DNA from: Candidatus Omnitrophota bacterium
GTDB taxonomy: Bacteria; Omnitrophota; Gorgyraeia; Duberdicusellales; 4484-171
DNA: 64,000 nucleotides
Assembly: GCA_021735045.1 (NCBI GenBank)
Contig: JAIPHU010000002.1
Span: 10,120-74,119, forward strand
Direction of reading: 5' to 3'
The notes beneath the pieces are model-generated. The model searched no databases. It had not been told where the DNA came from and saw nothing but the letters and a program-made list of their open reading frames with translations. A program made the position numbers and the translations under genes. This document shows positions 1-64,000 of the stretch, one piece after another (position 1 is the first letter of the stretch; each line of letters starts with the position of its first letter).

Positions 1-318
1 TTTCGCTATCAGGCGACTTTAAATTTTAATTTATCTGATAAAAAAAGAGGTGCTGCTGAGACTATTGATATCTCTAAGGGCGGTTTGTGTTTTAAAAATG
101 GCAAAAAACTTAAAAAAGGAGATAAAATAGAGGTGGAGCTTATGGTTTTGAATAAAAAAGAAAGGTTGAACCTTGTGGGTCAAGTAGCTTGGGTTGCACG
201 AGCTGAAGAAGACAGCAAGGGTTTTGCAAGATATTATAAGATAGGAATTGAGTTTTCTAAACTTAATCAGAAGGAAAGAAAAATTATTACCCAAGCAATT
301 GAAGATATAGCAAAATAA
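1..318 (+). CDS. PilZ-domain protein, 5'-truncated by window edge (frame open from nt 1)
   Basis: No stop codon from nt 1 in the frame of the 85..318 ORF. C-terminal pattern VAWVARAEE..GFARYYKIGIEF is typical of the PilZ C-terminal beta-barrel. Paralogous to the PilZ tail of the GT2 synthase at 6044..7876. Confidence 0.55.
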   Translation, partial: FRYQATLNFNLSDKKRGAAETIDISKGGLCFKNGKKLKKGDKIEVELMVLNKKERLNLVGQVAWVARAEEDSKGFARYYKIGIEFSKLNQKERKIITQAIEDIAK

Positions 319-402
319 AAAATAGATATTTGAATCTTTTTTGATCTTATAGTATGATAACATATATTGATTCGATAAAACGATTAAAGTTGAAAGATAA
401 AA

Positions 403-642
403 ATGATTAGAAAAGATAAATTATTAGTTAAATTAGATAAACTACAAGAGCTAGAAGGTAGGTTGATTCCTTTGTTGGATAAGCATCTTTCGGCTTCTCT
501 AGACTTTAGTCAGTTGCCAAAAGAGGAAAGGGATAAGACCATGGAATTTTTAAAAAGTAGGGTAAATATACAGAAAAAACACACTGAATCGATTAAAAGT
601 ATCAAAGAAGAATTAACCGAATCCGAAAAAAATGTTTACTAA
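403..642 (+). CDS. small helical protein 'A1' of unknown function; paralog of 8822..9046
   Basis: 79 aa. Shares IP(L/I)..KHL(S/D)(A/S) and a distal conserved His with the 8822..9046 protein (about 30% identity by eye). Stop overlaps the start of the next ORF, suggesting translational coupling. Confidence 0.5.
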   Translation: MIRKDKLLVKLDKLQELEGRLIPLLDKHLSASLDFSQLPKEERDKTMEFLKSRVNIQKKHTESIKSIKEELTESEKNVY

Positions 643-826
643 AGAAGATTACTTAACTTATTTTGATCAATTAGCAGATATTTATAAAGATTCTATTAAT
701 CTCTACACTGATTTGCTAAATGGTTTACAAGATAAAGCAATCCGAAATAAGTTACTAGCAGTTGCTTCAGAAAATATGGAAGCTTTTCGTTTTATAAAAG
801 AAGAAAAGACAAAATTTAATAAATAA
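632..826 (+). CDS. small helical protein 'B1' of unknown function; paralog of 9046..9249
   Basis: 64 aa. N-terminus M(F/L)(T/S)KEDY and a DK(A/E)I(R/K)N block are shared with the 9046..9249 protein. Overlaps the A1 stop by 11 nt. Confidence 0.5.
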   Translation: MFTKEDYLTYFDQLADIYKDSINLYTDLLNGLQDKAIRNKLLAVASENMEAFRFIKEEKTKFNK

Positions 827-837
827 AAGGAGAAGTT

Positions 838-1209
838 ATGCCTGCCAACAAAAAAATACTTATTGCTGATGATGAACCAGATTTTGTGGAACTTATATCC
901 ATGCGTCTTGAAGTTAACGGCTATGATGTGGTTTCGGCTAAAGATGGCCAAGAGGCAATTGATAAAACTAAAAGTGAAAAGCCGGATTTATTGATTTTAG
1001 ACTTAATGATGCCCAAAGTTGATGGGTTTGAGGTTTGCCGGATGCTAAAGTTTGACGATAATTTTAAGGATTTGCCGATAATAGTACTTTCTGCTCTTGA
1101 TCAGCAACAAGATCGGGAAAAGGCCGTTGAGGCTGGAGCCGATGAATACTTTATCAAACCTTTTGATTTAAGCTTACTTTTAACTAAGATTCAAGAACTT
1201 ACTGGATAA
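838..1209 (+). CDS. CheY-like response regulator, receiver domain only
   Basis: Has the DDEPD acidic pocket, the phospho-acceptor context LILDLMMP, and a KPFD C-terminus. RBS aaggag lies upstream. Close paralog of 12183..12545. Confidence 0.9.
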   Translation: MPANKKILIADDEPDFVELISMRLEVNGYDVVSAKDGQEAIDKTKSEKPDLLILDLMMPKVDGFEVCRMLKFDDNFKDLPIIVLSALDQQQDREKAVEAGADEYFIKPFDLSLLLTKIQELTG

Positions 1210-1216
1210 AAAAAGC

Positions 1217-1244
1217 TTGCATTATTTATTTTATTTATTAAAAT
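1217..1244 (+). promoter_or_regulatory. sigma70-like promoter TTGCAT-16-TAAAAT upstream of the EF-G gene
   Basis: Read directly: -35 TTGCAT at 1217..1222 and -10 TAAAAT at 1239..1244, about 75 nt upstream of the ATG at 1319. Confidence 0.45.
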
Positions 1245-1318
1245 AAGTACTTCATTGCTTGCCTTCCTGTTTTTTGTTTGGATAATAAATAATAATTTGT
1301 AAAAGTGAGGAAGATAAA

Positions 1319-3421
1319 ATGGCACGAAGAATCAGTTTAGAAAAAGTACGTAATATTGGAATTATGGCTCATATTGATGCCGGTAAGACAACACTTACCG
1401 AACGCATTCTTTTTTATACCGGGCGGTCGCATAAAATGGGGGAAGTCCATGATGGAGCTGCGGTAATGGATTGGATGAAACAAGAGCAAGAAAGAGGTAT
1501 AACCATAACTTCAGCGGCAACTACTTGTAGTTGGTTGGATCACAGAATAAATATAATCGATACTCCTGGCCACGTTGATTTTACTGTTGAAGTTGAACGT
1601 TCTTTGCGAGTTTTAGATGGATCAATTGCTGTATTTTGTGCTGTAGGTGGGGTGGAACCTCAGGCAGAAAAGGTATGGCATCAATCTGATAAATATGAAG
1701 TGCCAAAAATCGCTTTTGTAAATAAGATGGATAGGGCTGGAGCAAACTTTTTTGAAGTAGTCAAAGACATTGAAGAAGAGCTGGGGGCAAATGTTATCCC
1801 TTTACAAGTTCCTATTGGGGCTGAAGATAATTTTAGAGGAATAATCGATCTAATGGATATGAAAGCTTATATCTACGACGATGAGTCTTTAGGTAAAAAC
1901 TTTCACATTGAAGATATACCCACAGACTATCAAGATAAAGCTAAAGAGCATCATCATATAATGGTTGAAAAAGCTGTTGAACTAGATGATTCTTTAATGG
2001 AGAAGTATCTTGAGTCCGAAGATTCTATTTCAAAAGAGGAGCTGGTTAAAGCTATAAGAAGAGGCGTTATAGCCAATAAAATTGTTCCGGCAATGTGTGG
2101 TTCTGCCTTTAAGAATAAAGGGGTCCAGCGCCTTCTTGATGCGATAACTCTTTATCTTCCTTCTCCTCTGAATTTACCACCAGCTGAAGGAACAGATCCA
2201 AACGATCCTGAGAAAATAATTAAAAGAGAGCCTAAAGATGATGCACCTTTTTCAGCTTTGGCGTTTAAAGTACAAGCTGATCCTCATATGGGAAAACTGA
2301 TTTATTTTAGAGCTTACTCAGGCAAACTTGAGGCAGGCTCATATATTCAAAATGTAACCAAAGGAAAAAAAGAAAGAGTAGGGAGAATCTTACAGATGCA
2401 TGCAAATCAACGTGAAAGCCGCCCGGATATATATGCTGGTGATATTGCTGCAGCAGTAGGGCTTGATAATACTACAACAGGAGATACTTTAACTTCAGTT
2501 GAAGATCAAGTGTTGCTTGAGGCTATGGAGTTTCCCGCACCGGTTATGGCAATAAGTATTAAGCCAGAAAGTAATGCCGATCAAGATAAAATCTCAAAAG
2601 GCTTAAGCCGTTTAGCTGAAGAGGATCCCACTTTTACAGTTAAGACCGATAAAGAAACTGATGAAACTATTATATCAGGAATGGGGGAGCTACACCTTGA
2701 TGTTATTGTTGACCGCCTTAAGCGTGAGTTTGGTGTTTCAGCAAAAGTTGGAGCTCCTAAAGTTGCTTATCGGGAAACTATTTTAGGGACTACAAAAGAA
2801 GACTATAAGTATGCAAAACAAACTGGTGGCCGCGGCCAATACGGCCATGTTGTCTTAGAGCTATCACCATCTAAGTCTTCGGAAGGTTTTGATTTTATCA
2901 ATAGCATTAAAGGAGGGGCAATACCTCGTGAATATATTCCGGCTGTGGAAAAAGGGGTAATCGAGGTAATGAAAAAAGGTATTTATGCAGGGTTTCCGGT
3001 AGTTGATGTGAAGGTAAACTTAGTAGATGGTTCTTATCATGATGTGGATTCATCAGAATTTGCTTTTAAAATGACCGGAGGCGAGTGTTTTAAGAAAGCT
3101 TTTAATAAGTGTGAGCCAGTTTTATTAGAGCCTTCTATGTCAATTGAGATTACAACTCCGGAAGATTATGTGGGCGGAGTTGTGGGCGATATCTGTTCGC
3201 GTCGCGGTAAAGTTATAAATATAGATTCAAAAGGTAAACAACAACTAATTTCAGCAGAAGCCCCTTTAGCTGAAATGTTTGGCTATGCTAGTACTTTACG
3301 TTCTTTAAGTAGTGGGCGAGCAAATTATTCAATGCATTTTGAAAAATACGTACAAGTTCCTTATCAGATAGCAGAAAACATTATCGAAGAAAAGCAAAAA
3401 GAAAAGGAAGCAAAAAAATAA
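1319..3421 (+). CDS. fusA: translation elongation factor G (EF-G), probably a paralog located outside the str operon
   Basis: 700 aa. G1 motif AHIDAGKTT. Near-canonical N-terminus [42 protein letters not shown]. Domains IV/V are recognisable. No rpsL, rpsG or tuf neighbours. Confidence 0.95.
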
Positions 3422-3589
3422 TCAATAAATTTTTAATTGCGCTGATTGATTTAACCTCTAAGCAGGAATCTAACTTCTTGCGCCGTAAAAACTTACCTAC
3501 TAATTATTTTCTTCTTTTTGTAATTTTTTATTTTTTAAACTAAGATATTTGTTATAATAGTTCTAAACTCAAATGTTTTAGTTTATATA

Positions 3590-6031
3590 ATGAAGAAAAT
3601 AATCAATCTTGTCTTTAGTTTAATTGTAGTTGCCGGATTAACTTCATTTCTATACCATTACACCCAGCAAGCAGAAATAAATTATTATCAGGGGCACCGC
3701 TTATTTTTAAATGGTAACTATAGCAAAGCCATTCCTTACTACAAAAACTCTCTTAAAGCTGACCACAGACAATTTAAGGCAAAAAAAGAGTTAGCTTATT
3801 CTTATTTTTGGACTGATAATCCAAAAAAATCTATACCCCTTTTTGAAGATATTTCTAAAAAAAATCCAAAGAATCAAGAATTAAAACTATATCTGGCTAA
3901 GGCCTATTCTCGAACTGGTAGCCGTAACAAGGCGCTATCGATTATGGGTAAGATTGAGACTAAGGACAAACAACTAGATATAAAAATGACCTTAGCAGAA
4001 ATTTATATCTGGAACAATCAGTTAACTAAAGCCAGAGAGTTGCTTAGAGAAGTTCTAGCTCAGAATCCTAGTAATAATAAGGCAAAGTTTCTTTTAGCTA
4101 AAACTTTTTATTATGATCAAAAAAGTAAAAAAGCTTCAAAAATCTTAGAAAATTTACTAGAGGAAGGAAAAGAACTGCCTGAGAATGTTAAAGAAAAAGA
4201 AGTAAGAGGGCTTTTAGCTCAAACTTATATATCAAGCAATCAGAGTCAAAGGGCGGTTGAGCTTTATCAGCAGTTGGTTGATCAGAATCCTAACGATATA
4301 GATTTAAAAATGAAATTAGCTGAACTCTTAAGCTGGACTAAAGAACTAGAAAGATCAGAAGATTTGTATCGAAAAATAATTAAAAAATCCTCCCGGAAAA
4401 GAGAAGCCTATCTAGGCCTAGCTAAGGTATTAATTGGGCAAAACCGGTATAAAGAAGCTATCAGTATAATTGATAAGATCGGAAAAATAAAAGGAACTAA
4501 AAATGCAAAGCTGATGTATGGAAAAGCATTGTTATATTCAGGAAAACCAAAATTAGCGCGGGATATTTTTGCTAAACTATTAAAAGATTATCCTCAGGAT
4601 TTAGAAACTAAAGAATTATTGGCAGATGCTTACGCCTATAGTAAAAAATATAAAAAAGCGATTTTATTATATCGGAAAATTCTAGTTAAAACAGATCGTC
4701 GCAAAACAAAAAAAGGTTTGGCAGCAGTTTTAAGTTGGAATCAGCAATACCAAAAATCAATTAAATTATACGATCAATTACTTGCCGAGGAGTACGATCC
4801 AGAGGTTAAACGGCAAAAAGCTCGCGTATTAGGCTGGAGCAAGAACTACCAGAAAGCTTTAGCTGAATATAAGGATTTACTGGATAAGGAAAAAAGTTCA
4901 GCGATTAGGCTGGAGATGGAGGCAAAACAAGCTTATTGGCAGGGAGAAGTTAAGAGTGCAATCAACAATTACCAAAAGCTCTTGATTGCAGAGCCAGATA
5001 ACGTTGAAGCTGCCTTTGATCTCAGCCAGCTTTACTCTTATCAGGATATGTGGGAGGAGGCGATCAACCAATATGAAAATATCTTAAAAGTACAACCACT
5101 GCATTCCAGAGCCAGAGAAGGCTTAGAAAAAGCAAAAATTTTTTATAAAAAAGTTAAAACCAGGCTAGATTATCTATTTTTTGAAGCTGATTCTCCCGAC
5201 AGAACTACAGACATTAAAAAACACCAAGTTTTAAAATCAGCATCTTTTTTTATTGCTAAAAATAAAAAAATAAAGATTTCTTCTGACTTTGCCCAGAGAA
5301 GTTTTTCTGATTTTTCTTCGATTTCAGAAAGTAAGACCCAGCTCGAAATTAGCTACCAAAATAATCCCGATTGGAATTTAAGCGCTTATTACGGTTTAGT
5401 TAATTACTACAAGCACCTCGATGAGTTATTCCATCTATTTGGAGCATCTTTTTACCATCGTTTTTTTGATCGGGGGATGTTTAACTTTAATTACCAACGC
5501 CAAAGGCTGACCGACAACAGCCAGTTGATTAGAGATTACGCTTACCGGCATAGTTTTGAAAATAAAATTGATTTTGATTTAACGTCGAAACTTAAAATGG
5601 GCCTTGACTGTAGATTAGCCTATTATTTTGATGCAAATTTTTTAGTTGAACCAGGAATTGATTTTACCTATTATTTTTCTAAAGAGCCCAGGCAATTTTA
5701 TCTTACCTATAGGTACTTTTTTAAAGAATTTAGAAAAGAAAGTTCTGATTATTGGACACCGCGGGGGTTTTCTACCAATAAATTAACTTTAGCTTGGCGT
5801 CATTACCTAAATTCAGACCAATTATTTTTTGGGGCAGATCAGCTTTATTATCAGCTAAAGTATGAAGTTTCCTTAGATTCAACAGACATTTTAATTCATA
5901 AATTTATTGGCCAATTTAACTGGGATATTAATAAGAGTCTGAATATCCACTTTGGTGGTTCTTTTGCCGATACAACTTCCAATGTTTATCAGGAAAAAAG
6001 AATTACGGCGGGGTTAAGCTATTATTTTTAA
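3590..6031 (+). CDS. TPR-repeat protein with C-terminal outer-membrane beta-barrel (BcsC/PgaA/PelB-like exopolysaccharide export porin)
   Basis: Signal/anchor peptide at the N-terminus. About 500 aa of TPR-like repeats. C-terminal ~300 aa has alternating aromatic/hydrophobic strands and ends ...LSYYF (terminal Phe, the BAM signature). Followed 12 nt later by the GT2 synthase. Confidence 0.75.
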   Translation: MKKIINLVFSLIVVAGLTSFLYHYTQQAEINYYQGHRLFLNGNYSKAIPYYKNSLKADHRQFKAKKELAYSYFWTDNPKKSIPLFEDISKKNPKNQELKLYLAKAYSRTGSRNKALSIMGKIETKDKQLDIKMTLAEIYIWNNQLTKARELLREVLAQNPSNNKAKFLLAKTFYYDQKSKKASKILENLLEEGKELPENVKEKEVRGLLAQTYISSNQSQRAVELYQQLVDQNPNDIDLKMKLAELLSWTKELERSEDLYRKIIKKSSRKREAYLGLAKVLIGQNRYKEAISIIDKIGKIKGTKNAKLMYGKALLYSGKPKLARDIFAKLLKDYPQDLETKELLADAYAYSKKYKKAILLYRKILVKTDRRKTKKGLAAVLSWNQQYQKSIKLYDQLLAEEYDPEVKRQKARVLGWSKNYQKALAEYKDLLDKEKSSAIRLEMEAKQAYWQGEVKSAINNYQKLLIAEPDNVEAAFDLSQLYSYQDMWEEAINQYENILKVQPLHSRAREGLEKAKIFYKKVKTRLDYLFFEADSPDRTTDIKKHQVLKSASFFIAKNKKIKISSDFAQRSFSDFSSISESKTQLEISYQNNPDWNLSAYYGLVNYYKHLDELFHLFGASFYHRFFDRGMFNFNYQRQRLTDNSQLIRDYAYRHSFENKIDFDLTSKLKMGLDCRLAYYFDANFLVEPGIDFTYYFSKEPRQFYLTYRYFFKEFRKESSDYWTPRGFSTNKLTLAWRHYLNSDQLFFGADQLYYQLKYEVSLDSTDILIHKFIGQFNWDINKSLNIHFGGSFADTTSNVYQEKRITAGLSYYF

Positions 6032-6043
6032 ATTTAAATTATA

Positions 6044-7876
6044 ATGAATAAGAAAAAATTAATTGATTCTTTGATTTTATTTACTTTGGTTGCAGTGATG
6101 GTCTATGTTGTAACCAGGGCGGTTTTAGTTGGTTATGCTGATTATACTGGCTGGGATCGTTTTAGTGCTATCGGTTTGTTGCTGGCAGAGTTGTTTGTAG
6201 TTTTTCATGGCGTAGGTTATACCTTAAACATCTATCGGGCTTATAGGTATAGTGGTGGAAAAGAAAAGATGCAAGAGGTAGCAAATAAACCTTTGCCAGA
6301 GGAACCATCGGTTGCGATATTTGTTGCTGCGCGCCATGAACCAAAAGAAGTTTTAGAGGAAACTTTTATTAGCATCAAAAACTTAAAATATAAAAATAAG
6401 AGTATTTATTTCCTTGATGATAGCTCTAAAAGCACTTATAAAAAAGAAGCAGATCAATTAGCAAAAGATCTAGATTTAAAGATTTTTCGACGCAAGGATC
6501 GCCACGGAGCAAAGGCAGGAATCATTAATGATTGTCTAAAGACAATTAATTCTAAGTATTTAGTTGTTTTTGATGCAGATCAGAATCCGCTACCTGAGTT
6601 TTTAAATCGTGTGGTGGCGTTGATGGAGTCGGACCAAAGACTTGCTTTTGTCCAAACCCCTCAATTTTATAGTAATGTGGAAGGTTCACAAATTGCCAAA
6701 GCGGCGGCTTTTCAGCAAGCGGTATTTTATGAATATATCTGTGAAGGAAAAAGTAGCCAGGATGCGATGTTTTGTTGCGGAACAAATATTATTTTTCGCA
6801 AAAAAGCCTTAGATCAAGTAGGTGGCCTAGATGAAAGTACAGTTACCGAAGATTTTGCCACTTCTTTTAAATTTCACCAAAAAGGCTGGAACTCTTTATA
6901 TTACAATCATGTCTATGCTTTTGGGATGGGGCCGGAAGATTTAGTCGGTTATTTTAAGCAGCAATACCGTTGGGCCAACGGCACGATCACTGTTTTTAAG
7001 AAAGTGTTAAAGAATTTAATATTGCACCCATTTTCTTTAAAAATTAAACAATGGGTAGAGTATTTACTTTCCAGCAGTTACTATCTAGTTGGTTTTGCCT
7101 TATTTGGCTTGATGCTTTTTCCGATCTTTTATCTTTTATTTGACATCCCTTCTTTCTTTGCTAAGCCACAAGTTTATTTTTTAGTTTTTTTACCTTATAT
7201 AACTCTTTCTTTAAGTATATTTTATTTCGTGTTAAAAGAAAGGAACTATACTGCCGGAGATCTTTTTAAAGGCCAGCTGGCCGGGTTTATAAGCTTTCCG
7301 ATCTATTTGCAAGCCGCTGTTTCTTCCTTTTTTGGCAGAAAGGCTACTTTCGGGATAACCTCAAAAGCAAAGGGGAAGTTTGTATCTTATTTTAGATTGT
7401 GGCCGCAAATTGTACTTTTATTCCTAAATTATATTGCGATTGTCTGGGGAATGAATCGATTCATCTATCAACGTGATCCGGCGGTAGTAATTAATGTTTT
7501 TTGGGCCTTTTATCATTTTTTGCTGTTAGCTTCTATTTTTTATTTTAACGAAAGGATTATTCCTAAGGCTTTTTTAAAAAAAATTGCGAAAGAGAGAATA
7601 GTTGACTATCAAGTTCTCGAGAGAAATCGCCCCAAACCTGAATTAAACTCTAGGAATTGGCCGGTTTGTTTTGCGACCAAGTTGCCGGATCGATTAAAAG
7701 AGGGAACACTGTTGATGGCAAAAGTAAAAAGCAGAGGAGGAAAGCAGCTAATCTTTGACGCAGAAGTTACCTGGGCGAGTCCCAGAAAGCGGTTTGGCGG
7801 TTATGCTACTGGCTTTGGAGTTGCCAAGGCTTCACCGGAAATTATTACCCAATTAAGGAAATTAGTAAAAAAATGA
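6044..7876 (+). CDS. processive GT2 glycosyltransferase with C-terminal PilZ domain (BcsA-like c-di-GMP-dependent polysaccharide synthase)
   Basis: Motifs FLDDSS, VFDADQ, TVTEDF (TED), FCCGTN (FFCGS-like) and QQYRWANG (QxxRW). Multiple TM helices. C-terminal RNRPKPELNSR...GGKQLIF...VTWASP resembles a PilZ domain. Confidence 0.85.
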   Translation: MNKKKLIDSLILFTLVAVMVYVVTRAVLVGYADYTGWDRFSAIGLLLAELFVVFHGVGYTLNIYRAYRYSGGKEKMQEVANKPLPEEPSVAIFVAARHEPKEVLEETFISIKNLKYKNKSIYFLDDSSKSTYKKEADQLAKDLDLKIFRRKDRHGAKAGIINDCLKTINSKYLVVFDADQNPLPEFLNRVVALMESDQRLAFVQTPQFYSNVEGSQIAKAAAFQQAVFYEYICEGKSSQDAMFCCGTNIIFRKKALDQVGGLDESTVTEDFATSFKFHQKGWNSLYYNHVYAFGMGPEDLVGYFKQQYRWANGTITVFKKVLKNLILHPFSLKIKQWVEYLLSSSYYLVGFALFGLMLFPIFYLLFDIPSFFAKPQVYFLVFLPYITLSLSIFYFVLKERNYTAGDLFKGQLAGFISFPIYLQAAVSSFFGRKATFGITSKAKGKFVSYFRLWPQIVLLFLNYIAIVWGMNRFIYQRDPAVVINVFWAFYHFLLLASIFYFNERIIPKAFLKKIAKERIVDYQVLERNRPKPELNSRNWPVCFATKLPDRLKEGTLLMAKVKSRGGKQLIFDAEVTWASPRKRFGGYATGFGVAKASPEIITQLRKLVKK

Positions 7877-8829
7877 TTAAAAAAATTAAATTAATAGTGA
7901 TTATTTTTATTATTATTTTGTTTTCTTTTTTTTATTTTGCATACATAAAGCAAATCGGTAAAAACGATTATTGTTTAACGGGTGCTTTTTTGGCGGACCG
8001 GCCAACTAGAAAAGAGATAAAAGAATTTCAAAACAACTATGGTAAAAAGCCATATTTGGTGATGGTTTTTATTGATTGGGAAAACTTTATTGAAAGAAGT
8101 GTCTATCAAGATATTTTTGCTGCCGGTTCAGTTCCTTTTGTTACCTGGGAGCCTTGGCAGGCCGAAACTAAAGAAGGAATTGATTTTGACCAAATCTTAA
8201 GCGGAGAGTATGATCAGTATATAACTAATTTTATAGAGAGGATCACTAAATTTAAAAAGCCAGTTTTTTTACGCTTTGCTCATGAAGCTAATGGCAACTG
8301 GTATCCTTGGGCCGGGAAAAAAGTGGGAGCTGCGAAGTTAATCGCTGTGCAAAGATATCTCAAGGATTTGGCAGAGAGGCAAGGCCCCAATCAGATCAAG
8401 TGGGTGTTTTCGGTTAATTGGCAAGATATACCGGCAGATAAAGATAATTTTTTTATGAACTACTATCCGGGCAAAGACTACGTTGATTATTTTGGCATTG
8501 ATGGTTATAATTGGGGTGATACGCAAGAATGGAGTCATTGGATGGAATTTGCAGAGATTTTTAAAGATCCCTATCAGATTATAACCTCAGAGACAAATAA
8601 ACCGGTTATAATTTCTGAATTTGGCTCGGCTCAATCCGGTGGAGATAAAGCTGAATGGATAAAAAATACTTTTAAAACTATAAAGAAAATGAAAAGAGTT
8701 AAAGGTTTTGTTTTGTTTAATCTGGATAAGGAAGCAGCTTGGCGGTTTCGGCCCCAAAGTGCAGCTGGTAAGCAACTCAAAAAAGGATTAAACAACTCAT
8801 ATTTTAAGGAGAGCCTGAAAGGTGAATAA
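7873..8829 (+). CDS. membrane-anchored glycoside hydrolase, GH26-like (mannanase/lichenase family)
   Basis: N-terminal TM anchor. LRFAHEANGNWYPWAG matches the GH26 acid/base motif (R.xHEMNg.W.W). VIISEFGS is a candidate nucleophile motif. Start overlaps the GT2 stop (ATGA). Confidence 0.6.
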   Translation: MIKKIKLIVIIFIIILFSFFYFAYIKQIGKNDYCLTGAFLADRPTRKEIKEFQNNYGKKPYLVMVFIDWENFIERSVYQDIFAAGSVPFVTWEPWQAETKEGIDFDQILSGEYDQYITNFIERITKFKKPVFLRFAHEANGNWYPWAGKKVGAAKLIAVQRYLKDLAERQGPNQIKWVFSVNWQDIPADKDNFFMNYYPGKDYVDYFGIDGYNWGDTQEWSHWMEFAEIFKDPYQIITSETNKPVIISEFGSAQSGGDKAEWIKNTFKTIKKMKRVKGFVLFNLDKEAAWRFRPQSAAGKQLKKGLNNSYFKESLKGE

Positions 8830-9046
8830 AAAAGAAATTATCAAGCATCTTAAAGAAGCCTTAATTGCAGAAGAAAAATCAATTCCAATTTATACTAAGC
8901 ATCTTGATTCAGCTGTTTTTTGGACTGGGCTAGGAAAAGAAAAAGCTGAGGAAATTAGAGAGATTCTTTCCGAATTAGCGCGAGGTTCAATGATCCATAA
9001 ACAAATTATTGAAAATTTGATCAAAAAACTAGAAGGGGAAACTTAA
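8822..9046 (+). CDS. small helical protein 'A2' (paralog of 403..642), GTG start overlapping the GH stop
   Basis: 74 aa. IPIYTKHLDSA and SMIHKQII align with A1. Translationally coupled to both flanking genes. Confidence 0.5.
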   Translation: MNKKEIIKHLKEALIAEEKSIPIYTKHLDSAVFWTGLGKEKAEEIREILSELARGSMIHKQIIENLIKKLEGET

Positions 9047-9249
9047 TGCTATCCAAAGAAGACTACCAAGAACATCTTAATCAGATGCTGGAGTTAGAAG
9101 AAAACATGGAAAAAATGTATGAAAATCTAGCCAAGAGGGTTGAAGATAAAGAAATAAAAAATATTTTTAGAAAAATTAGAGATGATGAACAAAAACATGC
9201 CGCTTTGGTGCGAAAAATGAAAAAAATGATTACCGAAGAAAGCAATTAA
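9046..9249 (+). CDS. small helical protein 'B2' (paralog of 632..826); possible half-ferritin-like two-helix protein
   Basis: 67 aa. MLSKEDY... and DDEQKHAAL (an ExxH-like motif). Start is the ATG in TAATG overlapping the A2 stop. Confidence 0.5.
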   Translation: MLSKEDYQEHLNQMLELEENMEKMYENLAKRVEDKEIKNIFRKIRDDEQKHAALVRKMKKMITEESN

Positions 9250-9264
9250 AACTGGTGCAGTAAA

Positions 9265-12168
9265 ATGAGATATAGATTAAGCATTAAAATTTTATTTTGG
9301 TTTTCCTTGTTTATTATAGCAATTGTCGTAGTAAATTTGGCTTCTATTTATCAACTGCAGCGAATGGAAAAGCCCCTAAAAGAAGAGCTAACCCAAGATA
9401 TCCAAAACATCAAAGAAAACGAAATATTAGATCATCTAGCTGAATTGATAAGATACTACGATGAAGTTTTAACTCAATCGGTGCGAAATTATGCTTTTAC
9501 CGGTAACTTAGAGTGGAAGAAGCGCTATCAAAATATTGAACCAAAATTAGATCAGGCGATCAAAGAAGCAATATCTCGTGGAAACAGACAGGATAAAAAA
9601 TTTTTTAAAACAGTTGATCAAGCCAATGAAATTTTGGTCAACCTTGAACATCAAGCTCTAGACTTAGTTGACCAAGGTAATCAAGATCAGGCGATTGCGA
9701 TTTTAGAAAGTAAAAAATATAGAGCCAATAAAAATCAATACTATTCTGGCTTTAGTAGCTACTTACAACGGAGAATGTCTGAGCACGAAAAAGCGATAAC
9801 TTTCTCCAGCAAAGATTTAGAAGAAACAATAAGTATATTAAATGAAATTACAAAACAAAATTATTATTTTTTTATCGCTTCCTTAGCTTTTATCTTGTTG
9901 GTCTCATTCTTGTTTGGCTTATTTTTACGTTTTAATGTTTCTCAGCCGTTAACTCGATTGGTAAAATTAATCAAAGCTTCCGGTAAAAAGGGAGGAAGGA
10001 AAGATCTCGTTAACAATAATTTTGGCTTGATGAAACGAAAAGATGAGATTGGAGAGTTGGCAACAACTTACAACCAAATCTGGCAAGATCTAGAAGAAAC
10101 TACAGTTTCTCGCGAAAAACTAGTAAAAGAAGTTGAGCTGCATAAGGAATCAAAACAAAAGATTAGCCGCCTAAATATGATCTTACGGTCAATCTCAGAA
10201 ATAAACCAAATGCTAATTAATGTTGATAACCGAAAAAGTTTAATTGAAAAAACCTGTCGAGAGCTGATTAATATTAGGGGTTATAAAAGTGCCTGGATTG
10301 TTCTATTTGATCCTCAAGGTGATTTTTTAGATGCTGCATCTTTCGGGCTAGGCGATAAATTTAATTTATTTAAAAATGATATTAAAGTAGGAAGCATCCC
10401 CCGCTGTTTAAGTAAAATATGCAAGGAAAAGAAGCTATTTCAAGTTGATGAGCCGCATCAAATGTGCAAAGATTGCTCCTTATATAAATACCACCAAGGA
10501 GTTAAAACTATTGTTACTTGCCTGCAGCTAGAGGGGGTTGTATATGGGGCCTTAACGGTAGCTATTCCTGAGAGTATTGAAATTGATCAGCAAGAGTTAT
10601 CTTTGCTTAAGGAAATTAGCGGAGATATTTCTTTGGGGCTGCATCACTTAGAAGTTGAAAAAAAACGTCGGTTAACTGAAAATAAGTTAAAAGAAAGAGT
10701 AAAAGAATTTGGTTGTTTGTCAAATTTGGCAAAAATTGTCGAGGAGCCCGGTATTAGCTTAGAAGGAATATTAGCTAAAACAGTGGAGATAATACCTTTT
10801 GCCTTGCAATATCCCAGTAGTGCTTCGGCTCGATTAAGGTATGCAGAAAATGAGTATAATACTAAGGGTTTTAAGGAAACCAATTGTAAATTAAAAGAGG
10901 ATATTTATGTTGATTTAAAAAAGGTTGGTTTTATCGAAGCTTGTTATTCTTTAAGTATACAGGATGAAAAAGGGGAGTGTCCTTTTTTAGAAGAAGAAAA
11001 TACTTTATTTAGATTGATAGCGGAACGGCTAGGCAGAATTATCGAACGAAAAAAAGCCGAAGAGTTTTTAGAAGAAGCTAAAAATAAATTCAGTAGTTTA
11101 GTGGACAATGTTCCCGGGGCTATCTATCGATGTGCCAATGATTCAAAATGGACTATGAATTATATTAGTGATGAAATTGAGAAAATATCTGGTTATCCGG
11201 CTAGTGATTTTATTAAAAATAAGGTAAGAACTTATGAAAGTATAATTTACAAAGAAGACAAGGATTTGGTCAATAAAAAGATTCAAGAAGCTATAGAAAA
11301 AGGAAAATCTTATAATATTGAATACAGAATAGTTAATAAAAATGATAAGGTTGTATGGGTGGGCGAGAAAGGGAAAGGTGTATTCAATAAAGAGGAAAAA
11401 TTGATTTGGCTTGACGGTGTTATCTTTGATATTACTTTACAGAAGAAAGCAGAAGATAAATTAGAAAAAGCAATAAAAATGAAGTCAGATTTTTTATCCA
11501 CAGTTTCTCATGAGTTGCGTACTCCACTGGCTGCAATCAAAGAAGGGATAAATATAGTTTATGACCAATCCGCCGGTAAAATTAACAAAGAGCAGAAAGA
11601 ATTTTTGACGATATCAAAAAGAAATGTAGACCGCTTGGCTCGTTTGATCAACGATGTCTTAGATATCCAGAAATTAGAATCAGGCAAAGCGGAGTTTAAT
11701 TTTAAAAAAGAGAATATCAATGACATAATTAAAGAAGTTTTTGAGACGATGCAGCCCCATGCAGCTAAAAAGCAATTACAGTTAAAATTAAATCTAGATA
11801 GTAATATTTCGAAGATAAAAGTTGATCGGGATAAGATCATTCAAGTTATCACCAATTTGATGAGTAATGCAATTAAATTTACTGAACAAGGGAAAGTAGT
11901 TATAAAAAGCTTGTTAGAGCAAAATGCGATAAAGGTTATAGTCTCTGACACAGGGCCGGGGATAAAAAAGGAAGATTTGTCAAAATTATTTAAGACATTT
12001 CAACAACTTCAAACTGGAAAAGGACGGAAAACCGGGGGGACTGGCCTAGGATTGGCAATCTGTAAGGATATAATCAACAAACACCGTGGGAAAATATGGG
12101 CAGAGTCAGAACTAGACAAAGGCTCAAAATTTATTTTTTTGCTGCCGATTAAGGAAAGGCGAGCTTAA
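9265..12168 (+). CDS. large sensor histidine kinase (periplasmic sensor, TM, HAMP-like linker, GAF, PAS, HisKA, HATPase_c)
   Basis: Two TM segments flank a ~180-aa extracytoplasmic region. H-box SHELRTPL. N, G1 and G2 boxes (NLMSNAIKFT, DTGPGI, GGTGLGL). A Cys-rich GAF-like segment. Confidence 0.9.
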   Translation: MRYRLSIKILFWFSLFIIAIVVVNLASIYQLQRMEKPLKEELTQDIQNIKENEILDHLAELIRYYDEVLTQSVRNYAFTGNLEWKKRYQNIEPKLDQAIKEAISRGNRQDKKFFKTVDQANEILVNLEHQALDLVDQGNQDQAIAILESKKYRANKNQYYSGFSSYLQRRMSEHEKAITFSSKDLEETISILNEITKQNYYFFIASLAFILLVSFLFGLFLRFNVSQPLTRLVKLIKASGKKGGRKDLVNNNFGLMKRKDEIGELATTYNQIWQDLEETTVSREKLVKEVELHKESKQKISRLNMILRSISEINQMLINVDNRKSLIEKTCRELINIRGYKSAWIVLFDPQGDFLDAASFGLGDKFNLFKNDIKVGSIPRCLSKICKEKKLFQVDEPHQMCKDCSLYKYHQGVKTIVTCLQLEGVVYGALTVAIPESIEIDQQELSLLKEISGDISLGLHHLEVEKKRRLTENKLKERVKEFGCLSNLAKIVEEPGISLEGILAKTVEIIPFALQYPSSASARLRYAENEYNTKGFKETNCKLKEDIYVDLKKVGFIEACYSLSIQDEKGECPFLEEENTLFRLIAERLGRIIERKKAEEFLEEAKNKFSSLVDNVPGAIYRCANDSKWTMNYISDEIEKISGYPASDFIKNKVRTYESIIYKEDKDLVNKKIQEAIEKGKSYNIEYRIVNKNDKVVWVGEKGKGVFNKEEKLIWLDGVIFDITLQKKAEDKLEKAIKMKSDFLSTVSHELRTPLAAIKEGINIVYDQSAGKINKEQKEFLTISKRNVDRLARLINDVLDIQKLESGKAEFNFKKENINDIIKEVFETMQPHAAKKQLQLKLNLDSNISKIKVDRDKIIQVITNLMSNAIKFTEQGKVVIKSLLEQNAIKVIVSDTGPGIKKEDLSKLFKTFQQLQTGKGRKTGGTGLGLAICKDIINKHRGKIWAESELDKGSKFIFLLPIKERRA

Positions 12169-12182
12169 AGATAGGGGTAAAG

Positions 12183-12545
12183 ATGAGTAAAAAGATTTTA
12201 ATTGTAGATGATGAGCCAGATATTTTAAAAATTGTAATTTTTCGGCTCAAGAATAAGGGCTATCAAACAATCAGTGCAACCAGTGGAGAAGAAGCGTTTC
12301 AGTTGTTAGGAGAGGATAAACCGGACCTTATCATTTTAGATTTACGAATGCCGGGTATCAATGGGGATGAGGTTTGCCGCAGGATTAAAGCAGACAATAA
12401 TTTAAATAAGATACCGGTAATCTTGTTAACCGCATCTACCGGCCATGATATTGCAGGATTAGCAAAAGATATAGGAGCGGTTGATTTCATTCGAAAACCC
12501 TTTGATAGTCAACATTTTATCAATAAAATAGAGAATGTTCTCTAA
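12183..12545 (+). CDS. CheY-like response regulator, receiver only
   Basis: DDEPD, LIILDLRMP and KPFD motifs. 15 nt downstream of the kinase. Paralog of 838..1209. Confidence 0.9.
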   Translation: MSKKILIVDDEPDILKIVIFRLKNKGYQTISATSGEEAFQLLGEDKPDLIILDLRMPGINGDEVCRRIKADNNLNKIPVILLTASTGHDIAGLAKDIGAVDFIRKPFDSQHFINKIENVL

Positions 12546-12675
12546 AAAAATAGTATTATTTCTTTTAAGAAAGTTCTTTACAATTGTCTTAAAGAAGGTA
12601 CAATTAAGTTAGTATTAAATTGATCATTGACACAGAGAGAGAAAAAGAGGATCGGAAAGCAAGGAGAAAGAAAGT

Positions 12676-12972
12676 ATGGAAGAAAACAAGAAAATTTACG
12701 TTGGCAATCTGAACTATGACACTACAAAAGAAGATTTGCAGAAAGCAATTGAAGAAGCTGGTGCCACACCTACAGATGTAACCATTATTAGTGACAAATA
12801 CACCGGCAGATCAAAGGGGTTCGGCTTTGCAGAGTTTGAGACAGAAGAAGATACTCAGAAAGTGATTGAAGCCTTAGAAGGAAAAGAATTAGCAGGAAGA
12901 AACTTAAAAGTAAACAAAGCTCGGCCAAGAAAACCAAGAAATGATAATTTTGGTTCTGGCCGTCGCTTCTAA
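12676..12972 (+). CDS. RRM-type RNA-binding protein (glycine-rich tail)
   Basis: RNP2 KIYVGNL and RNP1 KGFGFAEF. Long purine-rich leader with RBS aaggag. Confidence 0.85.
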   Translation: MEENKKIYVGNLNYDTTKEDLQKAIEEAGATPTDVTIISDKYTGRSKGFGFAEFETEEDTQKVIEALEGKELAGRNLKVNKARPRKPRNDNFGSGRRF

Positions 12973-13020
12973 CAAGTAAACAAAAGAAAATAGATCCGAT
13001 ACTCTCGTAAGTGTTTCATA

Positions 13021-13055
13021 AGAGGCAGTAGATTGTTCTACTGCCTCTTTTTTTA
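13021..13055 (+). terminator. rho-independent terminator after the RRM gene
   Basis: AGAGGCAGTAG-attgtt-CTACTGCCTCT forms a 10-bp stem, followed by T7. Confidence 0.8.
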
Positions 13056-13093
13056 TATCTAGAACTAAAAAACAGTTGTTTTAAGCTTTTATA

Positions 13094-13122
13094 TTGACTT
13101 GAGTTGCTATTTTTATTAGAAT
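13094..13122 (+). promoter_or_regulatory. sigma70-like promoter TTGACT-17-TAGAAT
   Basis: Read directly; positioned upstream of 13193. Confidence 0.5.
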
Positions 13123-13192
13123 GTAGGTACAGAAGTTGATCCAGTTTTCTAAACTGGTATATATAAATAACCTAGTTAAAAGGAGGTGTCAT

Positions 13193-13864
13193 ATGGATTG
13201 GAAAGAGCTTGTTGCCGAACCTGGCAAAGAAATGCTGAGAAAGATTGGGGAGTATATTCCAGCTGTGTTGGGTGCTTTGGTTATTTTGATTCTTGGTTGG
13301 ATTATTGCAAAGGTTATCCAAAAGCTTGCCCGTAAATTTCTGGATTTAGTTAGATTTGAAAAATTTGCTGAAAAAGCTGGGATATCAGAGGCATTATCTA
13401 AAGGAAATATTAAGAATAATGCTACTCAATTATTAAGTGCATTGGTATATTGGTTCATTATGATTTTAGTTTTGGTGATGGTAGTCAATGCTTTAGGTTT
13501 AACTGTGGCATCACAGTTGCTTGACGGGCTGCTTGGCTATATCCCTAATGTTATTGCAGCTGTTTTTGTGCTGGTTTTAGGTTTATTTTTAGCTAATTTG
13601 GTTTCAGGAATTGTGAGAACTGCTGCTAGTAACGCAAAACTACCTAAACCGGAAGTATTAGCTGGATTAAGCCAGTGGGCTATAGTAATTTTTGCCGTAA
13701 CTGCATCCTTGCGCCAGTTGGGAATAGCGCCATTTTTAGTATCTACTACTTTTTATATTCTCTTTGGAGGGATTTGCTTGGCCTTGTCCTTAGCTTTTGG
13801 GCTAGGTGGAAAAGATGTGGCTGCAAAATTATTAGAAGATTTCCGGAGCAAATATATAAAGTAA
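13193..13864 (+). CDS. integral membrane protein with repeated TM helices (conserved TM-helix-repeat / MscS-like N-terminal type)
   Basis: Start chosen at the ATG preceded by aaaggaggtgtcat. The ORF track starts earlier, at 13136, without an RBS. 4 to 6 hydrophobic helices. Confidence 0.55.
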   Translation: MDWKELVAEPGKEMLRKIGEYIPAVLGALVILILGWIIAKVIQKLARKFLDLVRFEKFAEKAGISEALSKGNIKNNATQLLSALVYWFIMILVLVMVVNALGLTVASQLLDGLLGYIPNVIAAVFVLVLGLFLANLVSGIVRTAASNAKLPKPEVLAGLSQWAIVIFAVTASLRQLGIAPFLVSTTFYILFGGICLALSLAFGLGGKDVAAKLLEDFRSKYIK

Positions 13865-13980
13865 GCAGTTGTTGAAAAAACAATAATCCTTCGTTTCCGA
13901 AAAAAGGAGGCGAAGGATTTTTAAATTTAAGAATAAATTAGATGGTTTTATGGTAAAATATTTACAAAATAAAAACTATT

Positions 13981-14229
13981 ATGAAAAGGCCAGATATAGA
14001 ATATCCTTGTGATTGGGGCTATAAGATTATCGGAGAAGACCAAGAGCTGCTTAAAGATACTGCTGCCAAGATAATAAATGATAGAGACTATACTATTAGT
14101 GTCTCTGGCAAAAGCAGAACCGGAAAGTATACCTCTTTAGATATAAAAACTAGAGTTTTAGATCAATCTGACCGGAATAAAATATTTTCTGATTTTAGCA
14201 ATCATCCGAGTGTAAAAAAGGTATTATAA
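13981..14229 (+). CDS. YbeD/DUF493-like small protein
   Basis: 82 aa. DIEYPCDWGYKIIG is typical of the UPF0250 N-terminus. Confidence 0.5.
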   Translation: MKRPDIEYPCDWGYKIIGEDQELLKDTAAKIINDRDYTISVSGKSRTGKYTSLDIKTRVLDQSDRNKIFSDFSNHPSVKKVL

Positions 14230-14230
14230 A

Positions 14231-14701
14231 ATGTTAACTAAAGAGGCTCTTAATTTTTTAAAAGGGAAAAGTTTTATTAACGTAGCGACCTGTGGAGAAG
14301 GCTTGCGTCCTAATGTTGCCCCAAAGTTTTTATTAAAAATTGAAAATAATTATATATATTTGATTGATTATGTAAGAAATACTACTTTAAAGAATATAGA
14401 GATAAATTCTAAAGTATCAATTTCTTCAATTAATTTGGATACATTAAAAGGGTATCAAGTTAATGGTTTGGCTGAAATAATAAAAAAAGAGAGGAAAAGT
14501 ATCTATAAGGCTTTGTTAGAAGAATATGAGCAAAAACAAATAGATCTATCCACCAGACGTCTTATTGAAGCTTTGCATGATCAGAAAAAATCAAGTAACT
14601 ATGAAGCAGAATTTCCTAAACGGGTGGCGATCATAAAAATCAAGGTTACCGAAGCTGTGGGGATAAGTTTGCAAGGGAATCTAGAGCGAGAAAATTTTTA
14701 A
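14231..14701 (+). CDS. hypothetical protein, possibly FMN-binding split-barrel (PNPOx-like)
   Basis: Size and pattern only. Weak call. Confidence 0.3.
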   Translation: MLTKEALNFLKGKSFINVATCGEGLRPNVAPKFLLKIENNYIYLIDYVRNTTLKNIEINSKVSISSINLDTLKGYQVNGLAEIIKKERKSIYKALLEEYEQKQIDLSTRRLIEALHDQKKSSNYEAEFPKRVAIIKIKVTEAVGISLQGNLERENF

Positions 14702-14714
14702 AAAAAGGGTTACG

Positions 14715-16157
14715 ATGAAAGAAAAAATAGCTGTTGTTGGTGCTGGAGTTGGGGGGTTGGCGACTGCAGCAAGGCTTAGTTACCTCGGTTATGAGGTAGA
14801 AGTCTATGAAAAACTTTCTGAGTGTGGGGGAAGGGCTCATCTAATTGAAGATAGAGGGTTTAAGTTTGATACAGGGCCTTCTTTTGTGCTGATGCCAGAT
14901 TTTTTTAAAGAAGTTTTTGATTTTTGTAAAAAGGATATATCTGATTATCTTAATCTCGTTACCCTAGATACTAATTATAAAATATTTTACCCAACTGGAA
15001 AAACTTTAACTATTTACCAAGATAAAGCTAAAACGGAAGCAGAGCTAGAAAAAATAGAACCAGGTGCGAGTTTTGGCTATAATCAGTTCCTTCAAGATAC
15101 AAGAAAAATTTATCAAGCTGTTAAACCTTTACTTTATCATTGCTTCTCTAAGGCTGACCTGTTTAAACCTTCTACTTGGGCTCTTATCAAAAAGTTAGAT
15201 ATCGGTAAAACTTATTGGCAACTTGCTAATAAATATTTTAAGAGTCCGGAGCTTTGTTATGCTTTTACCTTTGAAGCTATGTTTATTGGAGTCTCTCCTT
15301 TTTCTACACCATCTTTTTATAGTGTTATCACTTATTCGGATCATGTAGAAAAAATACGTCACCCGATTGGAGGAATGTATCAAATACCTCTAGCTTTAGA
15401 AAAAATGGCTAAGGAGTTTGGAGCAAAGTTCCATTACAATTTCAAAGTAGATGAAATAAAAAAAGAAAATAGATTTTTGATTATGTCTGGAGAAAAAAAA
15501 GAGGCAGCAGACAAAGTTGTGGTTAACACAGATTGGTCATATACTCAGCAAAATATTTTAAAAAGGAAAATACCCAAGTTGAAATACTCGTGTTCAGTTT
15601 ATCTGATTTATCTTGGTCTTACTAAAAAGGTAGAAGCGCTAGAACACCATAATTTATTTTTTGCAAAAGACTTACCTAAAAATCTTGCTGATATTTTTAC
15701 CAACTCGAATATACCCGAGGACCCTTCATTTTATATCCATGTACCAACTCGTACTGATTCAAGCCTGGCCCCGGAAGCAAAAGATATTGCTTATATTTTG
15801 GTGCCCGTACCAAATTTAGAAAAAAAGTATTGTTTTAAAGATCATGAACAAAAGGTTAGAGATATAATATTTAATATTGTAAAAGATAAACTAGGCATAG
15901 ATCTTAGAGATTTAATTGAAATAGAGCATCGTTTTTATCCAGATGATTTTATCGAAAAATATAATATTTTAAATGCAGCTACTTTTGGCCTTTCGCATAA
16001 TTTTCTTCAAAGCGCATTTTTTAGGCCCACTAATTTTGACTCAAAATATAAGGGACTTTATCATGTGGGGGCAAGTACTCAACCAGGCGGAGGGCTTCCT
16101 ACTGTTTTAGCTAGCTCTAAGATTGTAACTGATTTGATAGCTTCTGGCCGGCCTTAA
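14715..16157 (+). CDS. FAD-dependent phytoene/squalene desaturase family oxidoreductase (CrtI/HpnE-like)
   Basis: N-terminal Rossmann motif VVGAGVGGLATA. C-terminal GASTQPGGGLPTV is typical of CrtI-family amine-oxidase folds. Confidence 0.8.
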   Translation: MKEKIAVVGAGVGGLATAARLSYLGYEVEVYEKLSECGGRAHLIEDRGFKFDTGPSFVLMPDFFKEVFDFCKKDISDYLNLVTLDTNYKIFYPTGKTLTIYQDKAKTEAELEKIEPGASFGYNQFLQDTRKIYQAVKPLLYHCFSKADLFKPSTWALIKKLDIGKTYWQLANKYFKSPELCYAFTFEAMFIGVSPFSTPSFYSVITYSDHVEKIRHPIGGMYQIPLALEKMAKEFGAKFHYNFKVDEIKKENRFLIMSGEKKEAADKVVVNTDWSYTQQNILKRKIPKLKYSCSVYLIYLGLTKKVEALEHHNLFFAKDLPKNLADIFTNSNIPEDPSFYIHVPTRTDSSLAPEAKDIAYILVPVPNLEKKYCFKDHEQKVRDIIFNIVKDKLGIDLRDLIEIEHRFYPDDFIEKYNILNAATFGLSHNFLQSAFFRPTNFDSKYKGLYHVGASTQPGGGLPTVLASSKIVTDLIASGRP

Positions 16158-16993
16158 CCAATATTTTTAATTTTTTTAACAACAGATTTTATGATATTTT
16201 CTGGAGTGGAGGCTCCTGCTGTTATCCCCACTGACTTTATATTTTTAAACCAATGTGGGCTAATTTTTTTCTCATTTTCTATCCAATAAGTCTTGGGGTT
16301 TATTTTCCTAGATATCTGATAAAGTCGTTTAGTGTTAGCGCTTGCTTTTGAGCCAATGATTAAGACCAATTCATTCTGATAAGACATTGTTTTTATCTCA
16401 TTTTGTTTTTGACGAGTTGGTTTACAGATTGTATCTATAAATTTTAAATGAGGGATATATTTTTTTATTTTGTAAACAATATTTTTTACTTCATCGATAT
16501 TTTGAGTTGATTGACTAATCACAACAGCTTTTTTTAAACCTTTTAGCATTTTTTTTTCTATCTTAACTTTTGGGTTAAATACTAGCGGTTCTTTATCTAG
16601 TTGTCCCACTATACCCTGTACTTCGTCGTGTTTTTTATCTCCAATGATAATTATTTTATAACCTTTGTTTTGGTATTGTTTAGCAATTTGATGGATTTCT
16701 TTTACCATCGGGCAAGTTGCATCAATAATCTTATAGCCGAGTTTTTTCGCCTTTCTATAAGTTGATTTTGGTGCTCCATGGGCCCGGATCAGGAGGGTTT
16801 TATCTTTTCCGTTAGTTAACTTATTGATTTTTTTAATCCCCATTTTTTTGATTTGCTTGACAACTTCTTCGTTGTGGACTATATCGCCAAGCATATCAAT
16901 TTTGGCACAATTTTTTACAGCTTCATCAGCAATGATTAAAGCTTGTTTTACCCCCAAACAAAAACCCGCGGATTTTGCAATGTTTATTTTCAT
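16154..16993 (-). CDS. ispH: 4-hydroxy-3-methylbut-2-enyl diphosphate reductase
   Basis: 279 aa. GFCLGVKQA, HNEEVV and three conserved Cys regions. 4-nt overlap with the upstream crtB-like gene. Confidence 0.85.
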   Translation of the reverse strand: MKINIAKSAGFCLGVKQALIIADEAVKNCAKIDMLGDIVHNEEVVKQIKKMGIKKINKLTNGKDKTLLIRAHGAPKSTYRKAKKLGYKIIDATCPMVKEIHQIAKQYQNKGYKIIIIGDKKHDEVQGIVGQLDKEPLVFNPKVKIEKKMLKGLKKAVVISQSTQNIDEVKNIVYKIKKYIPHLKFIDTICKPTRQKQNEIKTMSYQNELVLIIGSKASANTKRLYQISRKINPKTYWIENEKKISPHWFKNIKSVGITAGASTPENIIKSVVKKIKNIG

Positions 16994-17853
16994 AAGTATT
17001 TAAAATTAAGTACAGTCGATAAACTAATTAATATTTTATCTGAAATAGTAGTATAGGCTCGTTTTTTAAAAATATTATATTGATTTTGTTCAATTTTATC
17101 AAGTATAGCTGCATAAATATTTTTCATAAGATATATTGTTAATCGGCAACGGCATCCAGTTATAAACTTTATTCCTTTTTCTGATTCTTGGTAAAGCTTC
17201 CGGGCTTTGTTTATTTGAAATTTCATAAAATTGACAAAATTGTCATCTACTATTTCTTTCTTCAAGTTGTTTTGGCTGATATTAAATTTTTTGAGGTCGT
17301 CTTTTGGCAAATAGATCCGGCCTCGCTTAAAGTCTTCTTTTATATCCCGTAAGATATTTGTTAGTTGCATAGCGACTCCAAGGTCTATCGCATATTTTTT
17401 AGCGCTCTTGTTTTTAAAGCCAAAGATATAGAGCATAATTAATCCTACAACTCCAGCTACTCTGTAACAATATTTGTAAAGTTGATCATAGTTTGTGTAG
17501 GTATTTTTTTCTAAATCCATCTGCATGCCTTCGTTTAGATGGTCAAAATATTCTTTTGGTATATTATAGGAGTTGATAGTTTTTCTAAATGCAGAAAGTA
17601 AACTTGAGTTTGGTGGTTGAGATAAATAGGCAGCATCAATATTATTTTTTATTTGCTCTAATTTTTTTCGATTTCCTAGGCTGTTATCTACGCTATCGTC
17701 GCTAATTCTACAAATGGCATAGATAGCATAAGCGCTTTTTTTCTTTTGAAAGTTAAGTAGAATAGAGGCGAAGTAGAAGGATTTTGCATTTTTTTTAGTT
17801 ATTTTCTTTGCTAATTTAAATCCTTGGTCAATCTTTGTATTTTTTTTTAACAT
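16990..17853 (-). CDS. squalene/phytoene synthase family (CrtB/HpnD-like)
   Basis: YCYRVAGVVG, two Asp-rich regions and NILRDIKED. Confidence 0.8.
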   Translation of the reverse strand: MLKKNTKIDQGFKLAKKITKKNAKSFYFASILLNFQKKKSAYAIYAICRISDDSVDNSLGNRKKLEQIKNNIDAAYLSQPPNSSLLSAFRKTINSYNIPKEYFDHLNEGMQMDLEKNTYTNYDQLYKYCYRVAGVVGLIMLYIFGFKNKSAKKYAIDLGVAMQLTNILRDIKEDFKRGRIYLPKDDLKKFNISQNNLKKEIVDDNFVNFMKFQINKARKLYQESEKGIKFITGCRCRLTIYLMKNIYAAILDKIEQNQYNIFKKRAYTTISDKILISLSTVLNFKYL

Positions 17854-17956
17854 GTCTTTATTTTAAGATTAAGGGCAATATATGCAAGTAAAATAACTAT
17901 CGTCTTAATCAGCAGAGAAAGGTTGATTTTGTTATTAATTGGTTTAAAATATTTGT

Positions 17957-18265
17957 ATGTCTGAATATGCATTAATCCTGTTTTTTTCTTTAGTTTTGCC
18001 CCTTTTTTTGAGTTTTTATCGGCCGCTTAAATTTTACCAAAAGATTAAGCCACTTTTTCTCTCGATATTTTTTATTCTGATTATCTTTGGCGGTTGGGAT
18101 ATCTGGGCGACTTATCGGGGCCATTGGTATTTTAACTCTCAATATATTTGGAGCCCAAAAATATTTAATTTACCTTTAGAAGAAGTTCTTTTTTTTATAG
18201 TTGTACCATTTTGTTCTATCTTTAGCTGGGAAGTAATTTTATTTTTTAAAAGAAAATTAAGATGA
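17957..18265 (+). CDS. small polytopic membrane protein, candidate lycopene-cyclase-domain subunit (CrtYc-like)
   Basis: 102 aa with 3 TM helices. Paired with a second ~100-aa membrane protein (4-nt overlap). Sits inside the carotenoid gene context. Confidence 0.4.
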   Translation: MSEYALILFFSLVLPLFLSFYRPLKFYQKIKPLFLSIFFILIIFGGWDIWATYRGHWYFNSQYIWSPKIFNLPLEEVLFFIVVPFCSIFSWEVILFFKRKLR

Positions 18266-18576
18266 AAGAATATACATTAATTAGCTTGGGTTCGATAGTT
18301 ATCACTTTTTTATTAGAAAAACTGCTAAAAACTGGTTTATTTAAAAAAATTGAATATTATATTTATTTAATTTTTATTATGGCTGCTGAGTTAATAGTTA
18401 ATGGGTTGATTACCTCAAAAGGAATTGTAAAATATAATTCTGATTTTTATCTTGGTATCAAAGTTGGTAGTATTCCTGTGGAAGATTTTTTCTTTGGGTT
18501 TAGCATGGTGACAACCACGATAATGTTTTGGGAATTTTTTAAAAGGCGCCTTAAGCAGGAGAGAAGCTATGAATAG
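18262..18576 (+). CDS. small polytopic membrane protein, candidate lycopene-cyclase-domain subunit (CrtYd-like)
   Basis: 104 aa, membrane protein. Translationally coupled to the preceding gene. Confidence 0.4.
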   Translation: MKEYTLISLGSIVITFLLEKLLKTGLFKKIEYYIYLIFIMAAELIVNGLITSKGIVKYNSDFYLGIKVGSIPVEDFFFGFSMVTTTIMFWEFFKRRLKQERSYE

Positions 18577-19450
18577 GATTAGCCAAGTATTTTTGTTTGT
18601 TTTTATCGGCATAGTTACCTTTAATTTATGTTTTGGCCTAAATTGGATAAATTTACATAACCAAGCCGATAAAATAAATTTAGAGCAAGCAAAGGAGGAG
18701 GTTTTAGCAAGTTCTGATTCTATACCAGAACTATATACTTTAGCTTTGGCCTATCTCAATCAATATGAAGCAAAAAAGGCAAAAAAAAGTTTTGAAAAAA
18801 TTCTTAATTTAGATTCATCTAATCTGATGGCAAAGTGGGGTCAAATTGAATCTTTACGACGTTTGCATCAGTGCAGTAGTTGCATAAAAGAGCTAGAAAA
18901 TATTATTAAAAAAAAGCCAAGTTTTGCTCCTGCCTATATTACCCTTGCTTATCTCTACTATACAAATATGGATTTTGAAACAACTTCAAGGCTTTGCTAT
19001 AAGGTAATAAAGATGGGTAAAGATAAGGTAGACACATCTAACTATTTAAGAGCCTTAGGCCTTTTTGCTGGAGCAAAAGGGATGATTGCTCATTACGGAG
19101 GGCCTTTATCTAAAGTTATTAATGGCCGTTCTGTAATGCCTTATTTACAAAAAGCAAAAAAAATGGATCCAGATTCACCGATTGTTTATTTTGGTTTAGG
19201 TAGTTATTATATGCTTATTCCTCCTATCTTTGGGAGAAACTTGGAAAAGTCCCAATATTACCTCCAGAAAGCAATTGATTCTGACCCAAAGTTTGCTGAT
19301 ATTTATGTAAGGCTGGCTCAAGTTTATCGCGCTCAAGGCAATATGGATAAGTATGATCAATATCTAAATAAAGCTTTAGATATAGATCCAAAAAATGAAC
19401 TTGCCTTAGATATAAAAACACGAAAATGTGATTTTATTTGTATTGATTAG
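18569..19450 (+). CDS. secreted/anchored TPR-repeat protein
   Basis: Signal/anchor peptide and TPR-like repeats. 8-nt overlap with the upstream gene. Confidence 0.6.
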   Translation: MNRISQVFLFVFIGIVTFNLCFGLNWINLHNQADKINLEQAKEEVLASSDSIPELYTLALAYLNQYEAKKAKKSFEKILNLDSSNLMAKWGQIESLRRLHQCSSCIKELENIIKKKPSFAPAYITLAYLYYTNMDFETTSRLCYKVIKMGKDKVDTSNYLRALGLFAGAKGMIAHYGGPLSKVINGRSVMPYLQKAKKMDPDSPIVYFGLGSYYMLIPPIFGRNLEKSQYYLQKAIDSDPKFADIYVRLAQVYRAQGNMDKYDQYLNKALDIDPKNELALDIKTRKCDFICID

Positions 19451-19454
19451 AAAG

Positions 19455-20498
19455 TTATTCTTGAGTCAGTAGGGGCAGAAAATAATTGTTTAATGCTTTC
19501 TTGTAAGATTTTTTCATTGCTAGTTGATCAAGTATTTTTTGGCTTTTTTTGATCAAGTTTTGAATGTCTTTTTTAGCCAAGTTAAGGGAGTTTGACTGAA
19601 GGATAAGTTTTTGGATTAAGGCGAGATCCTTTTTGTTAATTTGTTCTTTTAAGAGTAAATCTTTAATTTTAACCTGTTGTTTTTTCCGGCTTTTATTGTA
19701 AGCATAAAATATAAGTAAGGTCTTTTTTGCTTCTTGCAGATCAGAGGTTTGCGATTTTCCTGTTTTTTTCTCATCGCCAAAAATTCCCAAAATATCATCT
19801 TTTATTTGAAAAGCTCTTCCTAAACATTTTCCGTAAGCATTTATCTTATCTATTTCTTTTTTATTGACTCCTGCTAAAATTGCTCCGGTTGAAAGAGGAC
19901 AGGAAAAAGTATAGAAAGCTGTTTTGTAGTCATATATTTTATAGATATCAGATTTTTTCAGTTTATTTAGGGGCTTAATCCCATTGATCAGTTCAATGAA
20001 TTCACCGGATCCAGTAAATATGGCTGCTTTAACAAAGTTACGCAAAGCTTTTTCTTTTCGTCCAAAATTTTCTTTAATTGACAAGAAAGCATTGATTGCC
20101 AGCGCATAAACAATATCTCCAACTACAATTCCCAGATCATTACCGTTAAATTTTGCTTTTTTGTTTTTAGCTAAATAATTATCAAACATTGCATGCATCG
20201 AGGGTTTGCCACGGCGGGTTTCTGACTTATCAATTATATCATCATGGATTAGCATAAAGTTGTGAAGTAGTTCTATCGAAAGCGCACTTTGGTAAAGTCC
20301 GGCTGCGGATTTATTTTTATAGCCTTGGTAACCAACTATAAATAAGATAGGTCGGATTCTTTTTCCCTTGCGGAGGCTAAAATCTTTAATTTTATTAAAA
20401 AGAATCGGTGAGATAGAAGATAAAGAGTAGTCTTTATCTAGTTTGGCGAGGAAACCAGAAAGATTCTTATCAATTTTCTTTTTTATTTTTAAAAACAT
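19455..20498 (-). CDS. polyprenyl diphosphate synthase (GGPP synthase-like)
   Basis: First Asp-rich motif LIHDDIIDKSETRRG and second Asp-rich motif FQIKDDILG. Confidence 0.85.
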   Translation of the reverse strand: MFLKIKKKIDKNLSGFLAKLDKDYSLSSISPILFNKIKDFSLRKGKRIRPILFIVGYQGYKNKSAAGLYQSALSIELLHNFMLIHDDIIDKSETRRGKPSMHAMFDNYLAKNKKAKFNGNDLGIVVGDIVYALAINAFLSIKENFGRKEKALRNFVKAAIFTGSGEFIELINGIKPLNKLKKSDIYKIYDYKTAFYTFSCPLSTGAILAGVNKKEIDKINAYGKCLGRAFQIKDDILGIFGDEKKTGKSQTSDLQEAKKTLLIFYAYNKSRKKQQVKIKDLLLKEQINKKDLALIQKLILQSNSLNLAKKDIQNLIKKSQKILDQLAMKKSYKKALNNYFLPLLTQE

Positions 20499-20670
20499 TA
20501 ATTTATGATAGCATATAAAAAAATAAAAACAATTATTTTGAAAAATTATTATAAAAAAAAGATTATTAGTATTTATTTGCTAAAATTAAAATAATTAAAT
20601 AAATTTGCAAAACCTATCTTGATTGCGGTAGAATAAATGTCCAAAATAAGTAGCTGGATAAGGTATTACT

Positions 20671-21414
20671 ATGGAAACTATACTAAAAATTAGAAATTTA
20701 ACAGTCGAGGTTGAAGGTAAGGCTATTTTGCGTAACCTGGACCTTGATATTGCAAAAAATCAAAACCTTATTCTGTTTGGCCCGAATGGTTCTGGAAAAT
20801 CAACTTTAATTGGGGCGATTATGGGGTTTGAAAACTATAAAGTAACTTCAGGGACTATTGAGTTTTCCGGTAAAAATATTATCGGTTTAACTCCTGACCA
20901 GCGAGCAAGGCTGGGGATTGGGGTTATGTTTCAACATCCTCCTAAAATTAGAGGCATTCAGCTCAAGCAATTTATCGAGCTACTTTCTGATAAAAGTAAC
21001 AATAGCAAAGAAAAAGATAGTTTAGTTGAAACTTTAAATTTAAGCTATTTACTCGATCGGGATCTAAATGTAGATCTATCTGGAGGCGAGATTAAACGTT
21101 CTGAGTTGTTCCAAGTTTTGGTTCAAAGGCCTAAGTTATTGCTTTTAGACGAACCAGAATCAGGAGTTGATTTAGAAAACATTGCGCTGATGGGTAAAGC
21201 ATTGAATTCTTATCTTAAACGCCATAAACTTTCTGCATTAATTATAAGTCACACTGGCTATATTTTAGAATATATAAAAACTAAGTATGCTTGTGTGATG
21301 CTTGAAGGTAAAGTTTGCTGTCATGACAATCCTACCAAAATTTTCTCTGAAATTAAAAGTGTAGGTTATGAGAGATGTAAAGATTGTCGATGTAGAAGTG
21401 GAATTAAAAAATAA
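20671..21414 (+). CDS. sufC: Fe-S cluster assembly ATPase SufC
   Basis: Walker A GPNGSGKST, ABC signature LSGGE and Walker B LLLLDEPESG. No transmembrane partner. Followed by sufB/D. Confidence 0.85.
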   Translation: METILKIRNLTVEVEGKAILRNLDLDIAKNQNLILFGPNGSGKSTLIGAIMGFENYKVTSGTIEFSGKNIIGLTPDQRARLGIGVMFQHPPKIRGIQLKQFIELLSDKSNNSKEKDSLVETLNLSYLLDRDLNVDLSGGEIKRSELFQVLVQRPKLLLLDEPESGVDLENIALMGKALNSYLKRHKLSALIISHTGYILEYIKTKYACVMLEGKVCCHDNPTKIFSEIKSVGYERCKDCRCRSGIKK

Positions 21415-21416
21415 TT

Positions 21417-22517
21417 ATGACTAAAAAAATTAATCATAATTTCAATCAAGAAGATCAAGACAAAATTAAAAAAACTGGGCTTGATTTTTCGCAAAAAACT
21501 CGTTCAGCTTCTTTTATTCAACAAGATAATGATATTTTGTTCAATAAATCATTGCTTGACGGTATTGAAATTGAACCAATTGAGGCAGCTTTGAATAAAT
21601 ATCCTCAGATAAAAGAAAAATATTACGGAAAAGCTTTTAAGGAACTAAATAAAGAATATCCTAAAGAGACAGTTGGTGGTTATTTTATCAGAATAAAAAA
21701 AGGCAAAAAAGTCGAATTTCCAATTCAATCTTGTTTGTTTTTAAAAAATAAAAAATTTAAACAAAAAGTTCATAATATAATTGTTGCTGAAGAAGGTGCT
21801 CAGGCTCATATCATAACCGGTTGTGCTTCAGCTAAAGCAGCAGAAGAGGCATATCATTTAGGAATCTCAGAGTTTTTTGTAGAAAAAAATGCTTATCTTA
21901 ACTTCACTATGATTCATCGCTGGGAAAAAGATATTGAAGTAAAGCCGATGAGTGTGGCTATAGTAAGTCAAGGTGGGTCATTTGTCTCAAACTATATTTG
22001 TCTTAATCCGGTTAGAGATATCAAGATGTATCCTACTGCGGTATTAGCTAAAGATTGCAAAGCTACTTTTAGCTCACTTATGGTAGCTTATCCTAACTGC
22101 ATACAAGATATCGGCTCGAGAGTGATATTTAAAGAACCAGGGGCATCAGCTGAAATTATTTCACGTGCCGTTAGTTTAGGTGGAGAAGTTATTGCTCGAG
22201 GAGATCTAGATTCAAAAGCAGCTGGGATAAAAGCTCACCTAGAGTGCCGGGGTTTAATAGTTACCGAAACCGGTAAGATACATGCAATTCCAGAACTTAA
22301 GACAAAATATCGTGATGTTGATATGTCTCATGAGGCTGCAATTGGTAAAATTAGTAAAGATGAGATTAATTACCTAAGAGCAAGGGGGATACCTAAAGAA
22401 GAGGCACAATCTTTAATAATTCGTGGTTTTGTTGATGTAAATATTTTAGCTTTGCCTGAAGAGTTGCGTAAAGAAGTAGATAAATTAGCAGATCAAACTC
22501 TAGAGAGTGGTCTTTAA
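21417..22517 (+). CDS. Fe-S cluster assembly scaffold SufB/SufD family
   Basis: C-terminal UPF0051-like region. Adjacent to sufC. Confidence 0.7.
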   Translation: MTKKINHNFNQEDQDKIKKTGLDFSQKTRSASFIQQDNDILFNKSLLDGIEIEPIEAALNKYPQIKEKYYGKAFKELNKEYPKETVGGYFIRIKKGKKVEFPIQSCLFLKNKKFKQKVHNIIVAEEGAQAHIITGCASAKAAEEAYHLGISEFFVEKNAYLNFTMIHRWEKDIEVKPMSVAIVSQGGSFVSNYICLNPVRDIKMYPTAVLAKDCKATFSSLMVAYPNCIQDIGSRVIFKEPGASAEIISRAVSLGGEVIARGDLDSKAAGIKAHLECRGLIVTETGKIHAIPELKTKYRDVDMSHEAAIGKISKDEINYLRARGIPKEEAQSLIIRGFVDVNILALPEELRKEVDKLADQTLESGL

Positions 22518-22526
22518 TTTTTTTTG

Positions 22527-22554
22527 TTGCAATTTTTAGAAAAAACTATAGAAT
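22527..22554 (+). promoter_or_regulatory. sigma70-like promoter TTGCAA-16-TAGAAT upstream of fbaB
   Basis: Read directly. Confidence 0.45.
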
Positions 22555-22607
22555 AAAGATTCTCTTACCAAGAATAAATAATATATTCAGTCAAAGAAGG
22601 AGGAATA

Positions 22608-23660
22608 ATGAGCGATAAGATTAAACAAATCTTAGGGGATGATGCAAAAGATTTATTAGAACACAGTTGCCAAACTATCTCTAAGGATGACCTGCATCTA
22701 CCAGGGTCTGATTTTGTGGATAAGATTCATGCTGGTTCTGATCGGCCCAACAACGTGTTAAGAAATTTACAGGAAACTCTTAATCACGGAAGGTTAGGCG
22801 GAACCGGTTATTTGTCGGTTCTACCGGTTGACCAGGGTATCGAACACACTGCCGGTGCATCATTTGCGCCAAATCCGATCTATTTTGATCCAGAGAATAT
22901 TGTAAAGTTAGCGATAGAAGGTGGTTGCAATGCAGTAGCCTCAACTCTGGGAGTATTAGGCATCGTTTCCCGGAAATATTGTCATAAAATACCTTTTATT
23001 GTAAAAATTAATCATAATGAGCTTCTAACCTATCCTAACTCATATGATCAAAGATTGTTTGCCAACGTGGAACAAGCATTTGAAATGGGAGCAACTGGAG
23101 TGGGTGCGACTATTTATTTTGGTTCAGCACAGTCTCGGCGTCAAATTGAAGAAATATCGGAAGCTTTTGCTCGTGCCCATGAGTTAGGAATGTATACAGT
23201 ATTATGGTGTTACTTGCGTAATTCAGATTTTAAAAAAGATGGTAAAGACTATCATACGGCTGCTGATTTAACCGGGCAGGCAAATCATCTTGGGGTAACT
23301 ATTGAAGCTGATATTATTAAGCAGAAACAACCTACTCTAAATGGTGGTTTTGATGCAATTGGTTTTGGTAAGACTCATCCTTTGATGTATGAAAAATTAA
23401 GTTCAAATCATCCTATTGATTTAACTCGTTATCAAGTTGCAAATTGTTATATGGGAAGAGCCGGTTTGATTAACTCCGGTGGAGCATCTGGGAAAAACGA
23501 TATGCAACAAGCGGTAAAGACTGCAGTAATTAACAAACGAGCTGGAGGAATGGGTTTAATTTCAGGAAGAAAGGCTTTTCAGAAACCAATGGAAGAAGGA
23601 GTTGAAATTCTTAACGCTATCCAAGATGTTTATCTTGATCAAGAAATAACTATTGCCTAG
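22608..23660 (+). CDS. fbaB: class I fructose-bisphosphate aldolase, DhnA/FbaB type
   Basis: 350 aa. Colinear with E. coli FbaB as I recall it: GTGYLS(V/I)LPVDQG(I/V)[21 protein letters not shown] and KRAGGMGLI. Confidence 0.9.
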
Positions 23661-23667
23661 GTGTAGT

Positions 23668-23692
23668 AAGGTATTCGCTAAATAGTTGCATT
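23668..23692 (+). repeat. partial copy of the dnaK-leader motif AAGGTATTCGCTAAATA(G)TTGCATT
   Basis: Matches the first ~25 nt of the motifs at 23743 and 52892. Confidence 0.5.
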
Positions 23693-23742
23693 AAGTATAA
23701 GACACTACGCCGAGTAATTCGGCTTAAGTGTCATTAAAAATA

Positions 23743-23786
23743 AAGGTATCCGCTAAATAATTGCATTTTTAATGAGGAGGTGGAAG
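23743..23786 (+). promoter_or_regulatory. duplicate of the grpE-dnaK intergenic RBS cassette (about 36 of 43 nt identical to 52892..52933), driving a 28-codon ORF
   Basis: aaggtatccgctaaataattgcatttttaatgaggaggtggaag + ATG, compared with aaggtattcgctaaataataacatttttaatggaggtagaag + ATG(dnaK). Confidence 0.5.
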
Positions 23787-23873
23787 ATGTGTTCAATCTT
23801 TGCGAAGCAAAGCGGTCCGAAGGACAAATTGAACCCATCGGTTTTAGTAATAGCAATTTTTCTTAAGAGATAA
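23787..23873 (+). CDS. 28-codon small ORF / possible leader peptide (MCSIFAKQSGPKDKLNPSVLVIAIFLKR) behind the duplicated dnaK RBS cassette
   Basis: Strong RBS GGAGG 7 nt upstream. Contains the palindromic segments ctttgcgaagcaaag and ttcaat...attgaa. Coding status unproven. Confidence 0.25.
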   Translation: MCSIFAKQSGPKDKLNPSVLVIAIFLKR

Positions 23874-23914
23874 AGGATTTGCAAATTAGGAGATAAAAGC
23901 ATAGGAGGTAAGAG

Positions 23915-24103
23915 ATGAAGGTAAAAGTTGATCCAGAAAAATGTATCGGTTGTCAAATGTGTGTGCAGGTTGCACCTGATCTATTTGAGATGAAAGAAGA
24001 TAAAGCTGAAGCAAAGGTTGAAGAAGTGCCTGAAGACAAACAGGATGAAGCTAAACAATCCTCAGAACAATGTCCTGTAGATGCAATCTCGATTGAAGAG
24101 TAA
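23915..24103 (+). CDS. small single-cluster ferredoxin
   Basis: CIGCQMCVQVAP...CPVDAI (CxxCxxC...CP). RBS ggaggt. Confidence 0.8.
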   Translation: MKVKVDPEKCIGCQMCVQVAPDLFEMKEDKAEAKVEEVPEDKQDEAKQSSEQCPVDAISIEE

Positions 24104-24126
24104 AAAAAGAATAATTTAATAAATTC

Positions 24127-24157
24127 GGCCCCGAAATCGTTTGGTTTCGGGGTTTTT
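24127..24157 (+). terminator. rho-independent terminator after the ferredoxin gene
   Basis: CCCCGAAA-tcgtttgg-TTTCGGGG followed by T5. Confidence 0.7.
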
Positions 24158-24163
24158 AATATC

Positions 24164-24192
24164 TTGCATGCTTATTTATTTTAAGATACAAT
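24164..24192 (+). promoter_or_regulatory. sigma70-like promoter TTGCAT-17-TACAAT immediately upstream of the (AACCAATT)n leader
   Basis: Read directly. The predicted TSS falls at the first repeat unit. Confidence 0.5.
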
Positions 24193-24194
24193 TT

Positions 24195-24271
24195 AATTAA
24201 CCAATTAACCAATTAACCAATTAACCAATTAACCAATTAACCAATTAACCAATTAACCAATTAACCAATTA
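24195..24271 (+). repeat. about 9.6 perfect tandem copies of the octamer AATTAACC (CCAATTAA register) running directly into the ATG at 24272
   Basis: Counted directly: 9 full units, and the 10th unit is converted into the start codon (aattaATG). There is no Shine-Dalgarno sequence. Confidence 0.95.
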
Positions 24272-24985
24272 ATGCCTTACTCAATCCTTTTAGTTGATGA
24301 TGACAAAGTATTTCAGCAAGAATTCATAGCTTCTTTCGATGATTATTCAATCGTTCCTGCCTGTTCAGGAGAAGAAGCGCTAAAGATATTAAGCAAACCG
24401 CATGAAATCGATTTGGTTTTACTGGATGTGATGCTGCCTGGCCAACGGGGGACTAAAATCCTAAAAAAGTTAAAAAAAACCAAACCAGAGTTGAAAGTAA
24501 TAATTTTAACTGGTTACAGCAACAAAGATATTGCCATTGAGGCCTTAAAGGCTGATGCTGATGATTATCTGGAAAAGCCCCTTGATTTAGAAAAGGCAGC
24601 GGCTATCTTTGAACAATACTTAAAGTATGGAACCAAAAGGAGTAATTTAGGCGCAAGTAGTATTGAAGAAAAAATTGCCAGGGTAAAAGAGTATATCCAG
24701 CGCAACTACCATACCCAAGTTTCTTTAAATGATGCTGCAAAAATAGTTTTTTTAAGCCCGAAATACTTAAGCCGGGTTTTTGCAAAGGTAACCGGTCAAG
24801 GGTTTAATCAATTTAAGCTTTCTTGTAAGATTGACAAAGCCAAAGAGCTGCTTCAGAAAAGTTCCTTAACTATTGAACAGATTTCTTATCAATTAGGTTA
24901 TCAAAATATCGAATCTTTTGTCCGGATTTTTAAAAAGTTTACTGGTAAAAGACCGACTCAATTTCGTAAAAAAAAGAAAAAATGA
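24272..24985 (+). CDS. response regulator, REC + AraC-type HTH
   Basis: LLVDDD, LVLLDVMLPG and C-terminal AraC helix-turn-helix signatures (LSPKYLSRVF, SFVRIFKKFTG). Confidence 0.85.
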   Translation: MPYSILLVDDDKVFQQEFIASFDDYSIVPACSGEEALKILSKPHEIDLVLLDVMLPGQRGTKILKKLKKTKPELKVIILTGYSNKDIAIEALKADADDYLEKPLDLEKAAAIFEQYLKYGTKRSNLGASSIEEKIARVKEYIQRNYHTQVSLNDAAKIVFLSPKYLSRVFAKVTGQGFNQFKLSCKIDKAKELLQKSSLTIEQISYQLGYQNIESFVRIFKKFTGKRPTQFRKKKKK

Positions 24986-26502
24986 AACAAAATTTAATTT
25001 TATCTCAGTGTCGGCTTGCTAAATTAATTGATGAGCCAGTGATCACCTGTGATTTAGATAATAAAATTTTGCTTTGGAATCAGGGAGCCGAGAAAAAATA
25101 CGGTTGGACAAAAGAAGAAGCACTAAATAAAGATGAAAATCAACTGCTAAAAACAAAAGCCAATCAAGATTTTCGCCAAATTAAAAAAGAAATTAAAAAG
25201 AAGGGGAAATGGGAAGGTGAGTTAGTTCAGGAAAAAAGTGATGGTAGAAAAATTATTGCCTGGAGCAAATGGGTTTATGATCGAGATCAAGCCGGAAATC
25301 CGATCGCAATAATTAAAATTAACAATGAAATCACTCACCAAAAAAGAATGGAAAGTGCCCTAGAGAACGCTTATCAGGAATCAGAAAAAACTGCAATTAA
25401 ACGTACGATAGAGCTGCAAGAAGCAAATGAACTTTTGGCCCGAATATTTTCGTCAACTTATGTTCTTTTTGCTTATCTGGATATCAACTTTAATTTTATC
25501 ACTGTGAATAAAGCTTATGCTGATGCAGAAGGAAAATCGATCGATTATTTTCCCGGCAAAAATCATTTCGATCTTTATCCTAATCAAGAAAATTTAGAAA
25601 TATTTAAAAAAGTGCTGGCAACCGGAAAAACCTATCTTTGTTACGAAAAACCCTTTATTTATCCAGATCAGCCGCAAAAAGTCACTTATTGGGACTGGAC
25701 TCTGGAGCCGATTAAAGATCCTTTTGGCGAGGTGGAAGGGTTACTTTTATGTTTAGTAGATGTAACCGAAAGAAAACTGCAACAAAAAGAACTGATTGAG
25801 ACCGAGAAAGAATTGTCTGGTGCTCAGCGTTTATCCAGTCTAGGAACATTGTCGGCAAGTATCGCTCATCAATTGCGCACTCCTTTAGCGGTGATTAAAA
25901 TGGCTACCTTTAATATTAAAAGAAAAAGCAAGAATCCCGAAATTGCAAAACATATTGAAAATATTGAGAAAAAAATATCAGAAAGCAGCCATACGATCAC
26001 CAACCTCTTAGCTTATTCTCGCCTGAAGCAACCGGATTTTGAAGAAGTTTATCTGGATCAGTTGTTGACTGATTGCATCAAAACTCACCAAAAACTATTT
26101 TCGAAAAAAAAGATTAGAATCAAAAGAGATTTAAAAAGTTTAAAAAAAGTTTTATTTAAATTAGATTCCTATCAAGCCCAAGAAATTTTTAATAATATTC
26201 TCACCAATGCTTGTCAAGCTTCGGCTGAAAAGAGCACGGTTGAAGTCAAAGCCGAAAAAGGAAGCGACTTTAAATTTTTAATTAAAATTTCCGACCAAGG
26301 TTTGGGGATTAATAAAGAAAATATAAAAAGAATCTTTGAGCCGTTTTTCTCCCGCAAAAAAACAGGCACCGGCCTCGGTTTAAGTTTGGTTAAAGAGTTA
26401 GTGGACCTAAATCGGGGAAAAATCAATATAGAGAGCAAAGAAGGAAGAGGAACCACAGTTACTCTAGAATTTTCCGCCGAAAGCATACCTGCCCGTACTT
26501 AA
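24982..26502 (+). CDS. cytoplasmic PAS-PAS sensor histidine kinase
   Basis: H-box SIAHQLRTPL, N-box NNILTNACQAS, G-boxes DQGLGI and TGTGLGL. No TM segment. 4-nt overlap with the upstream regulator gene. Confidence 0.85.
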   Translation: MKQNLILSQCRLAKLIDEPVITCDLDNKILLWNQGAEKKYGWTKEEALNKDENQLLKTKANQDFRQIKKEIKKKGKWEGELVQEKSDGRKIIAWSKWVYDRDQAGNPIAIIKINNEITHQKRMESALENAYQESEKTAIKRTIELQEANELLARIFSSTYVLFAYLDINFNFITVNKAYADAEGKSIDYFPGKNHFDLYPNQENLEIFKKVLATGKTYLCYEKPFIYPDQPQKVTYWDWTLEPIKDPFGEVEGLLLCLVDVTERKLQQKELIETEKELSGAQRLSSLGTLSASIAHQLRTPLAVIKMATFNIKRKSKNPEIAKHIENIEKKISESSHTITNLLAYSRLKQPDFEEVYLDQLLTDCIKTHQKLFSKKKIRIKRDLKSLKKVLFKLDSYQAQEIFNNILTNACQASAEKSTVEVKAEKGSDFKFLIKISDQGLGINKENIKRIFEPFFSRKKTGTGLGLSLVKELVDLNRGKINIESKEGRGTTVTLEFSAESIPART

Positions 26503-26681
26503 TCTAATTTTTTTACAGTATTTTTTATTTTTTTCAATCACTACAATCGTATTTTAATCACTGTAATCTCTGTATAAATTAGTAGAAAAAAGTCAAAAAA
26601 AGGGAGAAACTCCCAGTTTCTTTATTGTTTAGATTAGTTAATATATAGTTAACTAAAGAATATAAAACAAGGGAGCATCCT

Positions 26682-28403
26682 GTGCCAATCCATAATAATA
26701 AAATAGCAGATATTTTTTCCGAAATTGCCGATCTTTTGGATATCCAAGACGAGAACCAATTTCGGATTAGGTCCTACCGTAATGCTGCTCGCACTATTGA
26801 CGGTTTAAGCCAGAGTGTGGCTGAAATGGTTAAAGAAGGGAAAGATTTATCCAAGCTTTCCGGTATTGGTAAAGATCTTGCCCAAAAGATTGAAACTATT
26901 GTCAAAAAAGGGAGTTTGCCGCAGTTGAAGAAATTACGCAAAAAGACTCCCCAGAGTTTAAGTACGATCATGAAAGTAGCGGGCCTAGGGCCCAAAAAAG
27001 TGAAAGCAATGAATAAGAAATTAAATATAAAAGCCTTAAAAGATTTAAAGAGAGCTGCCAAAGCGGGAAAAGTTAGTCAATTAGAAGGTTTTGGTAAAAA
27101 GACCGAGAAAAATATTTTAGAAAATATTGGTCAAATTGAAAGCGGAGAAAAACGGAAAAAGATATTGGCGGTAAAACAGTTAGCCGAGCCTTTAATTGCT
27201 TATTTAAAAAAAGATCAGAGCCTAAAGGATATATCCACCGCTGGAAGTTACCGGCGCAAAAAAGAAACCGTAAAAGACTTAGATATTTTGGTTACCCACA
27301 AGAGTAAGTCAAAAATTATGGATCACTTTACAAAATATGAAGATGTAAAAAAGGTAATAGCTAAAGGAAATACCAAATCAACCGTTAAGTTGCGTTCTGA
27401 TTTCAATGTTGATCTACGTTCGGTAGCCAAATCAAATTATGGCGCGGCTCTTTTATACTTTACCGGTTCTAAAGCGCACAATATTGCAATTAGAAAAATC
27501 GCGGTAGCAAAAAAGTATAAGTTGAATGAATACGGCTTATTTAAGGGAAAAAAAAGAGTTGCCGGAAAAACTGAAGCAGAGGTTTATCACAAATTAGGGC
27601 TTAAATATATTGCGCCGGAACTACGCGAAAACCGAGGTGAGGTAGAAGCGGCAAAGAAGAATAAACTGCCGAAATTAGTGAAGCTCAAAGATATAAAAGG
27701 AGACTTTCATGCACACAGCAAAAGCACCGACGGTAAAAATACAATTGAAGAGATGGCCAAAGCGGCCAAAAAAATCGGTTATAAATACCTGGCAATTACC
27801 GATCATACTAAGAATGTAACGGTAGCCGGTGGCCTGGATGAGAAAGCTTTTAAAAAACAGATAAAAAATATTGATCAGGCAAACAAAAAAATAAAAGGGA
27901 TTACCCTGCTTAAAGGCGCAGAGGTGGACATTTTAAAAGATGGCTCGCTTGATTTGCCAGATTCGGTATTAAAAAAATTAGATGTAGTAGTTTGTGCAGT
28001 TCACTACAACCGCAATCTTTCCAAGCAAAAACAGACTAAAAGAGCGCTCAAAGCGATGGATAATCCTTATTTTCAGATTTTCGCTCATCCTTCCGGGCGA
28101 TTAATCAATGAGCGCAAGCCTTACGAAATTGATCTGGAAAAAGTGATGCAGAAAGCAAAGCAAAAGAATATAATTTTAGAATTAAATGCTCATCCCAAAC
28201 GGCTTGATTTAAATGATGCAGATGTAAAAAGAGCCAAAGAAATGGGGATAAAAATAGCTATTGCTACAGACGGCCATTCAACCGATGACCTAAAGCTTAT
28301 GGGGTATGGCCTCGGTCAAGCCCGACGGGGCTGGTTGGCTAAAAAAGATGTGATAAATAGTTATAGTTTAAGCCAGCTTAAGGACGTATTAAGAAAAAAG
28401 TAA
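26682..28403 (+). CDS. polX: family X DNA polymerase with C-terminal PHP phosphoesterase domain (PolX), GTG start
   Basis: N-terminal helix-hairpin-helix and pol-beta-like domains. PHP motifs GDFHAHSKSTDG, HYN and ATDGH. RBS aagggag. Confidence 0.9.
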   Translation: MPIHNNKIADIFSEIADLLDIQDENQFRIRSYRNAARTIDGLSQSVAEMVKEGKDLSKLSGIGKDLAQKIETIVKKGSLPQLKKLRKKTPQSLSTIMKVAGLGPKKVKAMNKKLNIKALKDLKRAAKAGKVSQLEGFGKKTEKNILENIGQIESGEKRKKILAVKQLAEPLIAYLKKDQSLKDISTAGSYRRKKETVKDLDILVTHKSKSKIMDHFTKYEDVKKVIAKGNTKSTVKLRSDFNVDLRSVAKSNYGAALLYFTGSKAHNIAIRKIAVAKKYKLNEYGLFKGKKRVAGKTEAEVYHKLGLKYIAPELRENRGEVEAAKKNKLPKLVKLKDIKGDFHAHSKSTDGKNTIEEMAKAAKKIGYKYLAITDHTKNVTVAGGLDEKAFKKQIKNIDQANKKIKGITLLKGAEVDILKDGSLDLPDSVLKKLDVVVCAVHYNRNLSKQKQTKRALKAMDNPYFQIFAHPSGRLINERKPYEIDLEKVMQKAKQKNIILELNAHPKRLDLNDADVKRAKEMGIKIAIATDGHSTDDLKLMGYGLGQARRGWLAKKDVINSYSLSQLKDVLRKK

Positions 28404-28418
28404 AAGAAGGAGGTAGTA

Positions 28419-28655
28419 ATGACAAAAGAAGTTTTAGTCTATAGCACAGCAACTTGTCCTTATTGTCAAAAGCTAAAAGAGTATCTAAAAAAAAATAATC
28501 TTAATTTTACTAATTATGACGTCTCTAGTGATCAAGAAAAACTAGAAGAGATGAAGGAGAAATCTGGACAAATGGGAGTGCCGGTTATTGATATTGATGG
28601 TGAAATCATTAAAGGGTTCGATCAAGAAAGGTTAAATCAGGTTTTAGGAATTTGA
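28419..28655 (+). CDS. glutaredoxin-like protein (NrdH/YruB-type)
   Basis: 78 aa, CPYC active site, RBS ggaggt. Confidence 0.8.
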   Translation: MTKEVLVYSTATCPYCQKLKEYLKKNNLNFTNYDVSSDQEKLEEMKEKSGQMGVPVIDIDGEIIKGFDQERLNQVLGI

Positions 28656-28678
28656 TAATTTTGGTTTAAAGAGGCAAG

Positions 28679-29068
28679 ATGGATATGGCCAAGAAGAAAA
28701 AAAATATTATGATTGTTGATGATGATGACGATTTACGCAATGAGTTATCAGAAATCATGCGTGAGGAAAATTATGAAGTAGAAGCTTTTTCAGACGGTAG
28801 GGAAGCTTTGGCTAAAATTACAGAGCTTCATCCCCATGTTTTACTTCTCGATATTAGAATGCCGAAAATAAATGGAATTCAAATGTTGGATAGGTTAAGA
28901 AGCAGGAACGCGATTGACGGGACAAAGGTCATCTTAATTACCGGATTTTATGATCAACAGAAATGCAAAAGAATATTGCAGATATACGATGCAGATTCAT
29001 ATTTATTAAAACCTTTTGACCCGGAGGATCTGATAAAGAGAGTTGAAACAATCACTAAAGAGAATTAA
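28679..29068 (+). CDS. stand-alone receiver-domain response regulator
   Basis: VDDDDD, LLLDIRMP and KPFD. Confidence 0.85.
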   Translation: MDMAKKKKNIMIVDDDDDLRNELSEIMREENYEVEAFSDGREALAKITELHPHVLLLDIRMPKINGIQMLDRLRSRNAIDGTKVILITGFYDQQKCKRILQIYDADSYLLKPFDPEDLIKRVETITKEN

Positions 29069-29112
29069 TAATTAGAGTTTAAAATAAGTTAAAAATTTTA
29101 TTAGGAGGAGAA

Positions 29113-30015
29113 ATGGAAGAAGTTGTAATCGTGGGAGCAGGGATCTCCGGCCTTACTGCTGCAATTTATGCAAAGCGGAAAAAAATGGATTTTGTTCTGT
29201 TGGGGGAAAATTTTGGCGGTCAATTTCTCGAATCGGGGAAAATCAATAACTATCCCGCAATTACAGAGATTAACGGTACAGAATTGAGCAAAATGTTTGA
29301 AAAGCAACTTAAATTTAATCAAATTGAACCAAAAATCGGGGAAAAAATTACTAAAATTAGCAAGATTGATTCTGGTTTTAAGCTAGAAGGTAAAAAGGAT
29401 AACTATCAAGCCAAAACGGTAATTATTGCCACGGGTTCTCATCCGAAAAAACTGAGCATCAAGGGTGAAGAAGAATTTGCGAACAAAGGTTTAACTTATT
29501 GTTCAATTTGTGACGGCCCTTTATTCTCTGGTAAAACTATTGCTGTAATTGGCGGAGGTAATTCTGCCTTAGAAGGAGTTGATTTTACGCATAAGGTTGC
29601 GAAAAAAATTTATTTAATTAATATTGACCAAAAATTTAACGCTCATCAGGAATTAATTGATAAAGCTACTGCTTACGATAATGTTGAAGTGGTTAATGAA
29701 GCAGAAACTGAAGAAATCTCGGGAGAGAAAATGGTAACTGGCCTTAAATACAAAAAAGACGGAAAAATGCATGAGTTAGCTGTTGACGGAGTAATTGTTG
29801 AAATCGGCAGAACTCCGAATACGGATTTTTTAGAAGGTTTTCTTCAATTAAATAACAAAAAACATATCCAGATAGATTGTCAGTCTAGGACTTCCGTAGA
29901 AGGGGTGTTTGCTGCCGGAGATTGTGCCTCGGGTAATGAATACCAGTATGCGATTGCTGCCGGCCAAGGCTGCATAGCTTTACTGAAAGCTGCCCGCTAT
30001 CTAGCCGGCAGATAA
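29113..30015 (+). CDS. thioredoxin-disulfide reductase-like flavoprotein
   Basis: GAGISG FAD site, redox CSICDG, and GGGNSA NADPH site. 300 aa. Confidence 0.8.
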   Translation: MEEVVIVGAGISGLTAAIYAKRKKMDFVLLGENFGGQFLESGKINNYPAITEINGTELSKMFEKQLKFNQIEPKIGEKITKISKIDSGFKLEGKKDNYQAKTVIIATGSHPKKLSIKGEEEFANKGLTYCSICDGPLFSGKTIAVIGGGNSALEGVDFTHKVAKKIYLINIDQKFNAHQELIDKATAYDNVEVVNEAETEEISGEKMVTGLKYKKDGKMHELAVDGVIVEIGRTPNTDFLEGFLQLNNKKHIQIDCQSRTSVEGVFAAGDCASGNEYQYAIAAGQGCIALLKAARYLAGR

Positions 30016-30076
30016 CCATGGTACCACTGTGCACACCCGGTGTGCATATAAATAGGACAAGAATGAGGAGGTAGAA

Positions 30077-30643
30077 ATGAGCAGTGAAAGAAAGTATAAG
30101 GTGCAGCCAGCTGGCCCTTTAATGAAGGAGCACCGAGTAATTGAAAAAATGGTATCTTTACTTGAAAATGAAAGAAAAACTTTAGAAAAAAGTGATGTTG
30201 ATGTTTGCTTTCTAAAAATTGCAGTAGATTTTTTCCGGTTTTATGCAGATCATTGCCATCATGGTAAAGAGGAAGATATTTTATTTTCCAGATTGGAAAA
30301 CAAGGAAATAAGCAAAGAGCATCAAGAGATTATGGAAGAATTATTTGCTGACCATAAAAAGGGGCGTAAGTTGACCAAAGAGTTAGATCAATTGGCGGAT
30401 AAAGCAAAAGAAGCAGGTACTAAAGACAGGGTTGTAAATATTTTAGATGAGTTAGTTTCTTTGTACCGCCAACATATCCAAAAGGAAGATCAGCAATTTT
30501 TTTTACCGGTTATGGATTATTTTGATAATGTCGAAAAGGATGCAATGATCGATAAGTTTTTTGATTTTGATAAAGATTTAATTCACAAGAGATATAGTAA
30601 TATAGTTTCTGAATTAGAAGAAGAAAAAAATGGTGAGAAATAG
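30077..30643 (+). CDS. hemerythrin-like (HHE cation-binding) domain protein
   Basis: HCHHGKEEDILF and further H/E ligands. RBS ggaggt. Confidence 0.75.
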   Translation: MSSERKYKVQPAGPLMKEHRVIEKMVSLLENERKTLEKSDVDVCFLKIAVDFFRFYADHCHHGKEEDILFSRLENKEISKEHQEIMEELFADHKKGRKLTKELDQLADKAKEAGTKDRVVNILDELVSLYRQHIQKEDQQFFLPVMDYFDNVEKDAMIDKFFDFDKDLIHKRYSNIVSELEEEKNGEK

Positions 30644-30670
30644 TTATGGTTAACAAAAGAGGAGATTTAT

Positions 30671-31255
30671 ATGGATAAAGCATTATTGATAATTGATTTA
30701 CAAAATGATTTTTGTCCGGGAGGAAAATTACCAGTTCCCGAAGGAGACAAGATAGTTGAACCTTTAAACAACTATATTCAGATTTTTCAAGCAAAAGATT
30801 TACCGATTTTTGCTTCCCGTGATTGGCATCCGGAGAAGACCAAACACTTTAAACAGTTTGGGGGCAGGTGGCCTAAACATTGCATCCAAAACACAAAAGG
30901 AGCAGAATTCCATCCGGAGTTAAATTTACCTGAATCAGCAGTAGTTTTATCCGCCGGGATGGACCCGGAATCTGAAGGTTATTCCGTTTTTGAAGGAAGA
31001 AGCCAGAATCAGAAAAGATTCCAGGGGCTGTTGGAGGAGCAAAATATCCAAGAGCTTTATATTGGTGGATTGGCTACCGAATTTTGCGTCAAGCATACTG
31101 TGTTGGAAGCATTGGAAAGGGGGTTTAAGGTCTGGCTTTTAGTCGATGCGGTATTGGGGATTGATTCAGAAGAGGCAAAGAAGGCTAAAGAGGAAATGAC
31201 CGCCAAAGGCGCAAAAACGATAACCCTCAAACGTTTGTCCAAAGTTAAAAAGTAG
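30671..31255 (+). CDS. isochorismatase-family hydrolase (nicotinamidase/pyrazinamidase-like)
   Basis: ALLIIDLQNDF. Catalytic Cys in ELYIGGLATEFCV. Confidence 0.8.
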   Translation: MDKALLIIDLQNDFCPGGKLPVPEGDKIVEPLNNYIQIFQAKDLPIFASRDWHPEKTKHFKQFGGRWPKHCIQNTKGAEFHPELNLPESAVVLSAGMDPESEGYSVFEGRSQNQKRFQGLLEEQNIQELYIGGLATEFCVKHTVLEALERGFKVWLLVDAVLGIDSEEAKKAKEEMTAKGAKTITLKRLSKVKK

Positions 31256-31332
31256 ATAAAAGTCAAAAAATGTGCGAAAATACCAGTTGTATTTGTTAGC
31301 TATTGTAATATCATAAAACAAAAGGAGGTAAA

Positions 31333-31728
31333 ATGGCAGAGCTTGAAAAATTATATCAATCTGCGGATTGGAAACAAGAGAAGCATGTTCCGGTAATCGA
31401 TGCACCGGAGAGCGTAAAAAAAGGAGAATTTTTTTCAATTGAGGTAACTATCGGTAAAGAAGTCGCTCATCCAAACAAAACCGAGCATCATATTGCTTGG
31501 GTAGATGTTTATTTTCAACCGGAAGGGTCAAAATTCCCTTATCAGATTGGAAAGACTGAATTTAGTTCCCACGGGGCATCAACAGAAGGGCCGGATACTA
31601 GCTCTGTTTACACTCATCACAGGACATCGTTAAGTTTTAAAACAGATAAAGCCGGCACGCTTTTTGCATCGAGTTATTGCAATATTCACGGCCTCTGGGA
31701 AAACTCAAAAAAAATATCTGTTAAATGA
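31333..31728 (+). CDS. superoxide reductase (neelaredoxin/desulfoferrodoxin centre-II type)
   Basis: EKHVPV, HP..E..HHI.W and C-terminal CNIHGLW iron ligands. No N-terminal CxxC desulforedoxin domain. Confidence 0.85.
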   Translation: MAELEKLYQSADWKQEKHVPVIDAPESVKKGEFFSIEVTIGKEVAHPNKTEHHIAWVDVYFQPEGSKFPYQIGKTEFSSHGASTEGPDTSSVYTHHRTSLSFKTDKAGTLFASSYCNIHGLWENSKKISVK

Positions 31729-31753
31729 CAATTTAATTAAATAAGGAGGTTTT

Positions 31754-32044
31754 ATGAATGAAGATTTAAAAAAAGCTTATCAGGAAAAGACTGAAGCCAA
31801 GCTCAAAGAGTGGTCGGCTAAACTTACCGAATTAAAAGGAAAAACAGCCGGCCTAGGAGAAGAGGCAAAAGCTAATGCAAATAAAAACATTCAAGAACTA
31901 CAAGGAAAAATCGAACAAGGAAAAGAAAAGTTAGCTGAACTTCGCCAACAAGGTCAAGCCAATTGGCAGGAGACAAAAACTAAGATAGAAGGAATATCTG
32001 AAGGGATAAAAAATATGATTGATGAGCTTAAATCAAAAAATTAA
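31754..32044 (+). CDS. small coiled-coil protein of unknown function
   Basis: Strong RBS aaggaggt. Heptad-rich KEK sequence. Followed by a terminator. Confidence 0.5.
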   Translation: MNEDLKKAYQEKTEAKLKEWSAKLTELKGKTAGLGEEAKANANKNIQELQGKIEQGKEKLAELRQQGQANWQETKTKIEGISEGIKNMIDELKSKN

Positions 32045-32066
32045 TTTTTAGTTGGAAATAAAAATT

Positions 32067-32094
32067 GCCCGGGGCTTTGTCCCGGGTTTTTTTT
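32067..32094 (+). terminator. rho-independent terminator
   Basis: CCCGGG-gctttgt-CCCGGG followed by T8. Confidence 0.8.
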
Positions 32095-32154
32095 ATTTCA
32101 GAAAGACTGACAACAAAACTTGCAAATTGATAAGCTAAACTATAAAATAAAACT

Positions 32155-33297
32155 ATGTTAAGTAAGGAGCTTATTTTAAAACTTTATGAAGCTGCAAGTA
32201 TGCGGCGCTGGAACGACCAGATTCGGCCAGTTGAATTGACTGAGCTTGATAAACAGGCTCATAAGATGATTATTGCTTATGTTTTAGCAAAGATCGAAGA
32301 AGATAAGGGTAATAAAGATATTGATTGGCTTGAAATAATTGAAGCGGGTATCTTTGAGTATTTACAAAGAACAGAGCTAACAGATCTTAAGCCGCCCCTT
32401 TTCCATAGAATTAAAGAAAACCAACAAAAGTATATTCGTCTTAACCAGTGGGCTTATGACCGCTTAAAACCGGTTATTTCTGCAGCCGGAAAAAAATTTT
32501 GTTTACGTTTCAAAAATTATCTTTTCACTAAAGAGCGAAATCTAAACAGAAGGATTATAAGTGCTGCTCATTTTTACGCAACAAAGTGGGAGTTTAATAT
32601 TATCAAAAGGGCTAATCCCCAAGGCCATCTAATCAATGAAATTGAAAAAGATATAAAAGAAAAGCAAGAGAAATATCATGATTTGGCGAGTATGCAAACT
32701 TTGCTTCAATCACAAAATTTATGTGATTTTATTCACATTTGCGGGCAGCTTCGATTTCAAATTCGCTGGAGTCATATTCACCGGGTTCCTAAAACCTCGG
32801 TTTTAGGTCATATGTTGATTGTAGCGATGTTTAGCTATTTGTGTTCTGTTGATAAATGCATTGAACAAAAGAGGCTTATAAATAACTATCTTACCGGACT
32901 TTTTCATGATTTACCTGAAGTTTTGACTAGAGATGTTATTAATCCAGTAAAGCGTTCAGTCGAAGGTATAGGCGATATTATAAAAGATTATGAAAAAGAC
33001 CAGATGCAAAGAAGAATTTATAAAATTTTACCTTCAAACTGGCATCAGCAGATGAAGAGGTATACCGAGGAAGAGTTTTCTGATTTAAGAATCGATAAAG
33101 AAACAATAGTTAGAGACGGTGAGCTGGTGAAAGCTTGTGATAGATTAGCAGCTTTTATCGAAGTCTATTTATCCTTACAAAATGGAGTGTCGAATCGAGA
33201 TTTGGAAAAAGCAAAAGAAGATATCTTTACTCAGTATCAGGGAAAAATGATTTCTGGTATAAATTTTGAAAATATTTATAAGGATTTTAAAGATTAA
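32155..33297 (+). CDS. tandem HD-domain protein: degenerate N-terminal YfbR-like domain + intact C-terminal YfbR-like 5'-deoxynucleotidase domain
   Basis: C-terminal half has RW...R...SV.GH.LIVAMFSY ... LFHDLPEVLTRDVINPVK (the YfbR H / HD / D pattern). N-terminal half repeats RW..R..E.TEL..AHKMIIAYVLA, but the HD dyad is replaced by FE. Confidence 0.65.
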   Translation: MLSKELILKLYEAASMRRWNDQIRPVELTELDKQAHKMIIAYVLAKIEEDKGNKDIDWLEIIEAGIFEYLQRTELTDLKPPLFHRIKENQQKYIRLNQWAYDRLKPVISAAGKKFCLRFKNYLFTKERNLNRRIISAAHFYATKWEFNIIKRANPQGHLINEIEKDIKEKQEKYHDLASMQTLLQSQNLCDFIHICGQLRFQIRWSHIHRVPKTSVLGHMLIVAMFSYLCSVDKCIEQKRLINNYLTGLFHDLPEVLTRDVINPVKRSVEGIGDIIKDYEKDQMQRRIYKILPSNWHQQMKRYTEEEFSDLRIDKETIVRDGELVKACDRLAAFIEVYLSLQNGVSNRDLEKAKEDIFTQYQGKMISGINFENIYKDFKD

Positions 33298-33503
33298 TGA
33301 AATTTATTTATATTTTCTTTCGAATTTTATTTTTCTATTTTTTGTTTGTTATTGCTTTTAGGTTGGTGTTTTTTTTAATTAGGTATTTTTTTAAAAATAA
33401 AAGAAAAAGTACCCACTATCGGGCTAAGAGACAGAGTTCAAGAAAAGACGGTTCTTCTAAGAAAGAAAGTATTATTGATGCTGAATATGAAGAAATTGAA
33501 TAA
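33297..33503 (+). CDS. 68-aa single-TM protein with basic/acidic tail
   Basis: Start overlaps the HD gene stop (TAATG). Coding status uncertain. Confidence 0.3.
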   Translation: MKFIYIFFRILFFYFLFVIAFRLVFFLIRYFFKNKRKSTHYRAKRQSSRKDGSSKKESIIDAEYEEIE

Positions 33504-33504
33504 T

Positions 33505-33861
33505 TTATTTTCTGGCGAGATCTTTAGCTATAATTTTCTTTATAACATCTAAACTATTTTTTTTTATTTTATAGAATTCAATGCCTGTATCATAATAAAA
33601 AAGATCTTTGCTTTGTATGTTTTTGCGGCTAAAAACCCACAAAATTTTACCTTGGCAAAGGATAGGCTTTCTTTTGATTGTATAAATTTTAAGATTAACT
33701 ATTGAGCCAGAGCTGAATTTATGTTTTATTATTATGCGCAAGCCACCGGCGCTGATGTTTCTAGTTTTTGCTGATATGTTGTTAGGCGATCCAGATAGAT
33801 AAATTTTAAGGGGCAGGCTTATTCGGACAAATTGTCTTCGTTCATGGCTATCCCAACTCAT
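33505..33861 (-). CDS. stand-alone PilZ-domain protein (c-di-GMP receptor)
   Basis: RRQFVR (RxxxR) and NISAGG (D/NxSxGG). Minus-strand promoter TTGACT-18-TTATAAT at 33886..33916. Confidence 0.7.
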   Translation of the reverse strand: MSWDSHERRQFVRISLPLKIYLSGSPNNISAKTRNISAGGLRIIIKHKFSSGSIVNLKIYTIKRKPILCQGKILWVFSRKNIQSKDLFYYDTGIEFYKIKKNSLDVIKKIIAKDLARK

Positions 33862-33992
33862 TCTACTTAAAATATACCATTTAAAATTATAAGTTACAAT
33901 AGTGGAAAAAAGTCAAAATAAAGTAGATAGAGCCAGTTGTTTATTGGCCTAATTTGTAACAAAATAAAACTACAATTAAGAGTTTAATAAAT

Positions 33993-34121
33993 ATGGAGGT
34001 TTTTAATTTAGAAAACGGGAAAGCAAAAATTATTGTTGATCAAGTTCCCAAAGAAGTTGAAGTCAAGTGCAAAGAGGCTACAGCAAATTGCCCGGTTGAT
34101 GCAATTACAATAGAAAAATAA
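33993..34121 (+). CDS. 42-aa ferredoxin-like remnant (retains only C..ANCPVDAI)
   Basis: RBS ggaggt. C-terminus is nearly identical in pattern to the ferredoxin at 23915 (CPVDAI(T/S)IE), but the CxxCxxC triad is missing. Confidence 0.3.
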   Translation: MEVFNLENGKAKIIVDQVPKEVEVKCKEATANCPVDAITIEK

Positions 34122-34152
34122 CAATCTTTTAAAAATAAGGCTCAGGTTATAA

Positions 34153-35622
34153 TTGAGGAAGTTTATGCAGATTATAAATAAATTAGAAAAAATTTCTGAA
34201 GCGGTTTGGGAGATTCCTAAAACTTACCAAAAAGGAATGCTTGTTCCGGCCCGGTTTTATGGCACTGAAAAAATAATTGAAGCTATCGAAGGCGGGGTAT
34301 TACAGCAAATTGCTAATGTTGCTACTTTACCTGGGATTGTAAAAAATGCAATATGTATGCCGGATGGCCACCGGGGTTATGGTTTCCCGATTGGAGGGGT
34401 TGCTGCTATGGATTCTGAAGTAGGGGTGATTTCTCCGGGAGGAATAGGTTTTGATATTAATTGTGGAATGCGGCTCCTCAACACTAACTTAAGCTACGAT
34501 CAAGTTAAGCCGTATATAAACAAGTTGATTAACAAGTTATTTCAAAAAATTCCTGCTGGGGTTGGAAAAAAAGGATTTATTAAAATAAGCCAATCCGAGT
34601 TTAGGAAATTAGTTGAGCAAGGTTCTCGCTGGTGTATCGATAATGGATTTGGCTGGCCCCAAGATTTAGAAAGAACCGAAGAAGGAGGAAGGTTTCCCGG
34701 TGCAGATTCGAATTGCGTAAGCAGAAAAGCGATTGAAAGAGGCTATAGGCAGGTAGGTACACTGGGTTCAGGAAATCATTACCTAGAAGTTCAGGTTGTA
34801 AAACCAGAAAATATTGCTGATAAAGAACTGGCTAAACAGCTCGGTATTAAAGTTCCTAATCAGGTGGTGGTGATGTTTCATTGTGGTAGCCGTGGCTTTG
34901 GCCATCAAATTGGCACTGATTATCTGCAAAGTTTTTTAAAAGTTATGCAATCAAAGTATGGAATGAAAATTAGAGATAAAGAGTTAGCCAGCGCTCCTTT
35001 TAAGTCCAGGGAGGGGCAAAACTATTATCGGGCGATGCAGTGTGCAGTAAATATGGCTTTTGCTAATCGCCAAGTGATTTTACATAGAATAAGAGAGGTG
35101 TTTGCCGAAGTTTTTAATAAATCAGCAAAAGATTTAGGGATGAACCAAGTTTATGACGTAGCGCATAATACTGCTAAATTAGAAAAACATCAAATCGAAG
35201 GTAAGACAAAAGAGCTTTTGGTGCACCGAAAAGGTGCAACCCGAGCTTATCCGCCGGGTTCAGAAGATCTGCCTTCTTTCTATAAAGAAACCGGCCAGCC
35301 GGTTATAATTGGCGGGAGCATGGAAACCGGCTCATATCTTTTGGTGGGTTGTAGTTCGGGTAAAGATACTTTCTATACTACTGCTCATGGAAGTGGTAGA
35401 ATTATGAGTCGAACTAAAGCAAGAAAAAAATTTCGCGGAAAAAGTTTATTAGCGAAATTGAAAGAAAAAGGGATTTACGTTAATGCAGCTTCTTTATCAG
35501 GTTTGGCTGAAGAAGCAGGTGGTGCTTATAAAGATATTGATGAAGTGGCAAAATCAATTCAGTTAGCCGGAATCAGCAAGCCGGTAGCAAAACTTGTTCC
35601 GATAGGAAACATAAAAGGGTAA
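34153..35622 (+). CDS. rtcB: RNA 3'-phosphate / 2',3'-cyclic phosphate ligase
   Basis: 489 aa. GHRGYGFPIGG, DINCGMRL, HCGSRGFGHQ and HGSGR metal/GMP-His motifs. Confidence 0.95.
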   Translation: MRKFMQIINKLEKISEAVWEIPKTYQKGMLVPARFYGTEKIIEAIEGGVLQQIANVATLPGIVKNAICMPDGHRGYGFPIGGVAAMDSEVGVISPGGIGFDINCGMRLLNTNLSYDQVKPYINKLINKLFQKIPAGVGKKGFIKISQSEFRKLVEQGSRWCIDNGFGWPQDLERTEEGGRFPGADSNCVSRKAIERGYRQVGTLGSGNHYLEVQVVKPENIADKELAKQLGIKVPNQVVVMFHCGSRGFGHQIGTDYLQSFLKVMQSKYGMKIRDKELASAPFKSREGQNYYRAMQCAVNMAFANRQVILHRIREVFAEVFNKSAKDLGMNQVYDVAHNTAKLEKHQIEGKTKELLVHRKGATRAYPPGSEDLPSFYKETGQPVIIGGSMETGSYLLVGCSSGKDTFYTTAHGSGRIMSRTKARKKFRGKSLLAKLKEKGIYVNAASLSGLAEEAGGAYKDIDEVAKSIQLAGISKPVAKLVPIGNIKG

Positions 35623-35624
35623 TT

Positions 35625-36800
35625 ATGATAAAAAGGGCAAAAGATCCAGTTTGTGGAATGAGCGTGGATAGGAACAAGGCATACAAGTTGGATTATCAAG
35701 AAGGAACATATTATTTTTGTAGCAAGCGATGCCTTAATCGCTTTAGAGAAAAAAATAAAGTTAAACTGGGGGAAACTAAAAGTTGTCAGTCTTGCAAGAA
35801 AGCGCCATTTTATAAAAATAAGGTTTTTCGGGTAGCCAGTATTTTAATGTTGCTGGTAGTGCTTTCATATTTTTTTCCACTGTTAGTTCCTTTTCGGAAA
35901 TCGTTATGGGATTATTTTAAAATTATTTGGTGGGCGGTGTTATTGGGATTTTTGATCGGGGGGATTATAGATCATTATGTACCTAGAAAATATATATCTC
36001 AAGTTCTTGCTCGTTCTGGTAAGCGGACGATTTTTTACGCAGTTTTTGTAGGATTTTTAATGAGTGCATGCTCGCATGGAATACTTGCATTATCTATTCA
36101 GCTTTATAAAAAAGGAGCATCTGTTGCTTCGGTAGTAGCTTTTCTTTTAGCTTCTCCCTGGGCCAATTTGCCACTTACAATAATTATAATTGGATTTTTT
36201 GGTCTTAAAGCTTTATTTATAATAATTTCTGCGATAGTAATTGCAATAATTACCGGTTTAATTTTTCAATTTCTTGACAAAAAGAGTTTAATTGAGAAAA
36301 ATCCTAATTCGGTTGATTTTGATAAAAATTTTTCAATATTTAAAGATATTAAAAAAAGATTTAAAGAATATAAATTTTCACTTTCAAGTTTTGCCATAGA
36401 TGCAAAAGGTATCTTTGAGGGTGCTGTCTCATTAGCAAATATGGTTTTGTGGTGGATTTTAATTGGGGTGGGTCTTGCAAGTTTAGCCTCAGCTTATTTA
36501 CCTAAAGATTTATTTCAGCAATACATGGGGCCAACCATAGCCGGACTACTTATTACTTTATTGGTCGCTACTGTAGTTGAAGTGTGTTCGGAAGGTTCGG
36601 CTCCGATGGCATTTGAAATTTTTCGGCAAACTAAGGCTTTAGGTAATAGTTTTGTTTTTTTGATGGCAGGGGTAGCTACTGACTATACTGAAATCGGCCT
36701 TATTTGGACAAATATTGGTAAAAAAACAGCTATTTGGTTGCCAGTTATAACAGTTCCACAAGTTATATTATTAGGTTTTGTTGCGAATTCAATATTTTAG
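35625..36800 (+). CDS. YHS/TRASH metal-binding domain fused to a DUF318-type permease
   Basis: N-terminus DPVCGMSVD...YYFCSKRC matches the YHS domain. Then 8 to 10 TM helices including SACSHG. Confidence 0.7.
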   Translation: MIKRAKDPVCGMSVDRNKAYKLDYQEGTYYFCSKRCLNRFREKNKVKLGETKSCQSCKKAPFYKNKVFRVASILMLLVVLSYFFPLLVPFRKSLWDYFKIIWWAVLLGFLIGGIIDHYVPRKYISQVLARSGKRTIFYAVFVGFLMSACSHGILALSIQLYKKGASVASVVAFLLASPWANLPLTIIIIGFFGLKALFIIISAIVIAIITGLIFQFLDKKSLIEKNPNSVDFDKNFSIFKDIKKRFKEYKFSLSSFAIDAKGIFEGAVSLANMVLWWILIGVGLASLASAYLPKDLFQQYMGPTIAGLLITLLVATVVEVCSEGSAPMAFEIFRQTKALGNSFVFLMAGVATDYTEIGLIWTNIGKKTAIWLPVITVPQVILLGFVANSIF

Positions 36801-36833
36801 ATCTAAAGATAGTTTCTGGCAAAGGAGGAATTT

Positions 36834-38153
36834 ATGTTGTCAAAATTACTAAAATTTATTAAGCATGACATTTGGCGGATGCGCTTAAAAGATCTTGATC
36901 GATCTAAGTCACTTTTAATAAAACCACTTAGAATTTTACTTTTAGCTTTGCGTGGGTTTAATGAAGATAAATGTCAACTAAGAGCATCTGCCTTAACTTT
37001 TTATTCTCTTTTATCTATTGTGCCTGTGGTAGCCATGGCCTTTGGGGTTGCTAAAGGTTTTGGGTTCCAAGAAACGCTTCAAGATCAACTTTTAAATAAA
37101 ATCCCTGGCCAGGAAGAAGTGATGCTAAAAATAGTTAACTTTGCTCATTCTTTATTGGCTAATACACGTGGCGGGCTTGTAGCTGGAATTGGTGTTGCTA
37201 TTTTATTTTGGACGGTGATCAAGGTATTGGGTAATATCGAGAAATCTTTTAATGACATCTGGGGGGTTAAGCAACAACGTTCTATAGGCCGTAAATTTAG
37301 TGATTATTTATCGATAATGCTAATTTGCCCAATCCTTATAATTGCCTCAAGTAGCGCAACTGTTTTCTTAACTACTCAAATAAAAGTTATTATAACTAAG
37401 GTAGAATTTCTTGGTGCATTTTCACCGTTAATTTTGTCAACATTAAAAATATTACCTTATTGTATAATCTGGTTAGTTTTTAGTTTTATCTACATCTTTA
37501 TGCCAAACAGTAAAGTTAATCTTAAATCCGGGATAATAGCGGGTATAGTAGCCGGTACTATTTATCAATTAGTGCAGTGGGGGTACGTCAACTTTCAAGT
37601 CGGGGTATCTAAGTTTAATGCTATTTATGGTAGCTTTGCGGCTTTACCCTTATTTTTGGTTTGGTTGCAAATCAGTTGGTTAATTGTTCTTTTGGGCGCA
37701 GAAATATCTTTTGCTGATCAAAATGTTGATACTTATGAGTTTGAACCAGATTGCCTAAATATAAGCTATTCTTTTAAGAGGCTGCTTACCCTTGAGGTAA
37801 TGAATCTATTGGTGGTTAATTTTTCTAAATGCAGGCCAACTATGACCGCTGATCAGATTTCACATAGTTTAGACATACCAATCCGTTTAGTTCGTGAGAT
37901 AATTTTTGAACTAAGTAAAAGCGGGATGATTTCTGGGGTTCAAACTGCTGAATATAAAGAAATTGCTTATCAGCCTGCCTGTGATATCAATAAGCTCACT
38001 ATAAAACGGGTAATCAATTCTTTAGAAGATACAGGAGTTGATGATATTCCGGTGGCTAAGACTAGACAGCTAGAGGTTATCTCAAAGAAGCTTGAGGTTT
38101 TTGATAAGGCATTAGAAAATTCATCCAGCAATACACTTTTAAAAGATATATAA
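36834..38153 (+). CDS. YihY/BrkB-family membrane protein with C-terminal cytoplasmic extension
   Basis: Six TM core typical of the YihY (misnamed RNase BN) family. Confidence 0.75.
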   Translation: MLSKLLKFIKHDIWRMRLKDLDRSKSLLIKPLRILLLALRGFNEDKCQLRASALTFYSLLSIVPVVAMAFGVAKGFGFQETLQDQLLNKIPGQEEVMLKIVNFAHSLLANTRGGLVAGIGVAILFWTVIKVLGNIEKSFNDIWGVKQQRSIGRKFSDYLSIMLICPILIIASSSATVFLTTQIKVIITKVEFLGAFSPLILSTLKILPYCIIWLVFSFIYIFMPNSKVNLKSGIIAGIVAGTIYQLVQWGYVNFQVGVSKFNAIYGSFAALPLFLVWLQISWLIVLLGAEISFADQNVDTYEFEPDCLNISYSFKRLLTLEVMNLLVVNFSKCRPTMTADQISHSLDIPIRLVREIIFELSKSGMISGVQTAEYKEIAYQPACDINKLTIKRVINSLEDTGVDDIPVAKTRQLEVISKKLEVFDKALENSSSNTLLKDI

Positions 38154-38186
38154 TTAAATATGTTTTTAAAATTAATTAAACTATCC

Positions 38187-38214
38187 TTGCATCTTAGTTT
38201 ATCTTTAGTATCAT
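38187..38214 (+). promoter_or_regulatory. promoter TTGCAT-16-TATCAT ending 6 nt before the ATG, so the transcript is predicted leaderless or near-leaderless
   Basis: Read directly. Confidence 0.4.
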
Positions 38215-38220
38215 ATTATT

Positions 38221-38661
38221 ATGGCTATTGAATTATTTAAAAATTTATTTGGGAAAACTAAAAAAACTGCTAAAAAAGCAACAGTAAAAAAGAAAGTTAA
38301 AAAGAAAAAGTCTGCAAAAAAGAAAGTTAAAAAGAAAAAGTCTGCAAAAAAGAAAACAACTCCGAAAAAAAAGAAGAAAAAAGCAACTAAAAAGAAAAGC
38401 ATTAAAAAAGCCCAAGAAAAAGAAATAGGCGTAGTTACTCATTATTTTGGAAAGATTTCAGTAGGTATTATTAAGTTAAAAAGCAGTTTGAGCCTTGGAG
38501 ATAAAATAAAAATAAAAGGTGCTCACGTTGATTTTAACCAATCAATCAAATCGATGCAAATAAACCATAAGGATGTAGCTTCTGCGCGAAAAGGGGCTGA
38601 GGTGGGTGTTAAAGTAAAAAAGCGCGTTCATCCTAAAGATAAGGTATATAGGAAAATCTAA
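38221..38661 (+). CDS. lysine-rich histone H1-like DNA-binding protein with C-terminal beta-rich domain
   Basis: N-terminal 60 aa is about 60% Lys with KKKVKKKKSAKK repeated twice. Globular C-terminal tail of about 80 aa. Confidence 0.6.
   Translation: MAIELFKNLFGKTKKTAKKATVKKKVKKKKSAKKKVKKKKSAKKKTTPKKKKKKATKKKSIKKAQEKEIGVVTHYFGKISVGIIKLKSSLSLGDKIKIKGAHVDFNQSIKSMQINHKDVASARKGAEVGVKVKKRVHPKDKVYRKI
38291..38350 (+). repeat. perfect 30-nt tandem duplication (agaaagttaaaaagaaaaagtctgcaaaaa x2) inside the lysine-rich gene
   Basis: Counted directly. Confidence 0.95.
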
Positions 38662-38744
38662 CTAACTCCTCTCTAAGCAGTTCTTATCTATTGCTAATAA
38701 CTTATTAAAAAATACCTAAATCAGCTTGTGTAATTATTTTTACT

Positions 38745-40316
38745 ATGAGGATCTTAGATAAAAAAAGATATCGTTTAAGGATTGTTATTCCAGCCTTTCC
38801 AACCTTTAACATTTATTCAAGTGTTGCTAAGAGGACTACGGCTTTGGGGCCGATATCTGTTGCCAGTGTGGTTAAAGAGATACCCGGATGGGACGTTGAG
38901 GTAATTGATGAGAATAATCTTAGATTATATGGGCCCAAAGACCCAGAGAAAGGAGCTGACCATGAATTCCTTCAAGCAGAGCGGCCGGCTGATGTAGTAG
39001 GTTTCTACGGTGGGTTGACCAGTACAATTCCCCGCCTTTACCAGTTAGCTAGCTTCTATAAGAAAAAAGGCGTTACAACTATTGCCGGTGGACAGCATTT
39101 TGTTGGTAAAAATATCAAAGAGGCCCTTAATTCAGATATTGATCTGGTAGTGCGAGGCGAGTCCGAGGTAACAATCAAAGAACTACTAACTTCCTTAGTC
39201 AGGCAAGAGCGACTCGATCAAATTAAAGGTATTGCTTATAAAGATAAAGATAAAATTATCAAAACAAAAGAACGTGAGCCAATCGAAGATTTTGAAAGCT
39301 TGCCTAACCCGGATTTTTCTTTAGTTCGTTATGCTAAGATAAAAATGTATCCGGTAAGTAGGATTCGAGGTTGCGGAATGGACTGTGAGTTTTGTACGGT
39401 AAAGGGCAGGCCCCGTTATGCTAGTTCAAAGAAACTGTTAGATACTATAGAAAATCTTTTAGAGACTAAAGATGCTAGGCATTTTTTTATTGTTGATGAT
39501 CTGTTTGGCCAACAAAGAAATGAAACTATCCACTTTTGTAAAATGCTTGCAGATTATCAACAGAGAGTTAATAAGCGTCTTGATTTTACTGTCCAGATTC
39601 GGCTAGATAAGGCTAAAGATACAGAACTTCTTTTTGCAATGCGTGAGGCTGGCATTAATACAGTTGCAATTGGGTTTGAATCACCAATTAAAGAAGAGCT
39701 TGAAGCAATGAAAAAACACATTAAACCTCAAGATATGATTGAGTTGTCACGGATTTATCGTAAATTTGGTTTTTTAATTCATGGGATGTTTATATTTGGA
39801 TATCCGCAAAAAGGTAATACAAAGATAAATCTCTCAATCAAAGAACGAATCAAAAGATTTAGGATTTTTATAAAAAAGGCTAAAATTGATACCATTCAAA
39901 TTCTTCTTCCTGTGCCTTTACCCGGAACTGAGTTGAGAAATCGCTTAGAAAAAGAAGGTAGAGTTTATTCAATTGAAGATATCGGCTGGCAGTATTATGA
40001 TGGTAACTTTCCTCTTTTTGAACCAGATGATCCTTTGACAGCTCAAGATTTACAAAGTTCAATACATAAGATTATGGGTAAATTTTATAAGTTCAAATAT
40101 GTTTTTATGCTTGGTTATCATATCTTTTCGTTTCCAGCTCTAGTTTTCTTTCTACATAATATCAGAAAGGGTTGGAAGATTTGGTATAGGTCTTGGCGGA
40201 ATGCTTTAGTCCGTTTTGGCGGCTGGGCCGTATTGAGAGGCTGGACAAAATCGTTTAGAGCTGGTAGCTTTTCGGATCAGTTAAAAAAAGCTCAAAAACA
40301 TATCCAACACGATTGA
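38745..40316 (+). CDS. B12-binding radical SAM protein (COG1032 type) with C-terminal TM segment
   Basis: Cobalamin-binding N-domain (VVGFYGGLTSTIP, GGQHF). Radical SAM cluster CGMDCEFC. Hydrophobic helix near the C-terminus. Confidence 0.8.
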   Translation: MRILDKKRYRLRIVIPAFPTFNIYSSVAKRTTALGPISVASVVKEIPGWDVEVIDENNLRLYGPKDPEKGADHEFLQAERPADVVGFYGGLTSTIPRLYQLASFYKKKGVTTIAGGQHFVGKNIKEALNSDIDLVVRGESEVTIKELLTSLVRQERLDQIKGIAYKDKDKIIKTKEREPIEDFESLPNPDFSLVRYAKIKMYPVSRIRGCGMDCEFCTVKGRPRYASSKKLLDTIENLLETKDARHFFIVDDLFGQQRNETIHFCKMLADYQQRVNKRLDFTVQIRLDKAKDTELLFAMREAGINTVAIGFESPIKEELEAMKKHIKPQDMIELSRIYRKFGFLIHGMFIFGYPQKGNTKINLSIKERIKRFRIFIKKAKIDTIQILLPVPLPGTELRNRLEKEGRVYSIEDIGWQYYDGNFPLFEPDDPLTAQDLQSSIHKIMGKFYKFKYVFMLGYHIFSFPALVFFLHNIRKGWKIWYRSWRNALVRFGGWAVLRGWTKSFRAGSFSDQLKKAQKHIQHD

Positions 40317-40416
40317 TTAGAGGTTTTGTAAAAAAATTTCCCAAAATATTTAATTCTGATATAATCTCAATTTAATAACTTGATATTTTAAACTATTTAA
40401 ACAAAAGGAGACTATT

Positions 40417-41631
40417 ATGTTGATGAGTTTGGGTGATTATATTGATGTAGTAGGGGCAGAAGAAATTTCAAAAATTTATAAAAAAGCCAATAAACTATAC
40501 ACAAAGCATATCGCTAATGTTAATGCGACTTTTTTAGGTGGAGGGGTAGCGGAAATTTTAGGCCGAATGGTTCCTTTGATGAACGATGCGGGCCTGGATG
40601 CAGAATGGAGAACAATCCATGGTAGCCCGGGTTTTTTTGATATAACTAAAAGTTTTCACAATGGGCTACAAGGTGGAGATATCGAGCTTTCGGATATGAC
40701 TAAATCAGTGTATATGAATATAAACCAGGAATATGCAAATTTTTCCCATCTCAATATTTATGATTCAATTATCGTCCATGACCCTCAACCGCTTCCTTTG
40801 ATTAAGTTTTACCGAAAGCAGCAACCTTGGATTTGGCGTTGTCATATCGATATAACTGACCCTAATCCTGAGCTTTGGAATTTCCTAAAGAAGTTTATGA
40901 TTAGATATGACGTAATTGTGGTATCCAGCGAAAAGTATAAAAAGGACGATTTGCCGGTTCCCCAAAAAGTAATCCCTCCTGCTATAGACCCTTTAGCTTT
41001 AAAAAATAAGGAGTTGTCAGAAGAAGCTATAATTAACTATATTAAAAGTGTTAACATACCGACCGATAAGCCGATAATGGCTCAAGTATCGCGTATGGAT
41101 CCTTGGAAAGACCCGGAAGGTGTATTAGAAGTTTTTCGCAAAGTTAAAGAAAAAGTAGATTGCCGTCTTCTTTATTGTTATAACCTTGCTACCGATGACC
41201 CGGAAGGGATGAAAATATACAAAAAAGTTTATGAAAAGGTAGAAAAAGATGTTAAAAATGGTGATGTATTGTTTGTGGTCGGAAATAACGACTTGTTAGT
41301 TAATGCTGTACAAAGGTTTGCCGACGTGATTGTTCAAAAATCTACTCGGGAAGGGTTTGCTTTAACCGTAACCGAAGCTTTATGGAAAGGCAAGCCGGTT
41401 GTAGCCAGTAATATCGGCGGAATCCCTTCGCAGATTACCGACGGAAAGAATGGATTTTTAGTTGATCCTCAAGATCACAAAACTTGTGCTGACCGGATAA
41501 TTAAAATTTTAAAAGATCCCAAATTGGCTAAAAAATTAGGGACTAACGCCAAAGAATCGGTACGGAAAAATTTTCTTACTACTAGATTAGTTTCTGATTA
41601 TCTTGATCTTTTAACTGAAGTTTTAGCTTAA
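40417..41631 (+). CDS. GT4-family glycosyltransferase, trehalose-synthase-like architecture
   Basis: C-terminal EGFALTVTEALWKGKPVV...GG (the GT-B E-x7-E region). Confidence 0.7.
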   Translation: MLMSLGDYIDVVGAEEISKIYKKANKLYTKHIANVNATFLGGGVAEILGRMVPLMNDAGLDAEWRTIHGSPGFFDITKSFHNGLQGGDIELSDMTKSVYMNINQEYANFSHLNIYDSIIVHDPQPLPLIKFYRKQQPWIWRCHIDITDPNPELWNFLKKFMIRYDVIVVSSEKYKKDDLPVPQKVIPPAIDPLALKNKELSEEAIINYIKSVNIPTDKPIMAQVSRMDPWKDPEGVLEVFRKVKEKVDCRLLYCYNLATDDPEGMKIYKKVYEKVEKDVKNGDVLFVVGNNDLLVNAVQRFADVIVQKSTREGFALTVTEALWKGKPVVASNIGGIPSQITDGKNGFLVDPQDHKTCADRIIKILKDPKLAKKLGTNAKESVRKNFLTTRLVSDYLDLLTEVLA

Positions 41632-41737
41632 AAGAAGTAGTTATTTTAGAAGAAGGGCTTTTGCTTATAATTGTTTGACAATTTATTTAATAAATGATAA
41701 AGTTATAAGTAACTGACTTAAGAGTAGACGCATAAAG

Positions 41738-41771
41738 CCGCAAAGATATTTTTAGCTTTGCGGTTTTTTTT
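41738..41771 (+). terminator. rho-independent terminator
   Basis: CCGCAAAG-atatttttag-CTTTGCGG followed by T8. Confidence 0.75.
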
Positions 41772-41804
41772 ACAATATTAATTATAAGAAAGGGAGAAGA
41801 GAAA

Positions 41805-42308
41805 ATGAAAAAAAGTTTTTTGTTCTTTGTCTGTTTAATTTCAGTAATGGCTATAGGAGCCGTAAAAGTAAAGGGAGATGATAGTATGACTATTGAAAAA
41901 GGGAAAAAAGTAGCTTTTGATTACACCTTAACCGTTGATGGCCAAGTGGTCGATTCTTCTAAAGAGAGAGGGCCTCTGACTTATACTCACGGAGAAGGAA
42001 AAATTATACCTGGGCTTGCTACAGAGCTCAAAGGCATGAAAGCTGGAGAACAGGCTACTGTAAAGGTCGAACCTAAGGAAGCTTATGGACAAAAAAATCC
42101 AGAAGCTTTGAAAGAAGTACCGAAAAGTTCTTTGCCCAAAGATCTAGAACCAAAGGTAGGGATGATGCTTCAGATGCAAGGCCCACAAGGACAAGCTGTA
42201 CCGGTTAAAGTTGCTGAAGTTAAAGATGAAGTGGTAGTGCTTGATCTTAACCATCCTTTGGCTGGTAAAACTTTGAATTTTGATGTGACTGTAGTTTCGG
42301 TAGAGTAG
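41805..42308 (+). CDS. secreted FKBP-type peptidyl-prolyl isomerase
   Basis: Signal peptide. VAFDYTLTVDGQVVDSS...YTHGEGKIIPGL FKBP core. Confidence 0.85.
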   Translation: MKKSFLFFVCLISVMAIGAVKVKGDDSMTIEKGKKVAFDYTLTVDGQVVDSSKERGPLTYTHGEGKIIPGLATELKGMKAGEQATVKVEPKEAYGQKNPEALKEVPKSSLPKDLEPKVGMMLQMQGPQGQAVPVKVAEVKDEVVVLDLNHPLAGKTLNFDVTVVSVE

Positions 42309-42324
42309 TTGAAAAAAATAATTT

Positions 42325-42354
42325 GGCTCTGTACTGTTTAAATCATACAGAGCC
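42325..42354. terminator. hairpin GGCTCTGTA-12-TACAGAGCC, possibly a bidirectional terminator
   Basis: 9-bp stem. A T-run is present only on the minus-strand side. Confidence 0.45.
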
Positions 42355-42486
42355 AAAGCCTTTCCTTGAATTCAAAATCTCTCCTAATATTAAATGAATT
42401 TGCTATAATAATATAATCATTACTATTTTTTTTTGGCTTTGATGGCGGCAGCAATCAGCGATACTATGAAATAGGAGTTAAATTTT

Positions 42487-42918
42487 ATGAAAAAGAAAGT
42501 ATTGTTTGTCTGTATCCATAATTCAGCTCGCAGCCAGATGGCGGAGGCGTTTTTGAATCAACTGGCTAGAGATAAGTTTGAAGCTGAAAGCGCGGGATTA
42601 GAGCCGGGTAAACTTAATCCGCTTGTGGTTAAGGTGATGCAAGAAGTTGGTATTGATATTTCCGCTAATAAAACAAAAAGTGTTTTTGATTTTTACAAGC
42701 AAGGTAAGTTGTATGATTATGTGATAACTGTTTGCGATGAATCTCAATCAGAACGCTGTCCGGTATTTCCCGGTGTAGCAAAAAAACTTCATTGGGGTTT
42801 TTCTGACCCGTCAAGTTTTTCCGGCACTGATCAAGAAAAATTAGAAAAAACCAGAAAGGTTAGAGATGAAATCAAAATGACCTTAGAAGAATGGTTTAAA
42901 ACCCATTGCACGGAATAA
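42487..42918 (+). CDS. arsC: thioredoxin-coupled arsenate reductase / LMW phosphatase family
   Basis: P-loop CIHNSARS (CX5R). Downstream Cys pair C..CP at about positions 84 and 92. Confidence 0.75.
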
Positions 42919-42928
42919 TTAATATTGT

Positions 42929-42952
42929 AGGGGCACATTGCAATGTGCCCCT
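42929..42952. repeat. perfect 24-nt palindrome AGGGGCACATTGCAATGTGCCCCT
   Basis: Read directly. Lies 10 nt after the arsC stop, with no T-run. Confidence 0.9.
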
Positions 42953-43004
42953 AGATGATCGTATGGAAAAATTTGGTTGTTCAATATCAAATTCTAAAAA
43001 TTTC

Positions 43005-43032
43005 TTACACAATCCTGTCTTTTTGTTATAAT
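43005..43032 (+). promoter_or_regulatory. promoter TTACAC-16-TATAAT ending 8 nt before the miaB-like ATG (predicted leaderless mRNA)
   Basis: Read directly. No Shine-Dalgarno sequence before the ATG at 43041. Confidence 0.45.
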
Positions 43033-43040
43033 GCCTTGCC

Positions 43041-44315
43041 ATGGGTAAAATTTACATTAAAACATTCGGCTGTCAGATGAATGATCGTGATTCGGAGGCT
43101 CTGCTCGGGCTTTTTTTACAGAAGGGGTATATTCAGGCAAAGTCCGAGAAAGATGCTGAGGTTATTTTGGTTAACACCTGCTCGGTACGTGATCATGCTG
43201 AAAACCGTGCCCTGTCGTTGTTGGGAACCTACAAGAAATTCAAGCAAGGTACCGAAGGACGATGGACGAAGGACGAGGGACAAAAGATGAAATCGTCTAA
43301 CGTCCGAGCGAAGCGGTCATCCATCGCCTCTCGGAAAGTTATTGGCCTCATTGGATGCATGGCGAAAAATAAGGGGGATGAAATTTTTAGTAAGATGCCG
43401 TATATTGATTTAATTTGTGGCCCTTCTGCCTTTTTTAAAATTCCGGAATATGTGGAAAGAATTAAGCGAAGTAAACGAAGTGAACGGAGTCCTGAGCGAC
43501 TGAAGGAAGTCCTGAGCGAAGCCGAAGGGCGACCGAAGGGAGTCGAAGGAGATAAAGGTTTAAGGATAAAGGATCTAGAGGATAGAGATAGAGACGAAAG
43601 TTTTTATGACAGTGTTTACCGTAAAGAGCCAGATCATGCCCAAGTAGTTATTTCCACCGGTTGTTCCAATTTTTGTGCCTACTGTATTGTGCCTCATACT
43701 CGCGGCAGACTTCGGCCGAGAAATCCGGATAAGATAATCGCTGAGATAAAGGAGAATATAAAACAAGACAGGAGAAAGATTACTTTATTGGGCCAAAACG
43801 TCAATGACTATCATTTTAAGTCACAAGTTATTAATTTTGTGGAATTATTGAGAAAAATCGATAAAATTGAGGGGTTGGAAGAGTTGGATTTTGTAACTAG
43901 CCATCCCAAAAACACCTGCCAAGAACTATTTAAAGTAATGGCTGAATCTGATAAAATTAAAAAACATCTTCACCTGCCTTTTCAATCCGGCTCAAACCGG
44001 ATTTTAAAGTTAATGAGGAGGGGCTACAGTAGAGAAGAATATATTGAACTCACTAATCAATATAAACAAATAACCGGCGGGACTTTGGGAACAGATATTA
44101 TCATTGGGTTTCCCAGTGAAACCGAAGAAGATTTTAATCAAACTAAAAGTTTGGTAGAAGAAGTAGGTTTTAAGTATGCTTTTATCTTTAAGTACTCTCC
44201 GCGCTTAAAAACTAAAGCAGCAGAAATGGTAGATGATGTTTTAGAAAAAGTTAAAAGCAGACGTCACAAGAAACTTCTTGATTTACAAAAAGAAATTTCT
44301 GCTTCAATAAAATGA
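43041..44315 (+). CDS. miaB: MiaB-like methylthiotransferase (MTTase N-domain + radical SAM) lacking a TRAM domain, with two charged in-frame insertions
   Basis: IYIKTFGCQMNDRDSE start. Radical SAM motif CSNFCAYCIVPHTRG. Insertions at about aa 70-100 and 150-205. Ends right after the radical SAM core. Confidence 0.8.
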   Translation: MGKIYIKTFGCQMNDRDSEALLGLFLQKGYIQAKSEKDAEVILVNTCSVRDHAENRALSLLGTYKKFKQGTEGRWTKDEGQKMKSSNVRAKRSSIASRKVIGLIGCMAKNKGDEIFSKMPYIDLICGPSAFFKIPEYVERIKRSKRSERSPERLKEVLSEAEGRPKGVEGDKGLRIKDLEDRDRDESFYDSVYRKEPDHAQVVISTGCSNFCAYCIVPHTRGRLRPRNPDKIIAEIKENIKQDRRKITLLGQNVNDYHFKSQVINFVELLRKIDKIEGLEELDFVTSHPKNTCQELFKVMAESDKIKKHLHLPFQSGSNRILKLMRRGYSREEYIELTNQYKQITGGTLGTDIIIGFPSETEEDFNQTKSLVEEVGFKYAFIFKYSPRLKTKAAEMVDDVLEKVKSRRHKKLLDLQKEISASIK

Positions 44316-45067
44316 CAAATAAAAAAACAATTAGTATATACTTACTTAGTTTGTCTTTTATCCTTTATTTTTTATCCTTTCCTGCTTATCCAGCTTCTCT
44401 AGAAGATGCACAGCGCCAGTATTTGTTTGGTAATTTAGATAAAGCCGTTAGGTTAGCAAAAAGATTAAGAAGTAGTGCCCAAAATATTTATTTTTTAGGG
44501 CTTGTATATATTAAGAAAAAAGAATACAGAAAAGCTCGCTATTACTTTAAAAAAATAATTGATAATTATCAAAATTCTTATTTTTATCAAAAAAGTCAAA
44601 TCAAACTAGCAGATAGTTATTTTTTTGAAGGTAGCTATCAAAAAGCCAATCAGCTATTCACTAATATTTTAAATAAGAAAAACCAGAAAAACGATGAACC
44701 TTTGATTTTGCTTCGCTTGGCCCAAGTTGCGGCCAAACAGGGAAAGTGGGCCGATAAAGAAAAGTATTCAACTGTTTTAAAAAATAGATATCCCAATTCT
44801 TTAGAAATTAAATATATTAAGATTCTTGATTCTTACGGAAGTTTTTTCACTGTACAAATTGGTGCTTTTAGCGATAAAAGCAACGCTTTAAATCTATATA
44901 ATCAAATCTCGAAAGATTTTGATGACCATGTTTTTATTGTTGAAAAAAAGAACCAGGACTTTCCTATCTACAAGGTAAGAGTAGGGAAGTTTAAAGATCG
45001 TTATTCGGTAGAAAAATTGGCGGAAAAATTACAAAATCAAGGTTACCCAACCAGAATTTATCCCTAA
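44312..45067 (+). CDS. TPR + SPOR-domain protein
   Basis: Signal/anchor peptide. C-terminal SPOR fold pattern FTVQIGAFSDKSNA...YKVRVGKF. Confidence 0.65.
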   Translation: MTNKKTISIYLLSLSFILYFLSFPAYPASLEDAQRQYLFGNLDKAVRLAKRLRSSAQNIYFLGLVYIKKKEYRKARYYFKKIIDNYQNSYFYQKSQIKLADSYFFEGSYQKANQLFTNILNKKNQKNDEPLILLRLAQVAAKQGKWADKEKYSTVLKNRYPNSLEIKYIKILDSYGSFFTVQIGAFSDKSNALNLYNQISKDFDDHVFIVEKKNQDFPIYKVRVGKFKDRYSVEKLAEKLQNQGYPTRIYP

Positions 45068-46026
45068 TGTCTAAAATTATATTTATTGTAGGGCCGACGG
45101 CTACGGGAAAAAGTGATGTTGCCTATCTTTTGGCAAAAAGGCTCAAGGCAGAAATTATTTCCTGTGATTCGATGTTAGTCTATAAGGAGCCAAAGATAAT
45201 TACAGCAAAACCTGCAAAAAAAATGTTATCAGATATTCCGCATCATTTTATAAATTTAATTTCAGTTACTGAGAAATACAGCGTTTATGATTATTATCAA
45301 AAAGCAACCAAAAAAATAAAAGAACTTTATAACCAGAATATTCCGGCAGTTGTCTGTGGTGGAACCGGCCTTTATTTTAAGGTGCTTTTAGATGGGATTT
45401 TTTTACAATCAAAAAAGGATGACAGCCTACGAAAAAAACTTTATCAACAGGCTAAAGAGGGAGGGCTTGGAGTTCTATATAAAAAGTTGAGCCGGGTTGA
45501 TCCCAAAACTAGCGAAAAGATTTCCGAAAACGACCAAAAAAGAATTATAAGAGCCTTAGAGGTATATTACCTTACTGGCAAGCCTATATCTTCTAAGAAA
45601 AAAGAAGCCAAAGGTCTTTGGGGTAAAACCCCGATTAAGGTCTTTGGCCTAAAGTTAGATCGAGGTAAGTTGTATGAGAGAATAGAGCAAAGGGTAGATG
45701 ACATGTTTAGCCAAGGAGCTATAGACGAGGTCAAGGGTTTATTAGATAAAAAACTGAGTTTAACTGCTGAAAAAATTATCGGCATCAATGAAATAAAAGA
45801 TTATTTGAAAAATAAAGGGGACAGTCTCCATACAGGGACAGTTCCCCTAGTTGGGGAAGCAAAAGAAAAGATAAAACAAAATACGCGCCGGTTTGCAAAA
45901 AGGCAAATCACTTGGTTTAAAAAAGACCCGCGGATAGAATGGATTGACGCCGAAGGTATGGCTGCTGAAGAAGTAGCAAATATGATAAGATGCAAGATGC
46001 AGGGAGCAAAAGGAGATAAACAATAA
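45067..46026 (+). CDS. miaA: tRNA dimethylallyltransferase
   Basis: P-loop GPTATGKS. Typical MiaA length of 319 aa. Confidence 0.9.
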   Translation: MSKIIFIVGPTATGKSDVAYLLAKRLKAEIISCDSMLVYKEPKIITAKPAKKMLSDIPHHFINLISVTEKYSVYDYYQKATKKIKELYNQNIPAVVCGGTGLYFKVLLDGIFLQSKKDDSLRKKLYQQAKEGGLGVLYKKLSRVDPKTSEKISENDQKRIIRALEVYYLTGKPISSKKKEAKGLWGKTPIKVFGLKLDRGKLYERIEQRVDDMFSQGAIDEVKGLLDKKLSLTAEKIIGINEIKDYLKNKGDSLHTGTVPLVGEAKEKIKQNTRRFAKRQITWFKKDPRIEWIDAEGMAAEEVANMIRCKMQGAKGDKQ

Positions 46027-46214
46027 ACAAATAACAAATTCCAAACAAATCCCAAATTACAATAAATAATAAAAGGGAAATATTAAAAAATCCAAATAGT
46101 TTTTAATTTGTATATTGTCTATTAGGTATTGTTTGTGATTTGGGATTTGTATATTGTAATTTATTCGCATCTTGTATTTTGGTTATTGATTATTTCACTG
46201 CGAAAAGTTAAACC

Positions 46215-47486
46215 ATGATTGAAACTCGCAAAAAAGAAAAAGCACTTTTAGTAGTAGCTAAAACTAAAGAAGAAAGCTGGAGTCGGAAAATGCTGTCTTC
46301 AGAGTTTAAGGCTTTGGTTCTTTCAACCGGGATTGAAGTGGTAAAGGTAGTTGATTTTAATCTAAATCAGCCGAATGCTTCGCTTTATATTGGCAAAGGA
46401 AAGGCCCAAGAGTTAAAAGAAGTTGTGGAGGAAAAAGATATCAACGTTGTTATCTTTAATAGCAACCTAAACTATAGCCAACAAAGAAACTTAGAAGATC
46501 TCCTAGGATTAAAAACTTTAGATCGAACTCAGCTGATTTTAGATATTTTTGCAAAACATGCTAAAACTAAAGAAGGTAGCTTGCAAGTTGAACTAGCCCA
46601 GCTTCAATATCTATTGCCCAGGTTAAGGGGTAGAGGGGTAATGTTATCTCGTTTAGGTGGGGGGATTGGAACTGTTGGCCCGGGAGAAACTAAGCTAGAG
46701 GTAGACAGAAGAAAGATATCAGAAAGGATCACTAGATTAAAAAACGAGATAAAACAGATAAGCCAACATCGAGATGTTGCTCGGAAAAAACGTCAGCGTC
46801 AAAAGATTCCAATTTGTTCACTGGTAGGCTATACCAATGCTGGAAAGACCACGCTCTTTAACCTTTTGACTGAGAATAACCAAAAAACATCAGCCAACTT
46901 ATTTACTACCTTAGATACAGTAACCAGAAAAACTAAAATCGAAGAAGGGATGGATGCTATTATTTCTGATACGGTTGGTTTTATCCATAGGTTGCCACCA
47001 AACCTAATAGAGGCTTTTAAAGCTACTTTAGAAGAGCTAAATTATTCAGACCTTTTACTTCATGTTATTGACGCCAGTGCAGCCAATATAAAACAGATAA
47101 GAAGATCTGTTGAGCAAGTTTTAACAGAGTTGGATCTTAAAGACAAAGATAAAATTGTTATTTTTAATAAAATAGATAGTTTAGACCAGATAACCTTAGA
47201 GAAGATGGAAAGGGCTTATCCGGACAGTATTTTTATCTCAGCATCAACTGGCCAAGGTATCGCTAAGATGAAAGAAGAAATCTATAAGTATCTTTCCAAT
47301 AATTTTCTTGAACTGGTGGTAAAAATTCCTATTTCCAGAATGGATATCATGAATTTTTTTTACAGAAACAGTCAAGTGCTAAAAACAAAATATGATAAAG
47401 ATAATATTTCTTGTTGGATAAGAATTTCAAGATCTAAACTACCTTTTTTAAAAAAAGAAAATCTTGAAATGGAAAACCTTCCTTAA
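46215..47486 (+). CDS. hflX: GTPase HflX
   Basis: HflX N-domain followed by G-domain: GYTNAGKTT, DTVGF and NKID. Confidence 0.9.
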   Translation: MIETRKKEKALLVVAKTKEESWSRKMLSSEFKALVLSTGIEVVKVVDFNLNQPNASLYIGKGKAQELKEVVEEKDINVVIFNSNLNYSQQRNLEDLLGLKTLDRTQLILDIFAKHAKTKEGSLQVELAQLQYLLPRLRGRGVMLSRLGGGIGTVGPGETKLEVDRRKISERITRLKNEIKQISQHRDVARKKRQRQKIPICSLVGYTNAGKTTLFNLLTENNQKTSANLFTTLDTVTRKTKIEEGMDAIISDTVGFIHRLPPNLIEAFKATLEELNYSDLLLHVIDASAANIKQIRRSVEQVLTELDLKDKDKIVIFNKIDSLDQITLEKMERAYPDSIFISASTGQGIAKMKEEIYKYLSNNFLELVVKIPISRMDIMNFFYRNSQVLKTKYDKDNISCWIRISRSKLPFLKKENLEMENLP

Positions 47487-47495
47487 TACTAACCT

Positions 47496-47516
47496 ATTCC
47501 GTTCCCGCAACGGAAT
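47496..47516 (+). terminator. hairpin ATTCCGTT-cccgc-AACGGAAT after hflX
   Basis: Perfect 8-bp stem. Modest T content follows. Confidence 0.55.
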
Positions 47517-47592
47517 GAAATTGGTTGATTTTATTTGGTTTTGAGAATTTAAATATATTTAAAAAATAATTTAAAAGTTTTTGAAAAATAAC

Positions 47593-47621
47593 TTGACAAA
47601 ATTGTAAATATATTGTATAAA
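47593..47621 (+). promoter_or_regulatory. sigma70 promoter TTGACA-17-TATAAA
   Basis: Read directly, 25 nt before the ATG at 47646. Confidence 0.6.
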
Positions 47622-47645
47622 TGAGTTGTAAAAAGGGAAAAAGCA

Positions 47646-47924
47646 ATGAAGTGGAAAGATTTAGAAGAAAATTTTGATTTAGATATTCCCGTAGAGGAGC
47701 CGATCTTTCCGGTGAATATAGTTTGTAAGCTGCTTGATATCCAGTATTATCTGCTCCATGAGGTTGTAAAAGAGGGGATTTTAGATAAGAAGAAAAAACA
47801 AAAGAAGAAACTGTTTTCACTAAAGGATATAAAGCAACTAAAATACATAAAATATCTAGTAGAAGATCAAGGCGTGAATATTAAGGGGGTAAGAGTAATT
47901 TTAGAGATAAAAGAAAAGGAGTGA
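47646..47924 (+). CDS. MerR-family HTH regulator, HspR-like by context
   Basis: 92 aa. HTH segment FPVNIVCKLLDIQYYLLHEVVKEG. Located immediately upstream of hsp20-clpB. Confidence 0.55.
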   Translation: MKWKDLEENFDLDIPVEEPIFPVNIVCKLLDIQYYLLHEVVKEGILDKKKKQKKKLFSLKDIKQLKYIKYLVEDQGVNIKGVRVILEIKEKE

Positions 47925-47942
47925 TTTTTTTTTGGGTTATTC

Positions 47943-47969
47943 TTAGCACTCTTGGCTTGGGAGTGCTAA
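47943..47969 (+). promoter_or_regulatory. CIRCE operator (HrcA site) TTAGCACTC-N9-GAGTGCTAA
   Basis: Perfect consensus read directly, 21 nt upstream of the hsp20 ATG. Confidence 0.9.
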
Positions 47970-47990
47970 GAATAAAAAAGGAGGTAAATT

Positions 47991-48437
47991 ATGAAACTTG
48001 CACCTTATCATCAAGACGATCCTTTTAGGTTGTTACGTGATTTTGGTAAAGAGATTGATAGCTTTTTTGAATCACCATTTAAAGGCATTACTAAAAAAGA
48101 TGCTGATTTTGCTTTGCCATCTTTAGATATTTCCGAAGATAAGGATAATATCTATGTTGATGCGGATTTGCCAGGTTTTGAGCAAAAGGATGTTAAAGTA
48201 AAGATGAAAAAAGATAGCTTAGTTATTAGTGCTAGTAAAGATGATAAAAGTGAAGAAAAAAAGAAAAATTATTATCATTGTGAACGGTATCAGGGAAGTT
48301 TCTATCGGGAAGTAGCTCTTCCTCAAGCCATAAATGATAAAAACATAAAAGCTAGCTACAAAAACGGTGTATTGAAAGTAACTCTCCCCAAAAGTAAAGA
48401 AGAAAAAGAAAAAGAGATTTCAATTGATGTTAAATAA
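47991..48437 (+). CDS. small heat-shock protein, Hsp20/alpha-crystallin family
   Basis: 148 aa with alpha-crystallin domain pattern. RBS aaggaggt. Confidence 0.9.
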   Translation: MKLAPYHQDDPFRLLRDFGKEIDSFFESPFKGITKKDADFALPSLDISEDKDNIYVDADLPGFEQKDVKVKMKKDSLVISASKDDKSEEKKKNYYHCERYQGSFYREVALPQAINDKNIKASYKNGVLKVTLPKSKEEKEKEISIDVK

Positions 48438-48474
48438 ATTGTTTGCACTCCCAAGCCTAAGGTGTTATTTTGTT

Positions 48475-48498
48475 ACCAATTAACCAATTAACCAAATT
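48475..48498 (+). repeat. 2.5 copies of CCAATTAA abutting the clpB ATG (same octamer as at 24195..24271)
   Basis: ccaattaaccaattaaccaaatt + ATG. No Shine-Dalgarno sequence. Confidence 0.9.
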
Positions 48499-51108
48499 AT
48501 GAATTTAGAAAAATTTACCATTAAAGCTCAAGAAGTAATAGTTGCGGCATTAGAGGTGGCGCGTAAATTTAAGCACCAAGCTTTAATTCCCGAGCATATT
48601 CTTTATTCTTTGCTTAAAGACAAAAAAAATATTGCTTATAAGATTTTGGCTAAGCTGGGGGTAAATCCAGATGATGTTTTAAAAACAGCCCAAGATCATC
48701 TTTCTTCACTGCAAAAAGTTTTAGGGCAATCAGATCAAGTTTATGCCTCTCAAGCTACTGCACAGCTGTTAAGCCAAGCAAAAGAAGTTGCTAGTAAGTG
48801 GGGTGATCAATATGTAAGTTCAGAGTTGTTGCTTTACCTTCTTGGGGTTGATAAGAACTCATTGCTAGCCAATTACCTCACTAAACAAGGGGTTAATTCT
48901 AAGGATATAGTCCGAGTTATAAAAGAAGTTCGCGGAACTCATAAAGTAGATACTCAGGCTGCTGAAAGTACTTACCAAGCTCTGGAAAAATTTGGCCGTG
49001 ATTTAACTGAGATGGCAAAGAAAGGAAAACTGGATCCGGTGATTGGTCGAGACAATGAGATCAGACGGTTAATGCAGGTTTTATCACGCCGCACCAAAAA
49101 TAATCCGGTTTTAATCGGTGATCCGGGGGTGGGGAAAACAGCAATTGCCGAAGGCCTAGCCCAGCGGATTGCTCAGCAGGATGTACCTGAGGGTTTAAAA
49201 AATAAAAGAATAATTGCTCTTGACTTAGGGTTGATGGTTGCGGGAGCAAAATTTCGTGGTGAATTTGAACAACGGCTAAAAGGGGTTCTCAAAGAGATTG
49301 AAGCAAAACAAGGTGAAATTATTCTTTTTATTGACGAACTACATACAGTAGTTGGGGCTGGTTCGGCTGAAGGAGCAGTGGATGCTGCAAACATGTTAAA
49401 ACCAGCTTTAGCCCGAGGTACTTTACGTTGTATTGGCGCAACTACTTTAGATGAATACAGAAAACATATTGAAAAAGATGCGGCTCTGGAGCGAAGATTT
49501 CAGCAAATAATTGTTGAAGAGCCAACAGCTGAACAAACTATTGCAATTTTACGGGGATTAAAAGAAAAATATGAAGTGCATCATGGAGTGAGATTGAAAG
49601 ACTCTGCTTTAATTGCGGCAGCTATGCTTTCAGACCGTTATATAACGGGAAGATTTTTGCCGGATAAGGCAGTGGATTTAATTGATGAAGCTGCATCCCA
49701 CTTGCGGATTGAAATTGACAGTAAGCCGGAAGAGATTGATCGGCTGGAGAGAAAGATCTTAGAACTTCAAATTCAAAGACAGGCTTTAAAGAAGGAAAAA
49801 AGCAAACAAACTGAAAAGGAACTTAATCAAGTGGAGAAACAGATTAAAAGCTTAGAAAAAGAGTTGGATTTAAAGAAAAAACATTGGGAAAAAGAAAAAG
49901 AGATCATTACTCAAATCCGCAACAAGAAAGAAGAGATCGATAAATTAAAAAATCAAACAGTTGAATTAGAAAAGGAGGGTAAATTAGATAAAGTCGCTGA
50001 AATTAGATATGGAAGAATTCCAGAACTTTCTGCTCAAGTCGAAGATTTTAACAAAAAGTTAATTAAATTACAAAAAAATGAAAAGATGTTAAAAGAAGAG
50101 GTTGATCAAGAAGATATTGCTCAGATTGTATCCCGTTGGACCCATATTCCAGTTTCTCGTTTGATGGAAGAAGAAGTTAAAAAATTGCTCCATATGGAAG
50201 AGGAGATTGAAAAAAGAGTAGTGGGTCAAAATCAGGCGGTAACTTTGATATCTGATTGTGTGCGCCGGGCTCGTTCTGGCCTAGCAGATCCCAACAAACC
50301 ATTAGGCTCGTTTATTTTTGCCGGGCCAACCGGTGTAGGTAAGACCGAACTGGCGAAGGCTTTAGCGGAGTTTTTATTTGATACAGAAGATGCATTGATT
50401 ACCTTAGATATGAGTGAATATATGGAGAAGTTTGCGGTTTCTCGTTTGGTGGGAGCTCCTCCTGGTTATGTCGGCTACCAACAAGGGGGACAGTTAACCG
50501 AGAAAGTAAGAAGACAACCTTATTCGGTAATATTATTTGACGAGATAGAAAAAGCCCATCCGGATGTATTTAACATTCTTTTACAAATTTTAGATGAAGG
50601 CCGGCTTACTGATTCACAAGGCCGAATTGTAAACTTTAAAAATACTTTAATTATCATGACTTCTAACGTTGGAAATCAGTTCTTTAACGATCCTCAAGTA
50701 AAAAAAGAGATAATTGAAAGAAACTTAAGACAGGAGTTAAAGAAACACTTTCGCCCGGAACTGTTAAACCGCCTAGATAGTATTGTTGTTTTTAACAGCC
50801 TTGAGCTCTCTGAGATCAAAAAAATAGTAGATATTCAAATGCAAACCATCAAGAAGAGATTGGCAGATAAAAATATAAAGGTCGAGCTCACACCTCTAGT
50901 CCGTGATTTTTTGGCAGAAAGAGGATTTTCGCCTGAATATGGTGCAAGGCCCTTGAAACGGGTAATTCAGCGGTTGGTAGTTAATCCTTTAAGCGTTGAT
51001 TTGATAAAGGGGAGATTTATGCCAGGAGATAAAATAAAGGTTAAAAAGGAAGATAAGCAGATATTTTTTGTAAAACTAAAACAAGATAAAAAAAAGGAGG
51101 ATAAGTGA
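48499..51108 (+). CDS. clpB: chaperone ClpB (AAA+ disaggregase)
   Basis: 869 aa. Two Walker A motifs (GDPGVGKT and GPTGVGKT) and a long coiled-coil middle domain. Confidence 0.95.
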
Positions 51109-51440
51109 AGGTAGAAATTTCATTTAAATATTTAAAAAAGAGCAGTTTTGTTAATAGTGTTTTAGACAGTGATATAGAAAAAATAAAACGTAAACTGCAG
51201 ATATTTAAAAAAGATGATCCAGTTCATCTTTCAGTACATATTGAGAAAAATCCTCACAAGGAAGAGTATTATTGCCGGTCTCATATTTACCTGCCTAAAG
51301 CTAAAACAATTGTGGCTAATGAAAAAAGTAGGAATGTAACCGCAGCAATCAACAAGAGCTTTCGGGGTTTAAGTAGGCAGCTGGCTAAGGTTAAGACCAA
51401 GCTGGAGAAACATCTCCAAAAAAAAAGAACTCGAAGATAA
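51105..51440 (+). CDS. hpf: ribosome hibernation promoting factor (short HPF/YfiA type)
   Basis: 111 aa, sigma-54-modulation-protein fold pattern. 4-nt overlap with clpB. Confidence 0.75.
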   Translation: MKVEISFKYLKKSSFVNSVLDSDIEKIKRKLQIFKKDDPVHLSVHIEKNPHKEEYYCRSHIYLPKAKTIVANEKSRNVTAAINKSFRGLSRQLAKVKTKLEKHLQKKRTRR

Positions 51441-51453
51441 TTTAGATAAGAGC

Positions 51454-51481
51454 TTGACACAAAAGTTTTGTATGCTAACAT
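51454..51481 (+). promoter_or_regulatory. sigma70 promoter TTGACA-16-TAACAT abutting CIRCE
   Basis: Read directly. Confidence 0.5.
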
Positions 51482-51482
51482 A

Positions 51483-51509
51483 TTAGCACTCCCCGATTCA
51501 GAGTGCTAA
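51483..51509 (+). promoter_or_regulatory. CIRCE operator TTAGCACTC-N9-GAGTGCTAA upstream of hrcA
   Basis: Perfect consensus read directly. Confidence 0.9.
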
Positions 51510-51533
51510 ACTAAATTAAAAAGTAGTTAAACT

Positions 51534-52268
51534 ATGGGAAAAACTATTAATAAAAAAGAAAGAGAAGCGGAAATCCTTGAGCTAATAATTAGCAGTTATA
51601 TCCGGGAATCTAAGCCGATTAGTTCTAGTTACCTTTGTTCTGAATATGATCTTGACTATTCTTCGGCTACTGTCCGTAGTGTAATGCATAATCTAGAGGA
51701 AAAAGGGTTGATTGCACATATTCATACTTCTAGCGGAAGAGTTCCGACCAAAGAAGGGTTTAAGTATTATGTAGCAACTTTGAATCCAGAACGTTTTGGT
51801 ACCTTTTACAATGTAGAGTTAGATTTTTCTTCTCTAACCAGTTTACATCAGATAATGCAATATAGTTTGGATAGTCTGTCTTCTGCCAGCGGCTACACAT
51901 CTCTTTTAGGGATAAATGCTAAAGATAGCCGATTTTCTTTTCGGGGCACCAGATGTATTCTAAATCAGCCGGAGTTTGAAGATATAAAGGTTCTAAGAAA
52001 TATTTTTTACGCGCTGGAAGTAAAGATTGATAAACTACAAAAAATTCTCTTTAATTTTATGAGTGAAAAAGTAAGGGTTTTAATCGGCAATGATATAGAT
52101 TTTTCTGAAATATCTGAATGTTCCCTTGTCTTGTCTGGTTTTAAAGATGAAGATATTTCATTAGTCTTAGCGCTGCTGGGCCCGGTAAGGATGAACTATC
52201 TTAGGGCTGCTTCTTGTTTGTATTCGGTTAAAAACCAGCTTAAAGATTCAGTGCATAATTTTGTTTAG
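51534..52268 (+). CDS. hrcA: heat-inducible transcription repressor HrcA
   Basis: Winged-helix N-terminus and HrcA pattern. Sits upstream of grpE-dnaK with CIRCE. Confidence 0.8.
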   Translation: MGKTINKKEREAEILELIISSYIRESKPISSSYLCSEYDLDYSSATVRSVMHNLEEKGLIAHIHTSSGRVPTKEGFKYYVATLNPERFGTFYNVELDFSSLTSLHQIMQYSLDSLSSASGYTSLLGINAKDSRFSFRGTRCILNQPEFEDIKVLRNIFYALEVKIDKLQKILFNFMSEKVRVLIGNDIDFSEISECSLVLSGFKDEDISLVLALLGPVRMNYLRAASCLYSVKNQLKDSVHNFV

Positions 52269-52892
52269 GTGGAGGTAGAGATGAGTAAGAAAAAAAATAA
52301 ACAAGATAAAAAAACAGAACAAACAGATAACCAAAAAGATAAGGAACAAAATTTAAAATCTAAAGAAACAGAGGCAGAGATGATTGCCAAGCAAAAACAA
52401 GAGTATCAAGATTTGTGGAACAGGTATCTTAGGCTCCAAGCAGAATTTGATAATTACCGCAAAAGATCTTTGCAAGAAAAGGCAGAGTTTATTAAATTTG
52501 CCAATCAGGGCCTTATCTCAGAATTAATCGGTATTTTAGATAATTTTGAGTTAAGTGTTAAATACGCTGATAAAAAAGATGATTTTAAGTTGATGCATCA
52601 AGGTGTGGATATGATTATAAAACAGCTTCATACTCTTCTTAAGTCCAAGGGGCTGGAGAAAATAAAAACGGTGGGAGAAAAATTTGATCCTCATAAACAC
52701 GATGCTTTAACTACGGTTGAAGACCAAGGCCTAGATAGTGATACAGTAGTTGAAGAGTTACAAACTGGATATTTACTTTCGGGCAGAATTTTACGTCCCG
52801 CTAAGGTAAAAGTGGCAAAACCAAAAAAAAGTTCTCAAGAAGAGGGGAGAAGCAAAGAGCAACCAGAAGATAATAAAGAAGAAAAAAAATAA
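52269..52892 (+). CDS. grpE: nucleotide exchange factor GrpE
   Basis: Acidic/K-rich N-terminus. RLQAEFDNYRKR GrpE signature. Confidence 0.9.
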   Translation: MEVEMSKKKNKQDKKTEQTDNQKDKEQNLKSKETEAEMIAKQKQEYQDLWNRYLRLQAEFDNYRKRSLQEKAEFIKFANQGLISELIGILDNFELSVKYADKKDDFKLMHQGVDMIIKQLHTLLKSKGLEKIKTVGEKFDPHKHDALTTVEDQGLDSDTVVEELQTGYLLSGRILRPAKVKVAKPKKSSQEEGRSKEQPEDNKEEKK

Positions 52893-52933
52893 AGGTATTC
52901 GCTAAATAATAACATTTTTAATGGAGGTAGAAG
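52892..52933 (+). promoter_or_regulatory. grpE-dnaK intergenic RBS cassette (original copy of the motif duplicated at 23743..23786)
   Basis: aaggtattcgctaaataataacatttttaatggaggtagaag + ATG. Contains UCGCU about 20 nt 5' of the GGAGG, a ROSE-like arrangement. Confidence 0.5.
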
Positions 52934-54853
52934 ATGGCAAAAATAATTGGAATTGATTTAGGTACATCGAACTCATCAGCAGCTATAATGGAAGGTGGAA
53001 GACCTTCAATAATTCCTTCGGCTGAAGGCGCTGGAGTTGCAAGTGGAAAAGCTTTTCCTTCAGTAGTTGCTTTTACTAAAGACGGGCAAAAATTGGTAGG
53101 CGAACCGGCTCGCAGGCAAGCTTCGGTCAATCCGGAAGGAACTATAAGCGGGGCAAAAAGAAAAATGGGGACGCAGTTTAAATTTAAAGTTTACGATAAA
53201 GAGTATACCCCGCAACAAATTTCTGCTTTTGTTTTACAAAAAATAAAAGCAGATGCCCAAAGTTATTTAGGTGGTGAAATAAAAGATGCAGTTGTGACTG
53301 TACCGGCTTATTTTAACGATAATCAGAGGCAAGCAACAAAAGATGCAGGTACTATTGCTGGTTTGAATATAAAAAGAATTATCAATGAACCTACTGCAGC
53401 TTGTCTTGCTTATGGCTTAAATAAAGTTGGCAAGGAACTTAAGATCATGGTTTTTGATTTTGGTGGAGGAACCTTAGATGTAACTATTATGGAGATGTGG
53501 GAAGAGGGCGGTTTTAAAGTCCTTTCTACCCATGGTGATACAAACTTAGGTGGACGGGATATGGATCAAGCTTTAGTTGACTATATCGCAGAAGATTTTA
53601 AAAAAGAAACTGGTATTGACCTACGCAAAGATAAGATGGCAGATCAACGTTTGAGAGAGGCGGCAGAAAAAGCTAAAATTGAATTATCCAGCACTCTAAC
53701 TACCGAGATTAATCTTCCCTTTATTACAGCTGATCAATCTGGCCCTAAGCATCTTACTAAAACAATCAATAGAGCAAAATTAGAAGATTTAGTAAAGTCT
53801 ATTGTAGAAAAGACTGAAGGGCCAATTAAGCAAGCAGTAAATGATGCAAAGCTTACTACCAAAGATATTGATAAAATTATTATGGTAGGGGGGCCGACTC
53901 GGATGCCGCTTGTGCAAAAAACAGTCGAAGATTTCGTAGGAACAAAGATTGAAAGAGGGATTGATCCTATGGAATGTGTATCAATGGGCGCTGCAATTCA
54001 AGGTTCTATTATCACCGGAGAGACTAAAGATGTCCTCTTGCTTGATGTTACACCCTTATCATTAGGCCTGGAAACATTAGGAGGAGTTTTTACTAAACTC
54101 ATTCCTAGAAACACTACGATACCTACTAAAAAAAGCCAAATTTTTTCAACTGCAGAAGATAATCAAACTGCAGTAACTATTAGAGTCTTGCAAGGTGAAA
54201 GAGAGATGGCTAAAGGAAATACTGAGTTAGGTAGGTTTGATCTTGTTGGTATTCCTCCTGCACCTCGAGGTGTCCCTCAGATTGAAGTTACTTTTGATAT
54301 TGATTCTAATGGAATTGTCCATGTATCGGCTAAAGACAAAGGTACTGGCAAAGAACAGTCAATAAGGATAACTGCTCCGCAAAAACTTTCAGATGAGGAT
54401 ATTGATAAAATGGTTAAGGAAGCAGAAAAACATGCCGAAGAAGACAAAAAACAAAAAGAATTGATTGAAGTTAAAAATAAAGCAGATTCAGTAGTTTATA
54501 CTACAGAAAAATCACTAAAAGATTATGGAGACAAGATCTCTGATCAAGAAAAGAAAACAATAGAAGAAAAGGTTAATAATTTAAAAGAAATTTTGAAAAA
54601 ATCTGATAGTACCAAAGAACAAATTGAAAAGGCTATGGAAGAGGCTACACAAGCTTCTCACAAGCTGGCTGAACAGATGTATAAAGCTCAAGGCGCACAA
54701 CAACAGCAAAAACAAGCTGGAACCGGTGGGCCGGGCCAAGAAGGAGCTCAAAGTTCAGAGGATCAGCAGCAACAAGCTCAGCAGCAAAGCAAAGGAGAAG
54801 AAGACGTAGTTGATGCTGAATATAAGGAAGAAGACAACAAAGACAATAAATAG
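52934..54853 (+). CDS. dnaK: chaperone DnaK (Hsp70)
   Basis: [18 protein letters not shown] and the rest of the canonical Hsp70 sequence. Acidic/Q-rich C-terminus. Confidence 0.97.
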
Positions 54854-54863
54854 ATTATAACTT

Positions 54864-54896
54864 ATAGCTCATAGCTCTTAGCTCATGGCTCATAGT
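54864..54896 (+). repeat. imperfect tandem heptamers (AGCTCAT)x4 immediately after dnaK
   Basis: tatAGCTCATAGCTCTTAGCTCATGGCTCATag. Reverse-complementary to the array at 54932..54958. Confidence 0.85.
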
Positions 54897-54931
54897 TTTA
54901 CAGGACATTTAATTTTTTCGGTAAACTATTA

Positions 54932-54958
54932 GCGATGAGCCATCAGCCATGAGCCAAG
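54932..54958 (+). repeat. tandem heptamers (ATGAGCC-like x3), the inverse complement of the 54864 array, overlapping candidate dnaJ start codons
   Basis: gcgATGAGCCATCAGCCATGAGCCaag. Confidence 0.85.
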
Positions 54959-54966
54959 AACTAATT

Positions 54967-56076
54967 ATGAATACACAAAGAGATTACTACGAAGTTTTGG
55001 GTTTACAGAAAGGCGCCTCGATAGAGGAAGTAAAAAAGGCTTATCGTAAGCTTGCGATGAAGCATCATCCGGATCGAGTTTCTGAAGACAAGAAAAAAGA
55101 AGCTGAAGAGAAGTTTAAAGAGATTTCGGAGAGTTATGCTGTTTTAAGTGATCCTAAGAAAAAACAGCTTTATGATCAGTATGGGCATGCCGGGGTAGAT
55201 TCACGCTACAGCCAGGAAGATATTTTTAGAGGAGCTAACTTCTCTGATATTTTTGGTGGTGGTGGAGGTGCTGGATTTGAAGATATTTTTGGCAGTATTT
55301 TTTCTGATTTTGGCTTTGATATGTTTGGTGGAGGCGGCCGAGGCAGAAGAGGTGGTTTTAAGCAGTCTTCTGGTGAAAGTATTCAAGCCCGAATCAAGAT
55401 TAGCCTAGAGGAAGCTGCATTTGGCGCAGAGAAGGAAATAAGCTACTATAGATTTGATCCCTGCCCGAGGTGTTCAGGTACGGGAGTTAAACCTGGTTCT
55501 TCTAAGGTTACCTGTTCTCTTTGTAAAGGTACAGGGACAGTTAGAAGTGGGATGGGTTTTATCAGTGTTTCCCAGACTTGCCCGAACTGTCGGGGCCGGG
55601 GAAAAGTTATTAAAGATCGCTGCCGTCAATGTTCTGGAGAAGGACGAGTAAAAAAGCAACACCGGATGAAGGTAAAGATTCCTAAAGGTGTAAAAGATGG
55701 TTCAATTTTACGTCTTAATAAAGAAGGTAGTTTTTCCGGCCAGGCGCGGGGCGATCTCTATCTTCATATTACAATATCCTCTCATCCGCAATTTAGGCGT
55801 GAAGGTAAGAATCTACGTTGCCATATAGGGGTTGATGCTTTAGATGTTATTTTAGGAACTGAGATTAAAGTACCTACATTAAATGGGAAAGTAAAAATGA
55901 AAATTCCTGCCGGGACACAACCAGACACAGTATTTAGGCTAAAAAATAAAGGTATGCCAGAACTAAACTCAAGTCGGTTTGGTGATGAATTAGTTGAAGT
56001 AGGAATTAGAATTCCAAAAAAGGTTTCAAAAAAGGAGAAAAAACTTTTTGAAGAAATAGCTAAAATGCGCAAGTAA
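54967..56076 (+). CDS. dnaJ: co-chaperone DnaJ
   Basis: Start chosen at [13 protein letters not shown], the canonical J-domain N-terminus. The ORF is also open from the ATG at 54949. J-domain HPD motif, G/F-rich linker, four CxxCxGxG zinc fingers. Confidence 0.9.
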
Positions 56077-56103
56077 AAGCTCAGAATTAAAAAGGAGTAA
56101 AAA

Positions 56104-56367
56104 ATGCCTACCTATGATTATCGATGCCTAAAATGCGGAAAAGTATTTGAAGCTTTTCAAAAGATAAGTGATAAACCTTTAGAAAAATGTATTTACTGTA
56201 AGGGTAAAGTTGAGCGATTGATTAGTTCTGGATCAGGAATTATTTTTAAAGGTAGCGGTTTTTATGAGACAGACTATAAGCAAAAAAACCGTAGAACTAC
56301 TTCTGGCAACGACCAGCAATGCAAAAAATGCTCAGATAACAACTGCGACCTAAAAAAGGATAAGTGA
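56104..56367 (+). CDS. FmdB-family zinc-ribbon protein
   Basis: MPTYDYRCLKCG...CIYCKG N-terminal motif and a second C..C pair near the C-terminus. Confidence 0.7.
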   Translation: MPTYDYRCLKCGKVFEAFQKISDKPLEKCIYCKGKVERLISSGSGIIFKGSGFYETDYKQKNRRTTSGNDQQCKKCSDNNCDLKKDK

Positions 56368-57560
56368 TGGGTCAAACCATTAAACCATTTAAGGCAACGC
56401 ACTACAATCCAAATTTATTTAACGATTTTTTAAAAATAGCTTGTCCTCCCTATGATGTGATTAACAGCAAGAGAGCTGCATTTTTAAAAAAACGCTCTCC
56501 TTATAACTATTGTCGAATTAGTCTTGCTGAAGGCAAAAATTATGATAAACCTGCTTGTAATTTGCAAAAGTGGCTTGACCGAAAAGTTCTAGTTGATGAT
56601 TCGAAAAGAAATTATTATCTGTATCAGCAAGAATTTGTAATAAGGAAAAAGAAAATTTTTCGTTATGGTGTTCTTTGCTTGCTTAATATGAAGAAAAAAG
56701 AAATTTTTCCCCACGAGCATACCTTAGATAAACCTAAAGAAGACCGTAAAAAGATGATAGCAAAACTTAAGGCAAATTTAAGCCCGGTTTTTGTGATTGC
56801 TGGCAATACAGACAGTTCTTTAGATGCTATAGCGAAAAAATATAGAAAAAAAGAGCCATTCATTAAATTTAAAGACGATGAAAATAATTTTAATTGTCTT
56901 TGGAAAATAAGTGAAAAAAAAGATATATCACAAATTTCATCTTCCTTAGAAGGTTCGTATCTGGTTATTGCTGATGGACACCATCGATTTGAAACTTCAT
57001 TTGATTATTTTCAAAAAAATAAGAATAAGTTTAAAGATCTTAACTATATTCTTGCTTATGTCACTATTCCACAACCGGGATTGGTGATACTGCCTACACA
57101 TCGAATCATTTCTTCAACTATAAAAAATCAGGATAATTTCAATAAATTAAAGGAGCTGTTTAAGGTAAAACTAATAGATAAAAAAAATCTGGAGAAAAAA
57201 TTAAATACTATCAAAAAATTTTGTTTTGGAATATATTGGAATAAGAAATATTATCTTGCAACCTTGCAAAATAATAACATTTTAGATACAATATCTCCAC
57301 CGATATATAAAAAATTAGATACTTATGTTTTTCATCAATCTGTTTTATCTAAGATATCTTACAATAAAATAAGTTATACTCATAGTATTGACCAAGCAGA
57401 GAAAAATACTAAAAGTAATCAGATGGCATTTTTATTAAAAGCAACGCCTTTAGATTCAGTTTTTGATATTGCAAAGGCTGGTTATAAGTTACCACAGAAA
57501 TCTACTTATTTTTATCCAAAAATATTTTCTGGTTTAGTCCTGCGGAGATTTAAGAAATGA
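56364..57560 (+). CDS. uncharacterised conserved protein (~400 aa; possibly DUF1015-type)
   Basis: No recognisable catalytic motif. 4-nt overlaps with both neighbouring genes. Confidence 0.5.
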   Translation: MMGQTIKPFKATHYNPNLFNDFLKIACPPYDVINSKRAAFLKKRSPYNYCRISLAEGKNYDKPACNLQKWLDRKVLVDDSKRNYYLYQQEFVIRKKKIFRYGVLCLLNMKKKEIFPHEHTLDKPKEDRKKMIAKLKANLSPVFVIAGNTDSSLDAIAKKYRKKEPFIKFKDDENNFNCLWKISEKKDISQISSSLEGSYLVIADGHHRFETSFDYFQKNKNKFKDLNYILAYVTIPQPGLVILPTHRIISSTIKNQDNFNKLKELFKVKLIDKKNLEKKLNTIKKFCFGIYWNKKYYLATLQNNNILDTISPPIYKKLDTYVFHQSVLSKISYNKISYTHSIDQAEKNTKSNQMAFLLKATPLDSVFDIAKAGYKLPQKSTYFYPKIFSGLVLRRFKK

Positions 57561-58387
57561 ATATTTTTAAAAAGACCTTTGGTTTTGGTAAGAAAAAAAG
57601 AGTGCCGGATGGGCTTTGGAGCAAATGCCCTAACTGTTCCCAACTTATCTTCAATAAGCTTTTAGATGAAAATCTAAAGGTTTGCCCTAAATGCAGTTAT
57701 CATTTTGTTTTAACTTGTCATCAAAGACTTAAGTTATTGGTAGACCAGGGGAGTTTTATAGAGTTTGACAAAGAAATGACCTCGGATGACCCGCTTAATT
57801 TTTCTGGCCCGAAAAGTTATAAAGATAAACTTAACCAAGCAAAAGAAAAGACAAAGTTAAAAGAAGCAGTTATTACTGGTACAGCTGAAATCAATAAAAG
57901 GTTAGTAGCTTTAGCGATTACTGATTCTCGTTTTATTATGGGGTCTATGGGCTCTGCCATGGGAGAAAAGATTACCCGGATGATTGAGCAGGCAATTTTA
58001 AAAAGATTGCCTGTGATTATTACATCTGGATCCGGTGGAGGCGCCAGGATGTATGAGGGGATGTTCTCGTTGATGCAGATGGCAAAAACAAGCGGAGCTT
58101 TATTAAAATTAAAAGAAGCCGGACTGCCTTATTTATCTATCTTGACTCATCCTACTATGGCAGGAGTTTTAGCTTCTTTTGCTGGGTTAGGTGATATAAC
58201 TATTGCAGAACCAGGAGCGCTTATCGGTTTTACTGGCCCTAGAGTAATAAAACAAACTATAAAGCAAGATCTTCCGGAGGGCTTTCAAACCTCTGAGTTT
58301 AATAAAGAACATGGTTTTATCGATTTGATAGTAGAGCGAAAAGAATTAAAAGAAAAAATTACAACTATTTTAGATTATTTAACTTGA
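57557..58387 (+). CDS. accD: acetyl-CoA carboxylase carboxyltransferase beta subunit
   Basis: N-terminal Zn ribbon CPNC...CPKC. Carboxyltransferase G-rich motif SGSGGGARM. Confidence 0.85.
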   Translation: MNIFKKTFGFGKKKRVPDGLWSKCPNCSQLIFNKLLDENLKVCPKCSYHFVLTCHQRLKLLVDQGSFIEFDKEMTSDDPLNFSGPKSYKDKLNQAKEKTKLKEAVITGTAEINKRLVALAITDSRFIMGSMGSAMGEKITRMIEQAILKRLPVIITSGSGGGARMYEGMFSLMQMAKTSGALLKLKEAGLPYLSILTHPTMAGVLASFAGLGDITIAEPGALIGFTGPRVIKQTIKQDLPEGFQTSEFNKEHGFIDLIVERKELKEKITTILDYLT

Positions 58388-58418
58388 CATAGATAGATTT
58401 ATATTTAAAATTTAAGCA

Positions 58419-59525
58419 ATGGCTGAAGTACGATTTAAAAACATAAACAAAGTATTTAATGCAGATATAACAGCAGTTTCGGGCCTAGACCTCGAAATAA
58501 AAGACAAAGAGTTTGTTGTCTTGCTTGGCCCTTCTGGCTGCGGTAAATCAACAAGCTTAAGGATGCTAGCTGGCTTAGAAACCCCTACCTCTGGCGATAT
58601 TTTTGTTGGTGAAAAAAAGGTCAATGATATGCCGGCTAAAGACAGAGATATCGCAATGGTCTTTCAGAATTATGCGCTTTATCCGCATATGGATATTTAT
58701 AACAATTTAGCTTTTGCTCTTAAGTTACGGCGCTATTCGCGTGATGAGATAAAAAAAAGGGTAAAAGAAGCCGCAGATATTTTAGGTATTGGCCATCTTC
58801 TTGACCGAAAGCCCAAAGAAATTTCTGGAGGTGAGAGGCAAAGAGTGGCTGTAGGTAGAGCCATTGTCAGAAAGCCTCAAGCATTTCTTTTTGATGAACC
58901 ACTTAGTAATTTGGATGCAAAGCTTCGTGTTCAGATGAGGACAGAGATTAAAAAACTCCATATAAAGATAAAATCTACAATGATCTATGTTACTCACGAT
59001 CAAACCGAGGCTATGACTTTAGGGGACAGAGTAGCAGTCATGAAAAATGGTAAACTTTTGCAAGTTGATACCCCTTTAGATGTCTATGATCAACCGGCTA
59101 ATAAATTTGTAGCTGGGTTTATTGGATCTCCACCCATGAATTTTGTAGAAGGAATTTTGCGAAAAAAAGATAGTTCGCTCTATTTCTTAGAAAAAGATGG
59201 ATTCCAGATAAAGGTTCCTGAACAGATGCAGCAAAGATTAGAAAATTATATTGAAAAAGAAGTTATTTTGGGGATTCGTCCCGAGAATTTATATGATAAA
59301 CTTTTTGCATCTTATGCAACAGTTGATAATACTATTGATGTTACCTGCGATGTGATAGAGACAATGGGTTCTCAAAATCACCTGTATCTTACAACTAAAA
59401 AACATACAATAATTGCTGTGGTCGATGCTTCTAACAAACCTGCTGTAGGTAGTAGGGTTGAAATAGTATTTGATACTAAAAAAATCCATTTTTTCGACCC
59501 GTCTACAGAAGATACCATTGTATAA
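58419..59525 (+). CDS. MalK/UgpC-type ABC transporter ATPase with C-terminal regulatory (TOBE-like) domain; no cognate permease adjacent
   Basis: Walker A GPSGCGKST, Q-loop, ABC signature ISGGERQRV and Walker B FLFDEPLSNLD. Confidence 0.85.
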   Translation: MAEVRFKNINKVFNADITAVSGLDLEIKDKEFVVLLGPSGCGKSTSLRMLAGLETPTSGDIFVGEKKVNDMPAKDRDIAMVFQNYALYPHMDIYNNLAFALKLRRYSRDEIKKRVKEAADILGIGHLLDRKPKEISGGERQRVAVGRAIVRKPQAFLFDEPLSNLDAKLRVQMRTEIKKLHIKIKSTMIYVTHDQTEAMTLGDRVAVMKNGKLLQVDTPLDVYDQPANKFVAGFIGSPPMNFVEGILRKKDSSLYFLEKDGFQIKVPEQMQQRLENYIEKEVILGIRPENLYDKLFASYATVDNTIDVTCDVIETMGSQNHLYLTTKKHTIIAVVDASNKPAVGSRVEIVFDTKKIHFFDPSTEDTIV

Positions 59526-60777
59526 TTTTTTTGTATATTCAATATTAAATTTCCTTATTATTTCTATCCTTACCCTTATATTTTTAGGTTTAATCTATCC
59601 CTTTTGGGGAATATTTTTCTTATTTATTACCTTAATTTCTTTTTTTGTATTTTATTTTTTTCACAGAAAGTTAATTAGTAAAAATATAAAAATTATTGAT
59701 GATTTAGAAGAAAAAATAAATATATTAGAAGATTCTTTAGCCAAGAAGCATAAAGTCCTAAAATACTTGCCTCTAAAGCAAGAAAAAACTTCTTTTTTAG
59801 TTAAGCTTTCTCAAGAGTTGATTGAACTAGACGATCCTCAAGATATTTTTAATTTTTTACTTGATGCCGTTAAAAAGTTATTTCCTGATTTTACTTTTGT
59901 TTCTTTGTATGAGTTTAACAAAGAAGATCACTCGCTTGAATTGGTTCAATCATTAAAGAAAAAAGAATTGGCGATTAAAGAAAAACAAGGTAGTGAGATT
60001 GAGCGATGGATGATGCGGCAAAATAGTTCTCTTTTAATTGACGATATAAGGAAAGACTTTAGGTTTGACTCTAGTCAGATAGATGGATTTCTTCAACGGG
60101 GATCATTGTCTTTTTTGGCTAGCCCGCTTTCGGTAAAAGGAGATTTTTTTGGAATTATTCGAATTGAAAATAAAGATTCTAATTTTTTTTCCTATGAGGA
60201 TCTAAGATCATTAAGTAATATCTGTGATTTGGGAGCTATTGTGCTCGAACGTGCAAGATTGATAAGAAGAGTTCAAGAGTTGGCCACAACTGACTCACTT
60301 ACTTCTTTATCTTTGCGGAATTATTTTTCCGAACAGGTAAAAGTCGAGTTAAACCGAGCCAAAAACTCTGGATCTAAAGCGGGGCTGATTATGTTTGATG
60401 TAGATGACTTTAAAAATGTAAATGATACACATGGGCATATGGTAGGCGACCTGGTTCTTAAAAAACTTGCAAAAATTTTAAAGAAGCTTGAGAAAAATCC
60501 TCAAACTACTGTTTGTCGTTATGGCGGAGAAGAGTTTATGGTATTAGTTGCTGATACCAACAAGGAAGAACTTTTAAAAATTGCTGAAGGTGTGCGGAGA
60601 GAAGCCTTTAATTCCGTAGTTTCTTATCGGAGGAATAAAGTTAATTTTACAATATCCGGGGGGATAGCTATCTATCCTGATGATGAAAATGATTTTGATA
60701 AAATATTTAATTTGGTTGATAAAACTATGTATCGGGCAAAAAAAGAGGGTAAAAACAAGATATGTTCTTTTTCCTAA
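59470..60777 (+). CDS. membrane-anchored GAF-GGDEF diguanylate cyclase (start uncertain; the annotated ATG overlaps the ABC gene by 56 nt)
   Basis: Two TM helices, a GAF-like region and an active-site RYGGEEF motif. Confidence 0.8.
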   Translation: MILKKSIFSTRLQKIPLYNFFVYSILNFLIISILTLIFLGLIYPFWGIFFLFITLISFFVFYFFHRKLISKNIKIIDDLEEKINILEDSLAKKHKVLKYLPLKQEKTSFLVKLSQELIELDDPQDIFNFLLDAVKKLFPDFTFVSLYEFNKEDHSLELVQSLKKKELAIKEKQGSEIERWMMRQNSSLLIDDIRKDFRFDSSQIDGFLQRGSLSFLASPLSVKGDFFGIIRIENKDSNFFSYEDLRSLSNICDLGAIVLERARLIRRVQELATTDSLTSLSLRNYFSEQVKVELNRAKNSGSKAGLIMFDVDDFKNVNDTHGHMVGDLVLKKLAKILKKLEKNPQTTVCRYGGEEFMVLVADTNKEELLKIAEGVRREAFNSVVSYRRNKVNFTISGGIAIYPDDENDFDKIFNLVDKTMYRAKKEGKNKICSFS

Positions 60778-61724
60778 TTTTAGTTATACTGCTAGGGGTA
60801 TTTTTCTGGATGTTGATCAAGGAATATCAACTTGAAAAAAAACAATTTAAATCGAGTAAAAAAGAGCTAATTGAAAAAGTTGAAAAATTAGAAAAAGGAG
60901 AAGGCGAATTAAAGAAAAAAATTAAAGATTTTGATAAAAAAACTTCTCAGCTTTTTGCATTTTATGATACGGCTCGATTAGTTTCTTCTCTTGTTGATAA
61001 AAAAGAATTAGAATCTGCTTTTATTGATAAGTTAAGTTCTTTAGAAGGTATAGACAAGATAAGTTTATCCAAACTTGAAGGGCCAAACTGTCACCGGTTT
61101 AAGATTAACCAAGATAACAATTACCTGTATTTGGATACTCAATCACCCAATATCTTTGGCCTTTTCCCGCTTTTTGCAAAACTATTTACTGTATCCTTAG
61201 AAAGGTTAGAACTTTATAACCGCCTTCAGGAGTTATCAATACGTGATTATCTTACTGGTGTTTATAATCGCCGTTTTTTTAATCAGAGAGTAGAAGAAGA
61301 ATTTTTGCGATCAAAAAAATTAAAAAATAAACTGTCTTTTCTAATGATTGACATAGATGATTTTAAAAAAATAAATGATACCTATGGCCATTTAGTAGGT
61401 GATGCTGTTTTAGAAAGGTGTAGTGCTTTGATCTCTGAAGGTGTACGCCAAATTGATTTTGTGGGACGACTCGGCGGGGAAGAGTTTGGTGTATTGCTGA
61501 CTGATACTGACAAAGCGGGTGCGATTATGGTTTCTGAAAGAATATGCTCTCGAATCTCTCAAGAAAAAATAAAAGTGTTTGATGAAAGTTTAAATATGAC
61601 TGTGAGCATAGGCGTAGCTACATATCCTTCAAACACAATTTATATGGATTTATTTACTGAAATTGCCGATAAAGCACTTTACCGGGCTAAAGCCGCTGGC
61701 AAAGATAGAGTTTCTTGGTTCTAA
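60762..61724 (+). CDS. membrane-anchored GGDEF diguanylate cyclase
   Basis: TM helix, coiled coil and active-site RLGGEEF motif. 16-nt overlap with the previous GGDEF gene. Confidence 0.8.
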   Translation: MFFFLILVILLGVFFWMLIKEYQLEKKQFKSSKKELIEKVEKLEKGEGELKKKIKDFDKKTSQLFAFYDTARLVSSLVDKKELESAFIDKLSSLEGIDKISLSKLEGPNCHRFKINQDNNYLYLDTQSPNIFGLFPLFAKLFTVSLERLELYNRLQELSIRDYLTGVYNRRFFNQRVEEEFLRSKKLKNKLSFLMIDIDDFKKINDTYGHLVGDAVLERCSALISEGVRQIDFVGRLGGEEFGVLLTDTDKAGAIMVSERICSRISQEKIKVFDESLNMTVSIGVATYPSNTIYMDLFTEIADKALYRAKAAGKDRVSWF

Positions 61725-61864
61725 TAAAGTCAATAGTCCAGAGTCAATAGATCATAGAATCAGTTTTTGCAACAAGCAGAAAGAAGTGGCTGAGATAAAT
61801 ATTGCAAAATAAAGATAATTATGGATAATGTAGCTTTTATTTTTAAAAAAGGAGTTGGGGTTGC

Positions 61865-63295
61865 ATGGAAAATTTAGAAAGATATTTATTAGAAGCAGCT
61901 GGAAAAGCCAGGGATGAAATTTCGAGTGAAAATCCTTATCGAGAAATAGCTTTTGACGGTGAAAGTCCACGCTTAGGCTGGGTTGAGCCGGTTAATTTTG
62001 GCAAGATTAAATCTCTGCTTGAATCGATTTTGCCGCTTGTTTCTGAAAAAGAAAATTTTATCTTTATTGGCATGGGGGGCTCAATTAACGGAATAAAACC
62101 TCTTTTGTCTGTATTTAAACAAACTAATTTTTTCACTTTAGACAATCTAGATCCAAAAGCGATAAATGATATTTTATCTCAAATTAATAATCCATCTAAA
62201 ACTTTAGTAGTTGCGATTTCAAAGTCAGGTACTACTCCTGAAACTCAGTTGTTAGCCCAGACAGTAAAAAGCTATTTTACTGATCAGTTAGGTTTAGATA
62301 AATGGTCTCAGAATTTTCTTTGGTTAACAGATCCAGAATCATTTGAAAAGCTGAATCGATTCGGTTGGTCTGGTGTAGAAAAGATGCCGATTCAACCGAA
62401 TCAATGCTCTGATATTGGAGGCCGTTTTTCTTCGCCGTTTACGCACATTTTTATCTTACCTTTATTTCTTCTTCTAAACCAAGATTTCAATAAACTCGAG
62501 GAACTTTATTCTCAGTTTATTAATAGTAAAGATAAAATTAGAAAAAGTGCTTATAAAACCATGTTGTCGTTGGGCAGAGATTATGATTTTAATTTTTCTC
62601 CTACTCTTAAAGGAAAATGGGTAAAAAGTTTTATTCCTTGGATAGCACAGTTGTTTCAAGAGTCGTTGGGTTCTAAAAATTTAGAAAAGTCGGTAAAAAC
62701 AATTGTTAATTTTTCTGGGCCTGGTTTTATCAACTTAGAGGCAGATTTCGGTTTTAGTCAACCAGTTTTATCAATTATGGCTCAGATGTATTTTTACCAA
62801 CTTTTTATTGCTTATCTGTCTGGTAGATGGGATATTAACTTTGTAAGTCAAGAATTTGTGGAAAAATATAAGAAAAAAATGCGTTTACTTGAAGAAAAAA
62901 ACGAAACCATGACTGATTTAGCAGAAGGTAATCTAGACGGTTTGATTGCCCAGATTGGTAAAAAAATAAAAAATAGACAGCGTTTTATAGAACTAGTTTT
63001 TTATTTTGTTCCAGATCAAGAATTTAGTTTATCGGTTCAGAGAGGGCTTGAGAGGAAATTTAGCCAAAAAATAGTTCTTACTTTTGTGGGAAGTGACTGG
63101 AACCATCAATGTTATCAAGCTGCTTTTGCTGATAAAAATACTTTTTATGGTTTAATTTGCCTTTCGTCCTACGATCATACTGATTTTGCCTCAAGAGATA
63201 AGATTGATAAAAACGTAAAAACCTTAAGACATATTGCTTTAGCTACATATCAGACATTATCTGATAAGGCCGTTTTATATAATTTTAATAGATAA
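61865..63295 (+). CDS. pgi: glucose-6-phosphate isomerase (SIS-domain PGI)
   Basis: FIGMGGSINGIKPLL and ISKSGTTPETQ resemble the two PGI signature motifs. Somewhat short for a PGI at 476 aa. Confidence 0.55.
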   Translation: MENLERYLLEAAGKARDEISSENPYREIAFDGESPRLGWVEPVNFGKIKSLLESILPLVSEKENFIFIGMGGSINGIKPLLSVFKQTNFFTLDNLDPKAINDILSQINNPSKTLVVAISKSGTTPETQLLAQTVKSYFTDQLGLDKWSQNFLWLTDPESFEKLNRFGWSGVEKMPIQPNQCSDIGGRFSSPFTHIFILPLFLLLNQDFNKLEELYSQFINSKDKIRKSAYKTMLSLGRDYDFNFSPTLKGKWVKSFIPWIAQLFQESLGSKNLEKSVKTIVNFSGPGFINLEADFGFSQPVLSIMAQMYFYQLFIAYLSGRWDINFVSQEFVEKYKKKMRLLEEKNETMTDLAEGNLDGLIAQIGKKIKNRQRFIELVFYFVPDQEFSLSVQRGLERKFSQKIVLTFVGSDWNHQCYQAAFADKNTFYGLICLSSYDHTDFASRDKIDKNVKTLRHIALATYQTLSDKAVLYNFNR

Positions 63296-63313
63296 TTCTT
63301 AGAGGAGGATTAA

Positions 63314-64000
63314 ATGCATAAAATAGTTAAAAATCTAAGAGAGCAAGCCAAAAAAAATCCGCGAAAAATTGTTTTTCCGGAAGCAAATGATGAAAGGATT
63401 ATTGAAGCGGTTGAATATATCAACAAAGAAAAGATAGCTAATGCCTTATTGCTTACTCACGATAATTTAGAAGTTGAAAAACAAGAAAAATATGCAAATA
63501 TTTTCCACGAAAGGAAGAAGGTGAAGGGAATTAGCTTTGAAGAGGCAAGGGAGCTGATGGAGAATCCCTTATACTATGGGGCAATGATGGTAAAGTACGA
63601 TGGTGTAGATGGGTTTGTGGCTGGGGCAAGGTATACTACCTCTTCTGTGATCAAGGCCGCTCTTAACTGTCTTGATCTAGATAAAACTGTTGGGACTATA
63701 TCAAGTTGTTTTATTATTGATGTTCCCAATTGTTTATATGGAGAGGGAGGAACTTTTATCTATGCCGATTGCGGAGTAATACCTTATCCTAGTAGTGAAC
63801 AACTTGCTAATATTTCTATATCTAGTGCGCGCTTTGCCAAAGAAGTTTTGAAAATTATTCCCCGGGTAGCTTTGCTGAGCTTTTCGACCAAAGGGAGTGC
63901 AAAGGGCAGATGGGTTGATAAAATGAAAGATGCAGTAGAAATTGCCAAATCAAAAAATAGCGGTTTTATGATTGACGGTGAGCTTCAGGGAGATAGCGCT
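63314..64000 (+). CDS. pta: phosphate acetyltransferase, 3'-truncated by window edge
   Basis: RBS agaggagg. KIVFPEANDERIIEA Pta N-terminus. ORF remains open to nt 64000. Confidence 0.8.
   Translation, partial: MHKIVKNLREQAKKNPRKIVFPEANDERIIEAVEYINKEKIANALLLTHDNLEVEKQEKYANIFHERKKVKGISFEEARELMENPLYYGAMMVKYDGVDGFVAGARYTTSSVIKAALNCLDLDKTVGTISSCFIIDVPNCLYGEGGTFIYADCGVIPYPSSEQLANISISSARFAKEVLKIIPRVALLSFSTKGSAKGRWVDKMKDAVEIAKSKNSGFMIDGELQGDSA

Follow-up and report, generated by a model that had tools for sequence, protein, structure and literature searches.

A G-free octamer microsatellite as the putative Shine-Dalgarno-independent leader of a regulator-kinase operon in an Omnitrophota bacterium

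The space between a conserved promoter and the start codon of a REC-AraC regulator gene is filled by a perfect tandem array of an 8-nt unit in an uncultured Omnitrophota bacterium, the host of this nine-unit ACCAATTA array. The surrounding window, i.e., the whole stretch of DNA that was analysed, comprises 64,000 nucleotides. We lean toward the view that the array is a slippage-prone octamer microsatellite acting as the unstructured, Shine-Dalgarno (SD)-independent leader of a regulator-kinase operon, with a short relative in front of clpB. This view builds on the anatomy of the locus and the conservation of its promoter, on the G-free and unstructured character of the leader, on polymorphism in steps of whole units alongside decayed arrays in orthologs, and on the oriented proximity of octamer arrays to start codons in other genomes.

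The octamer leaders of the regulator gene and clpB

Tandem Repeats Finder reports the array at the regulator gene with a period of 8, 100% matches and a score of 156. Its unit, AATTAACC, is ACCAATTA in another register, and TTAACCAA is likewise a register of ACCAATTA. The final base of the array doubles as the A of the regulator ATG (24272..24274), corresponding to a gap of -1 nt, and 79 nt lie between the end of the conserved promoter and this ATG. A sequence-only reading of the same DNA had described nearly ten perfect copies filling the space from promoter to ATG, which is borne out by the repeat search and by the conservation of the promoter. The octamer occurs at two loci in the 64-kb window, the regulator gene and clpB, with 9.8 and 2.6 copies of the 8-nt unit, and both arrays are intergenic. 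When no more than 3 mismatches are allowed, ACCAATTAACCAATTA, a pattern of two units, has 13 matches in the window; shuffled versions of the window give 1.9 matches on average and 8 at most, and 0 of 100 shuffles reach 13. Matches at 37673 (minus strand), at 56376 and at the array edge at 24192 were dismissed as weak and chance-like or as lying within coding sequence.

Table 1. Positions of the features at the two octamer loci in the window
Feature	Position	Strand	Basis or remark
Intrinsic terminator (12-bp stem, then a T run) belonging to the ferredoxin gene upstream	24127..24154	+	prediction and ortholog conservation
Predicted promoter of the regulator gene: -35 TTGCAT (24164-24169), 17-nt spacer, -10 TACAAT (24187-24192)	24164..24192	+	ortholog conservation
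G-free run, 88 nt, extending from the -10 box through the first two bases of the ATG	24186..24273	+	sequence
Tandem array of octamer AATTAACC, 9.8 perfect copies	24195..24272	+	approximately the whole predicted 5' UTR
Response regulator, REC and AraC-type HTH, 237 aa	24272..24985	+	Pfam Response_reg and HTH_18/HTH_AraC
PAS histidine kinase	24982..26502	+	ORF and domain search
Predicted promoter of clpB: -35 TTGCAC (48443-48448), 17-nt spacer, -10 TATTTT (48466-48471)	48443..48471	+	ortholog conservation
Short array of ACCAATTA, 2.6 copies, then ATT; adjoins the clpB ATG, no SD	48475..48498	+	sequence
clpB, 869 aa	48499..51108	+	Pfam ClpB domains

The terminator of the upstream ferredoxin gene, whose hairpin is kept at all synteny-conserved orthologous loci, sets the regulator gene off as a transcription unit of its own. 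The start of the kinase gene overlaps the regulator stop codon (ATGA), and the two genes therefore form one operon. The promoter proposed in the sequence-only reading stands as far as its conservation is concerned, with the TTGC and TAnnAT positions fixed in L001, L002-L007, L011, L018 and L181 despite a changing leader downstream. It is not called by a generic sigma-70 consensus scan, because its -35 element fits TTGACA at just 3 of 6 positions. Elements of the TTGCA type at -35 are found upstream of other genes in the window as well, and the loose pattern TTGC-N18-20-TAnnAT is not enriched window-wide (20 matches versus 14.9 expected). With both of these searches negative, the promoter call rests on ortholog conservation. 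From its position, transcription is predicted to start at approximately 24199/24200.

No SD-like motif is present before the regulator ATG or the clpB ATG, in agreement with the earlier description. The same description credited most genes of the window with strong GGAGG sites, which does not hold: a strong SD precedes just 19 of the 57 ORF starts, while 10 have a weak SD, 8 look leaderless and 20 have none. The absence of an SD is hence unexceptional in this genome, where many SD-less and leaderless-type starts are used alongside the array leader.

The G-free run that covers the leader is the longest on the plus strand, with a mean longest run of 44 nt and a maximum of 67 nt in mononucleotide shuffles. 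Within the leader, AUG, GUG and UUG are absent from all frames, and UAA is present in all three. The predicted fold has an energy of -2.8 kcal/mol over 112 nt with a fully open centroid, compared with -7 to -9.5 kcal/mol predicted for SD-less orthologs and -18 kcal/mol for an SD-bearing distant ortholog; the energy of the array leader is no better than that of shuffled sequences. These values agree with the G-free, unstructured leader that had been proposed. No Rfam family matches within the window at its gathering score, and with no stable fold either, a curated structured RNA family (riboswitch, thermometer or leader) was ruled out. Lacking an SD and being low in predicted structure, the array would fit an SD-independent leader, for which binding by ribosomal protein S1 is a candidate mechanism. 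No S1 gene was found among the window ORFs scanned, and the window has no rRNA genes. As to pairing of the repeat with 16S rRNA, UAACC is similar to the 5' strand of helix 45, and the strand opposite is already engaged in that helix.

The second array suspected in front of clpB is confirmed by Tandem Repeats Finder (48475..48495, period 8, 2.6 copies, 100% matches), with the clpB ATG 3 nt (ATT) past its end. The spacer of the predicted clpB promoter contains a CIRCE-like half site, and the block TTTGCACTCCCAAGCCnAAGGTGTTATnTT is kept in all fetched clpB orthologous loci. Behind this strongly conserved promoter, the leaders of the clpB orthologs are degenerate period-8 versions or have no repeat. 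Upstream of clpB lies an Hsp20 gene, identified with Pfam. No terminator is predicted between hsp20 and clpB, so that read-through from hsp20 is possible, in which case the clpB array would lie within the transcript and not form its 5' end.

Turnover of the leader among regulator orthologs

Comparison of orthologous loci separates fixed from variable parts. The terminator, a TTGC-N16/17-TAnnAT promoter and the coding sequence are fixed in the orthologs, and the leader in between is variable. The window allele has 9 units; at least six contigs (L002-L006 and L010) have 5, and L007 has 8. All of these contigs encode one identical protein, 93% identical to the window regulator, and the 8-unit allele differs from the 5-unit allele by 24 additional nt; the two alleles come from different samples. 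The tract had been suspected of varying in length, and whole-unit differences between close relatives, together with decayed arrays, support this. Copy number is not invariant among the relatives that were compared. Two further contigs, L008 and L009, begin inside the array. When the promoter and the first two units were used as the anchor of a metagenome scan, no match was obtained, which points at a collection without this population.

Decayed forms of the array are recognizable from their residual periodicity in two relatives that at first sight lack an array. The leader of L181 has a period-8 autocorrelation of 0.61 (p<0.0005), with proto-units ATTAACCG-ATTAACC adjoining the ATG, and that of L001 has an autocorrelation of 0.51 (p about 0.005). 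More distant orthologs have unrelated leaders of about 90 and 213 nt. An SD is absent in every synteny-conserved ortholog of the regulator; L019, with 59% identity and another gene context, does carry one. Occurrence of non-repeat leaders in SD-less orthologs of the same gene indicates that the array is dispensable and that its exact sequence may be irrelevant. The N-terminus encoded by ATG CCT TAY (MPYS...) is common to every ortholog, array-less ones included, and is hence ancestral, so that the ATG is not a mutated tenth unit as had been supposed.

We propose that a microsatellite expanded within the 5' untranslated leader until it constituted that leader. Transcription would start about 7 nt past the conserved -10 box, in the first repeat unit, and the mRNA would open with (ACCAAUUA)9, leading straight to the AUG. 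With no G on the sense strand, the leader offers no G-C or G-U pairs, no AUG, GUG or UUG and no SD mimicry, and may thus serve as an open runway free of start codons, on which the first start codon met would be the true one. As to the mode of ribosome recruitment, we infer an SD-independent initiation driven by accessibility of the start codon and by binding of the single-stranded A/U/C-rich RNA, with ribosomal protein S1 as the obvious candidate binder. Replication slippage would gain or lose whole units and point mutations would then erode the array, so that over evolutionary time the leader would cycle between perfect and decayed period-8 states. Copy number may modulate the output without being essential for expression; such an effect is plausible.

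Start-codon finding without an SD is poorly understood beyond a few models, a question raised by the Bacteroidota, by many PVC bacteria and by candidate phyla alike. A perfect G-free repeat leader represents a minimal and easily synthesized test object, in which unit number, orientation and G content can be varied separately. Should copy number tune expression, the arrays would offer uncultured bacteria a simple evolutionary means of adjusting regulators and chaperones. Otherwise, the locus still illustrates clearly how a microsatellite arises, expands and decays in a bacterial 5' UTR.

Octamer arrays in other genomes

The pattern AYCAATTAAYCAATTAAYCAA is found at a minimum of 119 genome loci, and all but one of 123 arrays in other genomes are intergenic. 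Carriers are many genomes, mostly of Bacteroidota, in addition to Ignavibacteria and the PVC group. Start-proximal copies are not confined to the regulator gene: clpB has one in the window, and so do many genes of other phyla. In the genome sample, 17 of 46 sense arrays lie within 30 nt of the start of a long ORF, versus 1 of 32 antisense arrays (Fisher p=3e-4; Mann-Whitney p=4e-4). The metagenome sample of 120 contigs displays the same bias, with 24 of 50 sense versus 3 of 21 antisense arrays near starts (p=0.008; Mann-Whitney p=5e-5). Thus, in two independent samples, the G-free strand of start-proximal arrays (≤30 nt) is nearly always the sense strand. This orientation-specific crowding at starts suggests selection on the contents of the last 30 nt of the leader.

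The downstream genes, assigned by their N-terminal sequences, are diverse housekeeping genes, among them ugd, fumC, uvrB, tgt, ribB, eno, metG and accC. A matching architecture is present in L066 (Paludibacteraceae), in which the motif TACTTTTG, the consensus for the -7 box of Bacteroidetes, is followed by 7 nt, the array and the ATG. In two metagenome contigs, L277 and L298, 5.9 and 15.8 copies precede the same gene family. The register between array and ATG is not fixed, as SD-like pairing would need it to be; registers are spread, and any preference is weak at best.

About half of the arrays elsewhere lie away from start codons, beside gene ends or far upstream. Array-bearing genomes are also rich in other 7-8-nt repeats: the 857 kb that flank the arrays contain about 150 more, with diverse units. 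In viral contigs, the octamer has 13 loci compared with 9 and 2 for permuted G-free octamers, an unconvincing excess that does not single out the octamer as an unusually common unit. Repeat-rich hosts and near-equal permuted controls together indicate that general repeat-proneness explains much of the distribution. A text search of the literature for the two-unit 16-mer gave only unrelated papers among the matches listed, in which we take the 16-mer to be a cloning-primer sequence.

Precedents and alternative explanations

The closest precedent of the octamer leader is the TAACTGA heptamer, whose direct repeats precede start codons in marine Beggiatoaceae as well as in some Cyanobacteria and Bacteroidetes, with 169 sets in the BOGUAY genome and with S1 and Csp proteins proposed as binders (MacGregor 2015, Front Microbiol, PMC4679880). 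Both are short tandem direct repeats that are nearly all intergenic, run in forward orientation and end a few nucleotides from the start codon, usually without a recognizable ribosome-binding site. Neither has a functional theme among its downstream genes, both vary by whole-unit indels between strains (5, 8 and 9 units for the octamer), and both are found in Bacteroidetes and in repeat-rich genomes. In contrast, the octamer unit (TTAACCAA/ACCAATTA) is 8 nt long and G-free, whereas TAACTGA is 7 nt long and contains a G, with only TAAC shared. The octamer host belongs to another phylum, Omnitrophota, and the array appears to be the entire 5' UTR, from the predicted conserved promoter to the ATG. 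Furthermore, 2 octamer loci are seen in the 64 kb of the window, set against 169 TAACTGA sets in a whole genome, and the decay and re-expansion of the octamer array can be traced in orthologs. Tandem Repeats Finder detects no TAACTGA arrays in the window. As the arrangement fits and the unit differs, the octamer array is the same kind of element from another repeat family, that is, a new sequence variant of a little-studied start-abutting repeat.

Other systems share single aspects. AGAT tetranucleotide repeats are described in the 5' UTR of uspA2 in Moraxella catarrhalis, with copy number affecting expression (Attia and Hansen 2006, as cited in PMC4679880). Both are tandem repeats between promoter and start codon with strain-dependent copy number, but uspA2 encodes a pathogen surface protein, has a 4-nt G-containing unit and a measured expression effect, and the octamer is known from its sequence. 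Work on Bacteroidetes (PMC3155529, PMC6847099) and on S1-dependent mRNAs (PMC3858243) reports SD-independent initiation on unstructured A/U-rich leaders. The octamer leader shares with these leaders the lack of an SD, low predicted structure at the start codon and a high AT content; theirs are ordinary and non-repetitive, in contrast to a perfect microsatellite in a genome that often uses GGAGG elsewhere. In Nostoc PCC 7120, heptamer repeats (TTTTGAA) occur near start codons or promoters, and their deletion alters reporter output (bioRxiv 10.1101/2022.06.06.494920). As in the octamer arrays, the copies are short and contiguous, and at many genes a start codon or a -10 box is no more than about 100 nt away; the Nostoc repeats differ in their unit, in occurring in both orientations and in their proposed effects, which are mainly on transcription-factor access.

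Among the alternatives to the slippage-prone leader, neutrality is a possibility of real weight, although we doubt it. The microsatellite would then be a slippage by-product in an already SD-independent leader, with no function of its own. Near starts, only the G-free sense orientation would survive, as the complement adds UUG starts and G-containing pairing partners. Array-less and decayed-array orthologs, the general abundance of short tandem repeats in host genomes, the near-equal frequency of permuted octamers in viral contigs, the half of arrays away from starts and the unfixed register to the ATG all agree with such an origin. It accounts less readily for one unit at two leaders 24 kb apart in a genome that otherwise has few such repeats, and for the persistence of period-8 leaders in several diverged lineages, at both the regulator gene and clpB. 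The large fraction of arrays within 30 nt of starts in two samples also speaks against it, but purifying selection on orientation could suffice here.

We hold it to be somewhat unlikely that the array is a contingency or tuning locus, in which gain and loss of units set the expression of regulator and kinase and generate heritable, reversible variants. The array lies in a predicted 5' UTR, which together with the promoter and the 5' coding region is where repeats of contingency loci are located. The 5- and 8-unit alleles with an identical protein fit this idea, as do the 9 perfect units of the window allele, which imply recent expansion, and the differing copy numbers before one gene family in L277 and L298. 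The contigs that begin inside the repeat may reflect assembly breaks at a variable tract. The uspA2 AGAT repeat of Moraxella catarrhalis, as described in PMC4679880, would be the model. The alleles, however, come from different samples and not from one population, and the targets are a regulator and kinase, ClpB and housekeeping enzymes rather than surface, host-interaction or restriction-modification genes. An unstructured leader may, moreover, be insensitive to its length.

A broader claim would make the (UUAACCAA)n arrays a distinct, cross-phylum class of modular translation leaders, a bacterial counterpart of TMV Omega. Omega, the 5' leader of tobacco mosaic virus, is about 68 nt long, nearly G-free and unstructured, and it enhances translation with no need of an SD. 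Three copies of the 8-nt direct repeat ACAAUUAC and a (CAA)n tract make up this leader, which is reported to enhance translation in E. coli too, through S1. In the class proposed, the G-free runway would recruit ribosomes without an SD via S1 or a dedicated OB-fold protein, copy number would set the output, and slippage would both generate and tune the arrays. Users would comprise Omnitrophota, Bacteroidota, Ignavibacteria and PVC bacteria, with genes ranging from regulators to enolase. TMV Omega is a eukaryotic viral RNA, the bacterial array would be a putative enhancer, and the units are similar in composition and not identical. We consider a class of this breadth unlikely.

Binding of a single-strand RNA-binding protein (cold-shock-domain, S1-like OB-fold or other) to the array, with one unit or its CCAAU core per protein domain, would turn the arrays into marks of a post-transcriptional regulon. 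Cold-shock proteins are reported to bind CCAAT, the core of the Y-box, and the presence of CCAAT in each unit counts for this possibility. The array is also periodic, orientation-specific and adjacent to the start codon, and its unit is shared by two stress- or signalling-related transcripts in the window. A regulon with candidate proteins has been proposed for the TAACTGA repeats by MacGregor (PMC4679880). We nevertheless judge it quite improbable for the octamer, given that the register to the ATG is not conserved, that units decay freely in relatives whose genes persist, that the downstream genes have no common theme and that no candidate binder was found in the scanned parts of the window.

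A role as DNA operator appears very improbable. The array would offer a row of sites to the AraC-type regulator, which would then control its own gene and clpB, or to another transcription factor, and would form a roadblock past the promoter. The motif does occur at the gene of the regulator itself and in front of one stress gene, and regulators of the AraC/XylS and CtsR types typically target direct repeats. The HTH region (residues about 156-233), however, is near-invariant in six orthologs while their leaders span the range from a perfect array to unrelated sequence, and identical arrays precede unrelated genes in phyla without this operon. Both observations weaken the suggestion in the sequence-only reading of a binding-site array for the adjacent regulator, and an AraC autoregulatory operator was rejected on the grounds that the HTH is conserved where leaders are unrelated or decayed. 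A strong strand bias relative to the downstream gene is likewise unexpected for a double-stranded site, and sites repeated every 8 bp do not fall in phase with the DNA helix.

A leaderless mRNA, transcribed from or beside the ATG with the repeat as promoter DNA, is hardly credible: about 8 window starts have a -10 box 5-9 nt before the ATG and TTAACC matches TTGACA at 4 of 6 positions, but the array offers no TAnnnT hexamer at the required distance (ATTAAC, AATTAA and TTAACC are available), and a much better promoter, conserved in orthologs, lies upstream of it.

The octamer array at the regulator start codon

The sequence-only reading placed a period-8 array just before the ATG of a REC-AraC response regulator gene, and Tandem Repeats Finder confirms it in the window as a perfect tract (see the first table). 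The order of elements is ...TACAAT ttaatta (ACCAATTA)x9 ATG CCT TAC.... Allowing up to 3 mismatches, a probe of two units finds 13 matches in the window, compared with a mean of 1.9 in shuffled sequences, which never reach 13; matches outside this array and a shorter one before clpB are either weak or within coding regions. The array is real, non-random and hypervariable. The proposal that the ATG is itself a mutated tenth unit does not hold, as all orthologs, array-less ones included, begin with the same MPYSILLVDDD (ATG CCT TAY). No ORF crossing the array was found on the minus strand, and the window as a whole has no match to any Rfam family.

The promoter proposed directly upstream is missed by a generic scan because its -35 box matches TTGACA at just 3 of 6 positions, but orthologous loci bear it out: wherever relatives keep the gene order ferredoxin-regulator-kinase, positions are conserved for the terminator hairpin, a TTGC -35 and a TAnnAT -10, and the downstream part differs. 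The first repeat unit holds the predicted transcription start, ~7 nt past the -10 box, so that the array would constitute the entire 5' UTR. The leader has UAA in all frames and, its sense strand being free of G, lacks AUG, GUG and UUG. Its proposed lack of structure agrees with the predicted fold of a 112-nt segment spanning leader and coding start (-2.8 kcal/mol, open centroid), and the leader RNA is thus predicted to be unstructured.

The gene identities given by the reading, a REC + AraC-HTH regulator and ClpB, were correct. The regulator stop codon overlaps the start of the next gene, which encodes a PAS histidine kinase. The nearest proteins in the database carry the label Candidatus Omnitrophica, one at 100% identity. 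At the regulator-kinase junction, the regulator C-terminus is 5 residues shorter than in all orthologs; a deletion between A-runs (cgtAAAAAAAAGAAAAAATGA) has merged the stop codon with the start of the kinase gene, whose product differs from that of relatives at its N-terminus. Downstream of the operon, an oxidative-stress-related cluster encodes a stand-alone REC protein, a thioredoxin-reductase-like flavoprotein, a hemerythrin, an isochorismatase-family protein and a desulfoferrodoxin, with strong GGAGG at all genes but that of the REC protein (weak SD).

Most other genes in the window had been credited with strong GGAGG sites, yet a strong SD precedes only 19 of the 57 ORF starts. Ten have a weak SD and 20 have none, and eight look leaderless, their -10 box preceding the ATG by 5-9 nt; the lack of an SD is thus nothing unusual in the source genome. 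In at least 8 genes, a TAnnnT box at this 5-9 nt distance from the start codon is combined with a TTG-type -35 at 16-18 nt, a pattern which suggests that leaderless mRNAs are common in this Omnitrophota genome.

Features of the window
Feature	Position	Remark
Leaderless-type starts	16990-17853(-), 17957, 19455-20498(-), 32155, 33505-33861(-), 38221, 43041, 58419
Strong terminator of upstream ferredoxin gene	24127..24154	terminator prediction
Predicted promoter TTGCAT-17-TACAAT	24164..24192	position kept in orthologous loci
G-free sense run	24186..24273	88 nt; longest on + strand, above every shuffle
Regulator array	24195..24272	9.8 copies, 100% matches, 0 indels
Regulator-kinase junction	24955-24990
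Oxidative-stress-related cluster	28679-31728
Degenerate A/C-rich repeat	46016-46074	59 nt, G-free
G/T-rich tract	46110-46165	partly complementary to the A/C-rich repeat
CIRCE halves upstream of hsp20	~47950-47985	GAGTGCTAA
CIRCE-like element, clpB promoter spacer	48442-48471	TTTGCACTC-N9-AGGTGTTAT
Short array before clpB	48475..48495	2.6 perfect copies
clpB ATG	48499	after ATT
CIRCE halves upstream of hrcA	~51500-51530	GAGTGCTAA
Putative dnaK	52934-54853
Putative dnaJ	54949-56076

Turnover of the regulator and clpB leaders

Copy number varies among relatives, with nine units in the window versus five or eight in contigs that encode one identical protein. Leaders that seem array-less still show significant period-8 autocorrelation, at 0.51 in L001 (p ~0.005) and 0.61 in L180 and L181 (p < 0.0005), the L181 leader ending in ...ATTAACCG ATTAACC ATG, indicating that the octamer periodicity is old in this clade. 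Individual arrays appear to erode by point mutation and to be renewed by expansion, and the nine identical units of the window allele imply that it expanded recently. Another 7-8-nt periodic tract (tttgtaatttgaaatttgtaatttggaattt) lies in the leader of the L018 ortholog (GCA_964605645.1, 1410-1470), which suggests that this leader is a recurrent repeat-forming site.

Regulator orthologs (by contig) and their leaders
Source	Identity to window protein	Leader
Window	reference	9 perfect units
L002-L006, L010	93%, one identical protein	5 units, ACCAATTA and ATCAATTA mixed
L007	93%, same protein as L002-L006/L010	8 units, 24 nt longer
L008, L009	93%, same protein as L002-L006/L010	contig starts within repeat
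L001	94%	decayed period-8 array
L180, L181	85%	decayed period-8 array
L011-L017	87%	unrelated, ~213 nt
L018	81%	unrelated, ~90 nt
L019	59%, gene context different	classical GGAGG

The octamer copies reported next to the clpB ATG are likewise present, set off from it by 3 nt and beginning 3 nt past the -10 box. The promoter TTTGCACTCCCAAGCCnAAGGTGTTATnTT (-35, CIRCE-like spacer, -10) is kept in all clpB orthologs. This promoter is nearly invariant; the leaders behind it in relatives contain degenerate TAACCAAA or TAATCAAT units, one group showing a period-8 autocorrelation of 0.76, except for a single relative whose leader is purine-rich and free of repeats. The clpB leader thus seems to evolve like that of the regulator, by decay and turnover behind a kept promoter. 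The Hsp20 gene precedes clpB, and read-through from it is possible, as no terminator is predicted between the two. The spacer element is conserved in orthologs, and fuller CIRCE halves lie upstream of hsp20 and hrcA; the heat-shock cluster comprises hsp20, clpB, a hibernation factor, hrcA, grpE and two further ORFs which, judging by size and location, are putatively dnaK and dnaJ.

Octamer arrays in other genomes

Scanning one genome per species with AYCAATTAAYCAATTAAYCAA yields at least 119 loci. Among 80 record titles listed, ~70% are Bacteroidota by hand count; other hosts among the matches listed include Ignavibacteria, Verrucomicrobiota, Planctomycetota, one further Omnitrophota MAG, a few archaea, and some Gammaproteobacteria and Cyanobacteria, these last two mostly with the ATCAATTA variant. 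In the genome matches listed, 122 of 123 arrays are intergenic, about half do not adjoin any start codon, and no coarse-scale strand preference relative to neighbouring genes is seen. Start-proximal copies, which the reading had suggested looking for, do occur, and their proximity is strongly strand-dependent in both samples. Sense arrays lie within 30 nt of a start in 17/46 genome cases, antisense arrays in 1/32 (Fisher p 3e-4, Mann-Whitney p 4e-4; matches listed); the figures for 120 metagenome contigs are 24/50 and 3/21 (p 0.008 and 5e-5, respectively).

In 13 genome cases among those listed, the first G past the array is that of the ATG. Judged by N-terminal sequence, the genes behind arrays include UDP-glucose dehydrogenase (three times), fumarase, UvrB, Tgt, RibB, enolase, MetG and AccC. 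A Paludibacteraceae locus (L066) has an architecture like that of the window, with a TACTTTTG motif, the Bacteroidetes -7 box consensus, then 7 nt, array and ATG. Arrays stand in no constant register to the ATG, which speaks against a fixed-distance element pairing in the manner of an SD. Besides the arrays away from start codons, two further points call for caution. The repeat-bearing genomes, mostly Bacteroidota, have an unusual wealth of heptamer and octamer repeats, the 857 kb of flanks of the genome loci holding ~150 further tandem arrays with 7-8-nt units of many sequences (~1 per 6 kb). In viral contigs, the octamer is only modestly commoner (13 loci) than permuted controls (9 and 2). 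A second copy-number difference at a single gene is seen between two metagenome contigs, L277 and L298, with 5.9 vs 15.8 copies before genes sharing an N-terminus (MAVLKPFKGIRPT...).

Readings of the array and its precedents

The best-supported reading, which we consider somewhat better than an even bet, is a slippage-prone microsatellite doubling as an SD-independent leader. Being G-free, the tract would offer no stable fold, no false start codons and no SD mimicry, so the first start codon from the 5' end would be the genuine one; such a leader would suit a genome with many leaderless-type starts. The strand bias suggests that selection filters what occupies the last 30 nt of a leader, and the array may be either favoured there or merely tolerated. 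A purely neutral repeat is rather improbable. Tuning of expression by copy number is less probable still, and a specific RNA-binding protein is doubtful; these two overlap and are not exclusive. The array is unlikely to be a DNA operator for the neighbouring AraC regulator, since the regulator's HTH is nearly invariant across orthologs with unrelated leaders and a double-stranded site would not give the observed strand bias. A promoter inside the array, yielding a leaderless mRNA, conflicts with the absence of a usable -10 hexamer.

The leader of TMV, Omega, is nearly G-free with 8-nt direct repeats and is a relative in kind. The closest precedent is the TAACTGA heptamer, found as 169 sets of direct repeats in one Beggiatoaceae genome (MacGregor 2015, PMC4679880). 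These are mostly forward, the largest single class stops 1 nt before the start codon, usually without an RBS, and the genes behind them have no function in common; indels in steps of 7 nt distinguish related strains, the repeats also occur in Cyanobacteria and Bacteroidetes, and S1, Csp and CsrA are discussed as candidate binders. The octamer array matches in position, orientation, RBS absence and unit-step polymorphism, but its unit is 8 nt and G-free, whereas TAACTGA has 7 nt and a G, and it occurs here in another phylum. Also comparable are the AGAT repeats of the uspA2 5' UTR in Moraxella catarrhalis, whose copy number alters expression according to the summary in PMC4679880, and Nostoc heptamer repeats near start codons (bioRxiv 10.1101/2022.06.06.494920). 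A passage of PMC4692102 describes bacterial repeats with 6-9-nt units as seldom reported. In a literal text search of 8 million papers for the two-unit 16-mer, the papers listed are all unrelated, apparently containing a cloning-primer sequence. In sequence, the octamer array is a novel variant of an element type already described, whose functions are putative; that it acts as an unstructured SD-independent leader is plausible and would be cheap to test.

Two further repeats were observed. Between miaA (IPP transferase) and hflX, the window holds a degenerate repeat (ATAAACA / AAACAAATAACAAATTAC) and, after it, a G/T-rich tract, and the two could form a long imperfect hairpin. The 'viral' contig L157 (IMGVR_UViG_3300020160_001188, 14,178 bp) bears inverted terminal arrays of ~320 nt (1-330 and 13850-14178), which are made up solely of the octamers TAAACCAA, TTAACCAA and ATAACCAA, extend to the contig ends and look telomere-like, as for a linear element.

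Follow-up and report, generated by a model that had tools for sequence, protein, structure and literature searches.

This locus raises the question of whether a gene for a tRNA methylthiotransferase that lacks the C-terminal TRAM domain still encodes a working MiaB, and whether the GC-rich segments that interrupt it are connected with that lack. To our knowledge, TRAM is regarded as one of three defining domains of all methylthiotransferases. The gene lies in a 64-kb stretch of Omnitrophota DNA (64,000 nucleotides, here called the window), and its initial annotation described a MiaB-like protein with two in-frame insertions and no TRAM domain. The gene and its surroundings comprise the following features.

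43004..43032, + strand: promoter-like site directly 5' of the miaB start (CTTACA, 17-nt spacer, TATAAT, upstream TG)
43041..44315, + strand: TRAM-less miaB open reading frame, 424 aa
43047..43421, + strand: MTTase N-terminal (UPF0004) domain, Pfam PF00919, aa 3-127, E 7e-26
43644..44150, + strand: radical SAM domain, Pfam PF04055, aa 202-370, E 1e-25
43662..43685, + strand: radical SAM CxxxCxxC motif, C208/C212/C215
44244..44315, + strand: C-terminal helix (aa 402-422) and stop codon; in canonical MiaB, TRAM would begin here
44312..45067, + strand: TPR/SPOR protein with signal peptide and no TRAM; ATGA overlap with the miaB stop
45067..46026, + strand: miaA (tRNA dimethylallyltransferase), Pfam IPPT, E 2e-75

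Domains and profile scores identify this gene as the miaB orthologue of Omnitrophota, encoding the tRNA methylthiotransferase. The MTTase and radical SAM domains had been called intact, and this holds: Pfam matches both, and all six cluster cysteines are present in the product, namely, the radical SAM triad and C11, C47, and C106 of the auxiliary cluster, whose domain is split by insert 1. C47 and C106 were invariant among 36 orthologues, and C208, C212, and C215 were invariant as well. The NCBIfam MiaB equivalog model (TIGR01574) was passed marginally, at 355.4 bits (cut-off, 355.3), and other methylthiotransferase models scored lower on the core (MtaB, 243 bits; RimO, 221 bits). An AlphaFold model of the product (mean pLDDT, 84.9) had the MiaB structure 7MJY (and 7MJZ) as its top structural match (E 3.7e-33; TM 0.76; approximately 35% identity). 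With MiaB of Bacteroides uniformis (7MJV to 7MJZ) and Escherichia coli (b0661), the product shares the MTTase domain with its three cluster cysteines and the radical SAM CxxxCxxC motif, and the gene likewise sits in an operon with miaA. The product of MiaA, i6A37, is the substrate of MiaB. As the initial annotation had noted, miaA is close by; one gene, encoding the TPR/SPOR protein, lies between and is translationally coupled to miaB through the ATGA overlap. Adjacency of miaB and the TPR/SPOR gene is conserved in most Omnitrophota loci, and the order miaB-(TPR/SPOR)-miaA-hflX holds in almost all of them (approximately 70 loci). The promoter-like site upstream has 10 of 12 consensus positions in a consensus scan, which is a match to consensus only.

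One difference from known MiaB proteins is that the entire C-terminal TRAM (approximately 65 aa) is missing, as had been claimed from the sequence. Pfam finds UPF0004 and Radical_SAM only, and the TIGR01574 match reaches profile position 372 of 437. In the alignment to B. uniformis MiaB (7MJV, 457 aa), the query stops at chain residue ~390-392, so that the whole of TRAM is absent; the product ends on the helix that precedes TRAM in other MiaB proteins. Nor was the domain found elsewhere in the DNA covered. A TRAM HMM gave no match in the six frames of the 64-kb window or in the six frames of the flanks (approximately 8 kb around each relative) of any TRAM-less locus, and the next open reading frame, which had been said not to supply the domain, indeed encodes a TPR/SPOR protein without it.

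Examination of related genomes, which had been proposed as a check, places this absence in a single main clade. TRAM was absent from 64 of 80 related species-level genomes and from all 120 of the 120 closest protein clusters. Because Pfam overlooks the divergent TRAM of loci L051 and L033, lack of a Pfam match says little by itself; sequences were called TRAM-less from C-terminal length together with a custom HMM. The C termini of TRAM-less orthologues all fall 0-20 aa past the 'LQKxIS' motif of the last helix, an end point shared by more than 180 sequences, which come from independent assemblies. In the tree, a single nested Omnitrophota clade and one second loss account for the TRAM-less sequences, with TRAM-bearing Omnitrophota basal; in two Omnitrophota loci, L071 and L073, TRAM was confirmed by Pfam. 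On this phylogenetic pattern, the loss of TRAM is ancient and spans a large part of the phylum. A literature search found no paper on a TRAM-less MiaB, and MiaB crystal structures, as summarized in PMC10702137, show tRNA contacted by all three domains.

An enzyme without its RNA-binding domain that scores barely at the MiaB cut-off, and of which some copies are labelled 'partial' by NCBI, could be a methylthiotransferase that has diverged and acts on something other than tRNA, the product of a gene that is decaying or truncated, or an artefact of assembly. We regard this as very improbable. Core dN/dS values of 0.03-0.13 point to strong purifying selection, the catalytic residues are invariant, the conserved C-terminal end recurs across independent assemblies, and the miaB stop codon overlaps the start of the next gene. 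A non-tRNA substrate, which had been offered as an alternative in the initial annotation, is unlikely because MiaB is the model that the core fits best, with RimO and MtaB scoring far lower, and because miaB, miaA, and hflX remain linked in nearly all Omnitrophota loci.

The other difference from known MiaB proteins is the presence of inserts of ~25 and ~28 aa in two loops. The insert-related features are as follows.

43248..43337, + strand: insert 1 (aa ~70-99), in the loop between helix 51-67 and strand 100-105; GC 0.54
43252..43334, no strand assigned: insert 1 hairpin, heptamer array plus imperfect inverse (inverted repeat I5)
43253..43281, + strand: heptamer tandem array CGAAGGA, 4.1 copies, 86% matches (TRF; direct-repeat family D1)
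43440..43567, + strand: 128-nt block identical to the gene of L082 (independent MAG), spanning insert 2
43476..43559, + strand: insert 2 (aa ~146-173, ~28 aa), degenerate CGAAG-containing direct repeats; GC 0.57
43551..43593, + strand: conserved linker 'DKGLRIKDLEDRDR', heptamer-like DNA GATAAAG / AGGATAG (TRF period 7 and 14)
43812..43835, + strand: variable site 3 (aa 258-265), remnant of ~1.7 heptamers, AAGTCACAAGTT (43818-43829)

Alignment with MiaB, as had been suggested, mapped both inserts to the residues given above. Their number had been reported correctly as two; their sizes, put at ~30 and ~55 aa, are nearer 28 aa each, and a third variable loop has to be added. Insert 1 occupies 29 aa where 7MJV has 4, i.e., it is ~25 residues longer. 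The segment 'LRIKDLEDRDRDESFYD' is conserved family sequence (alignment occupancy, ~0.9) and not part of an insert, in contrast to insert 1 (~0-0.3) and insert 2 (~0); similarly, the peptide of the linker 'DKGLRIKDLEDRDR' is conserved across the family and is itself encoded by heptamer-like DNA. The description of the inserts as surface loops agrees with the model, in which they are low-confidence loops with pLDDT of ~50-70 (~51 for insert 1). They are also GC-richer than their surroundings, as had been observed, at 0.54 and 0.57 compared with 0.37 for the rest of the open reading frame and 0.347 for the window; these values fall in the top 0.2% and top 0.05%, respectively, of window segments of the same length.

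The proposed origin of the inserts from CGAAGG repeats stands in part. Plus-strand CGAAGG is concentrated here, with 5 of its 14 window sites within 43243-43610 against 0.08 expected, but what actually repeats in insert 1 is a heptamer, CGAAGGA, and an imperfect inverse of the array follows. The array forms the 5' arm of a hairpin with arms at 43252-43269 and 43317-43334 (fold z-score: + strand, -2.35; - strand, -3.94), and insert 1 keeps the reading frame while being hairpin forming. Insert 2 is not heptameric, having periods of 9 and 20 (direct repeat D2, 43481-43499 / 43501-43519; TRF period 9), and has no hairpin (fold z ~0). Further copies of the insert motifs were not found in the 64-kb window; AGTCCTGAGCGA occurs twice, with no occurrence outside this locus. 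Searching with the insert peptides brought up no other protein, as no candidate had three 5-residue words in common with them. Reading the insert boundaries by eye in the codon alignment, we noticed no terminal inverted repeats or target-site duplications. Two further ideas were discarded: CGAAGGA is not an Omnitrophota-specific element, as at least 120 metagenome contigs, ranging in GC content from 0.42 to 0.72 and mostly from high-GC organisms, contained (CGAAGGA)x3, and a phage origin of the GGGGACAGTCCCC pair was rejected after 0 matches in IMG/VR. The inserts are not assembly artefacts, a possibility that had been raised, since other, independent assemblies (L002, L082, and L083) contain insert 1 at 84-88% and insert 2 at 100% identity.

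It had further been suggested that the basic loops substitute for TRAM in RNA binding, in which case disordered inserts would have been selected as an electrostatic tRNA-binding surface. Their composition invites this reading: inserted residues show an excess of K (15.9% versus 9.2%) as well as of S, Q, T, N, and R, and flexibility is predicted for the loops. In 98% of orthologues, the net charge of site 1 is positive, averaging +4, against approximately +1.2 at sites 2 and 3. However, the site 1 charge takes in a conserved 'KKLKK' anchor, and B. uniformis MiaB likewise has a basic stretch at that position. A survey of orthologues for the inserts, another of the proposed checks, gave a mixed picture that does not follow TRAM. 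Many TRAM-less orthologues have no inserts, with total lengths of 347-370 aa and minimal loops ('FKKSSVIV / IQKENTRI / VNDYSDF'), whereas inserts do occur in TRAM-bearing Omnitrophota orthologues (L033, L061, L068, L071, and L073). On this distribution, the inserts are independent of TRAM status. TRAM loss is clade-wide, and the inserts are hypervariable: in a codon alignment of five close relatives, they differed between genes 70-80% identical, with unrelated sequences at the same site. Replacement of TRAM by the inserts is therefore improbable.

Comparison with individual relatives suggests how this turnover may proceed. At site 3, which is short in this genome and reaches 64 aa in orthologues, L083 carries exactly 21 nt more, consisting of three AGTCACA units. 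Three 7-nt units make 21 nt, or 7 aa, so that the reading frame is preserved, and insert peptides show the corresponding 7-aa period. At site 2, the 128-nt block is the longest exact match to the L082 gene, the next longest being 42 nt, and coincides with a local peak in the sliding identity profile. The two genes have a core dS of 1.1, and synonymous sites are otherwise saturated; identity over 128 nt despite this saturation indicates that the block is probably a recombination patch.

A period-7 signal extends to insert DNA from 80 relatives. In 1.02 Mb of related loci, TRF detected 48 period-7, 21 period-14, and 16 period-21 arrays, while shuffling yielded 6 period-14 arrays and no array with a period of 7 or 21. 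Autocorrelation at lags of 7, 14, and 21 was 0.40, 0.37, and 0.35 in insert DNA versus approximately 0.25-0.28 in the core. Stable hairpins (z < -3) were found in 8/28, 9/23, and 4/22 long inserts versus 0/81 and 2/81 core controls, and repeat units were shared far more often within a locus (13/31 pairs) than between loci (47/872; p = 1e-8). The earlier proposal of simple-sequence expansion is thus upheld as one origin of the loops, to which hairpin elements, within-locus copying between sites, and recombination patches must be added.

These arrays are unevenly distributed. Across loci, miaB open reading frames contained 37 of the 89 arrays with a period of 7, 14, or 21; among the genes of the operon, period-7 arrays numbered 31 in miaB, 2 in miaA, and 0 in hflX, and the hairpin GGGACWGTCCC was found 26 times inside miaB and once elsewhere. 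Such gene specificity within one operon would be expected if miaB were a targeted or regulated locus, at which hairpins in the open reading frame act on mRNA or DNA (for example, by translation-coupled attenuation of the miaB-miaA-hflX operon or as protein binding sites) or at which non-triplet tracts make miaB a contingency gene, switching ms2i6A on and off by 7-nt slippage. Consistent with this, L037 carries a GGGACWGTCCC-type hairpin, preceded by an A-run and followed by a T-run, at all three sites, its elements match a terminator consensus at 5 sites versus 1.7 in shuffles, perfect arrays of 4-4.6 copies occur in L004 and L024, and assembly breaks are frequent at or near miaB. Against it, the elements vary in sequence, site, and strand preference by lineage and are absent from many orthologues. 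A phase-variable contingency locus would be expected to have a long, perfect tract with a unit not divisible by three, along with frameshifted alleles. The 7-nt unit is of that kind, so that frame is kept only by total length and a change of one unit would shift it; in this window, the array is short, with 4.1 copies, and imperfect, with 86% matches, and no frameshifted allele was seen among 80 loci. Rfam gave no match at E <= 1 over 42800-44500, and no intrinsic terminator was found in miaB of this window. Autoregulation through UNN codons, by which inserts rich in the codons that ms2i6A tRNAs read would provide feedback, was rejected, as U-starting codons are depleted in the inserts (13.6% versus 18.5% in the core). 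Overall, we consider targeting or regulation of miaB unlikely.

Comparison with known repeat systems shows partial likenesses. Heptanucleotide repeats such as STRR of Calothrix/Nostoc, GGGAATC of Xanthomonas, and TAACTGA of Beggiatoaceae are tandem 7-nt units, often in ~4-5 copies and sometimes in stem-loop-capable inverted arrays, whose length and sequence vary widely among close relatives (PMC4692102; PMC4679880). Insert 1 shares with them the head-to-tail 7-nt units, the hairpin-capable inverse, and the variability between close relatives. However, known heptamers lie chiefly between genes, with under-representation in coding sequence (PMC4692102), whereas those described here cluster in a single gene, that of a housekeeping enzyme, where they are in frame and are read through all three frames, giving 7-aa periods. 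Rickettsia palindromic elements (RPEs) provide a precedent for palindromic DNA in frame within conserved metabolic genes, where it contributes an extra stretch of peptide at fold-compatible positions (PMC10969869). Insert 1, with a hairpin that keeps the host frame, resembles RPEs or in-frame MITEs, and insert 2, with no hairpin, does not. RPEs are ~150 bp and belong to a few families dispersed in many unrelated genes, whereas the elements here are 20-100 nt of lineage-specific heptamers; moreover, neither insert has the second copy in the window that an RPE or MITE might leave. Tandem repeats of Borgs also evolve fast within open reading frames and add disordered K/S/T/P-rich segments (PMC9879509), but their units there are divisible by three.

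The joint explanation that we favor, and consider probable, is that of a TRAM-less, two-domain MiaB under selection, whose inserts are younger, tolerated passengers. According to this model, the two-domain core (the auxiliary [4Fe-4S] MTTase domain together with the radical SAM domain) most likely still converts i6A37, supplied by the co-transcribed MiaA, to ms2i6A37. A single deletion, at the boundary with the TPR/SPOR gene and in the ancestor of a large Omnitrophota clade, would have removed the C-terminal TRAM 'RNA clamp', and the shortened enzyme would have been kept since then by strong purifying selection. With TRAM deleted and the enzyme under selection, tRNA binding would have to rest on the two remaining domains, possibly aided by MiaA. 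The GC-rich inserts would form a separate layer, much younger than the TRAM loss: three disordered surface loops may gather heptanucleotide arrays, hairpins that combine an array with its inverse, and further small palindromes, which would grow and shrink in 21-nt steps, be overwritten by new arrays, be copied between sites of one locus, and be exchanged between lineages as short recombination patches. The inserts would thus be mainly passengers that the enzyme tolerates, and not a replacement for TRAM. Two observations go beyond this account. The preference of the arrays and of GGGACWGTCCC for miaB over its operon partners is not accounted for by passengers, and neither is the prevalent positive charge of site 1, which would fit some degree of selection for RNA affinity.

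A related proposal combines an enzyme that works free of TRAM with a miaB that is a targeted hot spot, in which arrays and palindromes serve operon control or ms2i6A switching. Lineage-specific arrays and terminator-like palindromes would then have been copied into the three loops and both miaB flanks, either by a local templated mechanism or through selection at miaB. We hold this combination to be unlikely; if it were true, MiaB would work without a domain held to define all methylthiotransferases.

In sum, a whole bacterial clade with a two-domain MiaB, under strong selection and near miaA, constitutes a natural experiment on the need for TRAM. The three loops, for their part, indicate that non-triplet repeat units can build new disordered segments in a housekeeping enzyme. 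Should the preference for miaB hold genome-wide, it would point to an as yet undescribed mechanism of local copying or role in regulation.

The miaB gene encodes a methylthiotransferase with both catalytic domains intact, in line with the initial annotation.

43041..44315, + strand: miaB ORF (ORF call), 424 aa

Pfam placed the MTTase N-terminal domain, UPF0004, at aa 3-127 and Radical_SAM at aa 202-370, with no further match of weight in the ORF. All six cysteines are in place, namely, C11, C47, and C106 for the auxiliary cluster and C208, C212, and C215 for radical SAM; C47 and C106 and the three radical SAM residues are invariant across the orthologue alignment, and C11 is missing from N-terminally truncated gene calls. 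Among NCBIfam models, the MiaB equivalog TIGR01574 gave 355.4 bits against a cutoff of 355.3, its coverage stopping at position 372 of 437, and MtaB (243 bits) and RimO (221 bits) scored well under that. A search of solved structures gave three aligned blocks between the protein and Bacteroides uniformis MiaB (7MJV, 457 aa).

Query 3-70 = chain 19-86: block 1
Query 100-146 = chain 91-136: block 2
Query 202-422 = chain 165-390: block 3

Insert 1 thus comprises 29 aa versus 4 in 7MJV, the linker comprises 55 aa versus 28, and the C-terminal end of the query falls where TRAM, the RNA-binding domain, starts in 7MJV (~392-457). An AlphaFold model with 36 orthologues as the input alignment was confident (mean pLDDT, 84.9; pTM, 0.81) except at aa 70-99 (~51) and aa 150-175 (~56-70); it is closed at the C terminus by a long helix (aa 402-422), and Foldseek ranked MiaB-RNA complexes as its top matches (E, 3.7e-33; TM, 0.76).

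TRAM is indeed missing, as first read, and is not supplied nearby: the protein ends before it, and a TRAM HMM had no match in the six reading frames of the 64-kb window, nor in the ~8 kb around any TRAM-less locus. The source organism is a Candidatus Omnitrophota MAG, and TRAM is absent from all 120 of the closest protein clusters (47-100% identity, 347-523 aa), whose C termini lie a few residues past an "LQKxIS" helix. Among 80 related loci, gathered from one genome per species (GTDB), the ORF ended 0 to 20 aa beyond the match in 64; the other 16 carried C-terminal extensions, recognized as TRAM by the HMM seeded with these same extensions and E. coli MiaB, and Pfam confirmed the domain in L071 and L073. 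In a neighbor-joining tree of MiaB proteins rooted on E. coli, TRAM-bearing Verrucomicrobia, Victivallales, and Omnitrophota were basal, and TRAM-less sequences fell into one large nested clade, apart from L064 and L066, which mark a second, small loss. On these comparisons, TRAM loss is old and clade-wide. Judged by codon substitution, the two-domain MiaB is functional and under selection, and a pseudogene or artifact is excluded, because dN/dS for the core is 0.03-0.13 (dS, ≥1.1) in comparisons of the window with the four relatives closest to it. Our literature search found no description of a TRAM-less MiaB. In Bacillus subtilis, TRAM swaps between MiaB and MtaB left i6A specificity unchanged, and a role as a nonspecific RNA clamp was put forward for the domain (PMC2952846). 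MiaB crystal structures reportedly show tRNA contact by all three domains, with the isopentenyl pocket built by the two domains kept here (PMC10702137, citing Esakova 2021).

The order miaB-(TPR/SPOR)-miaA-hflX is conserved in nearly all Omnitrophota loci, with TRAM present or absent. In the window, the miaB stop and TPR/SPOR start overlap as ATGA and miaA follows directly, which bears out its reported position two genes downstream. The TPR/SPOR gene is absent from the closest relatives (L002, L082, L083/L084, and L085), where miaA directly follows miaB, and is retained in the window and most other Omnitrophota. In three Omnitrophota genomes (L051, 17-2062; L068, 8001-10148; L064, 5497-7107), a single-frame fusion joins miaB to the transmembrane TPR-SPOR protein encoded downstream, with a TRAM-like segment in L051 and L068 and none in L064; Pfam found UPF0004, Radical_SAM, TPR, and SPOR within single ORFs of L051 and L064. 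Such a fusion would tether MiaB to the membrane. Separately, the contig end falls exactly at the miaB FGCQMN codons (aa 9-14) in at least seven independent assemblies.

L012, L015, L050, L056, L063, L065, L066: contigs with their end (position 1) at the FGCQMN codons

Roughly 20 of the 80 contigs terminate no more than ~130 nt from the miaB 5' end, and in L083 a gene for a 553-aa large serine recombinase (1412-3073) overlaps the miaB start, with a differing MiaB N terminus at the overlap (MPEKSREIRQNSPRV...). The 5' end of miaB may therefore be an integration site or a strain-variable region.

The inserts are GC-richer than their surroundings, as had been noted: 0.54 and 0.57 for inserts 1 and 2 versus 0.37 across the remaining gene sequence and 0.347 in the window overall, values reached by only 0.2% and 0.05%, respectively, of same-length window segments. 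Their sizes had been put at about 30 and 55 aa, which proved too generous; against 120 orthologues, only aa ~72-95 and ~146-173 are low-occupancy columns, and "LRIKDLEDRDRDESFYD" is conserved family sequence. A third hypervariable loop, aa 258-265 (the "VNDY...F" stretch), is short in the window genome and reaches up to 64 aa in others. It had further been proposed that the basic loops formed by the two inserts may stand in for TRAM in RNA binding. Inserted residues are enriched in K, S, Q, T, N, and R, and 98% of orthologues have a net positive charge at site 1; however, many TRAM-less orthologues have minimal loops (e.g., "FKKSSVIV / IQKENTRI / VNDYSDF" in a 347-aa protein), inserts also occur in TRAM-bearing Omnitrophota (L033, L061, L068, L071, and L073), and insert sequences are unconserved. 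The inserts are thus probably not a TRAM replacement, although, given the compositional bias and positive site 1, they may have a mild electrostatic role or reflect selection against acidity in loops close to the tRNA surface.

Plus-strand CGAAGG does cluster here (5 of 14 window sites within 43243-43610; expected, 0.08), and AGTCCTGAGCGA has two copies, both restricted to the insert region, but the basic unit is the heptamer CGAAGGA rather than the hexamer first described. TRF identified a CGAAGGA x 4.1 array at 43253-43281. Each set of three heptamers spans 21 nt, which accounts for the 7-aa periods in orthologues (TKDEGRR, KSKVQSP, KFEIRNS, SQVTSHK, and AESRKLK). Across 1.02 Mb of related loci, TRF found 48 period-7, 21 period-14, and 16 period-21 arrays, versus 0, 6, and 0 in a shuffled control; at the three sites, autocorrelation reached 0.40 at lag 7, 0.37 at lag 14, and 0.35 at lag 21 (background, ~0.26), and the conserved core showed no more than weak codon periodicity. 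Insert 1 is a hairpin: the array, with its arm at 43252-43269, pairs with an imperfect inverted copy at 43317-43334 (fold z-score, -2.35 sense and -3.94 antisense). Insert 2 consists of degenerate direct repeats containing CGAAG (periods 9 and 20) and gave no folding in the same test. Hairpins with z < -3 occurred in long inserts at sites 1 (8/28), 2 (9/23), and 3 (4/22), versus 0/81 and 2/81 core control segments. A second, discrete element of ~45 nt (A-run, GGGGACAGTCCCC, 7 nt, GGGGACAGTCCCC, T-run) fits the intrinsic-terminator consensus, encodes ...MGTVPKRRGQSPFF..., and lies in frame at all three miaB loops of L037 (4300-4870) and in ten other loci (e.g., L020, L025, L027, L029, L034, L039, and L047).

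Rapid insert turnover among relatives is evident when the window is codon-aligned with L002, L082, L083, and L085 (71-79% aa identity). The site 1 hairpin is common to the window, L002, and partly L083, where a new (AAGTCCA)n array replaces its 5' arm; L082 and L085 have (AAATTCG)x4 instead. The site 2 insert is common to the window and L082; L083 and L085 have no insert at this site, and L002 carries (CGAGGGA)x4.6 there, opening with GGTACCGA(A/G)GGACGA as at window site 1. At site 3, the window has AAGTCACAAGTT, and L083 has 21 nt more, exactly three extra AGTCACA units; in L002 (about 855-915), an (AAGTCCA)n array encloses a 21-nt GC-rich palindrome, CTGCCTCGCCGGCAGGCGGGC, an arrangement that resembles the small dispersed repeats nested within heptamer repeats in Nostoc. 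A 128-nt exact block around insert 2 (43440-43567), common to the window and L082, points to a recent recombination patch, since synonymous sites are saturated and exact matches elsewhere reach at most 42 nt. Arrays in or adjoining the same miaB shared units (one mismatch allowed, in any rotation and on either strand) in 13/31 pairs versus 47/872 between loci (Fisher p = 1e-8), which points to copying of units within the locus rather than independent slippage at each site.

In the same operon and genomes, a comparison covering one genomic neighborhood, period-7 arrays numbered 31 in miaB (101.9 kb), 2 in miaA (68.2 kb), and 0 in hflX (83.6 kb); the TPR/SPOR gene had 7, all in the first ~75 nt of its frame at the miaB junction. 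With periods 7, 14, and 21 pooled, 37/89 arrays fell in miaB, which makes up 10% of bases (p = 7e-15), and GGGAC[AT]GTCCC occurred 26 times in miaB versus once in 0.9 Mb of flanking DNA. Permissive loops alone would not obviously explain this gap of at least 15-fold between miaB and its operon partners. Elsewhere in the window, the only other heptamer-arm structure of this kind is a dnaK-dnaJ spacer hairpin (54865-54963; arms TAGCTCA ~x4 and inverse ATGAGCC ~x3), similar in architecture to insert 1, with another unit and outside any ORF. Other window repeats include a perfect intergenic 8-nt array, AATTAACC x 9.8 (24195-24272), directly upstream of an ORF starting at 24272; a short related array, ACCAATTA x 2.6 (48475-48495); and an A-rich 30-nt repeat, AAAAAAGAAAGTTAAAAAGAAAAAGTCTGC x 2.3 (100% matches, 38273-38369), within a 150-aa lysine-rich ORF (38209-38658).

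Heptamer simple sequence repeats are overrepresented in bacteria, mostly intergenic, and fast varying (PMC4692102; PMC4679880), and (CGAAGGA)n is common in metagenomes spanning many GC contents. Rickettsia RPEs provide a precedent for in-frame palindromic inserts (PMC10969869), and tandem repeats in Borg ORFs create disordered regions (PMC9879509), although Borg units are divisible by three, whereas the miaB unit is 7 nt. The miaB case joins these heptamer, palindromic-insert, and disordered-repeat features in a new way, in an enzyme that also lacks TRAM, a domain considered defining.
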